Shown one piece after another: positions 1 through 64,000 of a DNA stretch of 64,000 nucleotides. Within the stretch, counting starts at the first letter, position 1, and each line of letters opens with the position of its first letter. The stretch is from a virus (lineage: Duplodnaviria; Caudoviricetes). The stretch covers positions 44,447 through 108,446 of the IMG/VR virus record IMGVR_UViG_3300033121_001676; one strand, given 5' to 3'. The position numbers were made by a program, and so were the translations under genes. The notes beneath the pieces are model-generated. The model saw nothing but the letters and a program-made list of their open reading frames with translations. It made no database searches and was not told where the DNA came from.

Positions 1-2
1 GT

Positions 3-3000
3 GAAACACTCAATCCATTAGGGCCACTTGTAAGCAGACCGATAATTCGTACTGATGTTCCAGAAACAATTCAGTTTAGTGCATATGATATCAATGCTGT
101 TGATTTTGGTCAAGGACGTCGTAATCTTTGGACTTTTCCGAGTTCACCAAATGGCAGTGGAGATTTCTTAACACAAGAACTTCAGATTTCAGTCAACAAA
201 GCAACGGCAGGAACAAACAGGATTGGGGCCATCTTCGAAGTACCTGAAGTGCATACTTGGCCTAATGCGCAACCTCCGATTGTCGATGGAAGAGATTTTG
301 TTAAGATTGAAAGAAAACTTCTAACTCATCCGAATGTTGATTTAACAATTGAAACATATTTCTCTTCACATCCAACACTTTCTGCAAGTGAAACTTTTCA
401 CGAAAAACGCATTACAGAAAATGGTCAAGTTACAAATGTCATCAGTCCCGGTGATCAATTTGCTACATGGAAAGCAAGCAAGCGAATTAAAGGGATTACT
501 GATTTCATCGATCAAGGAAAAGATTCAGAATTCGCTTCATATGAATTCTTGCAGTATGATTATTTGAACAATGAAGGTAGGGATGCAAAGAAAGTCCAAC
601 TTGTCTTAAAGCCGCGCCCAACATGGACATCATTACCTGAATATAGGATTGATTTTGATCGAGGTTACATATTTGTTCCAAGTTCATTATTTTATCTTCT
701 TGGCAACTGGTCTCCGATTACTGTAATCAAATTTACAAATGATCCAGATGAAGCTGCTGGAGCAAGTACCACAACACCGAAAGTTGTTCTTCAAGCAAAA
801 TTTGAAGATGCCTTACAAAACAGTGCTGTCAGAATAATCGGTGTTCTTTCAAGACCTCACAGAGTTGCAAAAAAAGGCGATGCTCCATATGCTGTTATCA
901 GGAAGGGGGACTACAAGAGCACAAATGTTCCATTCAATGCTGCTGGCATACAAGGATTCATAAGATCAGATGGACCATTTAATGATTTTGAAAGAATGGA
1001 ACATGTTGCTGAAGCACTTTATCAACAGAATTTGAATAAGACTGGTGCCCGTGGTAGAATTACAATTTACCCAGGTGATCAATCAGTCTTCCCTGGCAGG
1101 GGAACAAATGGTGGTGTGATTATCAATGTCAAACACACATATGTTCCTTATTTCAAAACAGATATTAGCCTTACTGATGATAGAAAATATTACGATCTTT
1201 CTGATCTTGCATATAAGAGGGAATTGAATCAGAACAAACATATTGTTGATTTGAATAATCAAAGCATTAGAACATATCTTTCAAGAACTGGTGCCGGTGG
1301 ATCGAGTGGCAGTAGTGGTGCAGCATCTCTTGTTCCGCCGCACACACACTCTGATCAATTTTCTGGTGGCACGAGACTCGGGGATATCATTGTCAATTCG
1401 ATTACAATTGAAGGAGATTCTAAGAAAGGGAATGAAAGTGAACCTGCGATAAATTTCAATGCAGGAGGCGAACAAGGAACTCTTGATGTTGTATTTGATC
1501 CTGATAAAGGAAAGTTCGTTTCTCAAACAAGTTTGTTCATTGATAAAAGACCAGATAATCAACGTGTCCCGAATGCAAAATCAAATGAAAGCACGCAATT
1601 TACTGATGTAAATAGAGCACAAGCACGAGCTCCTTCATCTGGGTATTTGCACAATTTATTTGATATTGGTCTGGTTGGAACAGAAATTTCAAGGGTTTGC
1701 TTAAACATCGTTCCCAAACCATTTGAACCATTGAATGAATATTCAAGCCAGCAGGCCAATCTTAGAAACTATGGTGGAGATAGGCTGTTCATTACTGACT
1801 CTCAAGACAGAGCTGGTTATCTTGGGACTTATACATCAAATCCGGTACACTTAATTTCCAGATTTTCTTCTGGTGATACAACCGGTAATTCTGAACGTTG
1901 GATTAGAAATAGTAACACAACACCGATATCAATGATCGGTGTTGCAAAACCTGCTTATTCAAGATCTACGAGAGTTGATGAAAATTTCTTCAATAATGAT
2001 GTAGAAGTTTTCGGCTTTGCTTCCATGATTATGGATCAAAGTTCTGGAACAACTCCTGCATTTAAGGTTGATCTTGATAAACAACAGTCTGGCAACCAAA
2101 AGACAACTGTTGATGCAGGTGACCCTGCAATCAGATATGAGGCGGCAAAAGGTAGTGGATACTGGCTCGGTTATCATTGGAGTGATCAACAACCAACCAA
2201 TCTGATTGAACTTCTTTCGTTGAGACCACTGACTTCTGGTACTGTGACTACGAAAGGAATTTATCGGTATGGGTACTATTTCAATGATGGTGATGATAGC
2301 AAGTACGGTTTTGGTCAACAGATTGGTGGTGTGAGATCTGTTACTGCTGAAAAAACAGGATCATTAGTTGGTGCTCTTTCTAAAACTGAAACAATTGCAA
2401 GAAGTAATGGAACAGTTCACCAACTTGTCGTCGCTGATGGATTGAAAGGTTATGCGGCTATTGGATTGAATGCTATTGGCAATGCGAGAGATCTTGATTC
2501 TGGATTTAATCAATCACTTGGTACAACTGGAAATGACAATTCTCGCAAAGGCGCAAGCTTAGGTCTTGAATCTGGCATTCTTTCTGGAAAACAATATGGT
2601 TTCGCGTATTTGTTTGCCTCTGGAGATACGCCGAAAGATGCAGCGACAGGTACAGAGAATGCTTATTCAGGATCTTACGGTGTTCCTGTTAGTGCGATAG
2701 CAGCAAATCCAGAAGAAAAAAATGTCACCGGTATAAGAGTCAACCATTACAGTTCATCTGGCGGGATACAAGCAAGCGGAACAAGCGGTCAATCAGGAGG
2801 AGGTGGTCAAGGTAGTTCGACATTCCCAAACAACATCCTCTTCCATATTAATTCACCAAACAAAAACACACTCTTCTACTTTGGCCCTGATGGAATGAAG
2901 GGTGTGTGGGATGGATATCAAAACGGATCTGCAAGAGTTGGATTTGCAGCAGGATTGCAATTTGGATTTGGTGGCGGATGGTGGTGGGGCAACTACGTTT

Positions 3001-5279
3001 TTGGAAATCAAACAGGCCAAAATCAAAGCTCACTGTTTCCGTTCACACATACTTTCTTTGAAGGAGGTGCAAGTTCTCTTAAATTGACGATGACTGATTC
3101 GACAATGTTCCCAATTTCATCATTAAATATTGATCTTTCACAAAACTTTCCATCTGGAAACAATTCAAATATCAATAGTGTCTACAATTACACATATGGA
3201 ACACGACCTGGTTCTGGAAGTGCGCCACCTCTTCCTAATGGAGTTGCAGCACTTCTTTCAATGCTTGTTGATGCTGTTCTTTCTTTGATGCATGATTTGC
3301 AATCACTTAGCCAAGTTGTTGATAACATACTACATGAAATTGATTCAATTTGGAAAAAGATCAAAGAAATACAGGCTGAACAAAAGAAAAATCGCAAGGT
3401 TATTATCAACATACTTATCATTATCATTATTGTCACAAAGAATAAGAAGAAGCAAGAAGGCGAACACCCCGGGATTGGCGGCACTACTCCAGGCGGAACG
3501 GGCACATCAACTCCGCAAGGTGGCACTACTGGACAGCCAGGACCGGGAGCAAATTGGGGTAATGGAAGTGGCGGTGTCAATAGCAGTGGTCCATCAACTA
3601 CTGGAGGTGTAACTGGCACTCCTGGTTGGAGTACGCCTTCTGGCCCAACATCAACAACGACTGGTGGGGCTGCTGGTGGTGGTGCAAACGCAGGTGGAGA
3701 AAATCATCCTGGCGGAGGCACAAATGGAAAATCAAATGACAATAAGAACATCCATACAGGAATGACTCAAGGTGCCAGTGCTGTCACTGGCAATGCAACA
3801 CAATCAGCAGGATCAGGTAAACCTGCAAACGTTGCTGTTCTTGGTCTTATCGGTTCAAATCCTGTCTACACCGGCAGGCCAACAAAAGATCCAATCTTAA
3901 CACCATCAGATAATTCAGAATACCGTCAAACAAATCCTCTTTCAATTCCAATTGGTGAAACATATAACCCAGAAACATTGAATCCTGATACATATCTTGT
4001 CGGGATACCAGAAGTTTCAAAATCAAGTGCTGCAACACTTTGGAGAATCGGTGGTGGTGGTGGATTGCCGAATGCTTCAACTGGACCGACAACAAATCCT
4101 GTCGCTCCAGTAACAAAGCCAGGAGATCCAGGTTGGCAGCCAGATCAAGATATTAGATCAATTCTTCAACTTGCAAGCAGAACACCGACAGTTGATCTTG
4201 ATGCTGCTGGCAGGTGGACGATTGTTGGTGGAGATCAAATCTTCCCGACAATGTATGATGCTGGTGGAAGAATTGCAATTAGCGATGATGTAAATGCAAG
4301 GGTGAATATCGGTGGTCTTATCGGAACAAATCTCGGTGTTTTGAAAACACTCGCAGGAATCGAAGCTCGTCCTGAACTCATAGTTTCAAAGAGATCTTTC
4401 GGTCTTGTTGTTACTGATGGCGCTTCTAATAAATTCATTTCAAATAACTTTGGTGCATATCAAGCAGCAGCACATAGTGACGGATCAGGTTACTATATTA
4501 CAAATCCGAGTGAGACTCCAATCTTCGGTGGTGTGATTGGAACTATGATGAATCGTATCAATAGATATGATTCAAGAACATCGCCGACCAATACTGGTCT
4601 TTTTGTTAGTGCATCAGGCAGTGTCATTAATGCAAACTCAAGTATTGAAGAATCCATTATTGCAATTGATAGTTGCATCAGCTTTGTTGATCCGAACTCA
4701 CATTATCAATCTGCAAATAATTCTGTTCAACAAAATCTTGAAGAAATTGGTTTTGTTGTTGCAGAACACACTTCTAAATGGCCGAACATTCCATTCAATC
4801 CTACAAGTGGTTTAGATCCTGGTGATTATAGTAGAATATTATCATTTGATACAACACTCAATATGAATGTTGTTGAACTCGGAACAGGTATTGATAGTTA
4901 CCTCGGATATTTGACAGCAAAAATTCCGGCTTGGTACAAAGCAAACGGATCAACGGCATTCACAATTGATCTTTATTACACAATCACATCATCAAAATCA
5001 TCAACAGAAAGATTTACGATTCAAGTTTCTTATAATTCTTTTGATGAAGCTGGCGCAGATTATGGCTCTGTTTCAACACAAACATTTGACCAAAATGTTA
5101 CTGCATCAGAAACACCATATATTCCTAAAAAGATGACAATGAACATCACCACTGGAAGTTTTGGTGTTGCTGATGATATTGTTCAAATGAATCTTATGAG
5201 GCTTGGTTCGACAGATACATTTGAATTTTCAGTTCTTGTTTATGGATTTGTGATTCGTAGTGGAGTCAAATATACATAG
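3..5279 (+). CDS. Very large virion/tail-associated protein (>1750 aa), 5'-truncated
   Basis: The frame of ORF 249..5279 stays open back to position 3, so the true start is upstream of the window. It is G/S/T/N-rich and beta-rich with a coiled coil and Gly-rich linker, and lies upstream of the lysis genes. Confidence 0.6.
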   Translation, partial: ETLNPLGPLVSRPIIRTDVPETIQFSAYDINAVDFGQGRRNLWTFPSSPNGSGDFLTQELQISVNKATAGTNRIGAIFEVPEVHTWPNAQPPIVDGRDFVKIERKLLTHPNVDLTIETYFSSHPTLSASETFHEKRITENGQVTNVISPGDQFATWKASKRIKGITDFIDQGKDSEFASYEFLQYDYLNNEGRDAKKVQLVLKPRPTWTSLPEYRIDFDRGYIFVPSSLFYLLGNWSPITVIKFTNDPDEAAGASTTTPKVVLQAKFEDALQNSAVRIIGVLSRPHRVAKKGDAPYAVIRKGDYKSTNVPFNAAGIQGFIRSDGPFNDFERMEHVAEALYQQNLNKTGARGRITIYPGDQSVFPGRGTNGGVIINVKHTYVPYFKTDISLTDDRKYYDLSDLAYKRELNQNKHIVDLNNQSIRTYLSRTGAGGSSGSSGAASLVPPHTHSDQFSGGTRLGDIIVNSITIEGDSKKGNESEPAINFNAGGEQGTLDVVFDPDKGKFVSQTSLFIDKRPDNQRVPNAKSNESTQFTDVNRAQARAPSSGYLHNLFDIGLVGTEISRVCLNIVPKPFEPLNEYSSQQANLRNYGGDRLFITDSQDRAGYLGTYTSNPVHLISRFSSGDTTGNSERWIRNSNTTPISMIGVAKPAYSRSTRVDENFFNNDVEVFGFASMIMDQSSGTTPAFKVDLDKQQSGNQKTTVDAGDPAIRYEAAKGSGYWLGYHWSDQQPTNLIELLSLRPLTSGTVTTKGIYRYGYYFNDGDDSKYGFGQQIGGVRSVTAEKTGSLVGALSKTETIARSNGTVHQLVVADGLKGYAAIGLNAIGNARDLDSGFNQSLGTTGNDNSRKGASLGLESGILSGKQYGFAYLFASGDTPKDAATGTENAYSGSYGVPVSAIAANPEEKNVTGIRVNHYSSSGGIQASGTSGQSGGGGQGSSTFPNNILFHINSPNKNTLFYFGPDGMKGVWDGYQNGSARVGFAAGLQFGFGGGWWWGNYVFGNQTGQNQSSLFPFTHTFFEGGASSLKLTMTDSTMFPISSLNIDLSQNFPSGNNSNINSVYNYTYGTRPGSGSAPPLPNGVAALLSMLVDAVLSLMHDLQSLSQVVDNILHEIDSIWKKIKEIQAEQKKNRKVIINILIIIIIVTKNKKKQEGEHPGIGGTTPGGTGTSTPQGGTTGQPGPGANWGNGSGGVNSSGPSTTGGVTGTPGWSTPSGPTSTTTGGAAGGGANAGGENHPGGGTNGKSNDNKNIHTGMTQGASAVTGNATQSAGSGKPANVAVLGLIGSNPVYTGRPTKDPILTPSDNSEYRQTNPLSIPIGETYNPETLNPDTYLVGIPEVSKSSAATLWRIGGGGGLPNASTGPTTNPVAPVTKPGDPGWQPDQDIRSILQLASRTPTVDLDAAGRWTIVGGDQIFPTMYDAGGRIAISDDVNARVNIGGLIGTNLGVLKTLAGIEARPELIVSKRSFGLVVTDGASNKFISNNFGAYQAAAHSDGSGYYITNPSETPIFGGVIGTMMNRINRYDSRTSPTNTGLFVSASGSVINANSSIEESIIAIDSCISFVDPNSHYQSANNSVQQNLEEIGFVVAEHTSKWPNIPFNPTSGLDPGDYSRILSFDTTLNMNVVELGTGIDSYLGYLTAKIPAWYKANGSTAFTIDLYYTITSSKSSTERFTIQVSYNSFDEAGADYGSVSTQTFDQNVTASETPYIPKKMTMNITTGSFGVADDIVQMNLMRLGSTDTFEFSVLVYGFVIRSGVKYT

Positions 5280-5303
5280 CAAGTATAATGATTGAGGAAA
5301 CAA

Positions 5304-5864
5304 ATGATCAAAAAGATTGAAGAGAGAATCAAAAAGAAGCAAGAAGAGAGAGCGAAGCTTATTGAAGAAGCAAACTTGCTTCATTCTAGAATGCAAGAAA
5401 TGCAATCAAGATTGGGTAGTTTGAACAACTCAATCATTGCTTTGAATGGTGCATTAACTGAACTTGCTGAAGTTCATATCGAATTATCAAGGGGTGGCAG
5501 CCCACAGACCGTCAGAAGTGATGGTCCTGCATTAACGCCTTCACCAAAGAAGAAGGATGAAAACGTTACTCGAGTTGTTGAACAAAGTGTTGATGACAAG
5601 AAAAAGAAGAATGATGAATATCAAAAAATGATTAAAGATGCGAGAGAAGCTGTATTGGCAGAGAGAAGTAAAACTGTAAAAACAACATTGACTGCTGATC
5701 AAGTTAGGAAACAACTTGAAGATGAAACTGATGAACAAGAACTTCCAGTAGAACAAGAATTTCCAGTAGAAGGAAACGCATCACCTGTCGGGATGCGTGA
5801 TCCAAAAAATCGTATCGTCGTCAATGAAAATCCGTCGTCGAATAGAAATGAGGAGGAGGACTAA
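5304..5864 (+). CDS. Coiled-coil hypothetical protein
   Basis: ATG 5304 follows GAGG; TATAAT at 5284; N-terminal heptad pattern. Confidence 0.6.
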   Translation: MIKKIEERIKKKQEERAKLIEEANLLHSRMQEMQSRLGSLNNSIIALNGALTELAEVHIELSRGGSPQTVRSDGPALTPSPKKKDENVTRVVEQSVDDKKKKNDEYQKMIKDAREAVLAERSKTVKTTLTADQVRKQLEDETDEQELPVEQEFPVEGNASPVGMRDPKNRIVVNENPSSNRNEEED

Positions 5865-6238
5865 TGTATCTTGGGGCATTTGATCTCAGTGACTTCTATC
5901 CAGTTATTGCAACTGCACTGACCGCTCTTCTTGCAATTGGAATGAAGTGGGTTTCTGCACAGGCTTGGGCAAGCCAGGGTGTTCGTGATTTCGGTGTTTA
6001 CATTGAAGGATTTGGCAATAGAGCAAAGGACAAGTTCCTTGCTGAAACCATCGCATCCAAGACACCTGATAGTGATGGTGGTGTGACAATTACCCATGCA
6101 GAATATTCCAAGATTCGTCAAGATATGTATGATCTTTTGATGTCTGAAATCAAAGGACCAGCAAAGGATTATGCTATCAAGCTCGGTGCAAACGTCATCA
6201 AGGGTCTCATTGGCAAGTACCTCAAGATCGATGTCTGA
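5864..6238 (+). CDS. Putative holin (single N-terminal TM, LL-H-like)
   Basis: GAGGAGGAGG SD; TM segment PVIATALTALLAIGM; next to a spanin-like pair. Confidence 0.45.
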   Translation: MYLGAFDLSDFYPVIATALTALLAIGMKWVSAQAWASQGVRDFGVYIEGFGNRAKDKFLAETIASKTPDSDGGVTITHAEYSKIRQDMYDLLMSEIKGPAKDYAIKLGANVIKGLIGKYLKIDV

Positions 6239-6254
6239 AAGGAAAGGAAATCAA

Positions 6255-6473
6255 ATGCCAAATCTTTTCACGTTTGCCGATGCTGTTCAAGCAAAAGGTG
6301 AATTCAAGAGATATTCTGGTCCAGGATGCACTGTATTCATTTACAAATACATCAATGCTGACCGTCCTGCAGACTGGAGGGCAATGATTCTTACAGAAGA
6401 TAAGATTACTGAAATTACTGAAGACAGTGAATTAGACTTGATGAGTGCAGTCACAGAAAATCTGAAGCAGTGA
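6255..6473 (+). CDS. Hypothetical protein
   Basis: ATG after AAGGAAAGGA (MPNLFTF...). Confidence 0.55.
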   Translation: MPNLFTFADAVQAKGEFKRYSGPGCTVFIYKYINADRPADWRAMILTEDKITEITEDSELDLMSAVTENLKQ

Positions 6474-6474
6474 T

Positions 6475-6666
6475 ATGGGATTTCTAATAAGCTTCTTTTC
6501 TGATCTTTTAGCAAAAATCCTCCCAGGTTTGCTGAAAGATCTCTTTGGACCAAAAATCACAAAGGTTGATTATGGCAAGAGCAACTTGGGTCAAATTTCT
6601 AATCCTACCAGTGATGATGATTTCAGTTCTCACTTTGGTGGGGTGCGGATCGACGAACGCGAATAA
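6475..6666 (+). CDS. Putative i-spanin-like small membrane protein
   Basis: Hydrophobic/amphipathic N-terminus; overlaps the downstream lipoprotein gene in another frame. Confidence 0.35.
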   Translation: MGFLISFFSDLLAKILPGLLKDLFGPKITKVDYGKSNLGQISNPTSDDDFSSHFGGVRIDERE

Positions 6667-6901
6667 GGTTTGCTACGGCGGATTTATTCGCAGTGCTGTT
6701 GAGACCCAAGGTGCTTTGCGCCTCGCGCAGGACCAAGTAACTGTTGTTGTTGATGGCAAAGATGAAACTGCCGTATTGTATACTACAGGCAACTACTTCG
6801 TAGTATTTGCAGAAGATCTTATTGCGGCAGTCAAAGCAATGAAAGAAAATATTGAACTGCGTGCAAAGATCAAAGAGTTAGAGAAAAACAATGGAAATTG
6901 A
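6572..6901 (+). CDS. Lipoprotein, putative o-spanin
   Basis: From ATG 6572: MARATWVKFLILPVMMISVLTLVG|C, i.e. basic n-region, h-region and LVGC lipobox; C-terminal coiled coil. Confidence 0.55.
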   Translation: MARATWVKFLILPVMMISVLTLVGCGSTNANKVCYGGFIRSAVETQGALRLAQDQVTVVVDGKDETAVLYTTGNYFVVFAEDLIAAVKAMKENIELRAKIKELEKNNGN

Positions 6902-7154
6902 TGAACGTTTGAAGTGCATGTTTTTGAGAATCAGTGATGCACTTGGCTTTTCATACTGCGGTCCTGATTGCAGTCCGTTTATTTTAGTGAAGGATTGTGA
7001 TGGAAAAGCACTTGAAAATATTTTGCCTGGAGTAACATTTGCAGAAGCACAAGAAGCTGTAATCAAAATTGCTAAAGCTGCAACTGATCCAAAAATTGAA
7101 TTCATTAGAAAAGTTGGTTTAAGTATTATCGAAGCTTCCAAAAGCTTGTCATAA
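6891..7154 (+). CDS. Hypothetical protein
   Basis: Overlapping start/stop with the upstream gene. Confidence 0.55.
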   Translation: MEIDERLKCMFLRISDALGFSYCGPDCSPFILVKDCDGKALENILPGVTFAEAQEAVIKIAKAATDPKIEFIRKVGLSIIEASKSLS

Positions 7155-7175
7155 CATTACTTGTAGGTATATGCC

Positions 7176-7204
7176 ACTAAGGCTAACTATATGTTAGCCT
7201 TAGT
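7176..7204. repeat. Perfect 12-bp inverted repeat upstream of the helicase
   Basis: actaaggctaac-tatat-gttagccttagt. Confidence 0.8.
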
Positions 7205-7210
7205 TTGTTT

Positions 7211-9106
7211 ATGAAAGAAACAGACCTCATCTACTCAAACGTTATTGCTCTCAATAAGAAACAATTTGAACCGAGAGAACTTGATGGAATAAGATCACGT
7301 TTTACACATTCAAATCCAAATTATGTCATTCTTAAAGCTAACCACGTTGAACCTGATGCACAAACTCCACCAATTATCAAAACATTTTTTGAAAATGAAT
7401 CACATTTGGCTGTTCCTCGCGGTGCTGCTGATTGGCTTAGAATGTATTTGATGGAAAAAGATAGAGTCATTAGAATTATTGATAAAAGAGTTGAAAAGCC
7501 TAAGATTGATTTCGATTTTAACTTTGGAGCAAAATGTGCGAATGGAAAAACATTTGATTCTCTATATGATTATCAAGAAGCTGCGATTCAATACTTAGTC
7601 AAAAATCAACAAGGCATTTTTCAAGCTGATTGCGGTGGTGGAAAGACACTCGTTGGTATTGGTTTGATTGATAGAATTAAACAGCCGACAATCATTGTTG
7701 TTCACACTGGCGATCTTGGCAAGCAATGGCTGCAAGAGATAGGCGAGAAGACACATTACGCTGCTGGTGTTGGTATGGTAGGGCTTGGCAATTGGGACTT
7801 ACGACCGGTTACGATAAGCACCGTCCAAACCATTTGGCGTATGCAAGTGCCGCAACGTATGGACTTTTTGTCCAACTTCGGCTGTATTATCATGGACGAA
7901 TGTTTTACGCCGAACAGTAGAGTTTGGCGTTCAAACAAGTTTTGTCCTGCAAGCTGTTGGACTGAATTCAGGGATATCGTTGCTGGTAGAGCTAAGCTTG
8001 ATCAAGTTATCACTTACAATTTTGAAACTGGTCAAAATGAAAGGAAGAAAGTCAATAGATTAATTGTCACACCAAAGTTTGGAACAAAAGATAATTACAT
8101 AATAATCAATGAAGATTTCATGTATTTCACATGCACGCAAGGTCAAGAAATATTTGTGATGGATAGAGGTTGGGTTAAGGCAAAAGATATCAAAGTTGGA
8201 ATGCTGCTTGCATATTCACAAAAACCATACACGATGCCTGTTATAAGTGTTCGTGAATTGAATAAGAATGATAATAGACATAGACTTGATAGAACATATG
8301 TTTGTGATTTAGATGTTGCTGATAATCACAACTACTATGTTGAAGGAATACTTGTCAAAAATTGCCATCATGTTCCTGCTAAAAGCTTTGCGGAGTGCTT
8401 AAATTACTCAGGTGCAAAGTTTAGATTTGGTCTTACAGCGACTCCAAAAAGGTCTGATGGCCTTGAACATATGATGTATGATTTGATCAGCAACAGAACT
8501 TTTGTTGCTGATCCTGAACTTGTCACAGGATCAAACGTCCGTAGTCAATTGCCAACTGTCCATATAATACCTACAGGCTATGTGGATTTGAATAGATATG
8601 GTATGAAGATGAAACAGGCAATGTTGACTAAACTTTCAAAGAATGATCAAAGAAATTCATTCATTGTCAATAGAATAGTTCAAGATTGGAATGATGGGTA
8701 CTTCCCACTCATTATCTCAAAAAGAGTTGATCAATGTAAGCAAATGAAGTTTTGGCTTGAATCAAAAGGAATGAAAGTTGCCTTATTGATTGGTGAAGTT
8801 AACGCAGCAACACGAAAAGATTTCATCAACCAATGCAGATCAAAACTTATTGATGCTGTTGTTGGAACAACTGTTGCTGATGAGGGTTTAGATATACCAC
8901 AACTTGATTGCCTTCATATCATTACACCACACTCAAATGAATCGAGATTAAAACAGCAATCAGGAAGGATACAGAGGTTTTGTGATGGTAAGAAAGAACC
9001 TGTGATTAGAGATTATGTAGATACTGGAACAGAATTTAGTAGCACTCTCAGGAAAAGACTGTCATACTACAAGAAATGGGGATATAGGATCATAGAGGTA
9101 AAGTAA
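7211..9106 (+). CDS. Superfamily II DNA helicase (DEAH/UvsW/Rad25-like), intein-containing
   Basis: Q-motif YDYQ; Walker A CGGGKT; motif II DE|CHH interrupted by the intein; GLTAT; EGLDIP; QQSGRIQR. Confidence 0.9.
   Translation: MKETDLIYSNVIALNKKQFEPRELDGIRSRFTHSNPNYVILKANHVEPDAQTPPIIKTFFENESHLAVPRGAADWLRMYLMEKDRVIRIIDKRVEKPKIDFDFNFGAKCANGKTFDSLYDYQEAAIQYLVKNQQGIFQADCGGGKTLVGIGLIDRIKQPTIIVVHTGDLGKQWLQEIGEKTHYAAGVGMVGLGNWDLRPVTISTVQTIWRMQVPQRMDFLSNFGCIIMDECFTPNSRVWRSNKFCPASCWTEFRDIVAGRAKLDQVITYNFETGQNERKKVNRLIVTPKFGTKDNYIIINEDFMYFTCTQGQEIFVMDRGWVKAKDIKVGMLLAYSQKPYTMPVISVRELNKNDNRHRLDRTYVCDLDVADNHNYYVEGILVKNCHHVPAKSFAECLNYSGAKFRFGLTATPKRSDGLEHMMYDLISNRTFVADPELVTGSNVRSQLPTVHIIPTGYVDLNRYGMKMKQAMLTKLSKNDQRNSFIVNRIVQDWNDGYFPLIISKRVDQCKQMKFWLESKGMKVALLIGEVNAATRKDFINQCRSKLIDAVVGTTVADEGLDIPQLDCLHIITPHSNESRLKQQSGRIQRFCDGKKEPVIRDYVDTGTEFSSTLRKRLSYYKKWGYRIIEVK
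7901..8362 (+). mobile_element. Mini-intein (154 aa, no homing endonuclease) in helicase motif II
   Basis: Starts CFTPNSRV and ends DLDVADNHNYYVEGILVKN followed by +1 Cys; removal restores IIMDECHH. Confidence 0.9.
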
Positions 9107-9346
9107 ATGAATGATAATGATGATCCTGTTATTGAGAATGGAAACAATCAATTCTATTACCCACAATTGATCTACGAATTCTCAGTTAGAAAATTCAGTA
9201 GTGCTGAAGAACTTGAAAAGGAATTGGATTCATTAAGCTTAGCTTTCTATGAAATTTCAACAATTCAAATTCAAAATGATTGTTCAGGTCTAATTATTGC
9301 AAGGAGGATGAAGAACTTCAAACACAGGATGATTGAAGAATTATGA
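9107..9346 (+). CDS. Hypothetical protein
   Basis: Adjacent to the helicase stop; GAGG SD. Confidence 0.55.
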   Translation: MNDNDDPVIENGNNQFYYPQLIYEFSVRKFSSAEELEKELDSLSLAFYEISTIQIQNDCSGLIIARRMKNFKHRMIEEL

Positions 9347-9429
9347 GAAACTCAGTCTGTATTTCACTGTCGCCTTGGTACGTCGACGACTCACGATTAA
9401 TCTTGTTTCTCATTGTTTTACTTCTCACT

Positions 9430-9599
9430 TTCGATTACTCAGTTTCGTTTTCACTTCTGTTCGATTACTCAGTTTCGTTGTTTGTTGGAAACTGCTTAGC
9501 AACGACTTTCCCCCTGATCTTAACCAGCTTCGCCTTACCAACGAGTGAACGGCTTTGAGTTCACTCGTTGGTACTACAACAGTCGAAGACTGTTGTAGT
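9430..9599. repeat. Putative replication origin: 20-bp direct repeats plus two adjacent perfect hairpins
   Basis: ttcgattactcagtttcgtt at 9430 and 9460; 15-bp IR 9536-9573; 12-bp IR with GAA loop 9573-9599; upstream of loader, helicase and primase genes. Confidence 0.5.
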
Positions 9600-9740
9600 T
9601 GTTTCTATCGACTTACATTGACTTCTTCGTGCCCACCATGATCGGTAATACGGAAAATTTCGAAATGAACTTAAAAGAATAGGCATGTATTTCAAACTTA
9701 ACACAAAATTAACATTCGCCTTAGCCTGAGAAAACTTTTA

Positions 9741-10271
9741 ATGAAAATGCAGATACATAGAGAAGGTAAGTTATTGCTTCACTTTGAATTAAAAGATGGT
9801 GACACTATTGTTTGTGTTGATGGTAAGAACAAAGTTTCTAAGCTATGGCCTGATGATAATGTGAATTTTGTGAAAACAGAACTTACTGAAAACGAACAGA
9901 TTGAACGTATGCTTGAAAAGTTCTATGATTCAATACCAACATCATTGAGATTAATGTTGAACAATTTTGTTGAATCAATTTTAATCAAAAAACCAAGAGA
10001 CAAATACTATTACTTCGCAACCATTGACCCTGAGTTTTCTGTTTATTGCGTAAAGAATCATGAAACAATTGAAGAAGCTATTAGAAAAGTTTTGAATACA
10101 TCTGAATACAAAAATCTATTTAGTCCATTAGGTGTTGTGATTGATAAGAAGAATGCTTGTGAAGTATTGAAGAATAAGTTGGTGTTGTATATTAACAACG
10201 CTATAGGTGTTGCAAGATCAAAGGGTAACAAACCAATGCAACAACCAAAGACATATGATTATACAAGTTGA
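9741..10271 (+). CDS. Hypothetical protein (possible replication initiator)
   Basis: Position between the putative origin and the DnaC-like loader; function inferred from context only. Confidence 0.5.
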   Translation: MKMQIHREGKLLLHFELKDGDTIVCVDGKNKVSKLWPDDNVNFVKTELTENEQIERMLEKFYDSIPTSLRLMLNNFVESILIKKPRDKYYYFATIDPEFSVYCVKNHETIEEAIRKVLNTSEYKNLFSPLGVVIDKKNACEVLKNKLVLYINNAIGVARSKGNKPMQQPKTYDYTS

Positions 10272-11022
10272 CCAAAATCTAATCATTCACTTGCGAAAGC
10301 AACGTGAAAAAGATGTTTCATTGTATTGTTCTAAATGTGATCATACTGGCAAAATCTATTACATCAATACTGACAATGAAGCTGACTACAGTTATTGTGA
10401 ATGTTTTAAGAAAAGAACAAATGAGAATAATTACCCAAAACTTTTGAAAGATAGTCGATTACCAACAATGTCAAATGGTTTTGAACTGAAGGACTATAAG
10501 AATACAGGAGTTACAAAAGAAGATATTGATCTTGATAACAAAAGCATTCAAAGAATGATTGAAATATCAAATGATTCACAAAGTTTTGTTGATCAAGGTA
10601 GAAACATATACATTCAAGGACAAAGAGGTACTGGTAAGACAATCATTGCATGTGCTCTTGCTAAACAATTGATGAAAAATGGTAACCATTGTGCATATGT
10701 TGAGTTTCCTATTATCTGTGATCAACTATTGAAGTCTGATATAACTGAAGAAGATAGGGATTGGTTTGATTATGTCAGATGGTGTAGGTTGTTGATACTT
10801 GATAATATTGATTCATTTCAAGTTAAGAGCCATTTCCATGCAACTCTATTTGAAAGAATTGTTAGGCCAAGAGTTCAAAACAATCAATCATGTTGTTACA
10901 TTGCAGTCAAACCTTTTAAGACAATAAATGAAGACCTAAGTTATGGTTGCCAGAGTTTGATATCTGAAAGATTAGAAGCTTTGACTTTTGTTGGTCAAGA
11001 TTTTAGGTCTAGAAAACAATGA
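10255..11022 (+). CDS. DnaC/IstB-like helicase loader ATPase
   Basis: CSKC...CEC Zn site; Walker A GQRGTGKT; Walker B LLILDN; C-terminal GQDFR. Confidence 0.85.
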   Translation: MIIQVDQNLIIHLRKQREKDVSLYCSKCDHTGKIYYINTDNEADYSYCECFKKRTNENNYPKLLKDSRLPTMSNGFELKDYKNTGVTKEDIDLDNKSIQRMIEISNDSQSFVDQGRNIYIQGQRGTGKTIIACALAKQLMKNGNHCAYVEFPIICDQLLKSDITEEDRDWFDYVRWCRLLILDNIDSFQVKSHFHATLFERIVRPRVQNNQSCCYIAVKPFKTINEDLSYGCQSLISERLEALTFVGQDFRSRKQ

Positions 11023-12395
11023 GTGATGTTTTAGAAAACTTTCCTGTTGACATTCACAATGAACAGGTCATATTAGGTCAAGCACTTAAGTTCCCTGAAA
11101 TGTGTGATATGTTTCTTTCACATGTCACTTGGGAAAATTTTCTAGAGAAGAAGCATAGAGCTATGGCATGGTGCATCATTACGATGGTGCAACGTCAAAT
11201 GGCTCTTGATAATGATAGTTTCATACTTGTAATCAATGAATTTCCAATTTCAGAATACAAGAGTTATGGTGGCAATACGTATCTTGAAAAAGTAAAATCA
11301 CTCTGTTTAACGCCGAATCAAAACTATGTTGCTCATTTGACAAAACTGAAAAATGATTATATCAAATCAACAATTGCAAGAGATGCAACTATACGATTGA
11401 TGCAAAAGATTAATGATCCACACGCAAGTATTTCTGAAATTGTTGCAAGTGTTGATATAATCAAATCATCAGTTGAAGAAAATAGACCAGTTGAAATTGA
11501 TTTTTACTATGGAGAAAGACTTCATACACATTACATGAATGTGTTGAGAGAAAGGGTTACGAAATCAAAGTTTGTGACTACTGGTTTTGATGATTTAGAT
11601 GAAGACTTGAGTGAGGCTTTCGCGCCATGTAATGTCAGTGTCATTGCTGGTTATACAGGAATGTCAAAGAGTGCATTTGTTCAAAATGCAATGATTAGAC
11701 AAGCTGGTGCAGGATTTCGTACAGGTATTGCTTCTCTTGAGATGGTTTTATCTTCTGTGCTTGATAGACAAGTTTCTATCATGACACAAATACCTTCAAA
11801 TAGCATTATCAAGAGAACTGCTGATCTTACGCATGAAGAGAAGTTACTTATTGCTCAAGTTATGAACGGAATTAAAGAATCTGAAATGATTTTTATCAAT
11901 GATAAAGCAACATTGAATCTTGAACAAATTGATACACAGCTTACATTATTGAATAGAATCGGGAAGCCATTAAACATCTTGTATATTGATCTATTTGGAA
12001 AACTTGATGATGTTAGTGTTGAATCAAATCTTGCATCTAATATTGAACACAAGTTACGTTTGACGAGAGCGATGGCAAGAAAACATAACATTCACATCTG
12101 TTGTGTTGTTCAGATTAGAAGGTACTTTGATTTGAACACAATTCGTCCAAATAAACCGATTCCAAAACCGAAACTTGATAAGATCAAGAATAGCAATGCT
12201 TTTGCAGAAGAAGCTGATCTTGTTTTATTGCTTCACCGTGATAAATACTACAAGCCTGAATTGACAAATGATATAATTGAGATTGAAATCGCAAAACAAC
12301 GTCAAGGATCGATGGGAATAGTTAAGTATTTTGAATTTGAAAGTGAATGCACAAGGATTAAGCCAACTTCATTGAGACCTGTAATTTTTGCGTAG
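11019..12395 (+). CDS. dnaB: Replicative DNA helicase
   Basis: EQVILG; TGFDDLD; AGYTGMSKS; SLEM; EEADLVLLLHR; IAKQRQG. Confidence 0.92.
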   Translation: MSDVLENFPVDIHNEQVILGQALKFPEMCDMFLSHVTWENFLEKKHRAMAWCIITMVQRQMALDNDSFILVINEFPISEYKSYGGNTYLEKVKSLCLTPNQNYVAHLTKLKNDYIKSTIARDATIRLMQKINDPHASISEIVASVDIIKSSVEENRPVEIDFYYGERLHTHYMNVLRERVTKSKFVTTGFDDLDEDLSEAFAPCNVSVIAGYTGMSKSAFVQNAMIRQAGAGFRTGIASLEMVLSSVLDRQVSIMTQIPSNSIIKRTADLTHEEKLLIAQVMNGIKESEMIFINDKATLNLEQIDTQLTLLNRIGKPLNILYIDLFGKLDDVSVESNLASNIEHKLRLTRAMARKHNIHICCVVQIRRYFDLNTIRPNKPIPKPKLDKIKNSNAFAEEADLVLLLHRDKYYKPELTNDIIEIEIAKQRQGSMGIVKYFEFESECTRIKPTSLRPVIFA

Positions 12396-12471
12396 AAACA
12401 CCCGGTTTATTAGTTGTTGAAGTTTATCCGAAACTGTTACTTGTGTATAATGGTTTTGTGCAACGCAAGTA

Positions 12472-12822
12472 ATGGGGGGTGCCTTGGAAAAAACTAAAAC
12501 GCCAAACACTTGGGAAGAACTCGCAGTAATTTTCAAAAGGAGCCCGGTAATTTCTGAATCAGAAATTTACCATTGCAACTATTGCAATAAGAGGCTTTAT
12601 TGCAGCGATCTGTTTGGAATAAAAATCAATGAACCGTCAACTGGTAATTTGATTCAGAGACTCAACTATTGCAAATGTTGTGTAACACAAGAAGCGTACA
12701 ACTTTGTCATTGAAAAAGGGATTGATACAAGGTCATTCACAAGGTTGCAATTCAACTCCATTCAAAAGTCTTATTTCGATGGAACTTATGAACAGTGGAA
12801 GAAGAGAAACGCAAAAGGTTGA
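12472..12822 (+). CDS. Zn-finger hypothetical protein
   Basis: CNYC and CKCC motifs; TATAAT at 12446. Confidence 0.55.
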   Translation: MGGALEKTKTPNTWEELAVIFKRSPVISESEIYHCNYCNKRLYCSDLFGIKINEPSTGNLIQRLNYCKCCVTQEAYNFVIEKGIDTRSFTRLQFNSIQKSYFDGTYEQWKKRNAKG

Positions 12823-13900
12823 TATTGAACTTCTTCTTAAAACAGTTGATGTAAAAAAGGTTCTTGATAATTTAGGTGTCAAATACAAGGCGCGTCGCAA
12901 TGATACTGAATTGATGATTAAGTGTGTTAATCCAAATCACCAAGACAAGAGTGGTGATTCATTGCAGATGAATGCGCGTAATGATGATTATAATGGTGTC
13001 TATAAATGCAACCCTTGTGGAATAAAGGGTAACTTCATCAAGTTTTTACTTCTTGCAACAAAGAATAGTTTCAAAGAAATTGTTGAATATCTTGGTAACT
13101 TTGGAACATTGAATTATAGGTTGCAAATTGATGATGTTACAAGAGATCGTGAATCAGCAATCGCTATTTCTGAAGAAAAGACTAATGAAGAATTGCCAGA
13201 AATCAAGATACAATATACGAGATGTAAATTGCAAGATAGTTGGGATGAATCAAATCCAGCTCAGTGTTATTTGAAGAAAAGAAATATTGATCCATATGTT
13301 GCATTTTCACATGAGATTGGTTGGGCTGACTTTTTTGAATTCATGCCAGGAAGGCATGTTAAAGATTGCATTGTTTTTCCTATCAGGTATAAGGGTAGGC
13401 TTGTATCATATTTCCTGAGATCTTATTCAGGCCCATTCTATCACAAGGTTCATAAGTTATTCCCACCAAAGTCACCAGTATGGAAGTTCCCATACAATAT
13501 TGATCAATGTAAGGATGAAAAGCCAATCATTGTTGTTGAAGGAATAATTGATTGTCTTGTTGTTAAATCCGCATTGTTGAAATCTGGTTTGGATTTTAAT
13601 GTCATCGCTGCATACAGCAATAATCCAACCAAATCCCATATTCAAATTCTTCGCGAATCAGGTAAACAAATCATCTGCTTGCCTGATAGAGACAGTAGTG
13701 CAGGTGTTGTTCTTTGTGATACTATTCTTGAAGGTCTTATTCATACGAATCAAATTGAAATAGCCTTGCTGCCTTGGGGATATGACCCTGGTGATTGTTC
13801 TTATGATACTATAAGACAGTCACTTATTTCGAGAACAAAATTGATTGATTACATTACTTTGAATAGAATCAATTACGGATCAAATTACTTGTTTGGCTAA
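12788..13900 (+). CDS. dnaG: DNA primase (CHC2 Zn finger + TOPRIM)
   Basis: CVNPNH..CNPC; YLKKRNI; IVFPI; VVEGIIDC; PDRD; DPGD. Start codon uncertain. Confidence 0.88.
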   Translation: MNSGRRETQKVDIELLLKTVDVKKVLDNLGVKYKARRNDTELMIKCVNPNHQDKSGDSLQMNARNDDYNGVYKCNPCGIKGNFIKFLLLATKNSFKEIVEYLGNFGTLNYRLQIDDVTRDRESAIAISEEKTNEELPEIKIQYTRCKLQDSWDESNPAQCYLKKRNIDPYVAFSHEIGWADFFEFMPGRHVKDCIVFPIRYKGRLVSYFLRSYSGPFYHKVHKLFPPKSPVWKFPYNIDQCKDEKPIIVVEGIIDCLVVKSALLKSGLDFNVIAAYSNNPTKSHIQILRESGKQIICLPDRDSSAGVVLCDTILEGLIHTNQIEIALLPWGYDPGDCSYDTIRQSLISRTKLIDYITLNRINYGSNYLFG

Positions 13901-13929
13901 TTTTTTTTTGCAAGAAAAGCGTGTCATAC

Positions 13930-13956
13930 TTGTTTAGAGCAATTTTTTGCTAACAT
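13930..13956 (+). promoter_or_regulatory. Promoter TTGTTT-N15-TAACAT (TGn extended)
   Basis: Member of a recurrent motif; lies upstream of the sigma-like gene. Confidence 0.5.
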
Positions 13957-13980
13957 ATTGCACAACGCACAGGGGGTATT

Positions 13981-14604
13981 GTGGGAAGATTTAATGAATT
14001 GATCACTTGCATAAAAAGGAAGGTGAATGTTGATGAATCATTTGAAAAGATATTGCCTTATTTTGATAGCTATATCAATTTGAAATCTTATCAATGGTCA
14101 AAAAATCCAGAATTTACGAGAATGTTTTCAATTGATGATCTTAGAAACATATTTCTATACAAGACATTCAAATTAGCTGAGAGTTTCAATTACGATGATT
14201 CAAAAGATGAAAAAGAGAACTTGAGAATATTTGGTGGTTTATTGAAGAAATCAATTACGAATGCTTCAATTGATTTGAACTATAGGGAAACAAGACCGAA
14301 GAGATTTGCATCAAACAATATTCAGCCATTGAAAAATGAAGTTGTTGTGAATGATGAAGAAGAATTTGTTTTTATTGTCAATGATGGGGATGATTTACAA
14401 TACAAATTCCTTATTGAAGCAATAATGAGAAAGTTGAGTCCGAATGCTCAAAAGTGTTTCGAGTTGAAAATCAAAGGTCATAAAAATCGACCAATATCAC
14501 TTTTAACTGGTCTTAAAGAATCTACTATCGCGTCGATAATGACAAAGGAAATCTTTCCGGCTGTTGAAGATGAACTTGGAAAAAACATACCCAGAAATTG
14601 TTGA
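13981..14604 (+). CDS. RNA polymerase sigma-70/ECF-like factor
   Basis: Region-2-like DDLRNI..F..LLKKSITNASIDL and region-4-like LSPNAQKCFELKIKGHKNRPISLLTGLKESTI. Confidence 0.7.
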   Translation: MGRFNELITCIKRKVNVDESFEKILPYFDSYINLKSYQWSKNPEFTRMFSIDDLRNIFLYKTFKLAESFNYDDSKDEKENLRIFGGLLKKSITNASIDLNYRETRPKRFASNNIQPLKNEVVVNDEEEFVFIVNDGDDLQYKFLIEAIMRKLSPNAQKCFELKIKGHKNRPISLLTGLKESTIASIMTKEIFPAVEDELGKNIPRNC

Positions 14605-14830
14605 TAGTTTTGGTGGTAGGATTAGCATCCAACTATATGATGCTGATCTTGCAATACTTGATGTTGTAAATGATTTATCATTCAGAACAAGGGATGCTGA
14701 TTATTTTTGTCTTGCTGTTGATATGCCGAGATTGATTAGCGGTGTCGGTGTTCTGAAAAAGAAATCTTTTGACAATGATGTTCTGCAGCTTGCTTTGAGG
14801 TATGGGTTAATTCATGCCAACAATAAATAG
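14564..14830 (+). CDS. Hypothetical protein
   Basis: ORF in operon context. Confidence 0.5.
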   Translation: MKMNLEKTYPEIVDSFGGRISIQLYDADLAILDVVNDLSFRTRDADYFCLAVDMPRLISGVGVLKKKSFDNDVLQLALRYGLIHANNK

Positions 14831-15428
14831 AGAATCATTTTCTAGAACAATTGTTCAATCTGTAAAAGATTTCAAGAACAACGCTTTCAACGGTGATGTT
14901 CCTGAAAACTTAATGCTTGAAGCGATTGAAAATATTGTATCAGGATTTTGTAAATCGCTTGAAATTGCAAATGGAAAGAAACCTGCTGGTGAAATTAGAA
15001 CTTATGTATTGAATCAAATTAGGAATGAGTTGAATATTAATTTGATTCAAAATCAAATTGACCAAACAAATGAATGGGATGTCGCTGCTTATGATACCTA
15101 TATGAATTATTATGATGCGAGATTGTTGAGACAAAATCTTTTTATTGGCGCTTCAAAGTTGATGAGAAAATTGCCATACACAAAGTTGATTCCAGAAGGG
15201 ATGCCAATCATCCACTACAAACCTGAAAAAGAGTTAGTAGAAAGATTTTATTCAAAGATAAATGCTATTGATGAAAATCTTATTCTTGAACCTACTTATG
15301 ATGAAAAGACTCGTTTTTTGATTGGAATTAATGGAGACAGTATTTGGTGTGAAGGAATTTTTGATTATGCTTCAATTGAACATTATAGATCTGGACAAAT
15401 TGAAAAGATACCAAAGATTACATCATGA
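14814..15428 (+). CDS. Hypothetical protein
   Basis: ORF with overlapping start/stop. Confidence 0.55.
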   Translation: MPTINRESFSRTIVQSVKDFKNNAFNGDVPENLMLEAIENIVSGFCKSLEIANGKKPAGEIRTYVLNQIRNELNINLIQNQIDQTNEWDVAAYDTYMNYYDARLLRQNLFIGASKLMRKLPYTKLIPEGMPIIHYKPEKELVERFYSKINAIDENLILEPTYDEKTRFLIGINGDSIWCEGIFDYASIEHYRSGQIEKIPKITS

Positions 15429-16339
15429 TTGAAAACGCATTTCAGCATTGGCACATTCATTATGATGGCTCAAAGTTTGACGGAATGTGTACGATAAGTG
15501 AAGTTGCTGAGGATATTAAACAATATGAAAAACCAGCATATGCAGTCACTGATCACGGGACGATGATATCGTGTTTATCACTTCATAGTTTGTGCAAGAA
15601 GATTGGTATCAAGTTTGTTCCTGGTTCAGAAATGTATGTTGTTAACAAGAAAGATGAAAAGCTTGATGGACCAAAGAAAAGAAAATATGATAAGAAGAGG
15701 CATATTGTTCTACTTGCGATGAACCAAAAAGGTTTTGAAAATCTCATCTATTTGAGTTCACTTGCATCAATGTATTTCTTTAACAAGCCAAGAATTGAAC
15801 ATAAGGACATTTGGGACCATAGTGAAGGAATTATTGTATTGACTGCATGTCTTGGTGGTCTTGTTTGCTCACCATTGCTTTGGGATGATGCTTCAAGCCA
15901 ACAAGAAAGATCAGATAATGCTTATAAGATCTCTTGTCAATATAGAGAAGTTTTTGGTGATAGATTTTATCTTGAAATTCAGCCAGTTGAAAAAGAAGAA
16001 CAATTGATTGCAAATAATTTCATGTGTGAGTTGCATGAAAAATTTGGATTCAACATCATTGCTACAAATGATGTTCACTACGCAAAGCCTGAACAATTTG
16101 AGATGCACGCACGTTTAATAGCCGTCCAAAATAGGTCAAATGAAACTGAACTTGTATACAAACCAGGGCATCATTTGAGAAATTTAGAAGAAATGAGGAG
16201 TGCATTCATTGCAAACGGAATTGCAAAAAGCCATCCCTTTCATGTTGAACATGCTTTAATGACAGCAAACACACTTGACCAAAGAATGAGCGGTGTTTTG
16301 ATTGATCGAAAAACAAAAGTTCCGGAGTACAAAGAGTAA
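15425..16339 (+). CDS. dnaE: DNA polymerase III alpha, N-terminal PHP domain as a separate gene
   Basis: HWHIH..GS.FDG; VTDHG; GSEMY; HIVLLAMN; LTACLGG; FYLEIQ; ATNDVHY. Confidence 0.9.
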   Translation: MIENAFQHWHIHYDGSKFDGMCTISEVAEDIKQYEKPAYAVTDHGTMISCLSLHSLCKKIGIKFVPGSEMYVVNKKDEKLDGPKKRKYDKKRHIVLLAMNQKGFENLIYLSSLASMYFFNKPRIEHKDIWDHSEGIIVLTACLGGLVCSPLLWDDASSQQERSDNAYKISCQYREVFGDRFYLEIQPVEKEEQLIANNFMCELHEKFGFNIIATNDVHYAKPEQFEMHARLIAVQNRSNETELVYKPGHHLRNLEEMRSAFIANGIAKSHPFHVEHALMTANTLDQRMSGVLIDRKTKVPEYKE

Positions 16340-17562
16340 TGAGCGAACAGATGCGTTGGGCATTCAATAGATCTGATCTTCTCCGTTGTCTCGATAATTT
16401 GAAATCAACTGTTGGATCAAAAATTAACAACATCTGTGATTGTGTCAGGATCAGTATCATACCAAAGAGCACAACTGAAGCTCTTGTCTATATTTATGGA
16501 ACAAATCTCTCTAATTTCGTATGCGTGAGATATGGTGAGATACTTGCTGATGGAATTGAATTTGAACTTGAAAAAGAAAGTCATTTGTTAGTTGATCATG
16601 AAAAGCTTTTCAAAATCTGTAGGGCAAGTAATCTTGAAAAGGTTGTGATTATTGAAATTGAACAAGCGAGATATGTAAATGAAGGAGGTGTTGACAAACT
16701 TGCGAACGGTGCGAAGTATTGCATTAAGACTGAAGCGAAGAATACAATTATTTCTAGAGATGTCTTTGAATTTCCACAGGAAGAATTTGAAGGCGATGTA
16801 ATTGCAGAATACACTTCCGGCCTTTTTCCTGAAATGTGGAGGAAGGCAAGTATTGCAAAGGGAGAGCTTGATATCAAGAGAACGTGTTTACACTACAATG
16901 GTGACATGTTTACTGTCGATTCAACTTTCGCATGTATTGTTGAATCTTTATCAAAGCTTCGTTTTCCAAAGACGTACAGCATCAATCTAGAAAGCGGGAT
17001 TGGTGAAATTATTGAAAGAATGTCTGGCAATGTTGTTGTCAAAAAGAATCCAGCAAACAATAAGATTTGCTTCCTTGATGAATCTAACGGGATCTATATT
17101 GCTTGCGGCCTTGCTGTTGAACAGAAGATACCTTATGAAAATGCTTTGAATAAACCATACGATTCAAATTTTAGGGTTAGTAAGCAATTGTTTGAATCTG
17201 CTCTTAAGCGTGCTGCAATTTTCATTAATGAGAAAGATATAAGTTCAGTTAGATTGAATGTTATTAAAGGTGTTGATAGATACATCTTGCTCGTCATTGT
17301 TAAGCCACAAGATAACATCAATTCATTTGAAGAAGAAGTTGAACTTGAAAGTGCAACTGGTGAATTGAATGCAATGTATAAACTCAAAAATCTTATCAAA
17401 GCAATCACAAATAATGCAGAGACACATATTGATTTTTGTTGGAGAACAATTGATACTGGCAGGATGATTGATAACACTGCAAGGATTATTGATCAAAAGA
17501 CAGAGTATCGTTGTAATGCAATTGTCCCTTCAGTTGTGATGGTCACTCAACAAAATGGATAA
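16339..17562 (+). CDS. dnaN: DNA polymerase III beta sliding clamp
   Basis: ~400 aa; RSDLLRCL...GTNL, FEFP, LFESALKRAAIF pattern; lies between the dnaE halves. Confidence 0.75.
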   Translation: MSEQMRWAFNRSDLLRCLDNLKSTVGSKINNICDCVRISIIPKSTTEALVYIYGTNLSNFVCVRYGEILADGIEFELEKESHLLVDHEKLFKICRASNLEKVVIIEIEQARYVNEGGVDKLANGAKYCIKTEAKNTIISRDVFEFPQEEFEGDVIAEYTSGLFPEMWRKASIAKGELDIKRTCLHYNGDMFTVDSTFACIVESLSKLRFPKTYSINLESGIGEIIERMSGNVVVKKNPANNKICFLDESNGIYIACGLAVEQKIPYENALNKPYDSNFRVSKQLFESALKRAAIFINEKDISSVRLNVIKGVDRYILLVIVKPQDNINSFEEEVELESATGELNAMYKLKNLIKAITNNAETHIDFCWRTIDTGRMIDNTARIIDQKTEYRCNAIVPSVVMVTQQNG

Positions 17563-17704
17563 TTTGATCTTTGATCCAATTCCACAGGGTCCGCCTCGAT
17601 TAAAGATCAAGGTAAAGGAATTTGTGGCTGTTGAGATCTTAGAACCAAAAGAAAAAGTTGATAATGGCAAGATCGAGCCAGAAATTAACTACGTTTCAGA
17701 TTGA
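17555..17704 (+). CDS. Small 49-aa ORF (not in track)
   Basis: MDNLIFDPIPQGPPRLK...; overlaps the dnaN stop and fills the gap. Confidence 0.4.
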   Translation: MDNLIFDPIPQGPPRLKIKVKEFVAVEILEPKEKVDNGKIEPEINYVSD

Positions 17705-18311
17705 AGAAGCTGAAAAAAAGCGTGACGAAAGGATGGTAGAGTTAAGGAACATGGCAAAAGAAGTTGTAAACCCAACACCGTCACCTGCTCCTCCACCTCA
17801 AAGAATCAATGTCCAAAAGGTATTTGTTGCACCGACTATCCCTAACCAGGATGAAGTTGATAGAATTCTTTCACAATCTATTGTTGTTGAAGACAAACTT
17901 CGTGATGTAGCAAGACATGATATTAATCCTCAAAAATCATCAAATCATGTTTCAAGAAATTCAAGATTCAAATCACTAAGTTTGCAACTTCCTCAAAGAA
18001 TCCTTTCTTCAAATGAATATGATTTTTTCATTGTCAGAGGGTGTGTCGGGAACCCATACACAGATGGCAATGTTGCGTTCTATATTTGGAACCATATTCT
18101 CAGAGTTCAAAAGAAGAATGGCTCCGCGTACTTTCCTGAATTATTTGATTCGATGATGAAATCAGGAGTCCATAGATTATCAAAAGGTATCTATAATTTC
18201 ATAACAAGGTTTAGAGATGTTGTTGAAATACTTTGTCATGAAAGCATTGCAGTTCTTATTTATGATGATCAACTTGGAACTTTGAAAATCGTTGATAAAC
18301 ATGCAATCTAA
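17664..18311 (+). CDS. Hypothetical protein
   Basis: ORF in the replication operon. Confidence 0.55.
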   Translation: MARSSQKLTTFQIEEAEKKRDERMVELRNMAKEVVNPTPSPAPPPQRINVQKVFVAPTIPNQDEVDRILSQSIVVEDKLRDVARHDINPQKSSNHVSRNSRFKSLSLQLPQRILSSNEYDFFIVRGCVGNPYTDGNVAFYIWNHILRVQKKNGSAYFPELFDSMMKSGVHRLSKGIYNFITRFRDVVEILCHESIAVLIYDDQLGTLKIVDKHAI

Positions 18312-20439
18312 CATTGCAAAGCTTGGTTCAATCTGTATTGAAAAACTCAAAGATCTCAGTGAAAAGAATAAGCTTTTCGCTCCTTATATTGATTATCAGA
18401 ATAGGCTATATTATGAATTGAAAATCATTAAAGATCTTGGTTATGAAAACATATTTTTGATTACGAGACAATTTATCAACTACGCTATTGAAAAAGGTGT
18501 TGTTGTTGGACCAGGACGTGGTTCAGCAGCAGGATCGCTTGTTTGCTATACTTGCGGAATTACAAGAGGTGTTGATCCAATTCGTTTCAAACTTAGATTT
18601 GAAAGATTCCTCAATCCTGCAAGAGTAACAAGCGCTGATATTGATGTTGATTTTTCAGATCGTGAAATACCAATCGAATTTCTTAGAAACAAATATGGAA
18701 AGAATAGAGTTATTCAGGTTGGGACGAGAGGACTTTTCAAAATTAAGTCTGCACTTGATGAATTTGCGAGAGTTTTTGATGTAAGCTTTGATGATGCAAA
18801 AAGAATAACTTCATGTTTTGATGCTGATGGTGAAATTTGTAAAGAAAAAGATCTTGCTGAATGGGAACTTAAGTTCCCTGAATTATTCAAGACAGCAAGA
18901 TTTTTTGCAAACAGTAGAAGATTTAGAAATCCAAGTAAGCACCCTTCTGCTGTCATTGTTACGAATGAACCTATTGGAAAATTAATACCGCTCCAGAGTG
19001 TTGTGGATAGCAAAACACATGATAGGGTATTGACAACTGAATGGGATGGAGATGAACTTGATTCAATCGGTTATACAAAGTTTGACATTCTTAGGGTTAG
19101 TGTTCTAAGATTGATCAGTGATGCCATCAATCTCATCAATAAAGAAAAACCTGGTTCACTTCCGCGACCACAGGATATATTTGATTGGATTGATTTGAAT
19201 GATAAGAAAACACTTGAACTTGCTGGTAGAGCTGAGTTGATTGGTATTTTCCAACTTTGGAAGCCTGAATGCTTAAGGCTCTTCGAAAGCATAACTGTTA
19301 GGGGATTTGAAGATTTTTACCATGCGACAACAGTTATTAGACCAGGTATTGATCGTGATGAATATATCAAATGCCATGAAGATCCAAAAGAGATCAAATA
19401 TCTTACACCTAAATTAGAGCCAATATTGAAAGATTCGTATGGAATAATTTTGTATCAAGAACAAATGATGGATATTTGCCATTACATCGCAGGTTTCACA
19501 CTTGCAGAAGCAGATACAATTAGGAAGGTTATTGCAAAGACTTCAAATATTGGTGACACACTTTCATTGAAACCTTATGAGGAAAAGTTTCTTTTAGGTT
19601 GTGAAAAGAATGGTGTTACGAGAGAAAAGGCAAAATTGATTTGGGAAGAAATACTTAAAAGACAAACTTACGCGTTCAATCTCTCACACGCTGTTGCATA
19701 TTCTTTGATTAGTTTTGTTTCAGCATATCTTAAAGCACATTATCCCATTCAATTTCTCTGTGCCTGTATGAATGATAAGAATGAATCAAGATTTATTGAT
19801 GAACTCCACAGACTTAAAATTCCAATACTGCCACCTGATATCAATAGTAGTGGAGTTGAACATACTGTTGAAAATGGTTCAATAAGAATTGGTCTTACTC
19901 ATGTCAAAAATGTTGGAAAGTCTTCAGAAAACATAGTCAAATTCCAGCCATACCAAAATAGAGGTGATTTTGAATCGAGATGTAGAGGAATAAATAGTGA
20001 AGCGATCAAATCACTTGAAAGTGTAGGTGCTTTTGATCAATTACTTGAATTTGATTTTGTGCAAAAGAATGGCACTATTGATAAAAAGAAGAGACTTGCT
20101 TTTGAAAAGGAACTGCTTGGTTACTATGTGAGTGGCAATCCTCTTGATGAATATAAGAACAATTTGAAAGATTGTATTCGAAATGTGAATGAAGAAAAGA
20201 GATATGCTGGTGGCATACTTACTAAAGTCAAACTTCATGAAGCATCATCTGGTATGATGGCATTTATTGCCATACAGACATATGAAGATGAGATTGAATT
20301 TCTTGTTTGGCCGAGTGATTTCAAGAACTATGAAATGTATTTGAAGGTTGGAAATTTGGTTAGAGGATTGATTAAGAAAACAAGTCGTGGTGGTTATTCA
20401 ATTACAGACTTGGCGCTCTTGCAAAAGGATGTGGTATGA
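18301..20439 (+). CDS. dnaE: DNA polymerase III alpha catalytic part (no PHP)
   Basis: GPGRGSAAGSLV; FERFLNP; DIDVDF; KFDIL; GIFQL; YQEQMM; YAFNLSHA; OB fold. Confidence 0.95.
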   Translation: MQSNIAKLGSICIEKLKDLSEKNKLFAPYIDYQNRLYYELKIIKDLGYENIFLITRQFINYAIEKGVVVGPGRGSAAGSLVCYTCGITRGVDPIRFKLRFERFLNPARVTSADIDVDFSDREIPIEFLRNKYGKNRVIQVGTRGLFKIKSALDEFARVFDVSFDDAKRITSCFDADGEICKEKDLAEWELKFPELFKTARFFANSRRFRNPSKHPSAVIVTNEPIGKLIPLQSVVDSKTHDRVLTTEWDGDELDSIGYTKFDILRVSVLRLISDAINLINKEKPGSLPRPQDIFDWIDLNDKKTLELAGRAELIGIFQLWKPECLRLFESITVRGFEDFYHATTVIRPGIDRDEYIKCHEDPKEIKYLTPKLEPILKDSYGIILYQEQMMDICHYIAGFTLAEADTIRKVIAKTSNIGDTLSLKPYEEKFLLGCEKNGVTREKAKLIWEEILKRQTYAFNLSHAVAYSLISFVSAYLKAHYPIQFLCACMNDKNESRFIDELHRLKIPILPPDINSSGVEHTVENGSIRIGLTHVKNVGKSSENIVKFQPYQNRGDFESRCRGINSEAIKSLESVGAFDQLLEFDFVQKNGTIDKKKRLAFEKELLGYYVSGNPLDEYKNNLKDCIRNVNEEKRYAGGILTKVKLHEASSGMMAFIAIQTYEDEIEFLVWPSDFKNYEMYLKVGNLVRGLIKKTSRGGYSITDLALLQKDVV

Positions 20440-20466
20440 TTGCCATTTCAATAAGTATAATTGCAT

Positions 20467-21042
20467 ATGCCAGTTAATTTTCAACAAGTTAAATCGTATT
20501 ATGACTCAATGCTTCGACTTTGGGCGCAGGCAGGGAATGATGTAACTGTTGATGATGTGAACAGAGCTCTTTCAAATTGGCACGCTGTTGGAACATATCT
20601 TACTGAAATACAACGTGAATGTGATGAAGATCTGTTTCGCGCAACATATGAACATCAATCATTTATCGATTCAGTATACTTTGAATGTTCAAAAGCTGTA
20701 AAACTTGAATCAGGTGGCACACCGACCGTTGCTGCAATCAATGCAAAGATGTCAAATACATTTTCTGCAAGATTGAATGAACTTTCAATAAGGAAACATG
20801 AAGCTGGATTGAATGAAAGTTCAGTTTCTAATTTGAGAAAGATGCACGACAAGTTTGTTTCGGTTCTTGCAACTTTGAGTTCAAATTTGAGAACTGATTT
20901 TGTTCACGCAAACAAGAGTGACCAAGTTGTTCAGACTGCGGGGTCTGTTCAAAGACCTACAGCACAAGCTCGATCAAATGGCTCACTCATGGATCATGAC
21001 CTGGCCTTTATGAACACTGTTTCAGGAGCTGAAAATGTCTGA
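20467..21042 (+). CDS. Helical protein, possible UvsY-like recombination mediator
   Basis: All-helical; upstream of SSB and RecA; function by context only. Confidence 0.4.
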   Translation: MPVNFQQVKSYYDSMLRLWAQAGNDVTVDDVNRALSNWHAVGTYLTEIQRECDEDLFRATYEHQSFIDSVYFECSKAVKLESGGTPTVAAINAKMSNTFSARLNELSIRKHEAGLNESSVSNLRKMHDKFVSVLATLSSNLRTDFVHANKSDQVVQTAGSVQRPTAQARSNGSLMDHDLAFMNTVSGAENV

Positions 21043-22147
21043 CCTCGATGACATGATTGAATTTTCTGAAAAACTCAATACTGGTACTAAGACGTACACA
21101 AAGTTTGAGAAGTGTGTTTTGACCGGTTCTTCCGCAAGTGTTCGAGGAAGACTTGTTGGAAAGTTCAAGCAATTCTTTGAATCATGGGTCAAGCAACAGG
21201 CTGTTCCGGGAGTCAAGGTTGAGAGTTACGGGAAGCCAAGACGAATTGTAAGTGCAGGATTTAGACAGCTTGAAGATAGAAGTTATGAATATCTTTGCCC
21301 ATTCGCGAAAGCTGTTGATATGCTTTCTGCAACAACACAGGATTCTGAAAAGAAGAAGCTTTATGATGATTGGAAGGTGAAGAGATTTTTTGCTTACAAT
21401 TTCATTCCAGTTGGAACTGTTGATGGAAAAGTTGATCCTTGGTGTGAAGCGAACAAGAATGCAAAGCTTATTACAACGAACGCGTCTAATTATGGAATTG
21501 GCCCAAAACTCTTCAAGGCTATTGCTGATGCAATGAAGGTTTATCGTGGTTATTTTCCGGATGCAAGACTTGATCAAGTTGATGTTGTTTTAACAAGAAC
21601 TGGTGAAGGTCTTGGAACAAATTATGGTTGCCAAGTTTGTCCTGTGAATTCCAATATCGATATCACCCAATACAAACTGTATGATTTTGATGAATTCACA
21701 ACTCTTACACCACTCAATATGATTCAATTGTATACTGGAATTCATCTTGGTGTTGATCCAGTTGCGCCAAAGGCACAGGAAGAGCCGATTTATGTTGTTG
21801 CTACACAACCAGCAATAACACAATCCCAGGCAGTCCAGCCGCTATCGGTTGCGCCTCACGTTGCCCAGGCACCAACGCCTACGCCAATACAGACAACACC
21901 GCCTGTGCAGACTCCTATTGTTCCTCATGTTCCTGCTGCACCACAAGTCGCAACTCTGACCAATACACCAACACCGGCTCCAACACTTGTCCCAACTCCG
22001 GTAAAGGTTGCTGCTCCTGCTCCGGTTCAATCAAGTGAAGAAGCTTGCCCGCACTGCACAAAAATCCTTGCAATCCCAGAAACATTGAAGGGTTGTGAAG
22101 TCAAGTGTCCTGCTTGCGGGAACAATTTCATTACAATTCCTTTCTGA
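21035..22147 (+). CDS. Putative ssDNA-binding protein (gp32-like) with Pro-rich linker and C-terminal Zn ribbon
   Basis: LCPF; DVVLTRTGEGLGTNY motif; CPHC..CPAC; upstream of recA. Confidence 0.55.
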   Translation: MSDLDDMIEFSEKLNTGTKTYTKFEKCVLTGSSASVRGRLVGKFKQFFESWVKQQAVPGVKVESYGKPRRIVSAGFRQLEDRSYEYLCPFAKAVDMLSATTQDSEKKKLYDDWKVKRFFAYNFIPVGTVDGKVDPWCEANKNAKLITTNASNYGIGPKLFKAIADAMKVYRGYFPDARLDQVDVVLTRTGEGLGTNYGCQVCPVNSNIDITQYKLYDFDEFTTLTPLNMIQLYTGIHLGVDPVAPKAQEEPIYVVATQPAITQSQAVQPLSVAPHVAQAPTPTPIQTTPPVQTPIVPHVPAAPQVATLTNTPTPAPTLVPTPVKVAAPAPVQSSEEACPHCTKILAIPETLKGCEVKCPACGNNFITIPF

Positions 22148-22156
22148 GCAAAAAAA

Positions 22157-23256
22157 TGATTGATGCAGTATCGTCTTTTCTTACAGATATCCGGAAACGT
22201 ACCAAAGCTATTGGCGCTGATGTTCCTGCATTTCGTTTGAGTGATGACCTCACATCTTATGTAGGTACAAAGATACCGACAGGAAATCCAAGAATTGATA
22301 CACTGATGTGTGGAGGTTTTCCACAAGGTCGTATCATTGAAATTCTTGGTCCGGAATCAAGTGGCAAGACAACATTATCTCTTGCTATGATTGCCGGTGC
22401 TTTGAGAACTTTGAAGAACTGTCTTATCGTTTACATTGATGCTGAACATGCTCTTGATATTTCTTATGCAATGCGCATTGGCGTAGACCCAAAAAGAGTC
22501 ATCATCCAGCAGCCTGATTATGGTGAGCAATCACTTGAATTAGTTAAACAGTCTTGTCTTTCAAGAATTGAAAACAAGGAACTTGTTGACCAACACTTAA
22601 TCATTGTTGTCGATTCAGTTGCAGCGATGGTTCCTGAAGCTGAATATAAATCAGATTTGATTAGTGAGAGTGGTGGTATGGCTCAACAAGCCAGGATGAT
22701 GGGTATTGCACTTAGACAACTTACTGGACCTGTCAATAATTCAAACGCATGTGTTGTATTCATTAATCAGGAAAGAGATTCAATTAACAAACACGGATAT
22801 GGATCACCAATCACATCTCCTGGCGGAAGGGCTTTGAAGTTTTATTCAAGTATTAGAATAAGGATTACAAAGATTGGCAAATGGGAACAAGGTGATGGAA
22901 TTAAATCAAAAGCTACAATCATAAAGAGCAAACTCTTTCCACCATTTCAATCATGTGAATTTCATATTGGTCCGAATGGTATTGATATGTGGATGGATAT
23001 GATTGAAGAAGCAGTTCAGTTTGGTGTTGTTGATAAGGCAGGAGCAACTTTTAAGATTGGAGAGCAAAAGTATACTGGCGGAATTATCAAGTTTAGGGAC
23101 TTACTTATGAGCAATAGGGAAATTGCACAAGATGTTGTTAACAAGATCAATATTGCAAAAAAATCTGGAATCAAGCCTTTGAAGATTGAAACAGAAACAA
23201 AGAGTGAAGTTGAAGAAGAGATGAGTATTGAAGATGCAAAAGAAATACTTACATGA
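22157..23256 (+). CDS. recA: RecA recombinase
   Basis: GGFPQGRIIEILGPESSGKTT; IDAEHALD; VVDSVAAM; GGRALKFY. Confidence 0.97.
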
Positions 23257-23708
23257 AAAACTTATATGAACCAGATTTAAGACAGCCTCACAAAATTCTA
23301 ATTTGCGGTGATAGGAATTGGACTGATGAATCCCCAATACAAAAACTTCTCTTGGTTCAACTTATACTATCTGAAAATAAGCTTGCTATAATTACTGGTG
23401 GAGCAAATGGCGCAGATAAAATTGCTGAAAAGCATTCGAAGATGTTGAATATACCTTGTCAAGTTTTTATTGCTGATTGGAATAAATATGGCAGATCTGC
23501 TGGACCTATTCGAAATAGACTAATGCTTGATGAAAAGCCAGAGGAAGTTTTTGCATTTCATAATGATATCAAATCAAGTAAAGGGACGAAGGATTGTGTT
23601 GTTGAAGCTTGTAGGAGAGGAATAAAAGTTTCTATTTATGCAAATGGAAAGATGTTCAATTACCTTGATTCTAAAGGAGAAATAAGTGAAGATCCTATTT
23701 ACAGCTGA
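23253..23708 (+). CDS. SLOG-superfamily protein (DUF2493/YspA-like)
   Basis: ILICGDRNW; TGGANGAD; ADWNKYGRSAGPIRN; SKGTK. Confidence 0.85.
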   Translation: MKNLYEPDLRQPHKILICGDRNWTDESPIQKLLLVQLILSENKLAIITGGANGADKIAEKHSKMLNIPCQVFIADWNKYGRSAGPIRNRLMLDEKPEEVFAFHNDIKSSKGTKDCVVEACRRGIKVSIYANGKMFNYLDSKGEISEDPIYS

Positions 23709-24696
23709 TACACATCTCGGTTTAACAAATCATTCTCGAATCATTGATGGTGTGAATACAAGAATTAGTGAGATTGAAGAATGTTTTGAATTTTGTGTTG
23801 ATTATGCAATTGAAAATAGTTTTGATTTATTTGTTCATTGTGGGGATTTGTTTCATAAGGCGAAACCAGACATCAATTCAATCTGGTTTGCATACAGACA
23901 ATTCAAAAGATTGATTGATGCTAGAATCAAAGTCAAAGTTATTGATGGCAATCATGATGCTGCATCAATTGTCAATAGTGTAAGTGTTGTTCATTTATTG
24001 AATTCAATTGATGATCAAGATCAAATTGCTGTGACTGGTTTGAAAGATCAAATTTATAAAATCAATGGTTTTAGAATAAATTTCATTCCTTATGGCGTTC
24101 CATTGATGGTTGCTAAAGATTGTGATATCGTTGTTGGACACACAACTCTTGAAGGTGCTGTTTCTGGTTATGAAAGTATGTTACTTGCTAAGTTCTGCAG
24201 CACTGAGAAAATACCTGATCACGTGACTGTTTGCGGCCATATCCATAAGGCACAGTTATTAAGAAAAGATCCATTTGCCGCATATCCTGGTTCAATTATT
24301 CAGAATGATTTTGGTGAAAGAGGTGAATTAAAAGGATTTCTCATATTTGATTCTGATAGTGAAAAGAAATGGAAGTATATAACAACACCTTATAGAAAGC
24401 TCGTTCAATTTGAACAGAGAACAAGCTTTACAAGAGATGAAGTTGCTGAAAAGATTGTCAAAGTAAAGATTACATCAGAAGAATATGTTGATGTTGAGGA
24501 AATTAAGAATTCTCTCTATGGACTTGGTGCAATTTACGTTACTGTTGAATTCAATTCAATTAAGAAGATTGCTTCAAGAAATTCTTCAATGATTGCAGGT
24601 AATTCAATCGCAAGTTTGTTTGAATTGTATTGTGAATCTGAAAAAGAAACAGAAGAATTCAAAAGTATTGGAAGAGAAATCATTGGTACTTTATGA
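23686..24696 (+). CDS. SbcD/Mre11-like nuclease
   Basis: ADTHLG; GDLFH; GNHD; GHIH; YPGS. Confidence 0.92.
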   Translation: MKILFTADTHLGLTNHSRIIDGVNTRISEIEECFEFCVDYAIENSFDLFVHCGDLFHKAKPDINSIWFAYRQFKRLIDARIKVKVIDGNHDAASIVNSVSVVHLLNSIDDQDQIAVTGLKDQIYKINGFRINFIPYGVPLMVAKDCDIVVGHTTLEGAVSGYESMLLAKFCSTEKIPDHVTVCGHIHKAQLLRKDPFAAYPGSIIQNDFGERGELKGFLIFDSDSEKKWKYITTPYRKLVQFEQRTSFTRDEVAEKIVKVKITSEEYVDVEEIKNSLYGLGAIYVTVEFNSIKKIASRNSSMIAGNSIASLFELYCESEKETEEFKSIGREIIGTL

Positions 24697-25340
24697 AGAA
24701 AATCCTTGCTGTTGGGATTGATCATTCTTTAACAAATACTGCTGTAACTGTGATAAGAATTGCTACACAAAAGATTGAAAGACAAATTACGATTAGACTT
24801 GATAAAAGAGATGAATATGATTCAAAAAACCTCTATAGAATAGCAATGGATATTGAAAATTTTTTGATGGGACATTATTGGGAAGAACTCTCTTACTATC
24901 ATGTCTATAGAGCTCTTGTGATTTGTAGAGAAGATCACAGCTTCAAACAACACGGAAGAGCACACCTGAATATTGCACTTTCTGGTCATTTGGATCAATT
25001 ATTTATTGAAAGGGGAATGCAACCTGGATTTGATTCCTACACTGTTTTGCCGAATGTCTGGATGAAATGGTCTGGTGTTAAAAAACCAAAGATCATTAGA
25101 GAAACGAAGAAACGTGATGGGACTGTTGGCATAGCAAAGACTTTGGATGTTGAAACATATAGAAAAATGTATCCGAGAATGGGTGCGAATGAACATGAAC
25201 TTGATTCATACTTCATTGGTCTTTATGGTTTGAAGATGTTTTCAGATCATTTGCAATCTGTTGAAAAAGAAGATGTTGAAACTGTTGTTGAAGAACAGCA
25301 GTTTAAGGAGGTAATTACTGATGAAAATTCTGGGGATTAG
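24693..25340 (+). CDS. RuvC-like Holliday junction resolvase
   Basis: VGIDHSLTNTA; CRED; NEHELDS. Confidence 0.75.
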   Translation: MKKILAVGIDHSLTNTAVTVIRIATQKIERQITIRLDKRDEYDSKNLYRIAMDIENFLMGHYWEELSYYHVYRALVICREDHSFKQHGRAHLNIALSGHLDQLFIERGMQPGFDSYTVLPNVWMKWSGVKKPKIIRETKKRDGTVGIAKTLDVETYRKMYPRMGANEHELDSYFIGLYGLKMFSDHLQSVEKEDVETVVEEQQFKEVITDENSGD

Positions 25341-27342
25341 ACTTGAAAACTATCGCACTCATAAGGAGACTTTTGTTGATTTTTCTTCTTCTACTATCAC
25401 TGGAATCATTGGTAAGACTGGTCATGGAAAATCTTCAATCTTAGAAGCGATCTATTACGCATGTTATGGAAAGATTAGGGATGAATCTGAACAAGATGTC
25501 ATATCTGATGGTTGTGATTACACTCGTGTAACTCTCGATGTTGAACATAAGAATCAAAAAGCAAGAATTATAAGAAAGAAGACAAAAGATAAGAGTGCAA
25601 CAATTGAATTTTATCTTGATGGTGTTCAACAGAATGTGATAGGTGGTTTGAAGGTTGCGAATAAAATAATTGAAGATTGGATTGGTATTGATTTTGATAC
25701 ATTTGTTGCCATTGCTTTTTTCAGGCAAAGAAATTGTGATGAATTCATATCCGCATCACCATCAACACGCAGGGTCTACCTGAATTCAATACTTAGAAAT
25801 GATGCAATTGAAGTTGCTTCAAAGAAATTCAAAGAACAACACGGTCTTGCTTCGAAAAAAATTGATGAATTGAATATTGGCATCAGTTATCTAAGGACAA
25901 ATAGTATTGATTTAGAATCTTGTCATAGAAAAATTGATGAAGTGAATCTTGCTTTTGTTGAAATTGATAGGGAAAAGAAATCTTTAGAATCTAAAATTGA
26001 AGAATGCAACTCTATTATTGAATCAAGAAAAAATGCTATTGATAAGAGAAACGAGTTGATTAATCATATCAAATTTGCAAAATCAAATCTTACTACAACA
26101 GGGAACCAATTGAATGATTTTAGAAAGAGATTGGTATTTTTTGATACAAGAACAAAACAGAAGAATGATCAGGTTTTAGAGTGGAAGAGAAGTTTTGATG
26201 AAATCAAAACTGAATATGATAAGATTGATAAGTTTGAAGATATCACATCAATTTCAATAGATCTTGGTGAAAAAAGATCTATATTTGGTACGAACAGATT
26301 AAAGAAAGAGAAACTTCTTTCACTTTCTTCAAGGAGGTTGTGTGAATCTTGTTTGCAAGAGATTGATCAAACAATTAGAGAAAAAATGATTGAAAATTGT
26401 GAATTGCTTATTCAAGAGTCAAAAATTCAGATCGAAAATCTTGAAAATCGTTTGAAAACTGCGAAATATCAAGAGGAAATTAGATCAAAGTTTGAGAATA
26501 TTCGTTCGAGAGAAATCAGATTTAATGAAAAAGAATTTGAAGAAGAGAGAAATTCAATTGTTGATTATATAAAGAATCTTGAAATTGGCTTTGTAGAACA
26601 AACTGAAAAATTGAATGATTTGACAAGACAACATGATAGTATTGTTGTTGAAGAAATCACTCCTGTTCAAAACAAGATTTATCAATTCAGATCTTCATTG
26701 AGTAATTTAGATTCAATGAGAAATTCAAATCAAAGAATTCTTGCTGAAATGAATTATAAGATTCAAGAACAAAAGAGAATTGATGAAGAATTGAAAAAGT
26801 TGAATGAAAGTTTGATCGAATTTCAGAAAAAATTGCCAGTCTTAAGACGGCTTGTTGAAGCTTTCACAGTTAAGATTCCTTCTATGGTGATTGAAAATGT
26901 GGTATCAATCATTGTAGATTTTTCGAATGTTATCTTGAAAGAGTTCAATGTTGATTATCAGATTTCCGTATCAACAATCAAAGAAATTGCATCAGGCGAA
27001 CAGAGGGAACAAATCAACGTTAGCATCCATAAGAGTGATGGAACGATAAGAAAGTATGACAGCCTGAGTGGTGGTCAAAAAAGTATTATCAACCTTGCAA
27101 TTCGTGTTGCATTAGCAAATCTTGTTGCTAATAATAGCGGAGTCAATTTTAGGTCAATATTTTTAGATGAAGTATTTAGTGATTTGGACGAAGAATCGTT
27201 GATAAGTGTATTGAGTGTTATCAATTTCTTAAAGAAGTATTTTGATCAAATCTTTATTGTCAGCCATATTGAGTCGATTAAAGAAACGCTACCAAAAACG
27301 ATCGAAGTCCTTATGGAAGGAAAAGTGAGCAAAGTAAGATGA
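25321..27342 (+). CDS. SbcC/Rad50-like ATPase
   Basis: GKTGHGKS; coiled coil; CESC zinc hook; LSGGQ; FLDE; VSH. Confidence 0.93.
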   Translation: MKILGIRLENYRTHKETFVDFSSSTITGIIGKTGHGKSSILEAIYYACYGKIRDESEQDVISDGCDYTRVTLDVEHKNQKARIIRKKTKDKSATIEFYLDGVQQNVIGGLKVANKIIEDWIGIDFDTFVAIAFFRQRNCDEFISASPSTRRVYLNSILRNDAIEVASKKFKEQHGLASKKIDELNIGISYLRTNSIDLESCHRKIDEVNLAFVEIDREKKSLESKIEECNSIIESRKNAIDKRNELINHIKFAKSNLTTTGNQLNDFRKRLVFFDTRTKQKNDQVLEWKRSFDEIKTEYDKIDKFEDITSISIDLGEKRSIFGTNRLKKEKLLSLSSRRLCESCLQEIDQTIREKMIENCELLIQESKIQIENLENRLKTAKYQEEIRSKFENIRSREIRFNEKEFEEERNSIVDYIKNLEIGFVEQTEKLNDLTRQHDSIVVEEITPVQNKIYQFRSSLSNLDSMRNSNQRILAEMNYKIQEQKRIDEELKKLNESLIEFQKKLPVLRRLVEAFTVKIPSMVIENVVSIIVDFSNVILKEFNVDYQISVSTIKEIASGEQREQINVSIHKSDGTIRKYDSLSGGQKSIINLAIRVALANLVANNSGVNFRSIFLDEVFSDLDEESLISVLSVINFLKKYFDQIFIVSHIESIKETLPKTIEVLMEGKVSKVR

Positions 27343-27710
27343 GCAATGAACAGCCTGAAGTTGTGCTTGATTACAAGCCAAACGAAACTGCGAAGGCAAA
27401 GATTGAAGAGTTGATCTTGAAGAGGAATGAATACACTGAAGCGATACTCAAAATTGATTCAGCTGTTGACCAGTTGCGCTACGGTATTAGCCAGATTGTG
27501 AACGGAAAGTCTCAGTGTGGTGGGTATGGTATTGCATTTGATCTAAGTGATTATGCTTGCCGTGAACTGTGCAATAGAAATCTTCAATCTGCTTGTGGAA
27601 AAATTGTAAAATCAAAAGTTGAATCAAAGAAGCCTTTGATTGACATTGAAAAGAATCCTTCTGCAAGATACCTTGGATATGATATTAGTCCGAATGTTGA
27701 ACAAAAGTAA
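27339..27710 (+). CDS. Hypothetical Cys-containing protein
   Basis: Coupled to the sbcC stop. Confidence 0.55.
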   Translation: MSNEQPEVVLDYKPNETAKAKIEELILKRNEYTEAILKIDSAVDQLRYGISQIVNGKSQCGGYGIAFDLSDYACRELCNRNLQSACGKIVKSKVESKKPLIDIEKNPSARYLGYDISPNVEQK

Positions 27711-27740
27711 TCATTTGTTTATGAAATAAAGGAGTCTAAA

Positions 27741-27917
27741 ATGGCAGATGCAAATTCAGTTCAAAAGAACATGTCAAAGGGTAGGGGTAACATCAATAGA
27801 TTCAAAACTGCTGATGGAAAGAAAGAAACGAAGCGTACCCCAAAAAAGATGAGTGCTGAAGAGCAGGGATACAATCTTGGTACCTTCAATATTGAAGGAA
27901 GTAAAGAAAAGAAGTGA
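27741..27917 (+). CDS. Small basic 58-aa protein (not in track)
   Basis: AAGGAG SD; MADANSVQKNMSKGRG...GSKEKK*. Confidence 0.55.
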   Translation: MADANSVQKNMSKGRGNINRFKTADGKKETKRTPKKMSAEEQGYNLGTFNIEGSKEKK

Positions 27918-29016
27918 TTTTCCTGTTGACGAAGTTGTTACATTTTTTCAAAAATTTAAGGAAGGAGATAATGAATCTTATTGGAAACTGATGCTCCATG
28001 ATCGAATTGAACCCGTTTTCAATCGCCAAATTAAGGTGATGAAACGGGTTTTTTCTTTGAATAATGATGAAGTGATTGAGTTAAAAGATGAGTTATATAT
28101 TTCCATTAGAAGAAGATTGTTGAAATTTGATATTGATTTACAAAAAGATAATCAGCACCAAGCAAATTCACTATTCATGTTCATTCAATTAATGCTCCTT
28201 GGTGAATCACAAAAGGTTTGCAGGTATCTTAAAGGTACGAGTACAAGAGATGAAAAAGGTTATTCAAGTATTAAAGGAATGAAACTTGACTTTGATGGTT
28301 TTGATAATAGTGATAGATATGAAGAGAATTCAAATCCAAGAGAAGATCTATCATACAAGTTATGGTCAGAAGAATCAAGAAATGTAATTGAAGATGACGG
28401 CGATTATTTCATACATAAACTGCTATTCAGTTACTTACAGAGCATTGGTGACATGAATCTTTATAATGCTATTTTGATGCGTTATGACAATGGTATATCA
28501 TGGAGTAAAATTGAAAGGATGTTGAATTTTAGTGCAGTTGAGAAACAGAGAATCATTACAAATTCAATGAGGCTTATGGTAGTTCTTAGAGCATTTATTG
28601 CTCTGGAAACATCAATGCAGATCAATATCACTGTTCTTGGAATACAAAGCACTGAAATCAATTTTTCTATGTGTATTTATGATGGAAAGAATAGAAGTGT
28701 TTGGTCACATGATTCAATAACACAAGATGACATAACAACTATTGAAGGAAAGGTTTCAGATTGGATTAGAAAAAATGATATTACATGGGTTGTGATGAAC
28801 ATACCACAAACTCAAAATAAGATTGATGCAATTATTGAAAGACTTATACTTAGAAGAAACTTATTGCTTGAAAGACTTGATGTTGAAGATCTGGTGAGTA
28901 GGATACACAATTTTGGTGTTTTGACTGAAAAGAATCATTGGAGTCGCAATGTTGGGTGTGCATATATTGCGGCTGCGAGCAAACTTGCTGAACTTGATAT
29001 TGTTAGGAGAAAATAG
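27853..29016 (+). CDS. Sigma-factor-like protein with a C-terminal degenerate RNase H/RuvC-like domain
   Basis: Region-2-like ELKDELYISIRRRLLKFD..LFMFI; region-4 HTH AILMRYDNGISWSKIERMLNFS; tail ITVLGIQSTEINFSMCI..WIRKNDITWVVMN. Confidence 0.5.
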   Translation: MLKSRDTILVPSILKEVKKRSDFPVDEVVTFFQKFKEGDNESYWKLMLHDRIEPVFNRQIKVMKRVFSLNNDEVIELKDELYISIRRRLLKFDIDLQKDNQHQANSLFMFIQLMLLGESQKVCRYLKGTSTRDEKGYSSIKGMKLDFDGFDNSDRYEENSNPREDLSYKLWSEESRNVIEDDGDYFIHKLLFSYLQSIGDMNLYNAILMRYDNGISWSKIERMLNFSAVEKQRIITNSMRLMVVLRAFIALETSMQINITVLGIQSTEINFSMCIYDGKNRSVWSHDSITQDDITTIEGKVSDWIRKNDITWVVMNIPQTQNKIDAIIERLILRRNLLLERLDVEDLVSRIHNFGVLTEKNHWSRNVGCAYIAAASKLAELDIVRRK

Positions 29017-29023
29017 GAAAAGG

Positions 29024-29050
29024 TTGTTCATTTGCTTTTATTGGTATAAT
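29024..29050 (+). promoter_or_regulatory. Promoter TTGTTC-N15-TATAAT for the tRNA pair
   Basis: TGgTATAAT about 15 nt before tRNA-Arg. Confidence 0.65.
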
Positions 29051-29065
29051 ATGGCGTAGTGCTAT

Positions 29066-29139
29066 GGGTCTGTAGCTCAACTGGATAGAGCAACGGATTT
29101 CTAATCCGTAGGTTGTGGGTTCAATCCCCGCCAGACCTA
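29066..29139 (+). tRNA. tRNA-Arg(TCT)
   Basis: Cloverleaf: gggtctg/cagacct acceptor; acgga-tt-TCT-aa-tccgt; ggttcaatcc; CCA not encoded. Confidence 0.93.
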
Positions 29140-29142
29140 TAT

Positions 29143-29214
29143 GCCAGTGTAGCTCAGTGGCAGAGCAACGGTTTTGTAAACCGTAGGTCGTGGGTTCAAT
29201 CCCCACCATTGGCT
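29143..29214 (+). tRNA. tRNA-Thr(TGT)
   Basis: gccagtg/cattggc acceptor; acggt-tt-TGT-aa-accgt. Confidence 0.93.
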
Positions 29215-29217
29215 TTT

Positions 29218-29994
29218 ATGAGCAATAAGGTTCAAATATTTCTTGTTGGTGGCAATACAAATGATAGGATAAAGATTGAAAAATGTTTTGAGAATAAGAT
29301 CAAGGTTAGGCATTGCAAAGATGAAAATTTATCAACAAACCAAATCCCACAAGTTGATCACATTTTTATCTATACAAAATTCACAAGTCATAAACTTGTT
29401 CGAATTGTTGAATCAGGATCAAAAGCATTTCAAAAGATTCATTACAATGATTCAATCAATGATCTAAAAGCAGAGATAAGTAAGGCACTTAATATCCCTA
29501 TTGTTGAAGATGTCGTGGTCGAGACTCCTAAGACTTTAGTAGTTACTAATGAAAAGAATAAGCGTGGTTCAATAAGAGCTGCATTGATTAAAATCCTCCA
29601 CCAACCTCCTGAAAGTGATTTTGGTGAATGTGCAGATAAGATTATGCCAATTCTTAATGAAATGGGTTTGACGTTGTCAAGGATGGCGCTTGCTCAGGCG
29701 ATAAGGAATTGGTCAAATAGTGTTAAAAAGAATGTTGGGCAGGAAAACAAGTTTGAAGAAAAACAACCATTTACAGAATCTGTTACAGTTGGTATTGTTA
29801 ATCCGATAACTGATTTGAAACTTCTTGTTGATCAAATACAATTCAAGGCACTTGAGCTTGACGAAATTCTTAGTTCTAAAGCAGTTGCTGATAAAAAGAT
29901 TGAAGAGTTAAAGTTTGAAATTTTGGCATTGCAAGAAGAAAATAAGAAGTTGAAAAACTTGATCGATGGTATTAGATCTATGGCAGTAACTTGA
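29218..29994 (+). CDS. Hypothetical protein, DUF2325-like N-terminus plus coiled coil
   Basis: IFLVGG...DHIFIYTKFTSH; true start ATG 29218 follows the tRNA. Confidence 0.5.
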   Translation: MSNKVQIFLVGGNTNDRIKIEKCFENKIKVRHCKDENLSTNQIPQVDHIFIYTKFTSHKLVRIVESGSKAFQKIHYNDSINDLKAEISKALNIPIVEDVVVETPKTLVVTNEKNKRGSIRAALIKILHQPPESDFGECADKIMPILNEMGLTLSRMALAQAIRNWSNSVKKNVGQENKFEEKQPFTESVTVGIVNPITDLKLLVDQIQFKALELDEILSSKAVADKKIEELKFEILALQEENKKLKNLIDGIRSMAVT

Positions 29995-30010
29995 TGAAAG
30001 TATCTAAATA

Positions 30011-30874
30011 ATGTCAATGCACAAAATTGGATTGCGACATCATGATTCAGCAGAAAAGCTATTTGGATATGTTGGGCTTTTTGTCAAAGAACCACTGAAA
30101 ATAGTTTTCAATGATGTTATTGACAAGAGTTATGAAATTGTTTATGAGCCAATGAAGAATATCATCATCAGTCAAACACTATTTCAAACTGATTCGTGCC
30201 ACAGTTCTGGTAAGTGTTGTAAGGTAGCTTTTGATCTCGCATATACGAGAGAAGGTTACCTTAGAGTTGTTTCAGCTGCTGAAAAAAATGCAAATGCAAA
30301 AAGACTACTTGAAAATTTGAAAAAGATTCCTGCTACTTCAAATGGAAAAGAGTTCGGTTTGTGGGTTCATTTCAATGATAAGGAAGCAAGGTACACTGGT
30401 CTTAAGACATGTGACTTTCTTGAACACCCTGATAGTGGCGAATTCAAAGATAAGTTCATTTGTGGAGTGCATGGTGGGTACACGAGAGTTTTTGATTCAG
30501 CACAGCCAGCACACTGTATCTTCCCGCATTTCATATGCAGAAAACGTAGTGATTATACGTCTTTTGTAGGCAGGATGCAGTTTGGTAGGAATTGGAGATT
30601 CGGCTGTCCTGTAGTTTTCAACCGTGGTATTGAATATTTTGACAAGGATTATCAACAAGATATTGATAAGCTCAAAATTATGCAATTGATGGCATCTGAC
30701 CTTAATGTTGAGACTTGGATACCAGAAATGGTTGATTGGATGATGAACAACAAAGATGAAATTGAACATATGATTACTACAGGTGAGTACCATTCAATTG
30801 TAATCCACCAAAGTGGTGTGATAGAAGAAATTTCTGCAGACATGTTTGGAGAAGAAAATGACGTTGAAGTCTAA
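30011..30874 (+). CDS. YkgJ-like Zn/Fe-chelating Cys-cluster protein
   Basis: CHSSGKCC; CDFL; CGVH; PAHC. Confidence 0.6.
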   Translation: MSMHKIGLRHHDSAEKLFGYVGLFVKEPLKIVFNDVIDKSYEIVYEPMKNIIISQTLFQTDSCHSSGKCCKVAFDLAYTREGYLRVVSAAEKNANAKRLLENLKKIPATSNGKEFGLWVHFNDKEARYTGLKTCDFLEHPDSGEFKDKFICGVHGGYTRVFDSAQPAHCIFPHFICRKRSDYTSFVGRMQFGRNWRFGCPVVFNRGIEYFDKDYQQDIDKLKIMQLMASDLNVETWIPEMVDWMMNNKDEIEHMITTGEYHSIVIHQSGVIEEISADMFGEENDVEV

Positions 30875-31832
30875 CGGACTTTGCAACTTTATGGTTGTGT
30901 TCCCTTGGCCTCGTTCAAAGTCTGTTATACAACATCTTGAGCATGTTCCTTCAGGTGGTAACTGGTCGATTGTTCATGCTTTGAGGCTGCAAGGGAATAT
31001 TGTTCATACAGTCAATTTGTATTCGGAAAAAGATCAGATTGATGAAGCAACTGCTGTGATTTCTGCAAAAAGAATCCTTGAAAAGAATGCAATTGATGCA
31101 ATTCTTGTTTTTGATGCTGGTTGGCAGAAGATTGAATGGCGTAAACTGATTGAAGAGGTTGGCGTTACTTGTAAGACTGTTTATTTCCCTGGTGATTTGC
31201 CAATGAGGGAGGATGCAAATACGGAATCAATTACTATTGGTCAATACACACATATTGTTCCTGTTCAGCATCCTTATGTTGAGATATTTAAGCATAAATT
31301 TCCTGATGCTGTTGTAGAATGGATGCCATATCATCATGATGGCATTTTGCATTATCCTGTTCAACATGAACCGACATATGATATTATACACCTTGGAAAG
31401 CTTTATGGTTTACGCGAGAAAATGCTTCAGGCTTTTTCTCAGGCAGGGCTTAGTGTATATTGTGGTAACGCATGGGGCCATAAATATCGCAATCTGCTTG
31501 CACAGGCAAGGATTGGTTGGCATGAGGCGTGGTGTGGAGAAGTTGGGTATAGGCATTTCGAAATTCCTGCAATGGGCAGGATGTTACTTTGTGACAAACT
31601 TGATGAAAAATACAAACTTGGTGAACTGTATAGTGATGGTGAATATGTGACTTACGAAGGTGCAACTGAAGAACAAAAGATCAAAGATGCAGTGGAAAAG
31701 GCAAAGTTCTTTGTGAGCAAGCCTGATCTTGTAGAGCAAGTTGCTGCATTAGGGACTGCGAGGTCTATTGCCTGCCATGGGGCAGGTTCAAGGGCTTCAC
31801 AGATAGTGCGTTTTTGTGAAGGTTCTTCTTAA
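30858..31832 (+). CDS. Glycosyltransferase (GT-B, CgeB/Glyco_trans_1_2-like)
   Basis: YDIIHLG..YG.R; RHFEIPAMG. Confidence 0.8.
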   Translation: MTLKSNGLCNFMVVFPWPRSKSVIQHLEHVPSGGNWSIVHALRLQGNIVHTVNLYSEKDQIDEATAVISAKRILEKNAIDAILVFDAGWQKIEWRKLIEEVGVTCKTVYFPGDLPMREDANTESITIGQYTHIVPVQHPYVEIFKHKFPDAVVEWMPYHHDGILHYPVQHEPTYDIIHLGKLYGLREKMLQAFSQAGLSVYCGNAWGHKYRNLLAQARIGWHEAWCGEVGYRHFEIPAMGRMLLCDKLDEKYKLGELYSDGEYVTYEGATEEQKIKDAVEKAKFFVSKPDLVEQVAALGTARSIACHGAGSRASQIVRFCEGSS

Positions 31833-32097
31833 AAAGTGCAGAGTTCGTTTTTAGTCTGGTTTACAGAGTTTTGCAAACGTCAGTGGCGGCGCAGAATTCT
31901 GATGATGAACTCTTTAATCAAAAACAAACCAGAATGCCTGCCGAGAGGTAGCTTAGAAGTGGGGCTAACGGCACATGTTCCACATGGCAAGCGAATGACA
32001 GCCACGACCTTGGCTCATAACAGTATAACCAGCAAAAGTTTTGAAAACCTTTGCTGATTCGTCTGTTTTTTGAGATAAGTGATCATTCGCACTTTTT
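31831..32097 (+). ncRNA. Candidate structured ncRNA (~265 nt), family unknown
   Basis: Ends pair (aaaaagtgc/gcacttttt); internal stems tctggttt/aaaccaga and agagtt/aactct; GAGA- and GAAA-capped hairpins. Confidence 0.55.
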
Positions 32098-32108
32098 TGA
32101 GATAAAAA

Positions 32109-32525
32109 ATGGCAATAATGAGATTTGATGGTGTTTATAGATTTCTTTCAAACTTCTATTATTGTGACGTTTATTATGATTCGGTGAGATATAAGTCAAG
32201 TGAACATGCTTACCAAGCAGCGAAGACTTCTGATATTAACTTGAGAGAAGCAATTAGAGAGTGCAACACTCCTGGTGATGCAAAGAAACTTGGTAGAAAA
32301 CTTCCTCTTCGAACAGATTGGGATGATGTTAAACTGAATGAAATGTATAAAATTCTAAAATCAAAGTTTTCAAATCCAAAGTTGAAAAAGATGTTAGTTG
32401 ATACTGGAAGTGAAGAATTAATTGAAGGAAATAATTGGGGTGATGTATATTGGGGTGTTTGCATTGGAAGAGGTGAAAATAATCTTGGTAAGTTGCTTAT
32501 GAAGGTTCGTTCAGAGTGTGCATAA
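32109..32525 (+). CDS. NADAR (YbiA-like) protein
   Basis: FLSNFY; SSEHAYQAAK; AKKLGR; LIEGNNWGDVYWG; GENNLGKLLM. Confidence 0.93.
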   Translation: MAIMRFDGVYRFLSNFYYCDVYYDSVRYKSSEHAYQAAKTSDINLREAIRECNTPGDAKKLGRKLPLRTDWDDVKLNEMYKILKSKFSNPKLKKMLVDTGSEELIEGNNWGDVYWGVCIGRGENNLGKLLMKVRSECA

Positions 32526-32532
32526 CCAAATA

Positions 32533-32606
32533 CAGAGAATAGTTCAGTCTGGTAGAACGCCTGCCTTGGGCGCAGGAGGTCGTGGGTTCAAATCCCACTT
32601 CTCTGA
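32533..32606 (+). tRNA. tRNA-Pro(TGG)
   Basis: cagagaa/ttctctg acceptor; cctgc-ct-TGG-gc-gcagg; ggttcaaatcc. Confidence 0.92.
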
Positions 32607-32608
32607 TT

Positions 32609-32738
32609 ATGTTTGTGTGGTGTACGAAAATAACTGTAAGATGGCTTTTCTTGGTAGGCTAAAGGCTCGTTTCAATGCACGAGGAACATAGCCAAAGAGA
32701 AGAATGCTCAGTTGTTTTGACAGACGCCATGCAAACAT
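32609..32738 (+). ncRNA. Candidate rod-shaped ncRNA (130 nt) between tRNA-Pro and tmRNA
   Basis: Nested stems atgtttgtgtggtgt/acgccatgcaaacat, aaaataactg/cagttgtttt, ggcta/tagcc, ctcgt/acgag. Confidence 0.6.
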
Positions 32739-32740
32739 TT

Positions 32741-33117
32741 GGGCCCGACAGGTTTCGATCAGATAATTCGATTCGCAAAGGCATGTAGGTGTTTGATCTC
32801 GCTACCTAAAAAGAGAGATCAAGTTCAACTGGCAAGACCAACAAGGTTCTTGGTGGTGCTGCTCGCTTCCGCAAGGGAGTGGGTTCGCGTCTCGCCCTCG
32901 TGGCGTAAACCACAATCAAGTAACTTCCTGTGCGTTGCTTGATTCAAAACCAACAGGTGACGCCAGTTAATTCTGGCAGCTCGCCAAGCTCATGGCCGTT
33001 TTGTGCATTCGTAAAATGCACTGGTGGAGGCAGGTTGAGAAATCGACTCGCCCTAAGCATGTAATCCCTTTGTGCTGAGAGTTTTCTGAGACGGCGGTTC
33101 GATTCCGCCCGGGTCCA
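32741..33117 (+). ncRNA. ssrA: tmRNA
   Basis: Acceptor GGGCCCG/CGGGTCC-A with G3:U70; T-arm ggcggttcgattccgcc; tag ORF 32831-32908 GKTNKVLGGAARFRKGVGSRLALVA*. Confidence 0.92.
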
Positions 33118-33123
33118 CTTCTT

Positions 33124-33654
33124 ATGCCAACAATTACGACTCGAACAGGAAAGATCATTGATCTTTTCAACCCGGATCCAAATCAAATTACTATTGAAGA
33201 TATTGCAAACAATCTTTCTCGAATCAACAGATGGAATGGGATGTTGTGGTTGGATATTAATGTTGCATATCATTCAATCATGGTTTCTAAACAGGTAGAT
33301 GATCAATTCAAACTGCAAGCATTACTCCACGATGCTCCTGAAGCTTATCTTTCTGATTTACCAGGCCCATTGAAGAGTTTTCTACCAGATTACAATAGAT
33401 TTGAAGATCTTTTTTGGGATATTATTTGTGAGAAATTTGGTGTTGAAAAAGTTCTTGATAAATCTGTCATTGAAGCTGATGCAAGAATGGCAGCAACTGA
33501 AGCTACGCAATATGGTCCGAAAGAATTTGCAATCAACAACAAAGATTGGATCGACAAAAATCCATCATATGGAAATATCTTGATTCCATTAGATAAATAC
33601 AATGCAGAAATAAGATTTCTTCAAACATACAAGGAACTGACGGAAAAATCATGA
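33124..33654 (+). CDS. HD-domain 5'-deoxynucleotidase (YfbR-like)
   Basis: IEDIA..LSRINRW; VAYHS; ALLHDAPEAYLSD. Confidence 0.88.
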   Translation: MPTITTRTGKIIDLFNPDPNQITIEDIANNLSRINRWNGMLWLDINVAYHSIMVSKQVDDQFKLQALLHDAPEAYLSDLPGPLKSFLPDYNRFEDLFWDIICEKFGVEKVLDKSVIEADARMAATEATQYGPKEFAINNKDWIDKNPSYGNILIPLDKYNAEIRFLQTYKELTEKS

Positions 33655-34805
33655 ACAAAGTTAGAATTGCCCATCTTTTCAGTGATGTTGCAAACGGCGG
33701 AATGAGTGGTGCTGATTTTGATAATGGGATTTGGGAACATGTTCTTAATGTTCCAAGGGTTCCGCTTGAACTCAAGATGAGTGATCAGCAGATTGCTCTT
33801 TGGTTGAAGAATAACAATATTGATGTTCTCACATGTACGATGTGGGGGACATTTATTGCTGGATCAAACAAGCCAGAGAGAGGAGTTAGAACTCTAAAGG
33901 ATGAATATCCAGAACTCAAGGTTGTTGGTATTGTTGATGAACCATTGATGGTTGATGTTTGTTCACGATTTGGTGGCAATTCTTACAACATGGATATCAG
34001 TAAGGGCTATGCTAATGGTTTGAAAGACTTTGATGCGATTCTTACAATTTGTCCGCATGAAGTTCAATTCTACAAATCATTCAATCCAAAGACAGAATAC
34101 ATCGGCCTACCATTTCCTGATAAGACATATGTAAATCAGATCAGAAGAGAACCAAGAGCTGAAAAGAAAGATCAGATTTGGATTGGTCTTGGTGTTGGTG
34201 GCAACGCATTTACGAGATGGGAGAGAAACTACCTCGTTGCACTTGAAGCTTTTGATCTTGCAGTTCAAAAGGTTGGTGAATTTGATAGAATTACTTCTAA
34301 GAAGATGAAGGGAATCTTACTTTCATGGACTGAAAAGAATTCATATGATGTTGTGACATTTATCAAAGACAATTATCCAAATGTCATGTTGCAAATGAGA
34401 AGCAATATGTCTGATTATTTGCACTTCTTGCAGAGTTGCAACTGTGTTGTGAGTCCTATTGTTCGTGATACGCCTGGAAGAATTGTTGGTGAGTGCGCAT
34501 TCTTTGGCGTACCGATCTTTGGATCAAATATTCCTTCACTACAGAGTCAATTGTATCCGAATGATTGGACATTGTCTCCATGGGATGTTGAGGGATATGC
34601 AAATCAAATTGTGAAGTGTGTTATTGGTGGAATGACTATTGAGGATGAAAAAGATTCTAAGAAATACAAGATGGATAATGCAAGAAGAGAATTGATTGAG
34701 TGCTATGGCATGGATGTTATGGCGAAGAAGTTTAGAGATGCAATGAACAGATTTGGTATTTGTGATGAGTGGTACACGAAAGATAACCAGGAGGTACTCA
34801 TTTGA
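33651..34805 (+). CDS. Glycosyltransferase (GT-B fold)
   Basis: DTPGRIVGECAFFGVP (ExxG..xE-like); PWDVE. Confidence 0.65.
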   Translation: MNKVRIAHLFSDVANGGMSGADFDNGIWEHVLNVPRVPLELKMSDQQIALWLKNNNIDVLTCTMWGTFIAGSNKPERGVRTLKDEYPELKVVGIVDEPLMVDVCSRFGGNSYNMDISKGYANGLKDFDAILTICPHEVQFYKSFNPKTEYIGLPFPDKTYVNQIRREPRAEKKDQIWIGLGVGGNAFTRWERNYLVALEAFDLAVQKVGEFDRITSKKMKGILLSWTEKNSYDVVTFIKDNYPNVMLQMRSNMSDYLHFLQSCNCVVSPIVRDTPGRIVGECAFFGVPIFGSNIPSLQSQLYPNDWTLSPWDVEGYANQIVKCVIGGMTIEDEKDSKKYKMDNARRELIECYGMDVMAKKFRDAMNRFGICDEWYTKDNQEVLI

Positions 34806-34986
34806 AAGAAGAAGTAATGACCTACTTGCGTTCAGAAATTGCTCTACGCCAGAGACTTCTGAGCACACCACAGGACAATACAGGGACACAATTCAAACAA
34901 GGAGTTGATAGGGATGTTGTTAAGACTCAAATTGAGTATTTAGAACATGCACTTGAGTGCGTGAGAATTGTGGCAAGATAATAGAC

Positions 34987-35838
34987 ATGGTGAGAAGTAA
35001 GACACTAATCATACTCCCTATCTACGGGGCGTGGGATTATGTTTTTGAATGCTTGAAGAGTGTTGAACAAAATACTTTGAATGAACATTATGATATTTTC
35101 ATTCAACACAACAGGAATGACTTAGAAGATGGAGAGATCGAGAAAAAGACAGGACTTGATATTCGAATAATTGTTGAGCAGTTTTTAAGAAAGACATTTA
35201 ATCTTGATGAAATTGATATTACATACTCTTATTCAACAAAAAATCTTGGAGTTGCAAAGAGTTGGAATGCAGGTTTGCAATATGGAATGAATTCAAATGC
35301 AAATCATTATGATTCATTCTTGATGCTCAATAGTGATGTTGTTGTTTTTGAGTCTTGGCTTTCTTGGATGAGGTTGATACTTTATAATTCAGAACCGACT
35401 CCATATTGTATTCAAACTGAATTAACTGAAGGCAATATACCTGATATTTCACAGATAAGATCAATTGTTAAGTCTGTTGATCCGGATAATGCTTTGAAAG
35501 TTGGTGCAGGCATTAACGGTCCTTGTTTCATGATTACAAGAGTTGGCGTTAGTGAAATTGGTATTTTTGATGAACAGTTTGAAATTGGCTTCTATGAAGA
35601 CACTGATATTTTGATGCGTATTCGATTGCATCATCAAGAACCGATCATTAGTGCAAAATCGTATGTTCATCACCATCATGCAAAATCAAGAAGTTCAATG
35701 AAGAACTTCAAGAACATAGCTGCTACAAACAAGAGACAGTTTGAATCAAAATGGTCAGTTTGTTTGCCAGGGAGTTTTGATTCAAAATCTTTTCCAAAAT
35801 TGAAGGAACTTCAAGATAAGTTTGGGTATTCAATATGA
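34987..35838 (+). CDS. Glycosyltransferase family 2
   Basis: IILPIY; NLGVAKSWNAG; LNSDV; FDEQF..GFYEDTD. Confidence 0.9.
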   Translation: MVRSKTLIILPIYGAWDYVFECLKSVEQNTLNEHYDIFIQHNRNDLEDGEIEKKTGLDIRIIVEQFLRKTFNLDEIDITYSYSTKNLGVAKSWNAGLQYGMNSNANHYDSFLMLNSDVVVFESWLSWMRLILYNSEPTPYCIQTELTEGNIPDISQIRSIVKSVDPDNALKVGAGINGPCFMITRVGVSEIGIFDEQFEIGFYEDTDILMRIRLHHQEPIISAKSYVHHHHAKSRSSMKNFKNIAATNKRQFESKWSVCLPGSFDSKSFPKLKELQDKFGYSI

Positions 35839-36653
35839 TTAAGAAGCATAAGTTTGCTGTTCTAATGAGTATTAGAAATGAAGCTGTTTGGATGAACAAT
35901 AGTTTGAAGATGCTTTATGAATTTGTCGATTATGAAGGTGGTGTAATTGGATTGATTGCAATTACAAGAGGACTTACATCTTGGCGTAACGGATATAAAA
36001 ATCTCGATAACACGGAAGAAATTATTGCATCTTGGATTGGTAAATTTGAAAGAAGAGGTGTCAAGATTGTTTTTACAACAGTTGACAAACCAGATTCTGA
36101 TGAGTTCCAAAGAAACATTTGTCTGAATATTATCAAAGATAAAGGTTATGAAATGATGTTGATACTTGATCCGGATGAATTTTACCATTTGAATGATTTG
36201 AAGAAGATGTTCAATCAAGCAAACATGCTCGGATCACAAGAGTGTGGTCAAGTCTATGTGTATGCAAAATCATTTTGGAAAGGAATGACTTACTGCTGTG
36301 GCGTTGAAAGATTTGGTCCTGTAATTGCAAGAGTTGATGATAAAACAAAATTCAGTTACATTAGAAATCTTGACCAGGATAATGGGCATACTTTTGATTT
36401 CTTTGTTTATCATATGACTGCTGTAAAGACAAACGAACAGATGGAAGAAAAGATTAAAGGTTGGAGTCACTCACATGAAGTTGTAAAAGATTGGTGGAAT
36501 AAGAAATGGCTTGCCTGGAACGTTGATAGGATGATTACAAACCTTCACCCAGTCTCACCTGAATTGTGGCCGAGAACTGTTAAGATTGATAGGAGAGAAT
36601 TGCCGGTTGTGTTACATGATCATCCGTATTTTCAAAGAGATACTGTATCATGA
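35835..36653 (+). CDS. GT-A/GT2-like glycosyltransferase
   Basis: MSIRNEA; DNTEEI; QRN; ILDPDEF. Confidence 0.75.
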   Translation: MIKKHKFAVLMSIRNEAVWMNNSLKMLYEFVDYEGGVIGLIAITRGLTSWRNGYKNLDNTEEIIASWIGKFERRGVKIVFTTVDKPDSDEFQRNICLNIIKDKGYEMMLILDPDEFYHLNDLKKMFNQANMLGSQECGQVYVYAKSFWKGMTYCCGVERFGPVIARVDDKTKFSYIRNLDQDNGHTFDFFVYHMTAVKTNEQMEEKIKGWSHSHEVVKDWWNKKWLAWNVDRMITNLHPVSPELWPRTVKIDRRELPVVLHDHPYFQRDTVS

Positions 36654-37387
36654 GTGATATATCTGGCGGTGATGGTGGTGTGCCGGATCCAGGAAATGGT
36701 ATGGCACAAACACCTGAATTTGGATTCGATCCAAATTCAGGTGTAGTCCCAACCCCGACATATCCTGAAAATGTTATCTGCACACATGAGGATATGTATA
36801 GATTTTTTGGTGTAGATAACTATGAAGATTTTATTGAAGTTGTTAGACCTTATAGAGACGCATCAGCTCAAGCTGGTTTTGGTAGAAGTGCTGATGATTC
36901 TTTCTTTACAAGTGGTGATACTATTCCGGTTGGTGAACGATTATTCAGGGTTACTCTTGTTTTTAATGATACAGATAATGATATTGTTGAATCAGTTAGT
37001 GCTGTTACTCCTAAGGTGGCAGTTAAAAAGATCAAGGTACTCTTCATTGGTCAACCATCTCTTAAGAGTAGAGTGGATAACTATCTTGTTGCAATTAGCG
37101 TTGATGATATCTACTATGGTAAGTCTTATGTAATGAATCTTGATCTGCTTCAAACTCCAACTTTTTATTCAAGAGGAAAACTTGCTGATGCAAGAATTGA
37201 TTTTGACAACAGGGAGTATTTAACTACTGTTGAAGGTCTTTCAAGACATCAAGAAGTTCAAGAAGCTGATGGAGAGCTTGTCTTGATTGGTGAAAGATCG
37301 ACTGAAATTGCGACACCTGCTTGGGTCATGACAGATGTTCCATTTCCATCCTTAACGCCTGGGATTTCAATCAACGATGGCACATGA
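36650..37387 (+). CDS. Hypothetical acidic protein (possibly virion-associated)
   Basis: ORF coupled within the GT cluster. Confidence 0.55.
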   Translation: MSDISGGDGGVPDPGNGMAQTPEFGFDPNSGVVPTPTYPENVICTHEDMYRFFGVDNYEDFIEVVRPYRDASAQAGFGRSADDSFFTSGDTIPVGERLFRVTLVFNDTDNDIVESVSAVTPKVAVKKIKVLFIGQPSLKSRVDNYLVAISVDDIYYGKSYVMNLDLLQTPTFYSRGKLADARIDFDNREYLTTVEGLSRHQEVQEADGELVLIGERSTEIATPAWVMTDVPFPSLTPGISINDGT

Positions 37388-37574
37388 AAATGATCAAAAG
37401 ATTATTGTTTTGCTTACCCAACTTATTGAATTGATTAAATTTCAAACTTCTTTAATTGAAAAGAATACACTTCTTCTTCAAGGTGTTGTTGTAGGTCAAC
37501 AGGAGTTAACACAAGCAATTACTTCTGTCGATTTGAATAGTATTCAAGAAGAGTTGTTTAAGAAGATTAAGTGA
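37377..37574 (+). CDS. Small helical hypothetical protein
   Basis: Overlapping ORF. Confidence 0.5.
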   Translation: MAHENDQKIIVLLTQLIELIKFQTSLIEKNTLLLQGVVVGQQELTQAITSVDLNSIQEELFKKIK

Positions 37575-38386
37575 TGAAACCAACTGTTGTCTATATGTGC
37601 GTGATGCGCACTGATAAAGAACGTGATGCAATTCGAATTCATAGTGGCCCAACTCTTGATGAGACTCTTCATTCAGTCAAGACACTAAGAAGATTTCATC
37701 CAGATATCAATGTCGCATTATACACTGACATCAATGGCATCTATAATCATAAACCAATTGTTGAAGCAAAGTTTGATATCTTTCCCATTGGTGTAGAGAG
37801 AAATGAAATACATTACAAGCATGAAAATTTCTGGGAAAGAAACAAGTGGTGGATACCTGATCTTAGAATTTTGATCGCAAAGATTGATTGTCTTCTCTTA
37901 CATCCAGGTCCGATTTTATTTCTTGATAGTGATACACAAATCCACGCTCCGCTTGATGAAATCTTTGAGAGTGATGAATCTTATTTGCATACGAGGGAAT
38001 ATAAGTTTGTTGATTCTACATTCTCAAGTGTCGTGCATAACGTAAGGTGGCAAAATTATGGCATTGATCCTAATATCGTAGCCAATTTCTCAATGTTCAA
38101 CAGTGGTGTTATATGGTTACCACAAGCAAAAAAGCAAATCATCTGGCAGGTGAAGCAATGGTTGATTGATCAACAAAAAACAATCATTGGTAGTTCTGGC
38201 AGTGATAGGTTGAAAGAACAAGTTGCATTGAGTATATTTCTTCAAGCAAATGGTGAAGTTAGGCAAGCAAAGCATTTGATATCACATTATTGGTGGAGGA
38301 GATACAAAGAAGGAATTGATGCTCTTGGTGATAATGCATGGAGATGGTATAAAAAGATCTATTCAAAGCTTGGTGAAGAAATATGA
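37574..38386 (+). CDS. GT-A nucleotide-sugar transferase (GT8-like)
   Basis: SVKTLRRFHP; AKIDCL; LFLDSDT (DxD); FNSGVI; EQ.AL; HYW. Confidence 0.75.
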   Translation: MKPTVVYMCVMRTDKERDAIRIHSGPTLDETLHSVKTLRRFHPDINVALYTDINGIYNHKPIVEAKFDIFPIGVERNEIHYKHENFWERNKWWIPDLRILIAKIDCLLLHPGPILFLDSDTQIHAPLDEIFESDESYLHTREYKFVDSTFSSVVHNVRWQNYGIDPNIVANFSMFNSGVIWLPQAKKQIIWQVKQWLIDQQKTIIGSSGSDRLKEQVALSIFLQANGEVRQAKHLISHYWWRRYKEGIDALGDNAWRWYKKIYSKLGEEI

Positions 38387-38748
38387 GTGAAGAAAAACAA
38401 TACGCAGGATTTTGCACTTCTTGTGGGTGGAAGATTGAAAGCTTCGATTCATTATCTGAATGTCCTAATTGCAAGACAAAAATAATTCCTTGTTCGTATG
38501 AAGAGCAAGTTAATATTTCAATCAATTGGTACGAATTGCATATAATTTTTTGTTATGCAGAAAGATGGGCAATTGATGTTGTTGAAAAGAGTCTTGGAAT
38601 TGGTGGTAGGGGATTGATTTATGCTATTGCAGAAAGAATTCAAGAACAACATCCAAAATTAGATAAATTGACAATTGCTGGAGAAATTAATCGTTTGAGA
38701 GATGAAGGTTTTGATATTCGAACAAATATTCCTGGTGAAGAAATATGA
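38383..38748 (+). CDS. Zn-ribbon hypothetical protein
   Basis: CTSC...CPNC. Confidence 0.6.
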   Translation: MSEEKQYAGFCTSCGWKIESFDSLSECPNCKTKIIPCSYEEQVNISINWYELHIIFCYAERWAIDVVEKSLGIGGRGLIYAIAERIQEQHPKLDKLTIAGEINRLRDEGFDIRTNIPGEEI

Positions 38749-39926
38749 GAGTTGTTCACGTATTGAATCAAATTGATGTTGGTGGTACAGAAAAGACAGC
38801 TCAGATTTTCTGCAGACTACTTCCGAAGTTTGGTTGCATTGAACCATACATGTATTCTCTTGATGGAGGGTGGAGAGTTTGGCCTATCAAGAGTGAAAAA
38901 ACACCACTGACTGTTGGAACTGCTGAAAATCTCTATGGTTATATGATGAACCATGATATTGATATGATTCATCTTCATAGAGCAGGTTGGGCTGAAGATG
39001 GTGTAATGAAATCTATCATGCAGGCTTTTACAGAGATGGAAAAGCCTATCTACATTTTTGAAACAAATGTCTTTGGTGATGGTGATAGAGGACCTTACGG
39101 AAAGTTTATCAATAGACATTTATTTGTCAGCAATTACACGAAAGAGATTTATAACAGAGGAACGTTTTCAGATTTAAGAACGCCACAAGAAAAGCTTCAA
39201 GTCCTCTACAACCCAATTGATCTCCCTGATGGTGAAGAAAAGAAGAGAAGAAGAGATTTCAGGGCAGAGTTAGATATACCACAAGATGCTTTTGTTTGTG
39301 GTAGAATTGGAAGATCAGCAAATTATCACGGCATCTCAATGATGGCTTTGAAGAAGCTGTGGGATGAGAAGCGTGACGTATATTTTGTCGCGGTCTTGCC
39401 TGATCGTGCGATGATTAAAGAGTTGAATAAAGTAACTCATGATTGTGTTAGGATAATTGATGAGCCACTTATTTATCAAGATCAAATCAGTCTTTTTTAC
39501 TTCGGTATTGATGTTCTTTTGCATGATCGAGTTGATGGAGAAACATTTGGTTGTAGTATTGCTGAAGCGATGGTACACGGAAGACCAATAGTTAGTCATA
39601 TCAGTAAGAAGTACCAAGGTCATTTAGAAACGATGTTGATGAATTCAAATGCAGCATTACAGGTAATCGGACTTGGTCCAAGAGATATTAAATTCAAAGA
39701 TGGTAGGGTTAAGATGTGTGCATCAGGTTTTATTACTGGTGTTGATGATTATGAGGCGTATGCTGATTGTATTATGCAAGCGAGTACACATAGAGCGATG
39801 TATTCACAAAAAGTTGCTGATGCAGCGAGGGTAAGATTTTCAAGTGAAATGATCGCTGAAACACTTGCATGGCATTATGATGACGTTACAAGACTCGGAC
39901 ACCATCAATACAAGAGAGGAATGTGA
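38745..39926 (+). CDS. Glycosyltransferase family 4 (GT-B)
   Basis: GGTEK; LYNPID; GRIGR; ETFGCSIAEAMVHGRP. Confidence 0.9.
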   Translation: MRVVHVLNQIDVGGTEKTAQIFCRLLPKFGCIEPYMYSLDGGWRVWPIKSEKTPLTVGTAENLYGYMMNHDIDMIHLHRAGWAEDGVMKSIMQAFTEMEKPIYIFETNVFGDGDRGPYGKFINRHLFVSNYTKEIYNRGTFSDLRTPQEKLQVLYNPIDLPDGEEKKRRRDFRAELDIPQDAFVCGRIGRSANYHGISMMALKKLWDEKRDVYFVAVLPDRAMIKELNKVTHDCVRIIDEPLIYQDQISLFYFGIDVLLHDRVDGETFGCSIAEAMVHGRPIVSHISKKYQGHLETMLMNSNAALQVIGLGPRDIKFKDGRVKMCASGFITGVDDYEAYADCIMQASTHRAMYSQKVADAARVRFSSEMIAETLAWHYDDVTRLGHHQYKRGM

Positions 39927-40630
39927 TGAAAAACATCATCCTTGGCATACTTAATCATAACAGGTACGATTTGTTCAAAAGAACTATGCAATCATTGATT
40001 GAAAGTGGTGTTACGAAAAGAAATGATGTAAAATTGATTCTTTGGGATAATAATTCTGATGGTGAAATTAAGTCGAAAATCAGAAAAGAATTTGGTCATG
40101 TATTTTCAAGAATTATGTTCCACCATGAAAATGCTGGTATCGGTGGTGGGATGAATGGATTGCACAATAATGCAAGAAATATGAATGCTGATTATTACAT
40201 TCATGTTGAAAATGATTGGATGTGTGATAGAAAAGATTCAACTTGGATTGATGATTGTTTGGAGATCTTTGATTCTCAAATAAGTGTTGGAATTATCAAA
40301 TTGAGAGCAAAAGATGATGGTCAATATGAAATGCAAGGGCAGAATTATCCAACTGTTGCAATGAAGTATTCTCCTTGGTGGGTTGAACCAATTCCAAGCT
40401 ATGTTAAGAGTGGATCAACAAATTCTGGCCATCACTATTACTATGCTTTTGTCACAAAAGGATATTCAAACAATCCACATATTTTGAGAATGGAAATGGT
40501 TAAAGATTGGATTTTTGATTCAGCAGTAAAAGGTAAGGGACTTGAAGAAGAAAAGATGGAAGATCGACCAGCACAAGAAGATTGGTCAACGTGCCAGTAT
40601 TCTGATGGAATTTTTCATCATATCGGCTAA
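39926..40630 (+). CDS. Glycosyltransferase family 2
   Basis: LNHNR; WDNNSD; ENAGIGGGMN; HVENDW; HHIG. Confidence 0.8.
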   Translation: MKNIILGILNHNRYDLFKRTMQSLIESGVTKRNDVKLILWDNNSDGEIKSKIRKEFGHVFSRIMFHHENAGIGGGMNGLHNNARNMNADYYIHVENDWMCDRKDSTWIDDCLEIFDSQISVGIIKLRAKDDGQYEMQGQNYPTVAMKYSPWWVEPIPSYVKSGSTNSGHHYYYAFVTKGYSNNPHILRMEMVKDWIFDSAVKGKGLEEEKMEDRPAQEDWSTCQYSDGIFHHIG

Positions 40631-40733
40631 TTTTCAAAAATGTTGAGATGAATAAACTCTGCTCTCGAGAATTGTGGCCTTTTTGCTCGAAAACCCATTC
40701 TGAAACGCTCAAACCAGTATAAAACAACGTAAA

Positions 40734-40997
40734 ATGCTAACACAACAGGTTATAGAGGCGAAAATCACTGTTCTTCAAGCTGCCTACAGGAAAATTGTTG
40801 AAAAGAAGATTAGATCGATTTCAATGAGAAACGCTTTTGTCACAGAACCAGGATCTTGCACACCACCAACTCCTGAATTGTTACAACAATCACTTGATTT
40901 TGAAAATAATTGTGAAATGAGGCTTGTAAGAATTCGATTCATGATTGATATTTTTGAATTTGTTCTTGGAAAAGTACCAACATTGCCGGCGATCTGA
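40734..40997 (+). CDS. Hypothetical protein
   Basis: ORF after a TATAAA-containing intergenic region. Confidence 0.55.
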   Translation: MLTQQVIEAKITVLQAAYRKIVEKKIRSISMRNAFVTEPGSCTPPTPELLQQSLDFENNCEMRLVRIRFMIDIFEFVLGKVPTLPAI

Positions 40998-40999
40998 AA

Positions 41000-41431
41000 A
41001 TGCAAATTACAAGATCATTTGAAATTGATGCAGGCCATCGTGTTTATGGTCATGAAGGTAAGTGTGCCATGATTCATGGGCACAGATGGAAAATTGAAGT
41101 TACAATTGAAAATGATGTTTTGGATGAAGTTGGGCGTGTTCTTGATTATTCAGAAATGAAGCGTATTTTTGGTGGATGGCTTGATAAACACTGGGATCAC
41201 AAACTCTTGATTTCCAATAATGATGTTCAATTAAGAAAGCTTTCATCTTCATTTGGGAGAGTTACAGTACCTTTTAATCCTACTTCAGAAAACATTGCGA
41301 AGTATTTGTTTGAAGTATTTGATGATTTAATTGAAGATGAATTGCATGGGAATTTATCAAAAGTTGTGAAAGTCAGAGTTTGTGAAACTCCTAACTGTTG
41401 GGCAGAATACATTCCTCTTGAGATCAAATGA
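41000..41431 (+). CDS. queD: 6-carboxy-5,6,7,8-tetrahydropterin synthase
   Basis: DAGHR; CAMIHGH; WDH; PTSENIA; ETP. Confidence 0.95.
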   Translation: MQITRSFEIDAGHRVYGHEGKCAMIHGHRWKIEVTIENDVLDEVGRVLDYSEMKRIFGGWLDKHWDHKLLISNNDVQLRKLSSSFGRVTVPFNPTSENIAKYLFEVFDDLIEDELHGNLSKVVKVRVCETPNCWAEYIPLEIK

Positions 41432-41447
41432 AGACAGGATATGGTTG

Positions 41448-42224
41448 ATGAAACTCGTCATAAGTGAGATTTTTCACAACATTCAAGGTGAAGGTATCTG
41501 GCAAGGGACACCTTCATTTTTTTTAAGGACTGCTGGTTGTAGTATCAAATGCCCATCCTGTGACACAATTTATTCTTGGGCAAAAGAGCGTGCTGAAGGT
41601 CTCTCAAAATCTGCATATTTTGAAATTGATACCGATGATATTGTGATGCAAATTGTCGAAACACATCTCAAATACATTGTCTTTACTGGTGGTGAACCTG
41701 TTGAGCAGATTGAACCACTTGTTGAGATCATGAAACATGATTTATTGAAGAATCGAATCTTTACGATTGAAACAAGTGGCAACATTGACTTTGATCCAAC
41801 CCCATTCCACATGATTAGTATTTCTCCAAAAATGGCAGGAATGATGGGGAGAAAACTACCTCATACAAGATACCTGCATTTGCCAAAATTGATTGAAACA
41901 GCATTTTTGAAAAGAAGAATGGTTCAACTCAAATATGTCATTGCAACGTTGGAAGATTTGCATGAAGCACAATCTTTGACAATGGATATTGTTCCAGAAA
42001 AGTATAGAGGAATGATTACTGTGATTTTTCAACCAAACAATTTGAACTTTAGTGCAGAATCAAATCCGATCAATGGTATTACTTCATATCTTGAAAATCT
42101 TAAGAATATGACATCACAGTTCATGGCAGGTGTGAAAAATGCTGGTTTTTATCAATTCTTTCCACATACAAGAGTTCTGATGCAGAATCATTGGTTGCTT
42201 TATGGAAGACATCGCGGTACATGA
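41448..42224 (+). CDS. queE: 7-carboxy-7-deazaguanine synthase (radical SAM)
   Basis: EIF..IQGEG; GCSIKCPSCDT; TGGEP; IETSG; ISPK. Confidence 0.95.
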   Translation: MKLVISEIFHNIQGEGIWQGTPSFFLRTAGCSIKCPSCDTIYSWAKERAEGLSKSAYFEIDTDDIVMQIVETHLKYIVFTGGEPVEQIEPLVEIMKHDLLKNRIFTIETSGNIDFDPTPFHMISISPKMAGMMGRKLPHTRYLHLPKLIETAFLKRRMVQLKYVIATLEDLHEAQSLTMDIVPEKYRGMITVIFQPNNLNFSAESNPINGITSYLENLKNMTSQFMAGVKNAGFYQFFPHTRVLMQNHWLLYGRHRGT

Positions 42225-42283
42225 GGATCTGGTTCATATCAGAGATGAAATCTACATACACAAGGACTTTTTCAAAGGAAGAA

Positions 42284-42603
42284 CGATGAGGATTTCTGAA
42301 ATACAAGAAAAGATGGTCGAATGGCTCCAGCACAATTTTCCAAATAGCGGTTGGCAAGATCAATTCATGGGTGTTGTTGAAGAAGTTGGTGAGCTTTCTC
42401 ATTCACTTCTCAAACAGAAGCAAGGAATTCGTGGAACTTATGAACAACACGAAGCAGATGCGATAGATGCTGTTGGGGATATTGCAATCTATCTCCTTGC
42501 ACTTTGTATTCGTCGTGGTTGGGATTTTGAAAAGATTGTGAATGATACTTTTGATGTTGTTATGAAGAGAGATTGGAAGGCAAGACCAAATGGACCTGAA
42601 TGA
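42284..42603 (+). CDS. MazG-like NTP pyrophosphohydrolase
   Basis: EEVGEL...DAVGDI; start uncertain. Confidence 0.85.
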
Positions 42604-42793
42604 AAAACAACCACAAAAACCACTTGATATCATGAAAAATGTTGAATTTCTTCGACAGAGAGAAGAGTATATTGTAGAACTTTTGAATCTAACTTCAAAA
42701 ATGATGTTTATCAGATATAAGAAGTTGATTGAGTGTGGTTTTACTGAATTCCAATCTCTTGAAATCATCAAAGCAAGGGGATATATAGAATGA
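42590..42793 (+). CDS. Hypothetical protein
   Basis: Coupled ORF with a GFTEFQSLEI motif. Confidence 0.55.
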   Translation: MDLNEKQPQKPLDIMKNVEFLRQREEYIVELLNLTSKMMFIRYKKLIECGFTEFQSLEIIKARGYIE

Positions 42794-43551
42794 AATCTTC
42801 AGGTGTTGGTCATGTTGTTTTAGTGAGTGGTGGTGCAGATTCTGCAACAGTTCTTGCGATGGCGAATGAACTTTACCAAGAAGAATTGAAATCTGGTATT
42901 GATAGCCATCTTGTAACTTTTCATTGCAACTATGGTCAAAGAACTGAATTGAGAGAGTTGACATCTTATAACAGAATTTGTGATCACTATTCAATCAAGG
43001 CAGAAGATAGATATATTATTGATATTGGTTATTTGACAAGAATTGGTGGAAGTTGCTTGACTGATAAGAAAATAAGTGTCCCAAAAGATGCTGAAGCATT
43101 GAAGAAAAAGATTGTACCAGTTTCTTATGTACCTTGCAGGAATCTTAATTTGCTTGCAATTGCATCTTCAATTGCAGCGGTTAAGGGATCAAGCAACATC
43201 TGGATTGGTGTTGTTGAACAGGACTCTTCAGGATATCCTGATTGTCGTGGTGAATTTATTGATAATGCAAACCATGCAATTAATTGCGGTCTTCCGGATG
43301 GACATGATGTGGTTATTGATGCTCCTCTTCTTACGATGAAGAAGAGTGACATCATTGCTGCTGGAATCAAACTTCAGGTGCCTTATCACATGACTTGGTC
43401 TTGTTATGAGGATAATTTTACGGCTTGTGGTGAATGTGACTCTTGCAGACTTCGTATTCTGAGTTTTGAAAAGAATGGCATTTGTGATCCGATCAACTAT
43501 AACAGACCGTGGAACGAGATTGTTGATTTTGTTAAGGGATTCAAAGAATGA
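42790..43551 (+). CDS. queC: 7-cyano-7-deazaguanine synthase
   Basis: SGGADS; YGQR; VPCRN; YPDCR; TWSCY; CGECDSC. Confidence 0.96.
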   Translation: MKSSGVGHVVLVSGGADSATVLAMANELYQEELKSGIDSHLVTFHCNYGQRTELRELTSYNRICDHYSIKAEDRYIIDIGYLTRIGGSCLTDKKISVPKDAEALKKKIVPVSYVPCRNLNLLAIASSIAAVKGSSNIWIGVVEQDSSGYPDCRGEFIDNANHAINCGLPDGHDVVIDAPLLTMKKSDIIAAGIKLQVPYHMTWSCYEDNFTACGECDSCRLRILSFEKNGICDPINYNRPWNEIVDFVKGFKE

Positions 43552-43781
43552 TATGCGAAAAGCATAAAGTTCAATTCAAAGACCATTGCGAAGAATGTAA
43601 GAGAAATTATTTGATTGATTCTGCAACAGAATTTGAAAAAATCCGTAATGAAATTCTATTCAAACAAAGATGGTTTTGGAATGATCCAGAAGTAGTCAAT
43701 AATCCTGTGACCTATCAACACTCTACAGGGTCATATACTTTCACATTCTCTGGAGGTAATCAAAACAATGGTGCCTTCTGA
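43548..43781 (+). CDS. Small protein with a MICxxHxxQ..HCxxC N-terminus
   Basis: Coupled to queC; possibly a distant relative of the MIC family. Confidence 0.5.
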   Translation: MICEKHKVQFKDHCEECKRNYLIDSATEFEKIRNEILFKQRWFWNDPEVVNNPVTYQHSTGSYTFTFSGGNQNNGAF

Positions 43782-44340
43782 TAAAGAATCTTATCTTGCT
43801 TCAATTTATGCAAATATTCTTGAATTCACACTTTATCCGAATTGGAGGGATGATCCGAATACGAAAGAAACCCCGAGGAGGGTTGCAAAATCTCTTCTTG
43901 AATTGACTTCTGGTTATACAGAAGATGTTGAACAGTATATCAAAACTTTTGATACGAGTGAATATAATCAAATCATAGCAGTCAAAAATATTGACTACTA
44001 TAGCCTCTGTGCTCATCACATGCTTCCTTTCTTTGGAAAGATTACTGTTGCATATATCCCGAATGGAAAAGTTCTTGGATTGAGCAAGTTTGCAAGAATT
44101 TCGCACGCATTCGCAAGAAGATTGCAAATTCAAGAACAGTTAACTGAACAGATTTGCAACTTTATCCATGAAAGACTTAAGCCAAAGGCAACTGCCGTCT
44201 ATATCACAGGCACACATCTTTGCATGTCAATGAGAGGTGTTGAATGCCCGAATGCTGTGACAGAAACTTCAGCATTGCGTGGTGCATTCATGGATGAAGC
44301 TGAAACAAGGGCTGAACTATTTAAGATCATAAAATCGTGA
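43768..44340 (+). CDS. folE: GTP cyclohydrolase I
   Basis: ETPRRVAK; SLCAHHMLPF; GLSK; RRLQIQE; HLCM.MRGV. Confidence 0.97.
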   Translation: MVPSDKESYLASIYANILEFTLYPNWRDDPNTKETPRRVAKSLLELTSGYTEDVEQYIKTFDTSEYNQIIAVKNIDYYSLCAHHMLPFFGKITVAYIPNGKVLGLSKFARISHAFARRLQIQEQLTEQICNFIHERLKPKATAVYITGTHLCMSMRGVECPNAVTETSALRGAFMDEAETRAELFKIIKS

Positions 44341-44371
44341 ACAACAACGTGCCAAATCCGCCATTCCTGGC

Positions 44372-44398
44372 TTGTTTGAGCGGTTTTGGTGCTATAAT
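44372..44398 (+). promoter_or_regulatory. Promoter TTGTTT-N15-TATAAT
   Basis: TGcTATAAT; recurrent motif. Confidence 0.6.
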
Positions 44399-44442
44399 GG
44401 TGCAACTCGTATGTATGCACAAAAACAAGCCAGGAGAAGCGA

Positions 44443-44643
44443 TTGTGGGCCATTCTTGCCTTTTTGATTGTAAGTTGGCCGGTTTGGTTTCCGTTGTGGT
44501 GGATCTTTTTTCATAAAAAGAACGTCAAACAAGAAAAAGTAGAAGAGGTCAGGTGCAATGGATGCTGCTCAAAACACTGTTACAATTCCATTGAATCCGA
44601 AAGATTTGAAGACGACTCACCGCTTAGAGGCATTTCCGAATGA
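44443..44643 (+). CDS. Small membrane protein
   Basis: AGGAG SD; Trp-rich TM segment. Confidence 0.45.
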   Translation: MWAILAFLIVSWPVWFPLWWIFFHKKNVKQEKVEEVRCNGCCSKHCYNSIESERFEDDSPLRGISE

Positions 44644-45007
44644 GTATAGTGGCACAAGGCCATACCAGATAAAGTGTAGAAGTGATGAGTTTTCAGCTGT
44701 TTGCCCAAGATCTGGACTTCCTGATCTTTACACTCTTGAAATTACATACATTCCTGGTGACTACTGTGTTGAATTGAAAAGTTTGAAGATGTATTTGACA
44801 TGTTTCCGTAATGTTGGAATGTTTGTTGAAAATCTTGCAAACCTCATTGCAGACAATTTTGTTGAAGCAATCCACCCTCATTTTTTGCAGGTTGTAATAC
44901 AGCAAGCAATTCGAGGTGGAATTTTCACGACAGTAAACGTCACTCGTGGAAAGCACCCTGAAGAACCTGAAGTTGTTGGTTCTGATGATTATGATACAAT
45001 GTCATGA
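44558..45007 (+). CDS. queF: preQ0 reductase (QueF)
   Basis: EFSAVCPRSGLPD; QueF motif ELKSLKMY; RGGI. Confidence 0.9.
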   Translation: MDAAQNTVTIPLNPKDLKTTHRLEAFPNEYSGTRPYQIKCRSDEFSAVCPRSGLPDLYTLEITYIPGDYCVELKSLKMYLTCFRNVGMFVENLANLIADNFVEAIHPHFLQVVIQQAIRGGIFTTVNVTRGKHPEEPEVVGSDDYDTMS

Positions 45008-45519
45008 TTAACACACTGGCAGCAAAAAGAGAGTATATTGGCAAATCAATCTTGCCAAGTATGTCATTCTATGTCATTATTCAAAAGGATGGCAATAGAT
45101 CAGGATATTGCACATTTGATGATCCTACAAGTGAAGGCGGGTCAGATCCTGTAAGGACATTGGTTGCATTCACTAATCAAGAAAAAGCTGAGAAGTATAT
45201 TGTTGATCAATTGAGAGGAATAGGAGAAGTTAAAGTAATCAATCTCACAACAAGAGGTGCTGGTGATTTATTTAGAATGATGATTAAGAACAAGATTTAC
45301 TTCTTTACTTTTGATAGGACTCCTTTTGTTGCAATTAGAGATTTGGGAAATTGTGTCTTCATTTCTATCAAGCTTTTTGCTGAAGTTGTTGGTAAGTATG
45401 TTGAAGCAGTTAAAGAATTGGCAATGAGAGAAAAGTGGCTGCCAGATGATTCAATGATTGTTGATTTGCCAGAGAATGTGAAAGATATTGTTGAAGGAAG
45501 AAATAAAAGAGGAAGTTGA
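45004..45519 (+). CDS. Hypothetical protein
   Basis: Coupled between queF and dpdA. Confidence 0.55.
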   Translation: MINTLAAKREYIGKSILPSMSFYVIIQKDGNRSGYCTFDDPTSEGGSDPVRTLVAFTNQEKAEKYIVDQLRGIGEVKVINLTTRGAGDLFRMMIKNKIYFFTFDRTPFVAIRDLGNCVFISIKLFAEVVGKYVEAVKELAMREKWLPDDSMIVDLPENVKDIVEGRNKRGS

Positions 45520-46523
45520 TGTGCTCAAAACTTTATGATCCACACAACATTCTTTCTCATGATCGAATAAATATTATCTTTGCTGGCAGTGTCAAGATTA
45601 GTGATTTTGAAGGATGGGATATTAAGAAAAGACTTGTTTGCCACGAAGATACGAAAATTACTTATCAACATCTTGATTTCTATCGATCAATGCCAAAGAT
45701 GTTTATTATTCTTGATTCAGGCGCATTTTCTGCCTGGACAAAAGGCGCAGAAATCAATATTGATGAATTCACATTAAAAATCATTGAATATTCAGATATT
45801 TTGAACATGGCCGCCAATCTTGACGTCATTCCAGGCAGCCGTGGAAATAGACAGATTACTGAAAGTCAAAATGAAGAAGCTGCAATTGCTGGTTGGAAGA
45901 ACTACATTTACATTTTGAATAAGTTGAAATGGCATGGCCGAGAAGATCTTACAACAAGAATAATGCCTATCCATCATCAAGGTGAAAAACTTGATGTTTT
46001 GAAGAGAATGATTGATTATGGTTGCACATATGTTGGCATTAGCCCAAGCAATGATGCGACAACAATACAGAGAATTAAATATCTTGATGAAGTATTCTCA
46101 TACCTTCTTACTCTACCTGAGAGGATCTTAACGCACGGTTATGCAGTTACAAGCGAAGTATTGATGGCGAAGTATCCTTGGTTCACAGTTGATTCAATTA
46201 GTTGGATATATACTGCTGGTTTCGGGACAGTGAAGACGCCGTTTGGAAGCTTTTGCTTCAGTGAAGATCCGAGATCACTTAAGAATAAAGAAAACTTACT
46301 CATTACTTTTGATGAAGACGGTTCTTGGACAATAGGTAATCCTGAATACCAGCACTTGAAGAATGACTTAGAACAATATCTTGTTGAACAACTTATGATT
46401 GATCCGCATTCACTTGGTCAAGACTATTGGGCAAGAGCGAAAGCGAACATACTTTATCTGCAAGAATTTGAAAGAAATGCTATTTTGAGAAACAAGATTG
46501 AACATTCAACTCAAATACTTTAG
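45519..46523 (+). CDS. dpdA: DNA 7-deazaguanine transglycosylase (phage DpdA, TGT-like)
   Basis: LDSGAFSAW; NLDVIP; MPIHHQGE; THGY; VDSISW; next to the que genes. Confidence 0.85.
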   Translation: MCSKLYDPHNILSHDRINIIFAGSVKISDFEGWDIKKRLVCHEDTKITYQHLDFYRSMPKMFIILDSGAFSAWTKGAEINIDEFTLKIIEYSDILNMAANLDVIPGSRGNRQITESQNEEAAIAGWKNYIYILNKLKWHGREDLTTRIMPIHHQGEKLDVLKRMIDYGCTYVGISPSNDATTIQRIKYLDEVFSYLLTLPERILTHGYAVTSEVLMAKYPWFTVDSISWIYTAGFGTVKTPFGSFCFSEDPRSLKNKENLLITFDEDGSWTIGNPEYQHLKNDLEQYLVEQLMIDPHSLGQDYWARAKANILYLQEFERNAILRNKIEHSTQIL

Positions 46524-46579
46524 ACCTACGTTACTTAATGCGGCAAAAGCAAAGTGTTGTGAATTGCGTAGAAGCCGCT

Positions 46580-46606
46580 TTTTCCGCTGCAATGGCATTG
46601 TATAAT
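46580..46606 (+). promoter_or_regulatory. Promoter for the Ubl operon
   Basis: TATAAT 46601-46606; TTTTCC at N15. Confidence 0.55.
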
Positions 46607-46668
46607 AGGTGCGCGCTCAATGTTTGGGCGCATAGTGTGCAATTGGCAGCAACACAAGGAATGCAACA

Positions 46669-47064
46669 ATGAGTCCTGCAAAGGGTGGCGGTGGTCGGAT
46701 GGGCAAGGGGCCGAAGAAGGCCACGAAGACCTCGAAGCCGAACGTGACTTCGGTCGCGGAGGGCAGCGTCTTCATCTGCAAGATGGGCGAAACTCCCATC
46801 GAGGTGAAGGACGTTTCGGCCGGGACCAGGATGGTGGACGTGCTCCGCCGTGCCGTGTTCCCGCCGGGCGTGATCAAGGGCCGTGGTGGGCGTGACATCA
46901 GCAACGTCATCGAGGCCGCCGAGGCCGACGTTGCTGCCGGGCGCATCGGCAACATCGGGCAGGCGTTCAACACTGTGCGCGTGAACGCGCAGCCCGCGAC
47001 CCTCGAGACGCTCATCAACCCCGGGGACCAGATTTCGCTGATTCCCAACATCACCGGCGGCTGA
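46669..47064 (+). CDS. Ubiquitin-like beta-grasp protein (ThiS/MoaD-like) with C-terminal GG
   Basis: VRVNAQPATLETLINPGDQISLIPNITGG*; K/G-rich N-tail; GC-rich codons; AAGGA SD. Confidence 0.88.
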   Translation: MSPAKGGGGRMGKGPKKATKTSKPNVTSVAEGSVFICKMGETPIEVKDVSAGTRMVDVLRRAVFPPGVIKGRGGRDISNVIEAAEADVAAGRIGNIGQAFNTVRVNAQPATLETLINPGDQISLIPNITGG

Positions 47065-47069
47065 GAACC

Positions 47070-47111
47070 AAAAAATACCCGGCACCTTTCTGGTGTCGGG
47101 TATTTTTTTTT
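47070..47111 (+). terminator. Intrinsic terminator between Ubl and E2
   Basis: aaaaaatacccggcacc-tttct-ggtgtcgggtatttttttttt. Confidence 0.85.
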
Positions 47112-47123
47112 GGAGCAAATGGA

Positions 47124-48515
47124 ATGAGCACTGCAATTACCGGATTCACCAAAACAACATTCCAGGGTAAACTTCCCGAGGATTGTTCTTCATTTGCCCC
47201 AATGCTCAATGGTGAGTTGCGTGAAGAGTTCGAAACAGCTCTCAGTGGAATGGCTGTTGAGTTCAAGAGAAATCTGGAAATTGTTGGAACTTCTCATTAC
47301 CCGCAATTTTTCAAAGAAGATGATCCAATTATCGCATTGAGGAAGCCAAAGACAATCTTCATCCACCCGTTCTCATTGCCAGATGGCAGCACACCTGAAT
47401 TCAAGGAACTTTCGGAAGAGCTTGTTGTTACCAAGAAGAAGTATAAGCTTCGCGGACTTCAAAGGGACGCGATGGTTTATAGCGGTCCGAAGATTGTCGG
47501 ATTCCTCATGCTTTCTGGTGACAAAGTTGGTGATTCAAAAGGTGATGTGCTTACGCTTTTTCATGCACACCACATCTACTTCGTTGCTGATTTCTTCGAT
47601 ATGTCCGGTGGTGAGTGGGAAACACTTACTCCCGAAGACAAGATTGCTACTGCTCGTGAATCCTTCGAAATGATCCTGGATATTCTTGAGATTTCGATCA
47701 AGTGTATGCAGGAAAAGTTCAAACTGGATGATTTCGAAGCTCTTGAATCACAGAGGATCGAGAAAATAAAGAATTCTTGGGTTGCAAATTATCCGAAATT
47801 GGTTGAATTGAAGAATAAGGGACTTAAAGATACCTATCTTGCAGAAAGAGATAGGTTAGTGACAATGGAAGAAGAGTATCGTGTTGCTTGTGACAATTAC
47901 CAGAATGCGAAGAGAAATTATGATGATGCTGTGTTGAATTCTGGTTCCATTGCAGCGGTTTCAAATGACAGAATGTTTGCTGGTTTGATGAATAGTTTCT
48001 ATGAATCGATTGATATTGATACTTCTGCGAAGTGTATTGTGGCATTGACAAAGATGATCTTTATTCGTGAATCTGGAAGAATTTACGCAATTGGACAGAT
48101 CAAAATCAGAATTCCGCTTGAAACAAGTGCGTCTATTGTTGCTGAAAACATTGCCCCAATGACTATTTCTGGTGAAAGGATTCACCACCCACACATCAAC
48201 GGGAGTGGTGGAATTTGTCTCGGCAACACGCACAGTGTTGTTTCTGATTTGAGGAAGAAAGGAAGTATCCTTGAACTGCTTGAACTGTTGGGCAGTTTCA
48301 TGTTTTCATATAATGTGAAGAGCGTCTTCACAAAGATCACTGTGTTTAAGGATGTTACTGAACAATTCAGTGAAGAAGAGATTGCTTACGATAATGATCA
48401 AAACAGAGAAGAGAAGAGTGCGGCAAATGCCGAACAGCTGATCAATGTTTTGAGAAGAGCGGCTGCACCAGCTCCAGTAACAGCTATTCCTCCAGTTGAG
48501 ACGGGAGGTGTTTGA
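47124..48515 (+). CDS. E2/UBC-like conjugating enzyme with N-terminal domain and coiled coil
   Basis: HPHINGSGGICLGN (UBC HPN...ICL signature; Cys codon 48216). Confidence 0.75.
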   Translation: MSTAITGFTKTTFQGKLPEDCSSFAPMLNGELREEFETALSGMAVEFKRNLEIVGTSHYPQFFKEDDPIIALRKPKTIFIHPFSLPDGSTPEFKELSEELVVTKKKYKLRGLQRDAMVYSGPKIVGFLMLSGDKVGDSKGDVLTLFHAHHIYFVADFFDMSGGEWETLTPEDKIATARESFEMILDILEISIKCMQEKFKLDDFEALESQRIEKIKNSWVANYPKLVELKNKGLKDTYLAERDRLVTMEEEYRVACDNYQNAKRNYDDAVLNSGSIAAVSNDRMFAGLMNSFYESIDIDTSAKCIVALTKMIFIRESGRIYAIGQIKIRIPLETSASIVAENIAPMTISGERIHHPHINGSGGICLGNTHSVVSDLRKKGSILELLELLGSFMFSYNVKSVFTKITVFKDVTEQFSEEEIAYDNDQNREEKSAANAEQLINVLRRAAAPAPVTAIPPVETGGV

Positions 48516-48516
48516 A

Positions 48517-50532
48517 ATGGGTCGTAGCAAAATGAGAAAGAGGTCTCGTTCCGGTTTTGTTTCAAATACATCCTACAGCCACAAAATTCCTGAAAACATT
48601 CCGTTCACGCCAAGAATTCGAAGAGCAATTAGCGTTCCGAGCAATCGGAATTTGAACGAAAAAGGTCTTCGTGTATATATTCCTCTCAGGGTGTATCAGA
48701 AGATGCTTGCTTTGACCATGGTTGCGACTTCGGAAACGAGCGCAATGGGCGTCGTTCACTTGGAAAAAGATGGTGAACGCACGACATTTGGTCAAGAAAT
48801 TTGGGTAGATGACATTCATTACGTTCATAACACTTCAAGCTCTGCTTCGACAACCCTTGATGCTGGAGATCTTTCAAGATTGCAAATTGAATTGATGCAA
48901 TCTGGCATTGATTTGCTTGGATTCAGATTGTGGTTTCACACGCACTACAATTTCAATGTTTTCTGGTCTGGCACTGATAAGAATACAGCTATCAATGTGC
49001 TTGAAAACTCACGTTGGACGTTGAGTATTGTGATGAACCAGAAGCAAGAACTTCTGGCTCGCGTTGATAAGTACCGTCCAACGCATGTTGAATATGATAA
49101 TGTTCCAATCTATATTGTTAATGATGTTCGCAAATCGCAATGGGATCTTTGGTGTGAAGAGGCAAAATCAAAGATCAATACCAGTGTGATTGACACTTCA
49201 AACAAGATACTTTCAAAAGAGTTTGAAGAGTACATGCGTTCTCAAGGAATGGTTGTTGATAATACTGATGTGAAAAAGGTTGAGAGTGAGGTTGAAGTTG
49301 TTGCTGATCCGTTTGGCATTCCACAAGATAATCGTCCTACTGGCGGGAATATCCTTTATCTTCCTGGCAGTGAGGTGAGTGATGAAGAAAATGAACTTCT
49401 TGCTCATTTCGGAATTGTGGAAGATACAATTGGTCTGATTGAAAATGAAGTTGAGCCTCCAGAAGTTGAAGATACACAAGATACTGAAGTTGATGGAGAA
49501 AAGACATACTTTGAATATTCATGCAGTTGTGGTAATGAAATGCTTGTTGATAATGATGATTTGAAATTCCGGTGTTCTGGTTGTAAGCAATTGTTCGTGA
49601 ACAATGATGCTGTTCAAAGAAAAGAGATTGAAAACCAGAAGAAGAAAGAGTCTGTTGTTGTAAAAGTTGCGAATCCTGCCGCAGATGGTGACGAGTTGTA
49701 TAATTTCGCGATTAGGGTCAAAAAATTCTTGCTTGAAACACCAGCACATCTGGATGATTTCATTGGTGTCACTAACAAAGATATTATTCCACCAGAAAAG
49801 AGCGATTGTGAAAATTATATCGCTACTGTGTTGGAGAGTTTTACGATTACGAAAGAGCCAGAATTGATTGCTCGTAGTGATTTCTATAAGAGAAAGGTTG
49901 ATGATGAACTGAGGTTCTTTGGATCGTATGGAATTTTCAGGATGTATTATTCCAGGAAGACAAAGAAGATCCTTGCTTGCAGAGAACACCCGACAATTGA
50001 TACTACGATTAACATTCCATTCAAATCATTCATTAGTGGTGAGATGGTTAAGGAATGTTGTATTCCTGTTTTGAATAAAAATGGTGTATTGACTATACGG
50101 AGTCTCGCGTGCTCGGATCGATCTGATGATCTTAGATACTACTATAATGTGATTAAAAAGTCATTCTTTTACAATTTCCTTCCTACGATCAAAGATGAAA
50201 GAACGGAATGCCCGAATACCGTTCCAATTGAAACACTCCCAAATAATGATCTGAAAAAGATCATTACCAGTGCGTTGAAATTTGTTGGTGAAAAAGAAAA
50301 AACGATTCGACTTGAACAGAGATCGAATCGAAATGGAATGTCTGTTGATACTGGTAGGGATACCAGACCATCACAAAGCTATATTTCTGGTGGAACTTAC
50401 AAACGTGATGATTATATCTACCATGGTGGATACTATGGTGGGAATTATCAAGGTGGCTACTACAACAGGGAACGTGATGAGCTCGAACGTGTGTTCTTGA
50501 GGCTTGATCCGGAAAACATCAGCAACGATTGA
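48517..50532 (+). CDS. JAB/MPN+ isopeptidase, multidomain
   Basis: E(SETS)...WFHTHYNFNVFWSGTD (E-xn-HxH-x7-S-x2-D); acidic linker; CSC..CSGC ribbon; GGGAGG SD. Confidence 0.85.
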   Translation: MGRSKMRKRSRSGFVSNTSYSHKIPENIPFTPRIRRAISVPSNRNLNEKGLRVYIPLRVYQKMLALTMVATSETSAMGVVHLEKDGERTTFGQEIWVDDIHYVHNTSSSASTTLDAGDLSRLQIELMQSGIDLLGFRLWFHTHYNFNVFWSGTDKNTAINVLENSRWTLSIVMNQKQELLARVDKYRPTHVEYDNVPIYIVNDVRKSQWDLWCEEAKSKINTSVIDTSNKILSKEFEEYMRSQGMVVDNTDVKKVESEVEVVADPFGIPQDNRPTGGNILYLPGSEVSDEENELLAHFGIVEDTIGLIENEVEPPEVEDTQDTEVDGEKTYFEYSCSCGNEMLVDNDDLKFRCSGCKQLFVNNDAVQRKEIENQKKKESVVVKVANPAADGDELYNFAIRVKKFLLETPAHLDDFIGVTNKDIIPPEKSDCENYIATVLESFTITKEPELIARSDFYKRKVDDELRFFGSYGIFRMYYSRKTKKILACREHPTIDTTINIPFKSFISGEMVKECCIPVLNKNGVLTIRSLACSDRSDDLRYYYNVIKKSFFYNFLPTIKDERTECPNTVPIETLPNNDLKKIITSALKFVGEKEKTIRLEQRSNRNGMSVDTGRDTRPSQSYISGGTYKRDDYIYHGGYYGGNYQGGYYNRERDELERVFLRLDPENISND

Positions 50533-50539
50533 GGACAAG

Positions 50540-51247
50540 ATGGGCATTGTCGAACGTGATGAACAGTTCATGCGCCAGAAGGATTTCCTCCCTCACAACC
50601 TTTGGGATGATGTGAGGATCCACTTCGTTGGTGTTGGTGGTATCGGGAGTGCAGCAGCTTTTGTTCTTGGCAAGATCGGTGCAAGGAAGATCAACCTCTA
50701 CGACCCAGATACCATTGAACGCCACAACATCTCGAACCAGATGCTCAGTGCAACGGAAGACAAGATTGGTCTTCCGAAGGTTGCAGATCTTGGCGGCATT
50801 CTTCTCGATCTTTGCAATGATGAAATTGATGTGAAGGCGTATAAGAGAAAGGTTGATGAACAACTTGGTTTTGTTTTTGAACAAGGTGAACGCAACATCG
50901 TAATCTGTGGCCCTGACAACATGAAGACACGCAAGTTCGTCTGGGAACTTGTCAAGGGCAACGAAAATGTCATTTGCTATATTGATGGAAGAATGGCGAC
51001 GAGAATCTTCAAGCTTTATAGCATTGACCCGAATGATGCAGAATCTTACGAATCTTACGAAAAGACACTGCACAGTGATGAGGATGCCGAACCACTCCCT
51101 TGCAGTGATCGATCTGTGTTCCACACAAATATGATTCTTGCAAGTACCATTGCAGAGATGGTGCGCAGATTCATTACTCCTGATTCTGCGCCGTACCACC
51201 AAGAGATCTTGTTTGACCTCATCAACCTTGGATGGATAATTGACTAA
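50540..51247 (+). CDS. E1/ThiF-family adenylating enzyme
   Basis: RQ; GVGGIGS; DPDTIERHNISNQ; PKV; DN..R; DGRM; candidate catalytic Cys in PLPC (51101). Confidence 0.92.
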   Translation: MGIVERDEQFMRQKDFLPHNLWDDVRIHFVGVGGIGSAAAFVLGKIGARKINLYDPDTIERHNISNQMLSATEDKIGLPKVADLGGILLDLCNDEIDVKAYKRKVDEQLGFVFEQGERNIVICGPDNMKTRKFVWELVKGNENVICYIDGRMATRIFKLYSIDPNDAESYESYEKTLHSDEDAEPLPCSDRSVFHTNMILASTIAEMVRRFITPDSAPYHQEILFDLINLGWIID

Positions 51248-51867
51248 TGATTTGTAGAAAGTGTGCGATTCAATACAGTGGTACACATGTTTGCAATTTC
51301 AAACTCGGAGATTTCAAAGTTTTCAAGAGAATCCGCAATACTGAATTTGTAATAGTTGCAGAATATGGTAGATTTCCACTTTTTCCAATGAATGGTCATA
51401 CTTATAATGATTTGATTTCTCGTGATCAACAATTGATTCATTTCAAAAGTTCGATAATTATCGATGATTTTGCAATCAAAATTAAAAGTGATCCTTTTGC
51501 AAATGCTATATTGTTCAAAAAGAAAACTGCTACAGTTGATTTGAATAGTGTTGCTGAAATAAGAGAAATTGATGCAGCAATTTATTCAAGTGAGATTCCA
51601 GAAGTTTATCCAAAAATCCAAGAACTTTCTCGGATTTTTGATAAATTTGGACTCAATCATAGCTCACGTGCGAGGATGCCAAATTTTCTCAGTAGCATTG
51701 GTGATTTTGATTCTGTGAATTATCATCCAACTGTTGATTATAAGTATATCTTCAAAATTAATGATGATGGCAGCTATAGATTTTACCACATTCCTTTTTC
51801 TATTGTAAATGTTGTTGAATTTGATCCAATTCTTAAAGAAATTCTAAACAAATGTAATCAACGGTAA
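51247..51867 (+). CDS. MICxxC-family protein #1, coupled to E1
   Basis: TAATG overlap; MICRKCAIQYSGTHVC. Confidence 0.7.
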   Translation: MICRKCAIQYSGTHVCNFKLGDFKVFKRIRNTEFVIVAEYGRFPLFPMNGHTYNDLISRDQQLIHFKSSIIIDDFAIKIKSDPFANAILFKKKTATVDLNSVAEIREIDAAIYSSEIPEVYPKIQELSRIFDKFGLNHSSRARMPNFLSSIGDFDSVNYHPTVDYKYIFKINDDGSYRFYHIPFSIVNVVEFDPILKEILNKCNQR

Positions 51868-51915
51868 AATTTCATCGTATACCATATTGAACAATTTGCT
51901 TCAAAGGAGCAACAC

Positions 51916-52266
51916 ATGGATATCCCGAACGTTGTGCCACCGGCACCAGTTGATCTTGGGAACGAGGTTCCGAACATTGAGCCAGTTGCGGTTATTCCAA
52001 CCGAAGCTGCGCCAGCAGAAGCGACGGCAGGTACGATTCCTGGTGTCGAAACGCCGCGTCGGCGTGGGCGTCGACCAGGTCTTCCAACTCGCGTTCGTCC
52101 AGAATTCGCGAACTGGGTCCCAACTCAGTACGTGAAGAAGGAACAGCCGTTCACTGCTTTTGATGCAACTCTTGATCGTGAGACGAATGTGATCACGTTT
52201 GTCGCGCGGAATGCCGCAGGCGTTACGACGACTTACAAGATCCGTTGCACAAGCATCAACGGTTGA
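51916..52266 (+). CDS. Hypothetical protein (acidic/Pro N-terminus, AT-hook-like RRGRRP)
   Basis: AAGGAG SD; GC-elevated; followed by a terminator. Confidence 0.65.
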   Translation: MDIPNVVPPAPVDLGNEVPNIEPVAVIPTEAAPAEATAGTIPGVETPRRRGRRPGLPTRVRPEFANWVPTQYVKKEQPFTAFDATLDRETNVITFVARNAAGVTTTYKIRCTSING

Positions 52267-52270
52267 AGAA

Positions 52271-52309
52271 AATTGGCGTCGCAATCCATATTGACGACGC
52301 CAATTCTTT
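52271..52309 (+). terminator. Intrinsic terminator
   Basis: aattggcgtcg...cgacgccaattcttt. Confidence 0.7.
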
Positions 52310-52463
52310 GATTGAATTTCATTAGAAAGCTTTATCTAAGGCTTTGTCAAGGCCAGTTTGCAGGTTAGTATGTTGCTACCTAAGTTTTGTATCAGCTACT
52401 GTGCTGCCATCCCATTAAAGCATCAGCCAATGTTCTACATTAGCTTACTGTGTATACTGTGGT

Positions 52464-52673
52464 ATGCAAAACGTGACGCCAGCGCAAGCAACGGTTCAAA
52501 ACTCAAATGAGCAACGTGATTCAATCGAACTTACCTGTGATGGAAAGGGGGCGTACAAGTACGTCCACAAGGTCTACTTCGACGGAACAAGTGATGCAGA
52601 ATATTCAAGAGCAACCTCCCGCCTCGCAAGATGGGACGCAGATTTCAGATCCACATATCGAGGTGGATCCTGA
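52464..52673 (+). CDS. Small hypothetical protein
   Basis: TATACT at 52453, just upstream (near-leaderless). Confidence 0.5.
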   Translation: MQNVTPAQATVQNSNEQRDSIELTCDGKGAYKYVHKVYFDGTSDAEYSRATSRLARWDADFRSTYRGGS

Positions 52674-52980
52674 AGTTTGCAAGCGGCTGCGCCTTGTTGA
52701 TATTGAACTTCCGCACGCTTCCTTCCAGGTAATTTTGGATTTGGATACGATTGAGTGTGTTAAGTCATTGCTCAAGCAAAAAGATTCGTTTTGGGAAATT
52801 TGCGGTTGGACCGCGAAGGACTCAAAGCAAGATGGTGTTGTGCATGTGAGTAGGAAGTTTGACTTCTGCCATGTGCAGCATCCTGTTGGTTTGATGGTTC
52901 ATAATGAATATTCGGTTGTTCCGAATAACCATCACACTGCACAGAAGTTTGGGTTTACTGAGGACGTGAAAAATGCCTAA
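52663..52980 (+). CDS. Hypothetical protein
   Basis: 3' part of ORF 52507..52980; GTG overlapping the upstream stop is the likely start. Confidence 0.45.
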   Translation: MDPEVCKRLRLVDIELPHASFQVILDLDTIECVKSLLKQKDSFWEICGWTAKDSKQDGVVHVSRKFDFCHVQHPVGLMVHNEYSVVPNNHHTAQKFGFTEDVKNA

Positions 52981-53257
52981 TCCGAATCGAAACTACGACG
53001 AGTACGAGAAGCCGGTGGAAGAGAAAATCACCGGCAAGTTCCGGGTGATGGTGCCGAAGATGACTTCGGACTGGTCGCGCAGGGACGAACCGCCGCAGAT
53101 CCGATGGTACCAGTCCGGGGTCGCAACCGAGAAGACCGCCGTGTACGCCGACGGTGGCGTGCAGCGGCGCATCAACATCATCATGAACACCATCCCGATC
53201 GGTCCGTGGGATGGCACGGTGGTCCTGGACGAGCAGGACCAGCCGGACGGCGGCTGA
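52973..53257 (+). CDS. Small beta-rich protein (possible ssDNA-binding type), GC-rich
   Basis: GAGG SD; W..SGVA...INI.MNTIP..PWDG.VVL; followed by a terminator. Confidence 0.6.
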   Translation: MPNPNRNYDEYEKPVEEKITGKFRVMVPKMTSDWSRRDEPPQIRWYQSGVATEKTAVYADGGVQRRINIIMNTIPIGPWDGTVVLDEQDQPDGG

Positions 53258-53282
53258 AAGCCAGCGGTGATCTGAGAAGGGG

Positions 53283-53319
53283 TGGCGCGGCAGTTGAAAA
53301 ACTGTCGCGCCATTTTTTT
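53283..53319 (+). terminator. Intrinsic terminator
   Basis: tggcgcggcagtt-gaaa-aactgtcgcgcca-T7. Confidence 0.85.
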
Positions 53320-53320
53320 G

Positions 53321-53854
53321 ATGAAAAGAATCATCTACACGAAATTTGAAGGTGTATTCACAAAAATCGGTGGTGTGAATGACACTATATTGATTGTCAA
53401 TGATGAGAAGTTTCCTATTAACTATGACAAGAAATCAGTTAACAGATTTAGGAAATTCATTCAGCAGATCAAGAATGGTTGTGAGATTGAAATTGTTTTG
53501 ATTTCACAGTGGAGACATTGTGAAGGATTTATTGAAACATTCTGTGCAACAAACAACCTTCCTGTTTTCAGGTGTTTCCAGAAGGAGTTTGAAAAGACCA
53601 TATGTGAATCTTTAGTCAAAGAGATTTATGATGAAATGAATTCTATTGCAAGTTGGGTTGTTCTTGAAAATAATAAAGAAGATATGAAATTGATGAAAAG
53701 AGAAGATAGAGTTGTATATTGTTTGAATGGATTTGGTGAAAAAGAGGTCAAAAAGATTAGATGTATTCCTGGATTTGGTGAAAAAGAAAAAGTTGAAAGA
53801 GTTGTGAAAAAGAAAATTGAAGAACCAACTTGGGAGAGCATGTACGGGATCTGA
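53321..53854 (+). CDS. Degenerate HAD-domain protein (Swiss-Army-Knife RNA repair HAD-like)
   Basis: IIYTKFEGVF (for FLDxDGVL); IVLISQWR; WVVLEN (for DD). Confidence 0.5.
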   Translation: MKRIIYTKFEGVFTKIGGVNDTILIVNDEKFPINYDKKSVNRFRKFIQQIKNGCEIEIVLISQWRHCEGFIETFCATNNLPVFRCFQKEFEKTICESLVKEIYDEMNSIASWVVLENNKEDMKLMKREDRVVYCLNGFGEKEVKKIRCIPGFGEKEKVERVVKKKIEEPTWESMYGI

Positions 53855-53869
53855 TGAAAAGAAAACTAT

Positions 53870-54027
53870 TTGTCTAACCCGTTGCGCTGGTATAATGCCA
53901 TTGCAAGCAGGTATTCCAAGCCTGCGCAAACTCCAGAACCGCACTGTCCCTTGTCGGGGCAAACCTTCTAAACGCCATGTGATTACAGAGCCGTGTGGTT
54001 TTGGTCATGTGGCGTTTTTTTTTTTTT
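53870..54027 (+). ncRNA. Candidate small RNA with its own promoter and terminator
   Basis: TTGTCT-N15-TATAAT; hairpins gcagg/cctgc and tgtccc/ggggca; terminator 53971-54027 with T13. Confidence 0.5.
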
Positions 54028-54104
54028 CGAATCAACGTAATAACAAACACGGCATGAAGTAAAGTCAAAAAGAACATGAACGTCCTAACTAATGTATAGT
54101 GTGC

Positions 54105-54140
54105 ATGGAGGCGTAAGTCAGTGACTGCGCCTCCATTTTT
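54105..54140 (+). terminator. Hairpin with T-tract
   Basis: atggaggcg...cgcctccat-tttt. Confidence 0.6.
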
Positions 54141-54157
54141 CATAAGTGATTTTTGTC

Positions 54158-54496
54158 ATGGAAAACCCAAACATTGCTGAAGTTAGAGTTGTAAGTGAAA
54201 TCAAGCAGAGCGGTATTGTTTTTGATAGTAAGTATAGACAGATAAAAGAGAATATTGAATCAATTCCAAAGCCGACTGCTGAAGATCATTTCGAATTCAC
54301 TTATGAACGAGCTGTTGGATTTCAGCCACAACAATTCTGCTCGATTAGTCTGAAGGTTGGGATCGTTGGCTCGACGACCAGTGCGTCTTTCAGTGATGCG
54401 ATGAAATTGTCAATCGAGACTGTTGAAATGATTTTGATGACTGAGGCACAGAGGTGTCACAAACAATTCTTTGAGATGATTAGGAACCTTAAGTGA
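54158..54496 (+). CDS. Hypothetical protein
   Basis: ORF between the hairpin and the next promoter. Confidence 0.5.
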   Translation: MENPNIAEVRVVSEIKQSGIVFDSKYRQIKENIESIPKPTAEDHFEFTYERAVGFQPQQFCSISLKVGIVGSTTSASFSDAMKLSIETVEMILMTEAQRCHKQFFEMIRNLK

Positions 54497-54500
54497 AAAC

Positions 54501-54527
54501 TTGTTCTATTGGCTGCGCTGCTATAAT
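54501..54527 (+). promoter_or_regulatory. Promoter TTGTTC-N15-TATAAT
   Basis: TGcTATAAT; recurrent motif. Confidence 0.65.
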
Positions 54528-54571
54528 TTCCATGCACAAAGTAGCGCAAACCATGCAACGAGGAGTCACAC

Positions 54572-55123
54572 ATGGACAATGAGCTCGAAATCCCCACGGT
54601 GCTGCCGGTGGCCGAAGCCACCGAAGCCGTGGTGGAGCGTGTGGAGCCGGTGATCACCGCAGTCGGTGAAGTTGCGGAATCCCGCACGGTCGCCATTCCC
54701 ACCATCAACACCAAGAGTGCCGGAGCCAAGTGGCTCTACATGCACTCCGCCCCCACCAGCTTCGGTGTCGGTGGCGTGCGCGCGAATCATCGCGCCATGA
54801 TCATCAACGAATCCACTCCCGGGTTCACTCTCCAGGTGGCCGTCATCAATCCCGATGGCACGGTCAACCAGAAGGAGAGCAGGGAGTGGACCTGCAATCT
54901 TCCGGTGACCAGGACCGACACCGTCCTCGATGGAGCGTGGACGGACGCCCAGGCTCGTTCCAAGGTCGCCCCGCAGACGCTCGACACCTCCAAGTTCGTT
55001 CGAGCGATCCTGTACGCCGGAGATGCGCAACATCCTCCGGTGGTCGCGTTCGAAGATGCCAGTGGTGGACGCAAGCTCTATCGCCTGAGCTACGCCTGCG
55101 ACCACAATGGCCGCATCATCTGA
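54572..55123 (+). CDS. Hypothetical protein, GC-rich monocistronic unit
   Basis: GAGGAG SD; high GC3; own promoter and terminator. Confidence 0.75.
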   Translation: MDNELEIPTVLPVAEATEAVVERVEPVITAVGEVAESRTVAIPTINTKSAGAKWLYMHSAPTSFGVGGVRANHRAMIINESTPGFTLQVAVINPDGTVNQKESREWTCNLPVTRTDTVLDGAWTDAQARSKVAPQTLDTSKFVRAILYAGDAQHPPVVAFEDASGGRKLYRLSYACDHNGRII

Positions 55124-55150
55124 ACAAGGAAGCACCGTCCCAAAAGGACT

Positions 55151-55190
55151 AAAGACCGGCACGGAAAGACAAATCCGTGCCGGTCTTTTT
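55151..55190 (+). terminator. Intrinsic terminator
   Basis: aaagaccggcacgga...tccgtgccggtcttttt. Confidence 0.85.
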
Positions 55191-55197
55191 ATTTCAC

Positions 55198-55584
55198 ATG
55201 ATTTGCGTCAATTGCAGAATACAATATAGAACTCCAGAACATATTTGTGAAAATTCTTATTATGATGGTAGTTTTCTACCACAAAAAGTTCTTTCAATAT
55301 GTGATATGCACGTTACTCAAATGCAGACATATAGAATTGTTTTGCGTGATTATCCCTTTGTTTCTTTTTTCTATTCAATGTTACTGATATCTAAAAGCGA
55401 GATTAGGAGAATTACTGGTGGTTGTCCAAGCAATTGTTTTTCTCATGGAAGACAACTTAATTCATATGAGATGGCTGGTTTGTGTAAGAAATTGTTTGAT
55501 AGAGAACCAAGAAGTTCATTCATTGGTGAGCGTCTTGATTTGATTATCGATGATGCAAAGAAATTTCTGGATTCTTTGAAATGA
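55198..55584 (+). CDS. MICxxC-family paralogue #2
   Basis: MICVNCRIQYRTPEHIC. Confidence 0.7.
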   Translation: MICVNCRIQYRTPEHICENSYYDGSFLPQKVLSICDMHVTQMQTYRIVLRDYPFVSFFYSMLLISKSEIRRITGGCPSNCFSHGRQLNSYEMAGLCKKLFDREPRSSFIGERLDLIIDDAKKFLDSLK

Positions 55585-55931
55585 TTTGCACAAAATGTCA
55601 ATCTCAATTTAGTGGTGAGCACGATTGTACATTCATCTTTCTTGGTTTCAAACTCAAAAAGATACCATTTTTGAAGTTGTGTCAATGGCATTACGATAAT
55701 AGAAGAACACTTACTTCTGTTCAAGCATTCATTGCTATTGCAGATCATCTCAAAATTCCTTTCGAAATATTGAAAGATGATCCACCAAGATGTGTTGGAA
55801 CTCAATGTATTTGTTCAAAAAATACAGGATCAACTTCTTCATTTAAGAACGTATTTGGGATTGATGATGTTGACTCGTTCTTTGAAGTATTTCTTGATTA
55901 CAAGAACAGAATGGAAGAACAAGAAATATGA
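55581..55931 (+). CDS. MICxxC-family paralogue #3
   Basis: MICTKCQSQFSGEHDC. Confidence 0.7.
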   Translation: MICTKCQSQFSGEHDCTFIFLGFKLKKIPFLKLCQWHYDNRRTLTSVQAFIAIADHLKIPFEILKDDPPRCVGTQCICSKNTGSTSSFKNVFGIDDVDSFFEVFLDYKNRMEEQEI

Positions 55932-56353
55932 TTTGCACAAAATGTAAGACTCAGCATAGCGGATCAAAGATACATACTTGCCGTGTTGATCTATTTGGGA
56001 TCAAACTCCGAACTCATAATTTCAAATTCTGTAGATCATGTTTTGATTATATTGTGAAAAATGCGTTAATCTACGGACCAAAAAACCATTATCTTGATAT
56101 TGAATACTGCGTCTTCATTTCTTGTGTTTTTGCTTCATCAAGCACTATTGAAATCTTAGAAAAACCACATGATAAACAGTGTCATCTTAATAATGGATCT
56201 CGTAGTGGCAGGACTGAGATTTATAATGAAATAATTATGAAGTATTTTTCTGAAATCAACATCATTTATTTCAGAGACAAAAATAGGATGCCTGTTTTCA
56301 TAGAAACTTCACATAGGTATTTGAAAGAAAAGTATGATTTGCACCCTATGTAG
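55928..56353 (+). CDS. MICxxC-family paralogue #4
   Basis: MICTKCKTQHSGSKIHTC. Confidence 0.7.
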   Translation: MICTKCKTQHSGSKIHTCRVDLFGIKLRTHNFKFCRSCFDYIVKNALIYGPKNHYLDIEYCVFISCVFASSSTIEILEKPHDKQCHLNNGSRSGRTEIYNEIIMKYFSEINIIYFRDKNRMPVFIETSHRYLKEKYDLHPM

Positions 56354-56711
56354 AATTCAGTATTTTGGATCACACACTTGCAAGATGAGACTATTTGGAA
56401 TCGATCTAGACAAACAAACGATTCATATTTGCAAACATTGTCTAAGATCACTCAAACCTAATGCAAAACCTAACGGAAACGAATCTGATGTTTTGCTTAC
56501 TTGTATCTACAGTAGCTTAAGTGATGTTGTTATTTTTGATGATGAATGTACATCAGATTGTTTCATCAACTATCATGGTAGTGTGAATGAATTGGTTTTG
56601 TTATTTTTCAGAGAAATTGACAATATCAATTGGTATTCAAACAGAAAACTTCTCAACAAATATGCGAATGATTGTTGGGAAGAAAATAAAGTCAAGTGGG
56701 GTGTTGGATGA
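56334..56711 (+). CDS. MICxxC-family paralogue #5
   Basis: MICTLCRIQYFGSHTC. Confidence 0.7.
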   Translation: MICTLCRIQYFGSHTCKMRLFGIDLDKQTIHICKHCLRSLKPNAKPNGNESDVLLTCIYSSLSDVVIFDDECTSDCFINYHGSVNELVLLFFREIDNINWYSNRKLLNKYANDCWEENKVKWGVG

Positions 56712-57073
56712 TTTGCAAGAATTGTAGAGTTCAATATAGTGGTTCACATGAATGCGAACCAAATGTAGTCTTCTATATTTGTGATCAGTGTTATAAGGGA
56801 AAGACTTCTCAATATGAAAGAGATCCTGCATTCAAAGCTTTCATTAAAGAATTGAAAGTCAAAATTAAGGTTGTGAAGAATAGTGCAAAATTTGTGAAAT
56901 CTCCACGATTGACATGTTATTGTGATTCAATTCATCAAATTGTTTTGGACATTGTAAATGGAAAACAAAAGATTGCTGAAAGATATTTACAACTTGCTAA
57001 TGATCCAGAACTTACAGAAAGAATAAATGAATCGACTGAATTGATCATTGATTCTTCTGAGGTTGACAAATGA
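56708..57073 (+). CDS. MICxxC-family paralogue #6
   Basis: MICKNCRVQYSGSHEC. Confidence 0.7.
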   Translation: MICKNCRVQYSGSHECEPNVVFYICDQCYKGKTSQYERDPAFKAFIKELKVKIKVVKNSAKFVKSPRLTCYCDSIHQIVLDIVNGKQKIAERYLQLANDPELTERINESTELIIDSSEVDK

Positions 57074-57429
57074 TTTGTAACAAATGTCAAATTCAATATA
57101 GTGGCTCACATGAATGTGGATCTGGTCTCATTTATTATGTTTGTCCTGATTGTTACATTTTTCTCAACTCAAGAACCATAGCCTTTAGAGCATTTCTTAA
57201 AAAGATGAGAGTCACAATTAAGGTCAAAAAAGAAATCTCACATTCACTTGATTTTCCTGGAAAAAGTTGCGCTTCTGGAATAAGTACGAAAGATCAAGTT
57301 GTAGAAATCGCAAATGGAAATGAACGAATCATTGCAGAATACAAGAAATTTTTAGATGATTTTAATTTGGCAGATGTAGTTGACAAAACACTTTGTTATG
57401 TTGTTGATTCAACTGAGATTGACAAATGA
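57070..57429 (+). CDS. MICxxC-family paralogue #7
   Basis: MICNKCQIQYSGSHEC. Confidence 0.7.
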   Translation: MICNKCQIQYSGSHECGSGLIYYVCPDCYIFLNSRTIAFRAFLKKMRVTIKVKKEISHSLDFPGKSCASGISTKDQVVEIANGNERIIAEYKKFLDDFNLADVVDKTLCYVVDSTEIDK

Positions 57430-57782
57430 TTTGCACAAGTTGTAGAGTTCAACACAATGGAGTGAATCATACTTGCTACATTGATCTTAAATTAGTCATC
57501 TGTAAGGAAAAATCTATCAAAATTTGTTCAAATCATCTTAGAATAAATCGTCATATTTATCCAAAACGCATTCTTTTCGCTTGTTTTGAAATCAGCGGTT
57601 GTGAAATTACTGTAGTTCCAGCTTGTGTTGATGGTTGTGTTTATTATGTGAAAAATAACAGTTCTGAAATTCTTTTGAAAGAACTATTTTATGATATTTA
57701 TGAACATTCCAGAAAAGATATGGGAAAGCTTGCTGGTTTCTTGCATCCCTACTATGTAAAATTCATTGAAAAGCACAGATAA
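57426..57782 (+). CDS. MICxxC-family paralogue #8
   Basis: MICTSCRVQHNGVNHTC. Confidence 0.7.
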   Translation: MICTSCRVQHNGVNHTCYIDLKLVICKEKSIKICSNHLRINRHIYPKRILFACFEISGCEITVVPACVDGCVYYVKNNSSEILLKELFYDIYEHSRKDMGKLAGFLHPYYVKFIEKHR

Positions 57783-57784
57783 AA

Positions 57785-58108
57785 ATGATTTGCAAAACTT
57801 GTCAGGTTCAACATAATGGATCACATAAGTGCCAAGAACAGCATTATTTCTATTCTTGCCCTGAATGCTATCGTCAATTTAAGAAAAGAGGATTGCACAC
57901 TACACTTAGAGCAATACTCAAAGAAGTCAGGGCAGTTATTGTTTTAGATCATACTTATCATAAACTTGCAGAATTAGGTTATTGGACATGTATTTCTTCG
58001 TTGAACTACCCAAGTGATAAAATAAGAAAGCGTTGTTTAGAGATCAACAATGATTACCAGCTCATTAAGAAGATCAATGATGAATTAGAGTTTGTGTTTA
58101 AGGAGTGA
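57785..58108 (+). CDS. MICxxC-family paralogue #9
   Basis: MICKTCQVQHNGSHKC. Confidence 0.7.
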   Translation: MICKTCQVQHNGSHKCQEQHYFYSCPECYRQFKKRGLHTTLRAILKEVRAVIVLDHTYHKLAELGYWTCISSLNYPSDKIRKRCLEINNDYQLIKKINDELEFVFKE

Positions 58109-58114
58109 GATGAA

Positions 58115-58489
58115 ATGATTTGCAAAACTTGTCAAATTCAGTATTCTAATACAAATCACAAATGTTGTCCTGATCTAGAATTGATTCATTGCAAAGTTGA
58201 TAGTATCTCAATCTGTAATGTACATCTCTTATCTAATCATACTTGTTTGGAAAAAGTTGTTCTTTTTGCACTTCTTCAAATAAGTTGTTGCAAAGTCATC
58301 AAACTCCAAACATGCAATCGTGATTGTATCTATCATGTGAGAACTGGTAAATCTTCATACAACCTACTCTATTCTTATTTTGAAAGATACCAGAGTAATT
58401 TAATGACTTTTTCTTCAAGCAAATATGTTGATAGAGTTCAAGATCTTATAAAATATTTCACAGCATTCGTTTCAAAGCATAAGGATTGA
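58115..58489 (+). CDS. MICxxC-family paralogue #10
   Basis: MICKTCQIQYSNTNHKC. Confidence 0.7.
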   Translation: MICKTCQIQYSNTNHKCCPDLELIHCKVDSISICNVHLLSNHTCLEKVVLFALLQISCCKVIKLQTCNRDCIYHVRTGKSSYNLLYSYFERYQSNLMTFSSSKYVDRVQDLIKYFTAFVSKHKD

Positions 58490-58494
58490 GTAGA

Positions 58495-58878
58495 ATGATT
58501 TGCAAAACGTGTCAAATTCAGCACAACGCTACAAATCACGTTTGTTTCTTCATTTATGAAGGAATAAAAATCAAGAAAATTGATACGATTTCTATTTGTC
58601 CTCTTCACCTTAATTCCGAATCAATCTGCTTCACTGTTGCATTTGGAATTTTGATGTTGCAGAAGACAAATGTTCAAAAAGCCAATGCAAATAACATGTG
58701 CCAAATCTGTCGTCGAAATTCTGAAAGACTCAATGATTTTCTTACATGGAAGGGGGTTTATGAATTCTATGAAAGTTTCTTTGGAATCAAAGAAAGAGAT
58801 TATGGTATACTGGTGCCATTGAATGATATTCAGAAAAACTCAAAAGAATTTAGGAAACTTTATGGAACCAACCATTAA
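58495..58878 (+). CDS. MICxxC-family paralogue #11
   Basis: MICKTCQIQHNATNHVC. Confidence 0.7.
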   Translation: MICKTCQIQHNATNHVCFFIYEGIKIKKIDTISICPLHLNSESICFTVAFGILMLQKTNVQKANANNMCQICRRNSERLNDFLTWKGVYEFYESFFGIKERDYGILVPLNDIQKNSKEFRKLYGTNH

Positions 58879-58882
58879 AGCA

Positions 58883-58909
58883 GTGTTCACCATTGCATTG
58901 TGCTAAAAT
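58883..58909 (+). promoter_or_regulatory. Promoter GTGTTC-N15-TAAAAT
   Basis: TGcTAAAAT; recurrent motif. Confidence 0.5.
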
Positions 58910-58931
58910 GCCACCATGCAAGGGGGTGGTC

Positions 58932-59213
58932 ATGCCGTCTAACAAGGTGCTTCGCGCAACACAGCGTTACGCCGATCGATTTCAGCGTGCAGATGAGATC
59001 GATTCCGAAACAGAGCGGCGTTATTCAAACAAGCCGAAACCGAAGAGGTTGCGTAAGCAGATCGAAATGTCCAGGAGGGGTGGTTCGATCCAGGAGATGC
59101 GCAGCCAGCGCACAATGCTCTTGGGCTACGGCAAGCCTGAAGATGTCAAGGAGGCTGACAGGATTCAAGAAGAAGTGCTACGTGATCGTCGAATGAAGCA
59201 CAAGGAAAAGTGA
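58932..59213 (+). CDS. Small Arg/Lys-rich protein
   Basis: GGGGGT SD; MPSNKVLR... Confidence 0.6.
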   Translation: MPSNKVLRATQRYADRFQRADEIDSETERRYSNKPKPKRLRKQIEMSRRGGSIQEMRSQRTMLLGYGKPEDVKEADRIQEEVLRDRRMKHKEK

Positions 59214-59395
59214 TGTTAAGATTGATCAATTTGACTTTTGTTGTTGTGTTGATTCTGTGCGGATTTGTTCTTGACATAAGTATCATAATGGATGGTGTGG
59301 AGAAGAATGACAAAAATCTAATTGCAGTCATCGTTTTCCACATGATTGCAAAACTCTATCTGATTACTGCTTTTTTCCGTGCATATGGAAAATGA
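59213..59395 (+). CDS. Small two-TM membrane protein
   Basis: Two hydrophobic segments. Confidence 0.5.
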   Translation: MLRLINLTFVVVLILCGFVLDISIIMDGVEKNDKNLIAVIVFHMIAKLYLITAFFRAYGK

Positions 59396-59612
59396 TCTCA
59401 AGATACTGCGAATGTTTCCATTAACAACTTCTGGGATCGCTAACTTTGACGTCAGATCATCTGATGGCATTAAGTTCTACAGAGTTAGGCTCGGCAATAC
59501 CAATTGGGTCTGTGATTGCCCACAGAACAAATTCAGGAAATTAGAGTGCAAGCATATCTTAGCTGCACAGATTCATTATGGTGAATGGGGATGGATACTC
59601 GATCAAGCGTAG
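59385..59612 (+). CDS. SWIM zinc-finger protein
   Basis: YRV..WVCDCP......CKHI. Confidence 0.75.
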   Translation: MENDLKILRMFPLTTSGIANFDVRSSDGIKFYRVRLGNTNWVCDCPQNKFRKLECKHILAAQIHYGEWGWILDQA

Positions 59613-59681
59613 TGAAAACGTAGGGAAAGCGTTAGCATTGCGTTTGCTGTAGTGTATACTTGGGCAACAAAGGGGTGTTCA

Positions 59682-59948
59682 ATGTACGCGATTGTGGCTA
59701 AGATTAGCGTCCATGGGCGGGATCGCATTGGGTATATGGTTGTTGCGCATACGGCGGGAGCGCAAACAGATGATAGGACTGGCAAAATCTTCTGGGTTTT
59801 GAATCACAGATATGCCAGTAGATTTGGGGTTGAAACTGCAGAACTTATTCAAAAAGAGGTTGGTCCAGATTGTGTAGGTAGGCGTGTTCGAGCAGTTGAA
59901 GTTCCTGGTATACAGAAGAAAGTGGTTGGTAAGAGATGGATGAATTAA
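59682..59948 (+). CDS. Hypothetical protein
   Basis: TATACT at 59655; AGGGGT SD. Confidence 0.55.
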   Translation: MYAIVAKISVHGRDRIGYMVVAHTAGAQTDDRTGKIFWVLNHRYASRFGVETAELIQKEVGPDCVGRRVRAVEVPGIQKKVVGKRWMN

Positions 59949-60289
59949 AAATCGCTTGTGAGATGTTTTATTTTCCCGAATACGGGATCACGGTTTACTT
60001 CAAATTCAATAAATCTTCGAAGACCGGCAGGATTCTTTTCGACATCATGACTCAGCATATTGTCGAAAATGAGGCGAGTTATTACATGCTTGCTCTTGCT
60101 TCACTTGTCATTGGAAAAGTGAGGCATATGGAGACAAAAACAACTGTTCTTGAAGACGCATCATTCTTCGTGAGTTCCTACTATGAAGTTCCTGAACAGA
60201 TGGAAAGAGAAGAGGTTGTTGAACTTTTTAAGACAAAGATTAGTTTGATTCTCACGACATTCAGAAAGAGAGTTGCGGAACTAAATTAG
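59936..60289 (+). CDS. Hypothetical protein
   Basis: Overlapping ORF. Confidence 0.55.
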   Translation: MDELKIACEMFYFPEYGITVYFKFNKSSKTGRILFDIMTQHIVENEASYYMLALASLVIGKVRHMETKTTVLEDASFFVSSYYEVPEQMEREEVVELFKTKISLILTTFRKRVAELN

Positions 60290-60295
60290 AAAGCG

Positions 60296-60322
60296 TTGTT
60301 TTGACCAATTGTGCGCTACAAT
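60296..60322 (+). promoter_or_regulatory. Promoter TTGTTT-N15-TACAAT
   Basis: Recurrent motif. Confidence 0.55.
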
Positions 60323-60345
60323 ACGGCAACAAAAGGGTATTTCTC

Positions 60346-60516
60346 ATGCGCAAAATCATCAATTTCCTTTGTGGCTTTTTCAACAAGCTGCTCTCCACCG
60401 TTCAGGCTGTTTATTGCAAGGACAAACACGAAATCAAGGAAGAGGTGGTTGGGTCCAACACTGTTCAATACAAGTGCGGACAGTGCCCGTGGGAACAGAC
60501 CAACAGGATTTACTAA
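60346..60516 (+). CDS. Small Zn-binding protein
   Basis: AGGGT SD; C..H...CGQC. Confidence 0.5.
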   Translation: MRKIINFLCGFFNKLLSTVQAVYCKDKHEIKEEVVGSNTVQYKCGQCPWEQTNRIY

Positions 60517-60800
60517 ACCGCAAGGATTTGCTAATGCAGACCATCAAAAAGTTCTGCCTTTTGGTCGCACCACTTGTCGCGGCCGTTCTCTGCATCCTGT
60601 GTGTTTTCTTAATGGTCCTTGTTTAGGAATTTGATGATGAATGGAAACAACGGCGCAGAAAACAACAACATCGATCCTTGGAAAAAGGACGATGAACGCT
60701 TGTTGAGGTTGGTGGCATTTATTGGAATGGCACCTTTCATCGTGTTCGCAGCCTGCATCCTTGCTACACTGATGGTTGCATTGATTTTAGGAGCTTGAAA

Positions 60801-61391
60801 ATGACTAACCATTGGTCCCATCGACTCGTCAAACTTGGCGCGTGCGAACGTGCTATCAATTGGGCAGTGACGCAACCAAGTCTCGAAGCCGCATGGCAGG
60901 CGTGCGAGCGCGGCGACTGGATGCTCTGTTATGCTGGAAATGTGGCAGGGAAGCCGTGGTCTGAATTCCGCAAACGTCCTGCCATCGCAGCAGCCGAATG
61001 CGCACGGCTTGTTCTACCGATTTACGAGACAAGTCATCCAGGCAATACTGGACCGAGAAGATGCATCGAGGTTGTGGAATCGTGGGCGCGCAATGAAGGT
61101 GCTACGAAAGATGATGTAATGAACTACCGATCAGTAGCTCTTGCTGCTGCTGAATCTGCCGGATCAATGGCTGCTGCTTCAGCTGCCGTTTCAGCATTTG
61201 AATCCGCCACCGTTGCCTACGTTCTCACATCTGTTTCCATATTTATTTCCTCTGCTGTAATTTACGCAGCTTCCGCAGCATGGAATTCTTCTGCAGTTTG
61301 TGATCGAAACAATGCGCGAAAAGCCATGCACAAGCAGTGTGCTGATATTGTGCGGAAGCACTACCCATCACCACCTGGTAACGGCTCATGA
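60801..61391 (+). CDS. Imm5-like Ala-rich helical protein
   Basis: LGAC..A..W; AAECARLVLPIYE...PRRCIE...W; Ala-rich helices. Confidence 0.55.
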   Translation: MTNHWSHRLVKLGACERAINWAVTQPSLEAAWQACERGDWMLCYAGNVAGKPWSEFRKRPAIAAAECARLVLPIYETSHPGNTGPRRCIEVVESWARNEGATKDDVMNYRSVALAAAESAGSMAAASAAVSAFESATVAYVLTSVSIFISSAVIYAASAAWNSSAVCDRNNARKAMHKQCADIVRKHYPSPPGNGS

Positions 61392-61636
61392 TCCGCCACG
61401 CCAAATTTCGCGCTCTTGTGCTTGCGCGACTCAACAACGGTTGGATCGCGGGAAGCGATTTGCGTGAGAAGGTGAACTCATGCCGCCCATGGTGGGGCAA
61501 GGTCTCTGGTCCCTGCTTCTACTTGCACATGGCGTGCATGGTTGATGACAAAGATGTGCTGCGTCACTTAGAAGTACGAATCAACTTCGACGTAAAGGTG
61601 AAGAAGTTCTACTTCAGCTTGAGGAACGAAAATTGA
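61388..61636 (+). CDS. Hypothetical (winged-helix-like) protein
   Basis: Coupled ORF. Confidence 0.45.
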   Translation: MIRHAKFRALVLARLNNGWIAGSDLREKVNSCRPWWGKVSGPCFYLHMACMVDDKDVLRHLEVRINFDVKVKKFYFSLRNEN

Positions 61637-61851
61637 TTCCAATTGGAACTCGAGTAATGATTCATATTTTTGACATAGGTTTTCATCCATCTCTTAGAAA
61701 AGTTCAAGGCAAAATCTCAGGCGTACTTGAACAAGGTGATGGAAGAATCATTTATCAAATTGAGTATTTTGATAATGGACAAAAGTTTGTAACCACTCGT
61801 TTATCATATGACATGATAAACATTGATGAGAAACAAGGGAGTGTTGAATAA
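61633..61851 (+). CDS. Small SH3/KOW-like hypothetical protein
   Basis: IGTRV...G.I..YQIEY. Confidence 0.45.
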   Translation: MIPIGTRVMIHIFDIGFHPSLRKVQGKISGVLEQGDGRIIYQIEYFDNGQKFVTTRLSYDMINIDEKQGSVE

Positions 61852-62264
61852 TGCCATTTTCCGGTAAAGAATACAATACGCCTGAATCTTTTCGTGCAGT
61901 CATTCTTGCTCTCTGTGGTGCATCCCCTACACAAGATGCCGTAGAGGCAGTGGAGAGACTTGTCAAAGAACGTGATATGCTTGAGTCAGAGCGCAGGCGA
62001 CTCACTGCACTTCTTTACGCACATCCTGTCAAAAGCTTTGTGACTCAATATGAGAAAGAGAGGGATGCCGCGAACAATTTGAGAGAACTTCTTGCTCAGG
62101 CTTTGAGGGATTATGATCGAGAGAAGAAGGATGCAAATCACTGGAAAGAGCAGTATATACTCCGTCTTGAAGAGCGTGCGAAGGCTGAGAATGAACGTGA
62201 TGCAATAAAGAAAGATCGTGACGAATGGAAGGACTTGTTTCACCAATTTCTATTCAAGGATTAA
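61851..62264 (+). CDS. Coiled-coil hypothetical protein
   Basis: GGGAG SD; ERD repeats. Confidence 0.6.
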   Translation: MPFSGKEYNTPESFRAVILALCGASPTQDAVEAVERLVKERDMLESERRRLTALLYAHPVKSFVTQYEKERDAANNLRELLAQALRDYDREKKDANHWKEQYILRLEERAKAENERDAIKKDRDEWKDLFHQFLFKD

Positions 62265-62333
62265 GGAGATTATCAAGATTGATCCAAATGCAATCACTGC
62301 AATAAGAATCAAAGCAGCATTGGAAGAGTTCAA

Positions 62334-62522
62334 ATGAGATGTAAGGCAACTTTCTTGAGACAAGATACAGCACAACTTGTTCACTGTCCTCATACCGCTA
62401 TTGAGAATGGCCTTTGTGATCGTCATTATTCTGATCGCAAAAAATCTCTTGCAAGAATAGTTAGAGATGTATTGGAGATGGTACGTGATAAACGGAAGAA
62501 AAACAATGAACTTGATAAATAA
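62334..62522 (+). CDS. Small Zn-finger protein
   Basis: C...C...LCDRH. Confidence 0.5.
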   Translation: MRCKATFLRQDTAQLVHCPHTAIENGLCDRHYSDRKKSLARIVRDVLEMVRDKRKKNNELDK

Positions 62523-62654
62523 GTGTAAACGTTTCCTGTTTGAAGGAATTGGTATTATCATATGGATGATCATATGGATGGTATTGTCTGTGATAGAGTG
62601 GCTTCGATATCAATTTTGGAACAAGTGATCTAAATATCCTTTGGAGTTGATCGT

Positions 62655-64000
62655 ATGAGCGAAAATGACGATGATGTTGATCGATATGTTCAATCGAATG
62701 GAAGATCACTTTTCATTGATGGCAATTACGTTGGTGAATGTAAAAAGAGAGATATTGGTGAAATCAAGCGATGGATTCGTCGTATTTGTGAACGTTATCG
62801 AATTAATGAGAACTTGAGGTGTGCAATTGAAAATACACCGAAGACTCAAAAGAAAGAAGAAACTCGACTCAAGATTGATGAAGGTGACATTCATGTTTTT
62901 TGGTGCAGAGCTCTCGGTTTCGTAGCGAGAGTTAGGAAGGTTCCGTCAATTGTTGCATATGGAAAAACCAAAGAGGAAGCTCGAGATCGCGTGTTGGAAT
63001 TGATTCGTTGCGTGAATGAATTATCTCGTCTCCAGCATCGAAGTGGCGCTGGTTCAGAAACTACCAAACCAACTCTTGACGAAGTTATGACGAAGGATGA
63101 GACATACTCAAGAATCTTAAGGAGGGTCGAATGCCTGGATTCTGCACTTGCAGATTTTCGGACGCGTGGCGATGCGCCTGCGATCAACAGCTCACCGGAC
63201 AAATCTCCTGTTGGTGCTTCTGCCACAACGCCTTCCGCCCCGCCTGTGACGGCGGAACTGGAGGCGTTGTTGAACGAGTGGGTCAATTCGTCGATGAGCG
63301 TGAAAGCTCTGGCCTGTCGCGCATACCGACTTCGGGACATGGAGGTTGAGAAATACCTCATCCTCAAGGAAGAGGCTGACGCCTCCGAAGACGGTCTCGT
63401 CGACTTCATCGAAGCAGAACTCGGTCTCGAAGTTGGAGAGACAGCGGAGATGGCAATCAAGCGCGTGAAGGCCGAGCGCGACTCGCTGCGGGCTCGGGTA
63501 GAAACGCTGGAAGCGCAAGCCGCGAATCACGATTGCGACCCGGCGGACGAGCACTGGAGTCAAGGGCGCAAGCGCGGGCGCTCGGAATCCAGGGACGAGA
63601 TCGCGCGGCTGACGGATGAACTCGCCAAGGCCCGCGATGATGTCGCCGTACTGGAGATCTCGCTGTCACATACGCGAAAGCACCGCGACGCGATCGCACT
63701 CGAACTCACGAAGGCCCGCGAGACGATCCAGTCCCTCACGTCCGTCGACTGGCACGGAATCGCGGACCAGCGGAGCGCGGAGATCGTGCGGCTGACACAA
63801 GCCCGCGACGACGTCATCGAGGAGTGCGCGGTTGCCATTCTCGGAGGCCGCTTCTTGCACGATGACTCGCCCACGGCACGATTCGCCAAGGAGGTTGCTG
63901 CTTTCCTGCGAAGGATGAAACAACCCCGGGTGGCCGATATGCCGGCGCAAGCCGGAGAGCATCCCGGGCCCGAGGGGCACGACGTCGGCTTACCCTCGGG
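62655..64000 (+). CDS. Long mosaic ORF (>448 aa), 3'-truncated, absent from the ORF track
   Basis: GGAG SD; the frame stays open from ATG 62655 to the window end; HicB-like segment (FVARVRKVPSIVAYGKTKEEA) then a GC-rich coiled coil. Confidence 0.65.
   Translation, partial: MSENDDDVDRYVQSNGRSLFIDGNYVGECKKRDIGEIKRWIRRICERYRINENLRCAIENTPKTQKKEETRLKIDEGDIHVFWCRALGFVARVRKVPSIVAYGKTKEEARDRVLELIRCVNELSRLQHRSGAGSETTKPTLDEVMTKDETYSRILRRVECLDSALADFRTRGDAPAINSSPDKSPVGASATTPSAPPVTAELEALLNEWVNSSMSVKALACRAYRLRDMEVEKYLILKEEADASEDGLVDFIEAELGLEVGETAEMAIKRVKAERDSLRARVETLEAQAANHDCDPADEHWSQGRKRGRSESRDEIARLTDELAKARDDVAVLEISLSHTRKHRDAIALELTKARETIQSLTSVDWHGIADQRSAEIVRLTQARDDVIEECAVAILGGRFLHDDSPTARFAKEVAAFLRRMKQPRVADMPAQAGEHPGPEGHDVGLPS

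Follow-up and report, generated by a model that had tools for sequence, protein, structure and literature searches.

We found, in an uncultured phage of 108 kb, ten adjoining small genes of a single family at 55198-58878 (+ strand) of the window, that is, of the whole 64,000-nucleotide stretch of DNA that was analysed. Their products of 107-141 aa open with a constant Cys/His head and continue in strongly diverged bodies, and two further genes, one placed after the E1 gene of a ubiquitin-like operon (member 11) and one with a variant head (member 12), bring the family to twelve. This MIC-head family is previously unseen and the array is real, far beyond chance. The array is also an old, lineage-specific tandem expansion, as its synonymous divergence is saturated and its frames are intact. 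Our best explanation, to which we give somewhat less than even credence, is that the family consists of fast-evolving accessory or counter-defence proteins with a shared N-terminal C2HC zinc handle. The initial annotation had put forward E3-like substrate adaptors and, as an alternative, independent anti-defence proteins; the latter fit the data at least as well as the former.

Layout of the array and its constant head

The ten back-to-back genes, annotated as overlapping or closely spaced, were borne out by the ORF listing and a script: five junctions are 4-base ATGA overlaps, one is a 20-base overlap, and the others leave gaps of 2, 6 and 5 bases. For copies 1, 5 and 10 the real starts are the ATGs at 55198, 56708 and 58495, the longest ORFs opening upstream at GTG or TTG. 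The slot lies between two conserved genes on the + strand, to the left one of 183 aa (54572..55123; 41% identity to L022:17559-18125 of G001, a related phage) and to the right one of 106 aa (58893..59213; 47% identity to G001 L022:19327-19602). A terminator-like hairpin, detected by a terminator scan at 55151..55188 (+) and found once in the window, parts the array from the gene at 54572-55123; it has a perfect 15-bp GC-rich stem followed by TTTTTATTT, folds as RNA at -37.3 kcal/mol (z = -6.3 against shuffles) and ends 10 bases 5' of the first array ATG. So strong a hairpin abutting the array, without space for a promoter, leaves array expression unexplained and counts against our best explanation. 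The search for sequencing runs returned one DNA run, probably the source sample, with no RNA run listed.

The ten array members and member 11 all begin with M-I-C-x2-C-x2-Q-[YHF]-x3-5-H-x-C, in every case within residues 1-18; the motif had been annotated with a spacer of 2-5 residues between Q[YHF] and H, which is corrected here to 3-5. In the alignment of these 11 sequences M1, I2, C3, C6, Q9, H15 and C17 are invariant and C35 and C80 nearly so. M1, C3, C6, Q9 and the head His and Cys stay invariant in a 15-sequence alignment spanning two phages of 39% and 58% GC, and the sole invariant residue that is not a ligand is Q9. The head codons for Cys, Gln and His differ synonymously between copies, so the head is conserved at the protein level. 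Defined as M-x0-1-[IL]-C-x2-[CH]-x2-Q-x4-9-[CH]-x1-2-C at the extreme N-terminus of a protein of 77-239 aa, the family counts 12 ORFs in the 108-kb phage and 5 in G001.

Past the head, a second C-x2-[CH] follows at 8-17 residues in all ten array members, and then a later Cys cluster; the second CxxH/CxxC annotated at about 8-20 aa is present throughout the array and missing from member 11. An array copy has at most four pairs of Cys/His ligands, eight in all, in the pattern C-x2-C-x7-9-H-x-C-x8-17-C-x2-[CH]-x30-45-C-x1-3-[CH], with no obvious eighth ligand in copies 6 and 8. Judged from the ligand pattern alone, the constant head is probably zinc-binding and may form a self-contained C2HC zinc knuckle, in favour of which we count member 11 and a 100-aa G001 member whose Cys and His are confined to the four head ligands. 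The array copies would hold a second zinc site.

Divergent bodies and the reach of the family

Mean identity is 66% in the head against 24% in the bodies, in agreement with the annotated contrast between a constant head and a strongly diverged remainder. Compared on their own (BLAST, hhalign), the bodies of the array copies form only three small subfamilies. Subfamily A comprises copies 5 (56708..57073, 121 aa, head MICKNCRVQYSGSHEC), 6 (57070..57429, 119 aa, MICNKCQIQYSGSHEC) and 8 (57785..58108, 107 aa, MICKTCQVQHNGSHKC); B comprises copies 3 (55928..56353, 141 aa, MICTKCKTQHSGSKIHTC) and 4 (56334..56711, 125 aa, MICTLCRIQYFGSHTC); and C comprises copies 2 (55581..55931, 116 aa, MICTKCQSQFSGEHDC), 7 (57426..57782, 118 aa, MICTSCRVQHNGVNHTC), 9 (58115..58489, 124 aa, MICKTCQIQYSNTNHKC) and 10 (58495..58878, 127 aa, MICKTCQIQHNATNHVC). 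The body of copy 1 (55198..55584, 128 aa, MICVNCRIQYRTPEHIC) groups with no other copy, and profile-profile comparison among the body subfamilies gave nothing significant, the best value being P = 0.003 for subfamily C against copy 1. Between copies, dS is 1.3-3.1 and nucleotide identity about 50%, all frames are intact and there are no pseudogenes; each copy is kept by selection, since the copies are old and all intact. The suggested contrast of dN/dS between head and body is unmeasurable at such saturated dS and, with two genomes only, positive selection and relaxed constraint are indistinguishable.

AlphaFold2 models of copies 6 and 9 (pLDDT 79 and 75) share a predicted order of elements: knuckle, strand, helix from the C-x2-C/H, helix, strand, Cys loop and C-terminal helices. 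The two models had no Foldseek match in PDB or BFVD at E <= 0.001, and against 48,161 chains VIA-align gave best Z scores of 2.6 and 3.9, to unrelated chains, in a fold search that barely covered the N-terminal 20 residues of either model. Members are small and soluble by sequence; a membrane-protein reading was ruled out by the absence of a long hydrophobic segment and by negative GRAVY.

Very large collections, searched by profile, by word and by DNA pattern, yielded only one other carrier of the family, the 112-kb phage G001, with five copies. Between its orthologues of 54572-55123 and 58893-59213, G001 has a single head-bearing gene (145 aa) where our phage has ten, and the array is therefore a lineage-specific tandem expansion. 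Two degenerate DNA patterns of the head had no match in 596 billion bases of prokaryote genomes, and in IMG/VR they hit one related phage and four short chance ORFs (16-23 codons). A metagenome scan with the head DNA pattern returned at least 80 loci, of which the in-frame matches were mostly the PriA helicase zinc region (MICHHCG.Q...) and a few were chance ORFs or fragments of eukaryote-like USP or RING sequences; G001 was the only true relative among the matches listed. At the protein level, the family profile, run against 5.8 billion clusters in a word-indexed search, gave self matches only, and an exhaustive HMMER search of 1.84 billion representatives gave 11 matches, none from another genome, whose lengths fit the array genes and member 11 of the phage itself, in some cases with a shorter gene call. 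G001 members match the profile over the head only, with 23 bits against a single genome, and are therefore too weak to register among 1.84 billion representatives. Word-indexed searches with the E2-like protein and the left-flank protein recovered only the phage itself, or the phage itself and G001, and blastn/tblastn against 50,697 GenBank phages found no match for the array or the E2-like gene. Scans with Pfam (hmmscan, cut-off E <= 1 with the ten members of the array, E <= 0.1 with member 11 and with four members from G001), PHROGs (no named family at E <= 0.01) and PADLOC gave nothing above noise for family members, the ESM Atlas held no usable match, and PDB sequences gave only noise (e.g. 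fibrinogen). Neither a homologue of known role nor a matching fold came out of Pfam, PHROGs, PADLOC, HMMER, Foldseek and VIA-align.

Outside the array, members sit directly downstream of core genes, and which of them are present varies from one phage to the other, as is the way of accessory genes. Member 12 (43548..43781, +, 77 aa, variant head MICEKHKVQFKDHCEEC) has no second C-x2-[CH] finger; it is flanked by QueC and GTP cyclohydrolase I, and its start overlaps the QueC stop (ATGA). In G001 the MICEKCKTQYVDEHAC gene holds the corresponding position, and the QueC-coupled member is accordingly present in both phages. G001 has one member directly after its DNA polymerase gene, and our phage has no family copy after its own (18292-20439). 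Such tight coupling at QueC, at E1 and, in G001, at the polymerase gene could indicate small zinc-binding partner subunits, each fitted to the enzyme encoded just upstream. We regard this as very unlikely, given the vacant position behind the phage's own polymerase gene and the presence, ahead of the ten array copies, of a 183-aa protein of unknown function in place of ten enzymes.

The same insertions between conserved genes could be considered as marks of nucleic-acid-directed zinc-finger proteins, either small regulators or degenerate free-standing selfish genes (homing-endonuclease-like) that enter between core genes. The C-x2-C ... H ... C-x2-C order loosely recalls the zinc-bearing fingers of HNH and endonuclease VII proteins, and one weak structural row in the ESM Atlas is an endonuclease VII domain (TM 0.37). 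This reading nevertheless appears rather unlikely: Pfam and PHROGs gave no match to an HNH, endonuclease VII, GIY-YIG or other nuclease profile, there are no conserved catalytic DH or N residues, the 77-aa member 12 and the 100-aa G001 member have no second C-x2-[CH], and ten back-to-back copies are unlike the arrangement of homing genes. Moreover, net charge spans -11 to +7, so the family members are not uniform nucleic-acid binders.

Returning to accessory or counter-defence proteins, we hypothesise that the head would be a shared handle by which every member docks to a single constant partner or location, while the variable body would give each copy its own target, and that the members may be effectors, under pressure to diversify, with accessory, host-takeover or counter-defence roles. 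As single genes the family is scattered just behind core genes (those for QueC, E1 and, in G001, DNA polymerase), and at one conserved slot it underwent a tenfold amplification. Among about 15 billion predicted proteins it has no detectable relative, nor does it show a recognisable fold, and it presents a design in which an invariant 17-residue Cys/His start is joined to bodies changed beyond recognition, in twelve intact copies kept for long. Families of this kind, with one handle and many bodies, are a viral route to effector repertoires. The partner of the handle, once identified, would bring to light either a novel route of targeting or a focal point of conflict between phage and host, and would also test the idea of specificity factors for the phage's ubiquitin-like system; at about 120 aa the proteins are within direct reach of biochemistry and structure determination, despite the lack of a known host.

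The neighbouring ubiquitin-like operon

Upstream of the array, at 46669..51247 (+), lies a ubiquitin-like conjugation operon of four genes, all on the + strand: Ubl (46669-47064, with a C-terminus ending in GG), an E2-like gene (47124-48515, assigned by an HPHI-x7-C motif and conservation with G001 only), JAB/MPN (48496-50532, with H-x-H-x7-S-x2-D in a motif region that aligns with crAss001 Gp77) and a ThiF-type E1 (50504-51247, ThiF E = 5e-19). The PADLOC models E1-E2 and BilD matched in the operon, E1 to BilD at E = 1e-6. Member 11 (51247..51867, +, 206 aa, head MICRKCAIQYSGTHVC) had been annotated as overlapping the E1 stop codon, and its ATG does begin on the last base of that stop (TAATG). 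At the same position in G001, behind E1, is the 239-aa MPLC... gene, with its ATG 10 bases past the stop. These two post-E1 genes can be aligned over the first 33 residues only (E = 3e-5), their neighbours being 24-48% identical between the two phages, and the bodies of positional orthologues are unalignable.

G001 also carries the Ubl-E2-JAB-E1 operon (E1 about 48% identical), so that both genomes with the family have the operon, and both have a member directly after E1. This could suggest that members serve the phage's Ubl-E2-JAB-E1 system as E3-like adaptors or as its dedicated substrates; the head would dock E2, E1 or Ubl and the body would select different targets. In eukaryotes there are small Cys/His fingers with affinity for ubiquitin or E2, which we count as a lead for this reading and not as a test of it. 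The co-occurrence anticipated in the initial annotation does hold in both family-bearing phages; these are, however, collinear relatives and not independent, and co-occurrence and E1 adjacency therefore amount to one observation. The adjacency is also unspecific, because other members are equally tightly coupled to QueC in both phages and to the DNA polymerase gene in G001. Three distant E1 operons in IMG/VR, as well as those of crAss001 and cr128_1, had no head-bearing ORF. Member 11 was considered as a homologue of the post-E1 gene of crAss001 and cr128_1, and rejected as it has no similarity to it; the post-E1 genes of those two phages are homologous to each other.

The proposed adaptor role itself found no backing, with no RING, U-box, F-box or BTB profile matched in Pfam, a gap of 8-17 residues between the second and third ligand pairs as against 2-3 in RING, and some members with four ligands only. 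We therefore call the link between the family and the Ubl operon weak, and a role as adaptors or dedicated substrates unlikely. Quite improbable, too, is the proposal that the invariant head docks to the phage's own conjugation machinery and that the twelve paralogues are a viral repertoire of E3-like specificity factors or pre-targeted substrates steering Ubl conjugation to different host or phage proteins. If this held, a prokaryotic-type Ubl system would have its first family of substrate adaptors, the product of expansion in an arms race. In favour of an E3 role we count that none is known from Bil-type operons (10.1101/2023.09.04.556158), where the place is vacant.

Comparison with known systems

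The RING/U-box E3 proteins and the F-box, BTB and ankyrin-PRANC adaptors of large eukaryotic viruses likewise join a constant small module to a variable recognition part and are multiplied within a genome. The RING cross-brace has the form C-x2-C-x9-39-C-x1-3-H-x2-3-C-x2-C-x4-48-C-x2-C, whereas the spacing of the MIC-head proteins is neither C3HC4 nor C3H2C3. The PRANC docking domain, like F-box and BTB, had no Pfam match in family members. With the Bil-type operons (BilABCD) the neighbouring operon shares a GG-ended Ubl, a ThiF E1, the JAB motif and the E2-like HPH...C motif, and its gene order is that of Gp79-Gp76 in crAss001, where the phage-borne block is Gp79-Gp75. Known Bil-type systems come without a zinc-headed family, and in crAss001 and cr128_1 the post-E1 gene is from another conserved family; the likeness concerns the context of the array and not the array.

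A parallel in logic, also for the effector reading that we favour, is with the internal proteins of T-even phages (IPI, IPII, IPIII and others), in which a short constant N-terminal tag precedes diverse, fast-evolving bodies with counter-defence roles, encoded at a plastic locus (PMC3012670). By analogy, the MIC-head proteins, small, soluble and strictly N-terminal in their constant part, could be packaged in the virion and ejected, the head serving as the signal for packaging or targeting and the bodies acting, once injected, against restriction or defence. We find this direct equivalence hard to credit, as the members lie in the replication/accessory part of the genome and not beside head genes, and as the head does not resemble the capsid targeting sequence of T4. 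In T4 the tag is a peptide of about 10 residues, unstructured and removed by the prohead protease, whereas the MIC-head is a putative Cys/His knuckle of 16-18 residues, and a folded zinc knuckle would be an unusual targeting peptide. Unlike the T-even genes, MIC-head members also occur inside enzyme operons. The two groups have no sequence relation; what they have in common is the design of a constant N-terminal tag on diverse bodies, which in the T-even phages are anti-restriction proteins.

Layout of the head-bearing gene array

The window forms the final 64 kb of an IMG/VR virus record of 108,446 bp with an estimated completeness of 97%, and its + strand holds almost all of the ORFs of at least 120 aa. 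At 55198-58878, ORF listing and a script gave ten genes of 107-141 aa each, joined by five ATGA overlaps, one 20-base overlap and three gaps of 2-6 bases, and the alignment likewise bore out the ten back-to-back MIC-head genes of the initial annotation. The N-terminus of all ten, and of an eleventh member at 51247-51867, reads M-I-C-x2-C-x2-Q-[YHF]-x3-5-H-x-C; across these eleven proteins the alignment columns M1, I2, C3, C6, Q9 and the final H and C of this constant head are invariant, and a later Cys is nearly so. Head codons differ synonymously (TGC/TGT, CAA/CAG, CAT/CAC), so that conservation acts at the protein level and is not that of a DNA signal. A second C-x2-[CH], initially ascribed to each of the ten array proteins, does occur in all of them, 8-17 residues past the head; member 11 lacks it.

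The array has 30-34% GC, compared with 44-46% in the adjoining 2-kb blocks on both sides. The window as a whole is a GC mosaic, with blocks of 44-50% at 46000-48000, 52000-56000 and 60000-64000 and 32-36% elsewhere, the array lying between two of the GC-richer blocks. A perfect 15-bp hairpin followed by a T-run (55151-55188; z = -6.3) ends 10 bases before the first array ATG; it resembles an intrinsic terminator and would leave no space for a promoter before the array. Just downstream of the array lie a 77-aa SWIM zinc-finger protein (59379-59612; PF04434, E = 2e-5) and a 198-aa match to an Imm5-like putative immunity protein (60795-61391; PF21805, 25 bits, at the Pfam cut-off), neighbours that fit an accessory or conflict region. 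Elsewhere the window carries a tmRNA (tag ending ...RLALVA) with tRNA-Arg(tct), tRNA-Thr(tgt) and tRNA-Pro(tgg), at 32741-33118, 29065-29214 and 32533-32606, and a 1676-aa ORF (249-5279), open towards the window start, with no match in Pfam and none in PHROGs at E <= 1e-5.

Distribution of the family and age of the array

Family members had no match in Pfam, PHROGs or PADLOC. Among 5.8 billion protein clusters (word-indexed search) and 1.84 billion representatives (full HMMER scan), the only hits were genes of the source phage itself. In IMG/VR, a degenerate DNA pattern of the head led to one true relative, G001 (IMGVR_UViG_3300032138_000003), a genome of 112,303 bp with terminal repeats and 58% GC, compared with 39% in the source phage. 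Five of its ORFs bear the head, always at the extreme N-terminus (MPLC..., MALC..., MPIC... and, twice, MIC...). Additional head patterns found only G001 in IMG/VR, head patterns had no match in 596 billion bases of prokaryote genomes, and in JGI metagenomes G001 was the only true relative among the matches listed (~80 loci). The remaining in-frame matches there were rejected: most lie in the zinc region of PriA, and a few are USP or RING fragments or chance ORFs. In marine bacteria this zinc-binding part of the PriA helicase (loci L024-L100) reads, in frame, MICHHCG.Q[HY]..PHQCP.CG and so matches the degenerate pattern through an accidental agreement in Cys/His spacing rather than through homology. 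JAB, E1, E2 and the protein on the left flank of the array, used as queries, found no third member of the phage clade. The family is new by sequence and has no recognised fold; with just two uncultured phages known to carry it, the scope for comparative tests is narrow.

Collinearity between the two phages extends from the Ubl gene to past the array, and where the source phage has ten genes G001 has one, a 145-aa head-bearing gene between orthologues of 54572-55123 (41% identical) and 58893-59213 (47%). The array therefore arose by lineage-specific tandem amplification of a single ancestral gene. The closest array copies share 31-39% protein and ~50% DNA identity, with dS of 1.3-3.1, and judged by these distances the amplification is old. 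All ten array frames are intact, so selection has retained every copy. G001 also has an extra 287-aa gene (L022:16667-17530), without a Pfam match and absent from the source phage, between orthologues of 54146-54496 and 54572-55123.

Relation to the Ubl operon

The Ubl operon (46669-51247) is complete, with a Ubl ending in GG, an E2-like protein, a JAB protein and a ThiF E1, and its gene order is that of crAss001 Gp79-Gp76. The E2-like protein (463 aa, HPHI-x7-C motif) had no match in Pfam, PHROG, PADLOC or PDB, and its sole relative in the searched collections is in G001; the JAB protein (678 aa) has H-x-H-x7-S-x2-D and an internal zinc ribbon. G001 carries the same operon, with BLASTP identities of 48% for Ubl (again ending in GG), 27% for E2, 48% for E1 and 35% for JAB overall (57% in its N-terminal domain).

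The initial annotation had tied the family to this operon and proposed that its members are E3-like adaptors; they might also be substrates of the phage Ubl system. The operon is indeed present in both genomes with the family, and a member directly follows E1 in both, overlapping it by one base in the source phage (the gene at 51247, whose overlap had been noted initially) and lying 10 bases downstream in G001. However, this co-occurrence and adjacency count as a single observation, given that the two genomes come from collinear relatives, and more distant E1 operons, crAss-like phages included, lack a head-bearing gene; the post-E1 gene of crAss001 and cr128_1 belongs to a different conserved family, unrelated to member 11. 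Nor is the coupling specific, since QueC (42790-43551; PF06508) has a similarly coupled member in both phages, here the twelfth member of the source phage, a 77-aa protein (43548-43781, head MICEKHKVQFKDHCEEC, found with a relaxed head pattern) whose ATG overlaps the QueC stop codon, and a G001 member directly follows the DNA polymerase gene, where the source phage has none. The family behaves like small accessory genes inserted downstream of core genes, and we consider an adaptor or substrate role improbable.

The 7-deazaguanine synthesis genes (42790-45007) lie directly upstream of the Ubl operon and include a GTP cyclohydrolase I-like ORF (43768-44340, CAHH motif); Pfam identifies QueC, GTP cyclohydrolase I and a QueF-like protein at G001 L017:7878-10301. 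The presence of such enzymes in both phages, QueC among them, suggests modified DNA, and both probably modify their own.

Constant head, variable bodies and possible functions

Among the array copies mean identity is 66% in the head and 24% in the body. Compared without the head, the bodies form three small subfamilies, {5, 6, 8}, {3, 4} and {2, 7, 9, 10}, with copy 1 and member 11 ungrouped, and profile-profile comparison between body groups gave nothing significant. Positional orthologues in the two phages have only the head in common: the post-E1 genes align over just 33 residues (E = 3e-5) and the genes between QueC and FolE share MICEK and little else, whereas neighbouring genes are 24-48% identical. 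AlphaFold2 models of copy 6 (pLDDT 79, pTM 0.73) and copy 9 (pLDDT 75) agree in the order of their elements, namely an N-terminal knuckle (residue 2-9 bridge), a strand, a short helix from C-x2-C/H, a helix, a strand, a poorly ordered Cys loop and C-terminal helices, which suggests a scaffold common to the array copies. Solved and viral predicted structures gave no match to either model.

In a 100-aa member from G001, Cys and His are confined to the head, which, with the missing second motif of member 11, would most simply make the head (ligands C, C, H, C) a self-contained C2HC zinc knuckle. The array copies, with 7-11 Cys each, have two extra ligand pairs, C-x2-[CH] and C-x1-3-[CH], enough for a putative second metal site. 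In RING fingers 2-3 residues separate the second and third ligand pairs; the family has 8-17 there, a spacing that does not fit a RING cross-brace.

We tentatively favour, as a reading slightly short of probable, that these are effectors with a handle. They would form a fast-evolving new family of small accessory proteins, in which all members would share one handle, the invariant N-terminal zinc knuckle, and the variable bodies would provide differing specificities; one locus was amplified. The handle might dock on the Ubl machinery, the virion, a host hub or nucleic acid. Nucleic-acid-directed or selfish zinc-finger genes are unlikely, and the net charge of members, from -11 to +7, argues against uniform nucleic-acid binding; packaged proteins are slightly more doubtful still, and partner subunits of enzymes very improbable indeed. 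The proteins are small and lend themselves readily to heterologous study. A viral multigene family combining a constant module with variable bodies is a kind of system already known, and the T-even internal proteins, in which a conserved N-terminal targeting sequence alone is kept on otherwise diverse anti-restriction proteins, follow the same logic of a constant N-terminus on diverse bodies (PMC3012670).
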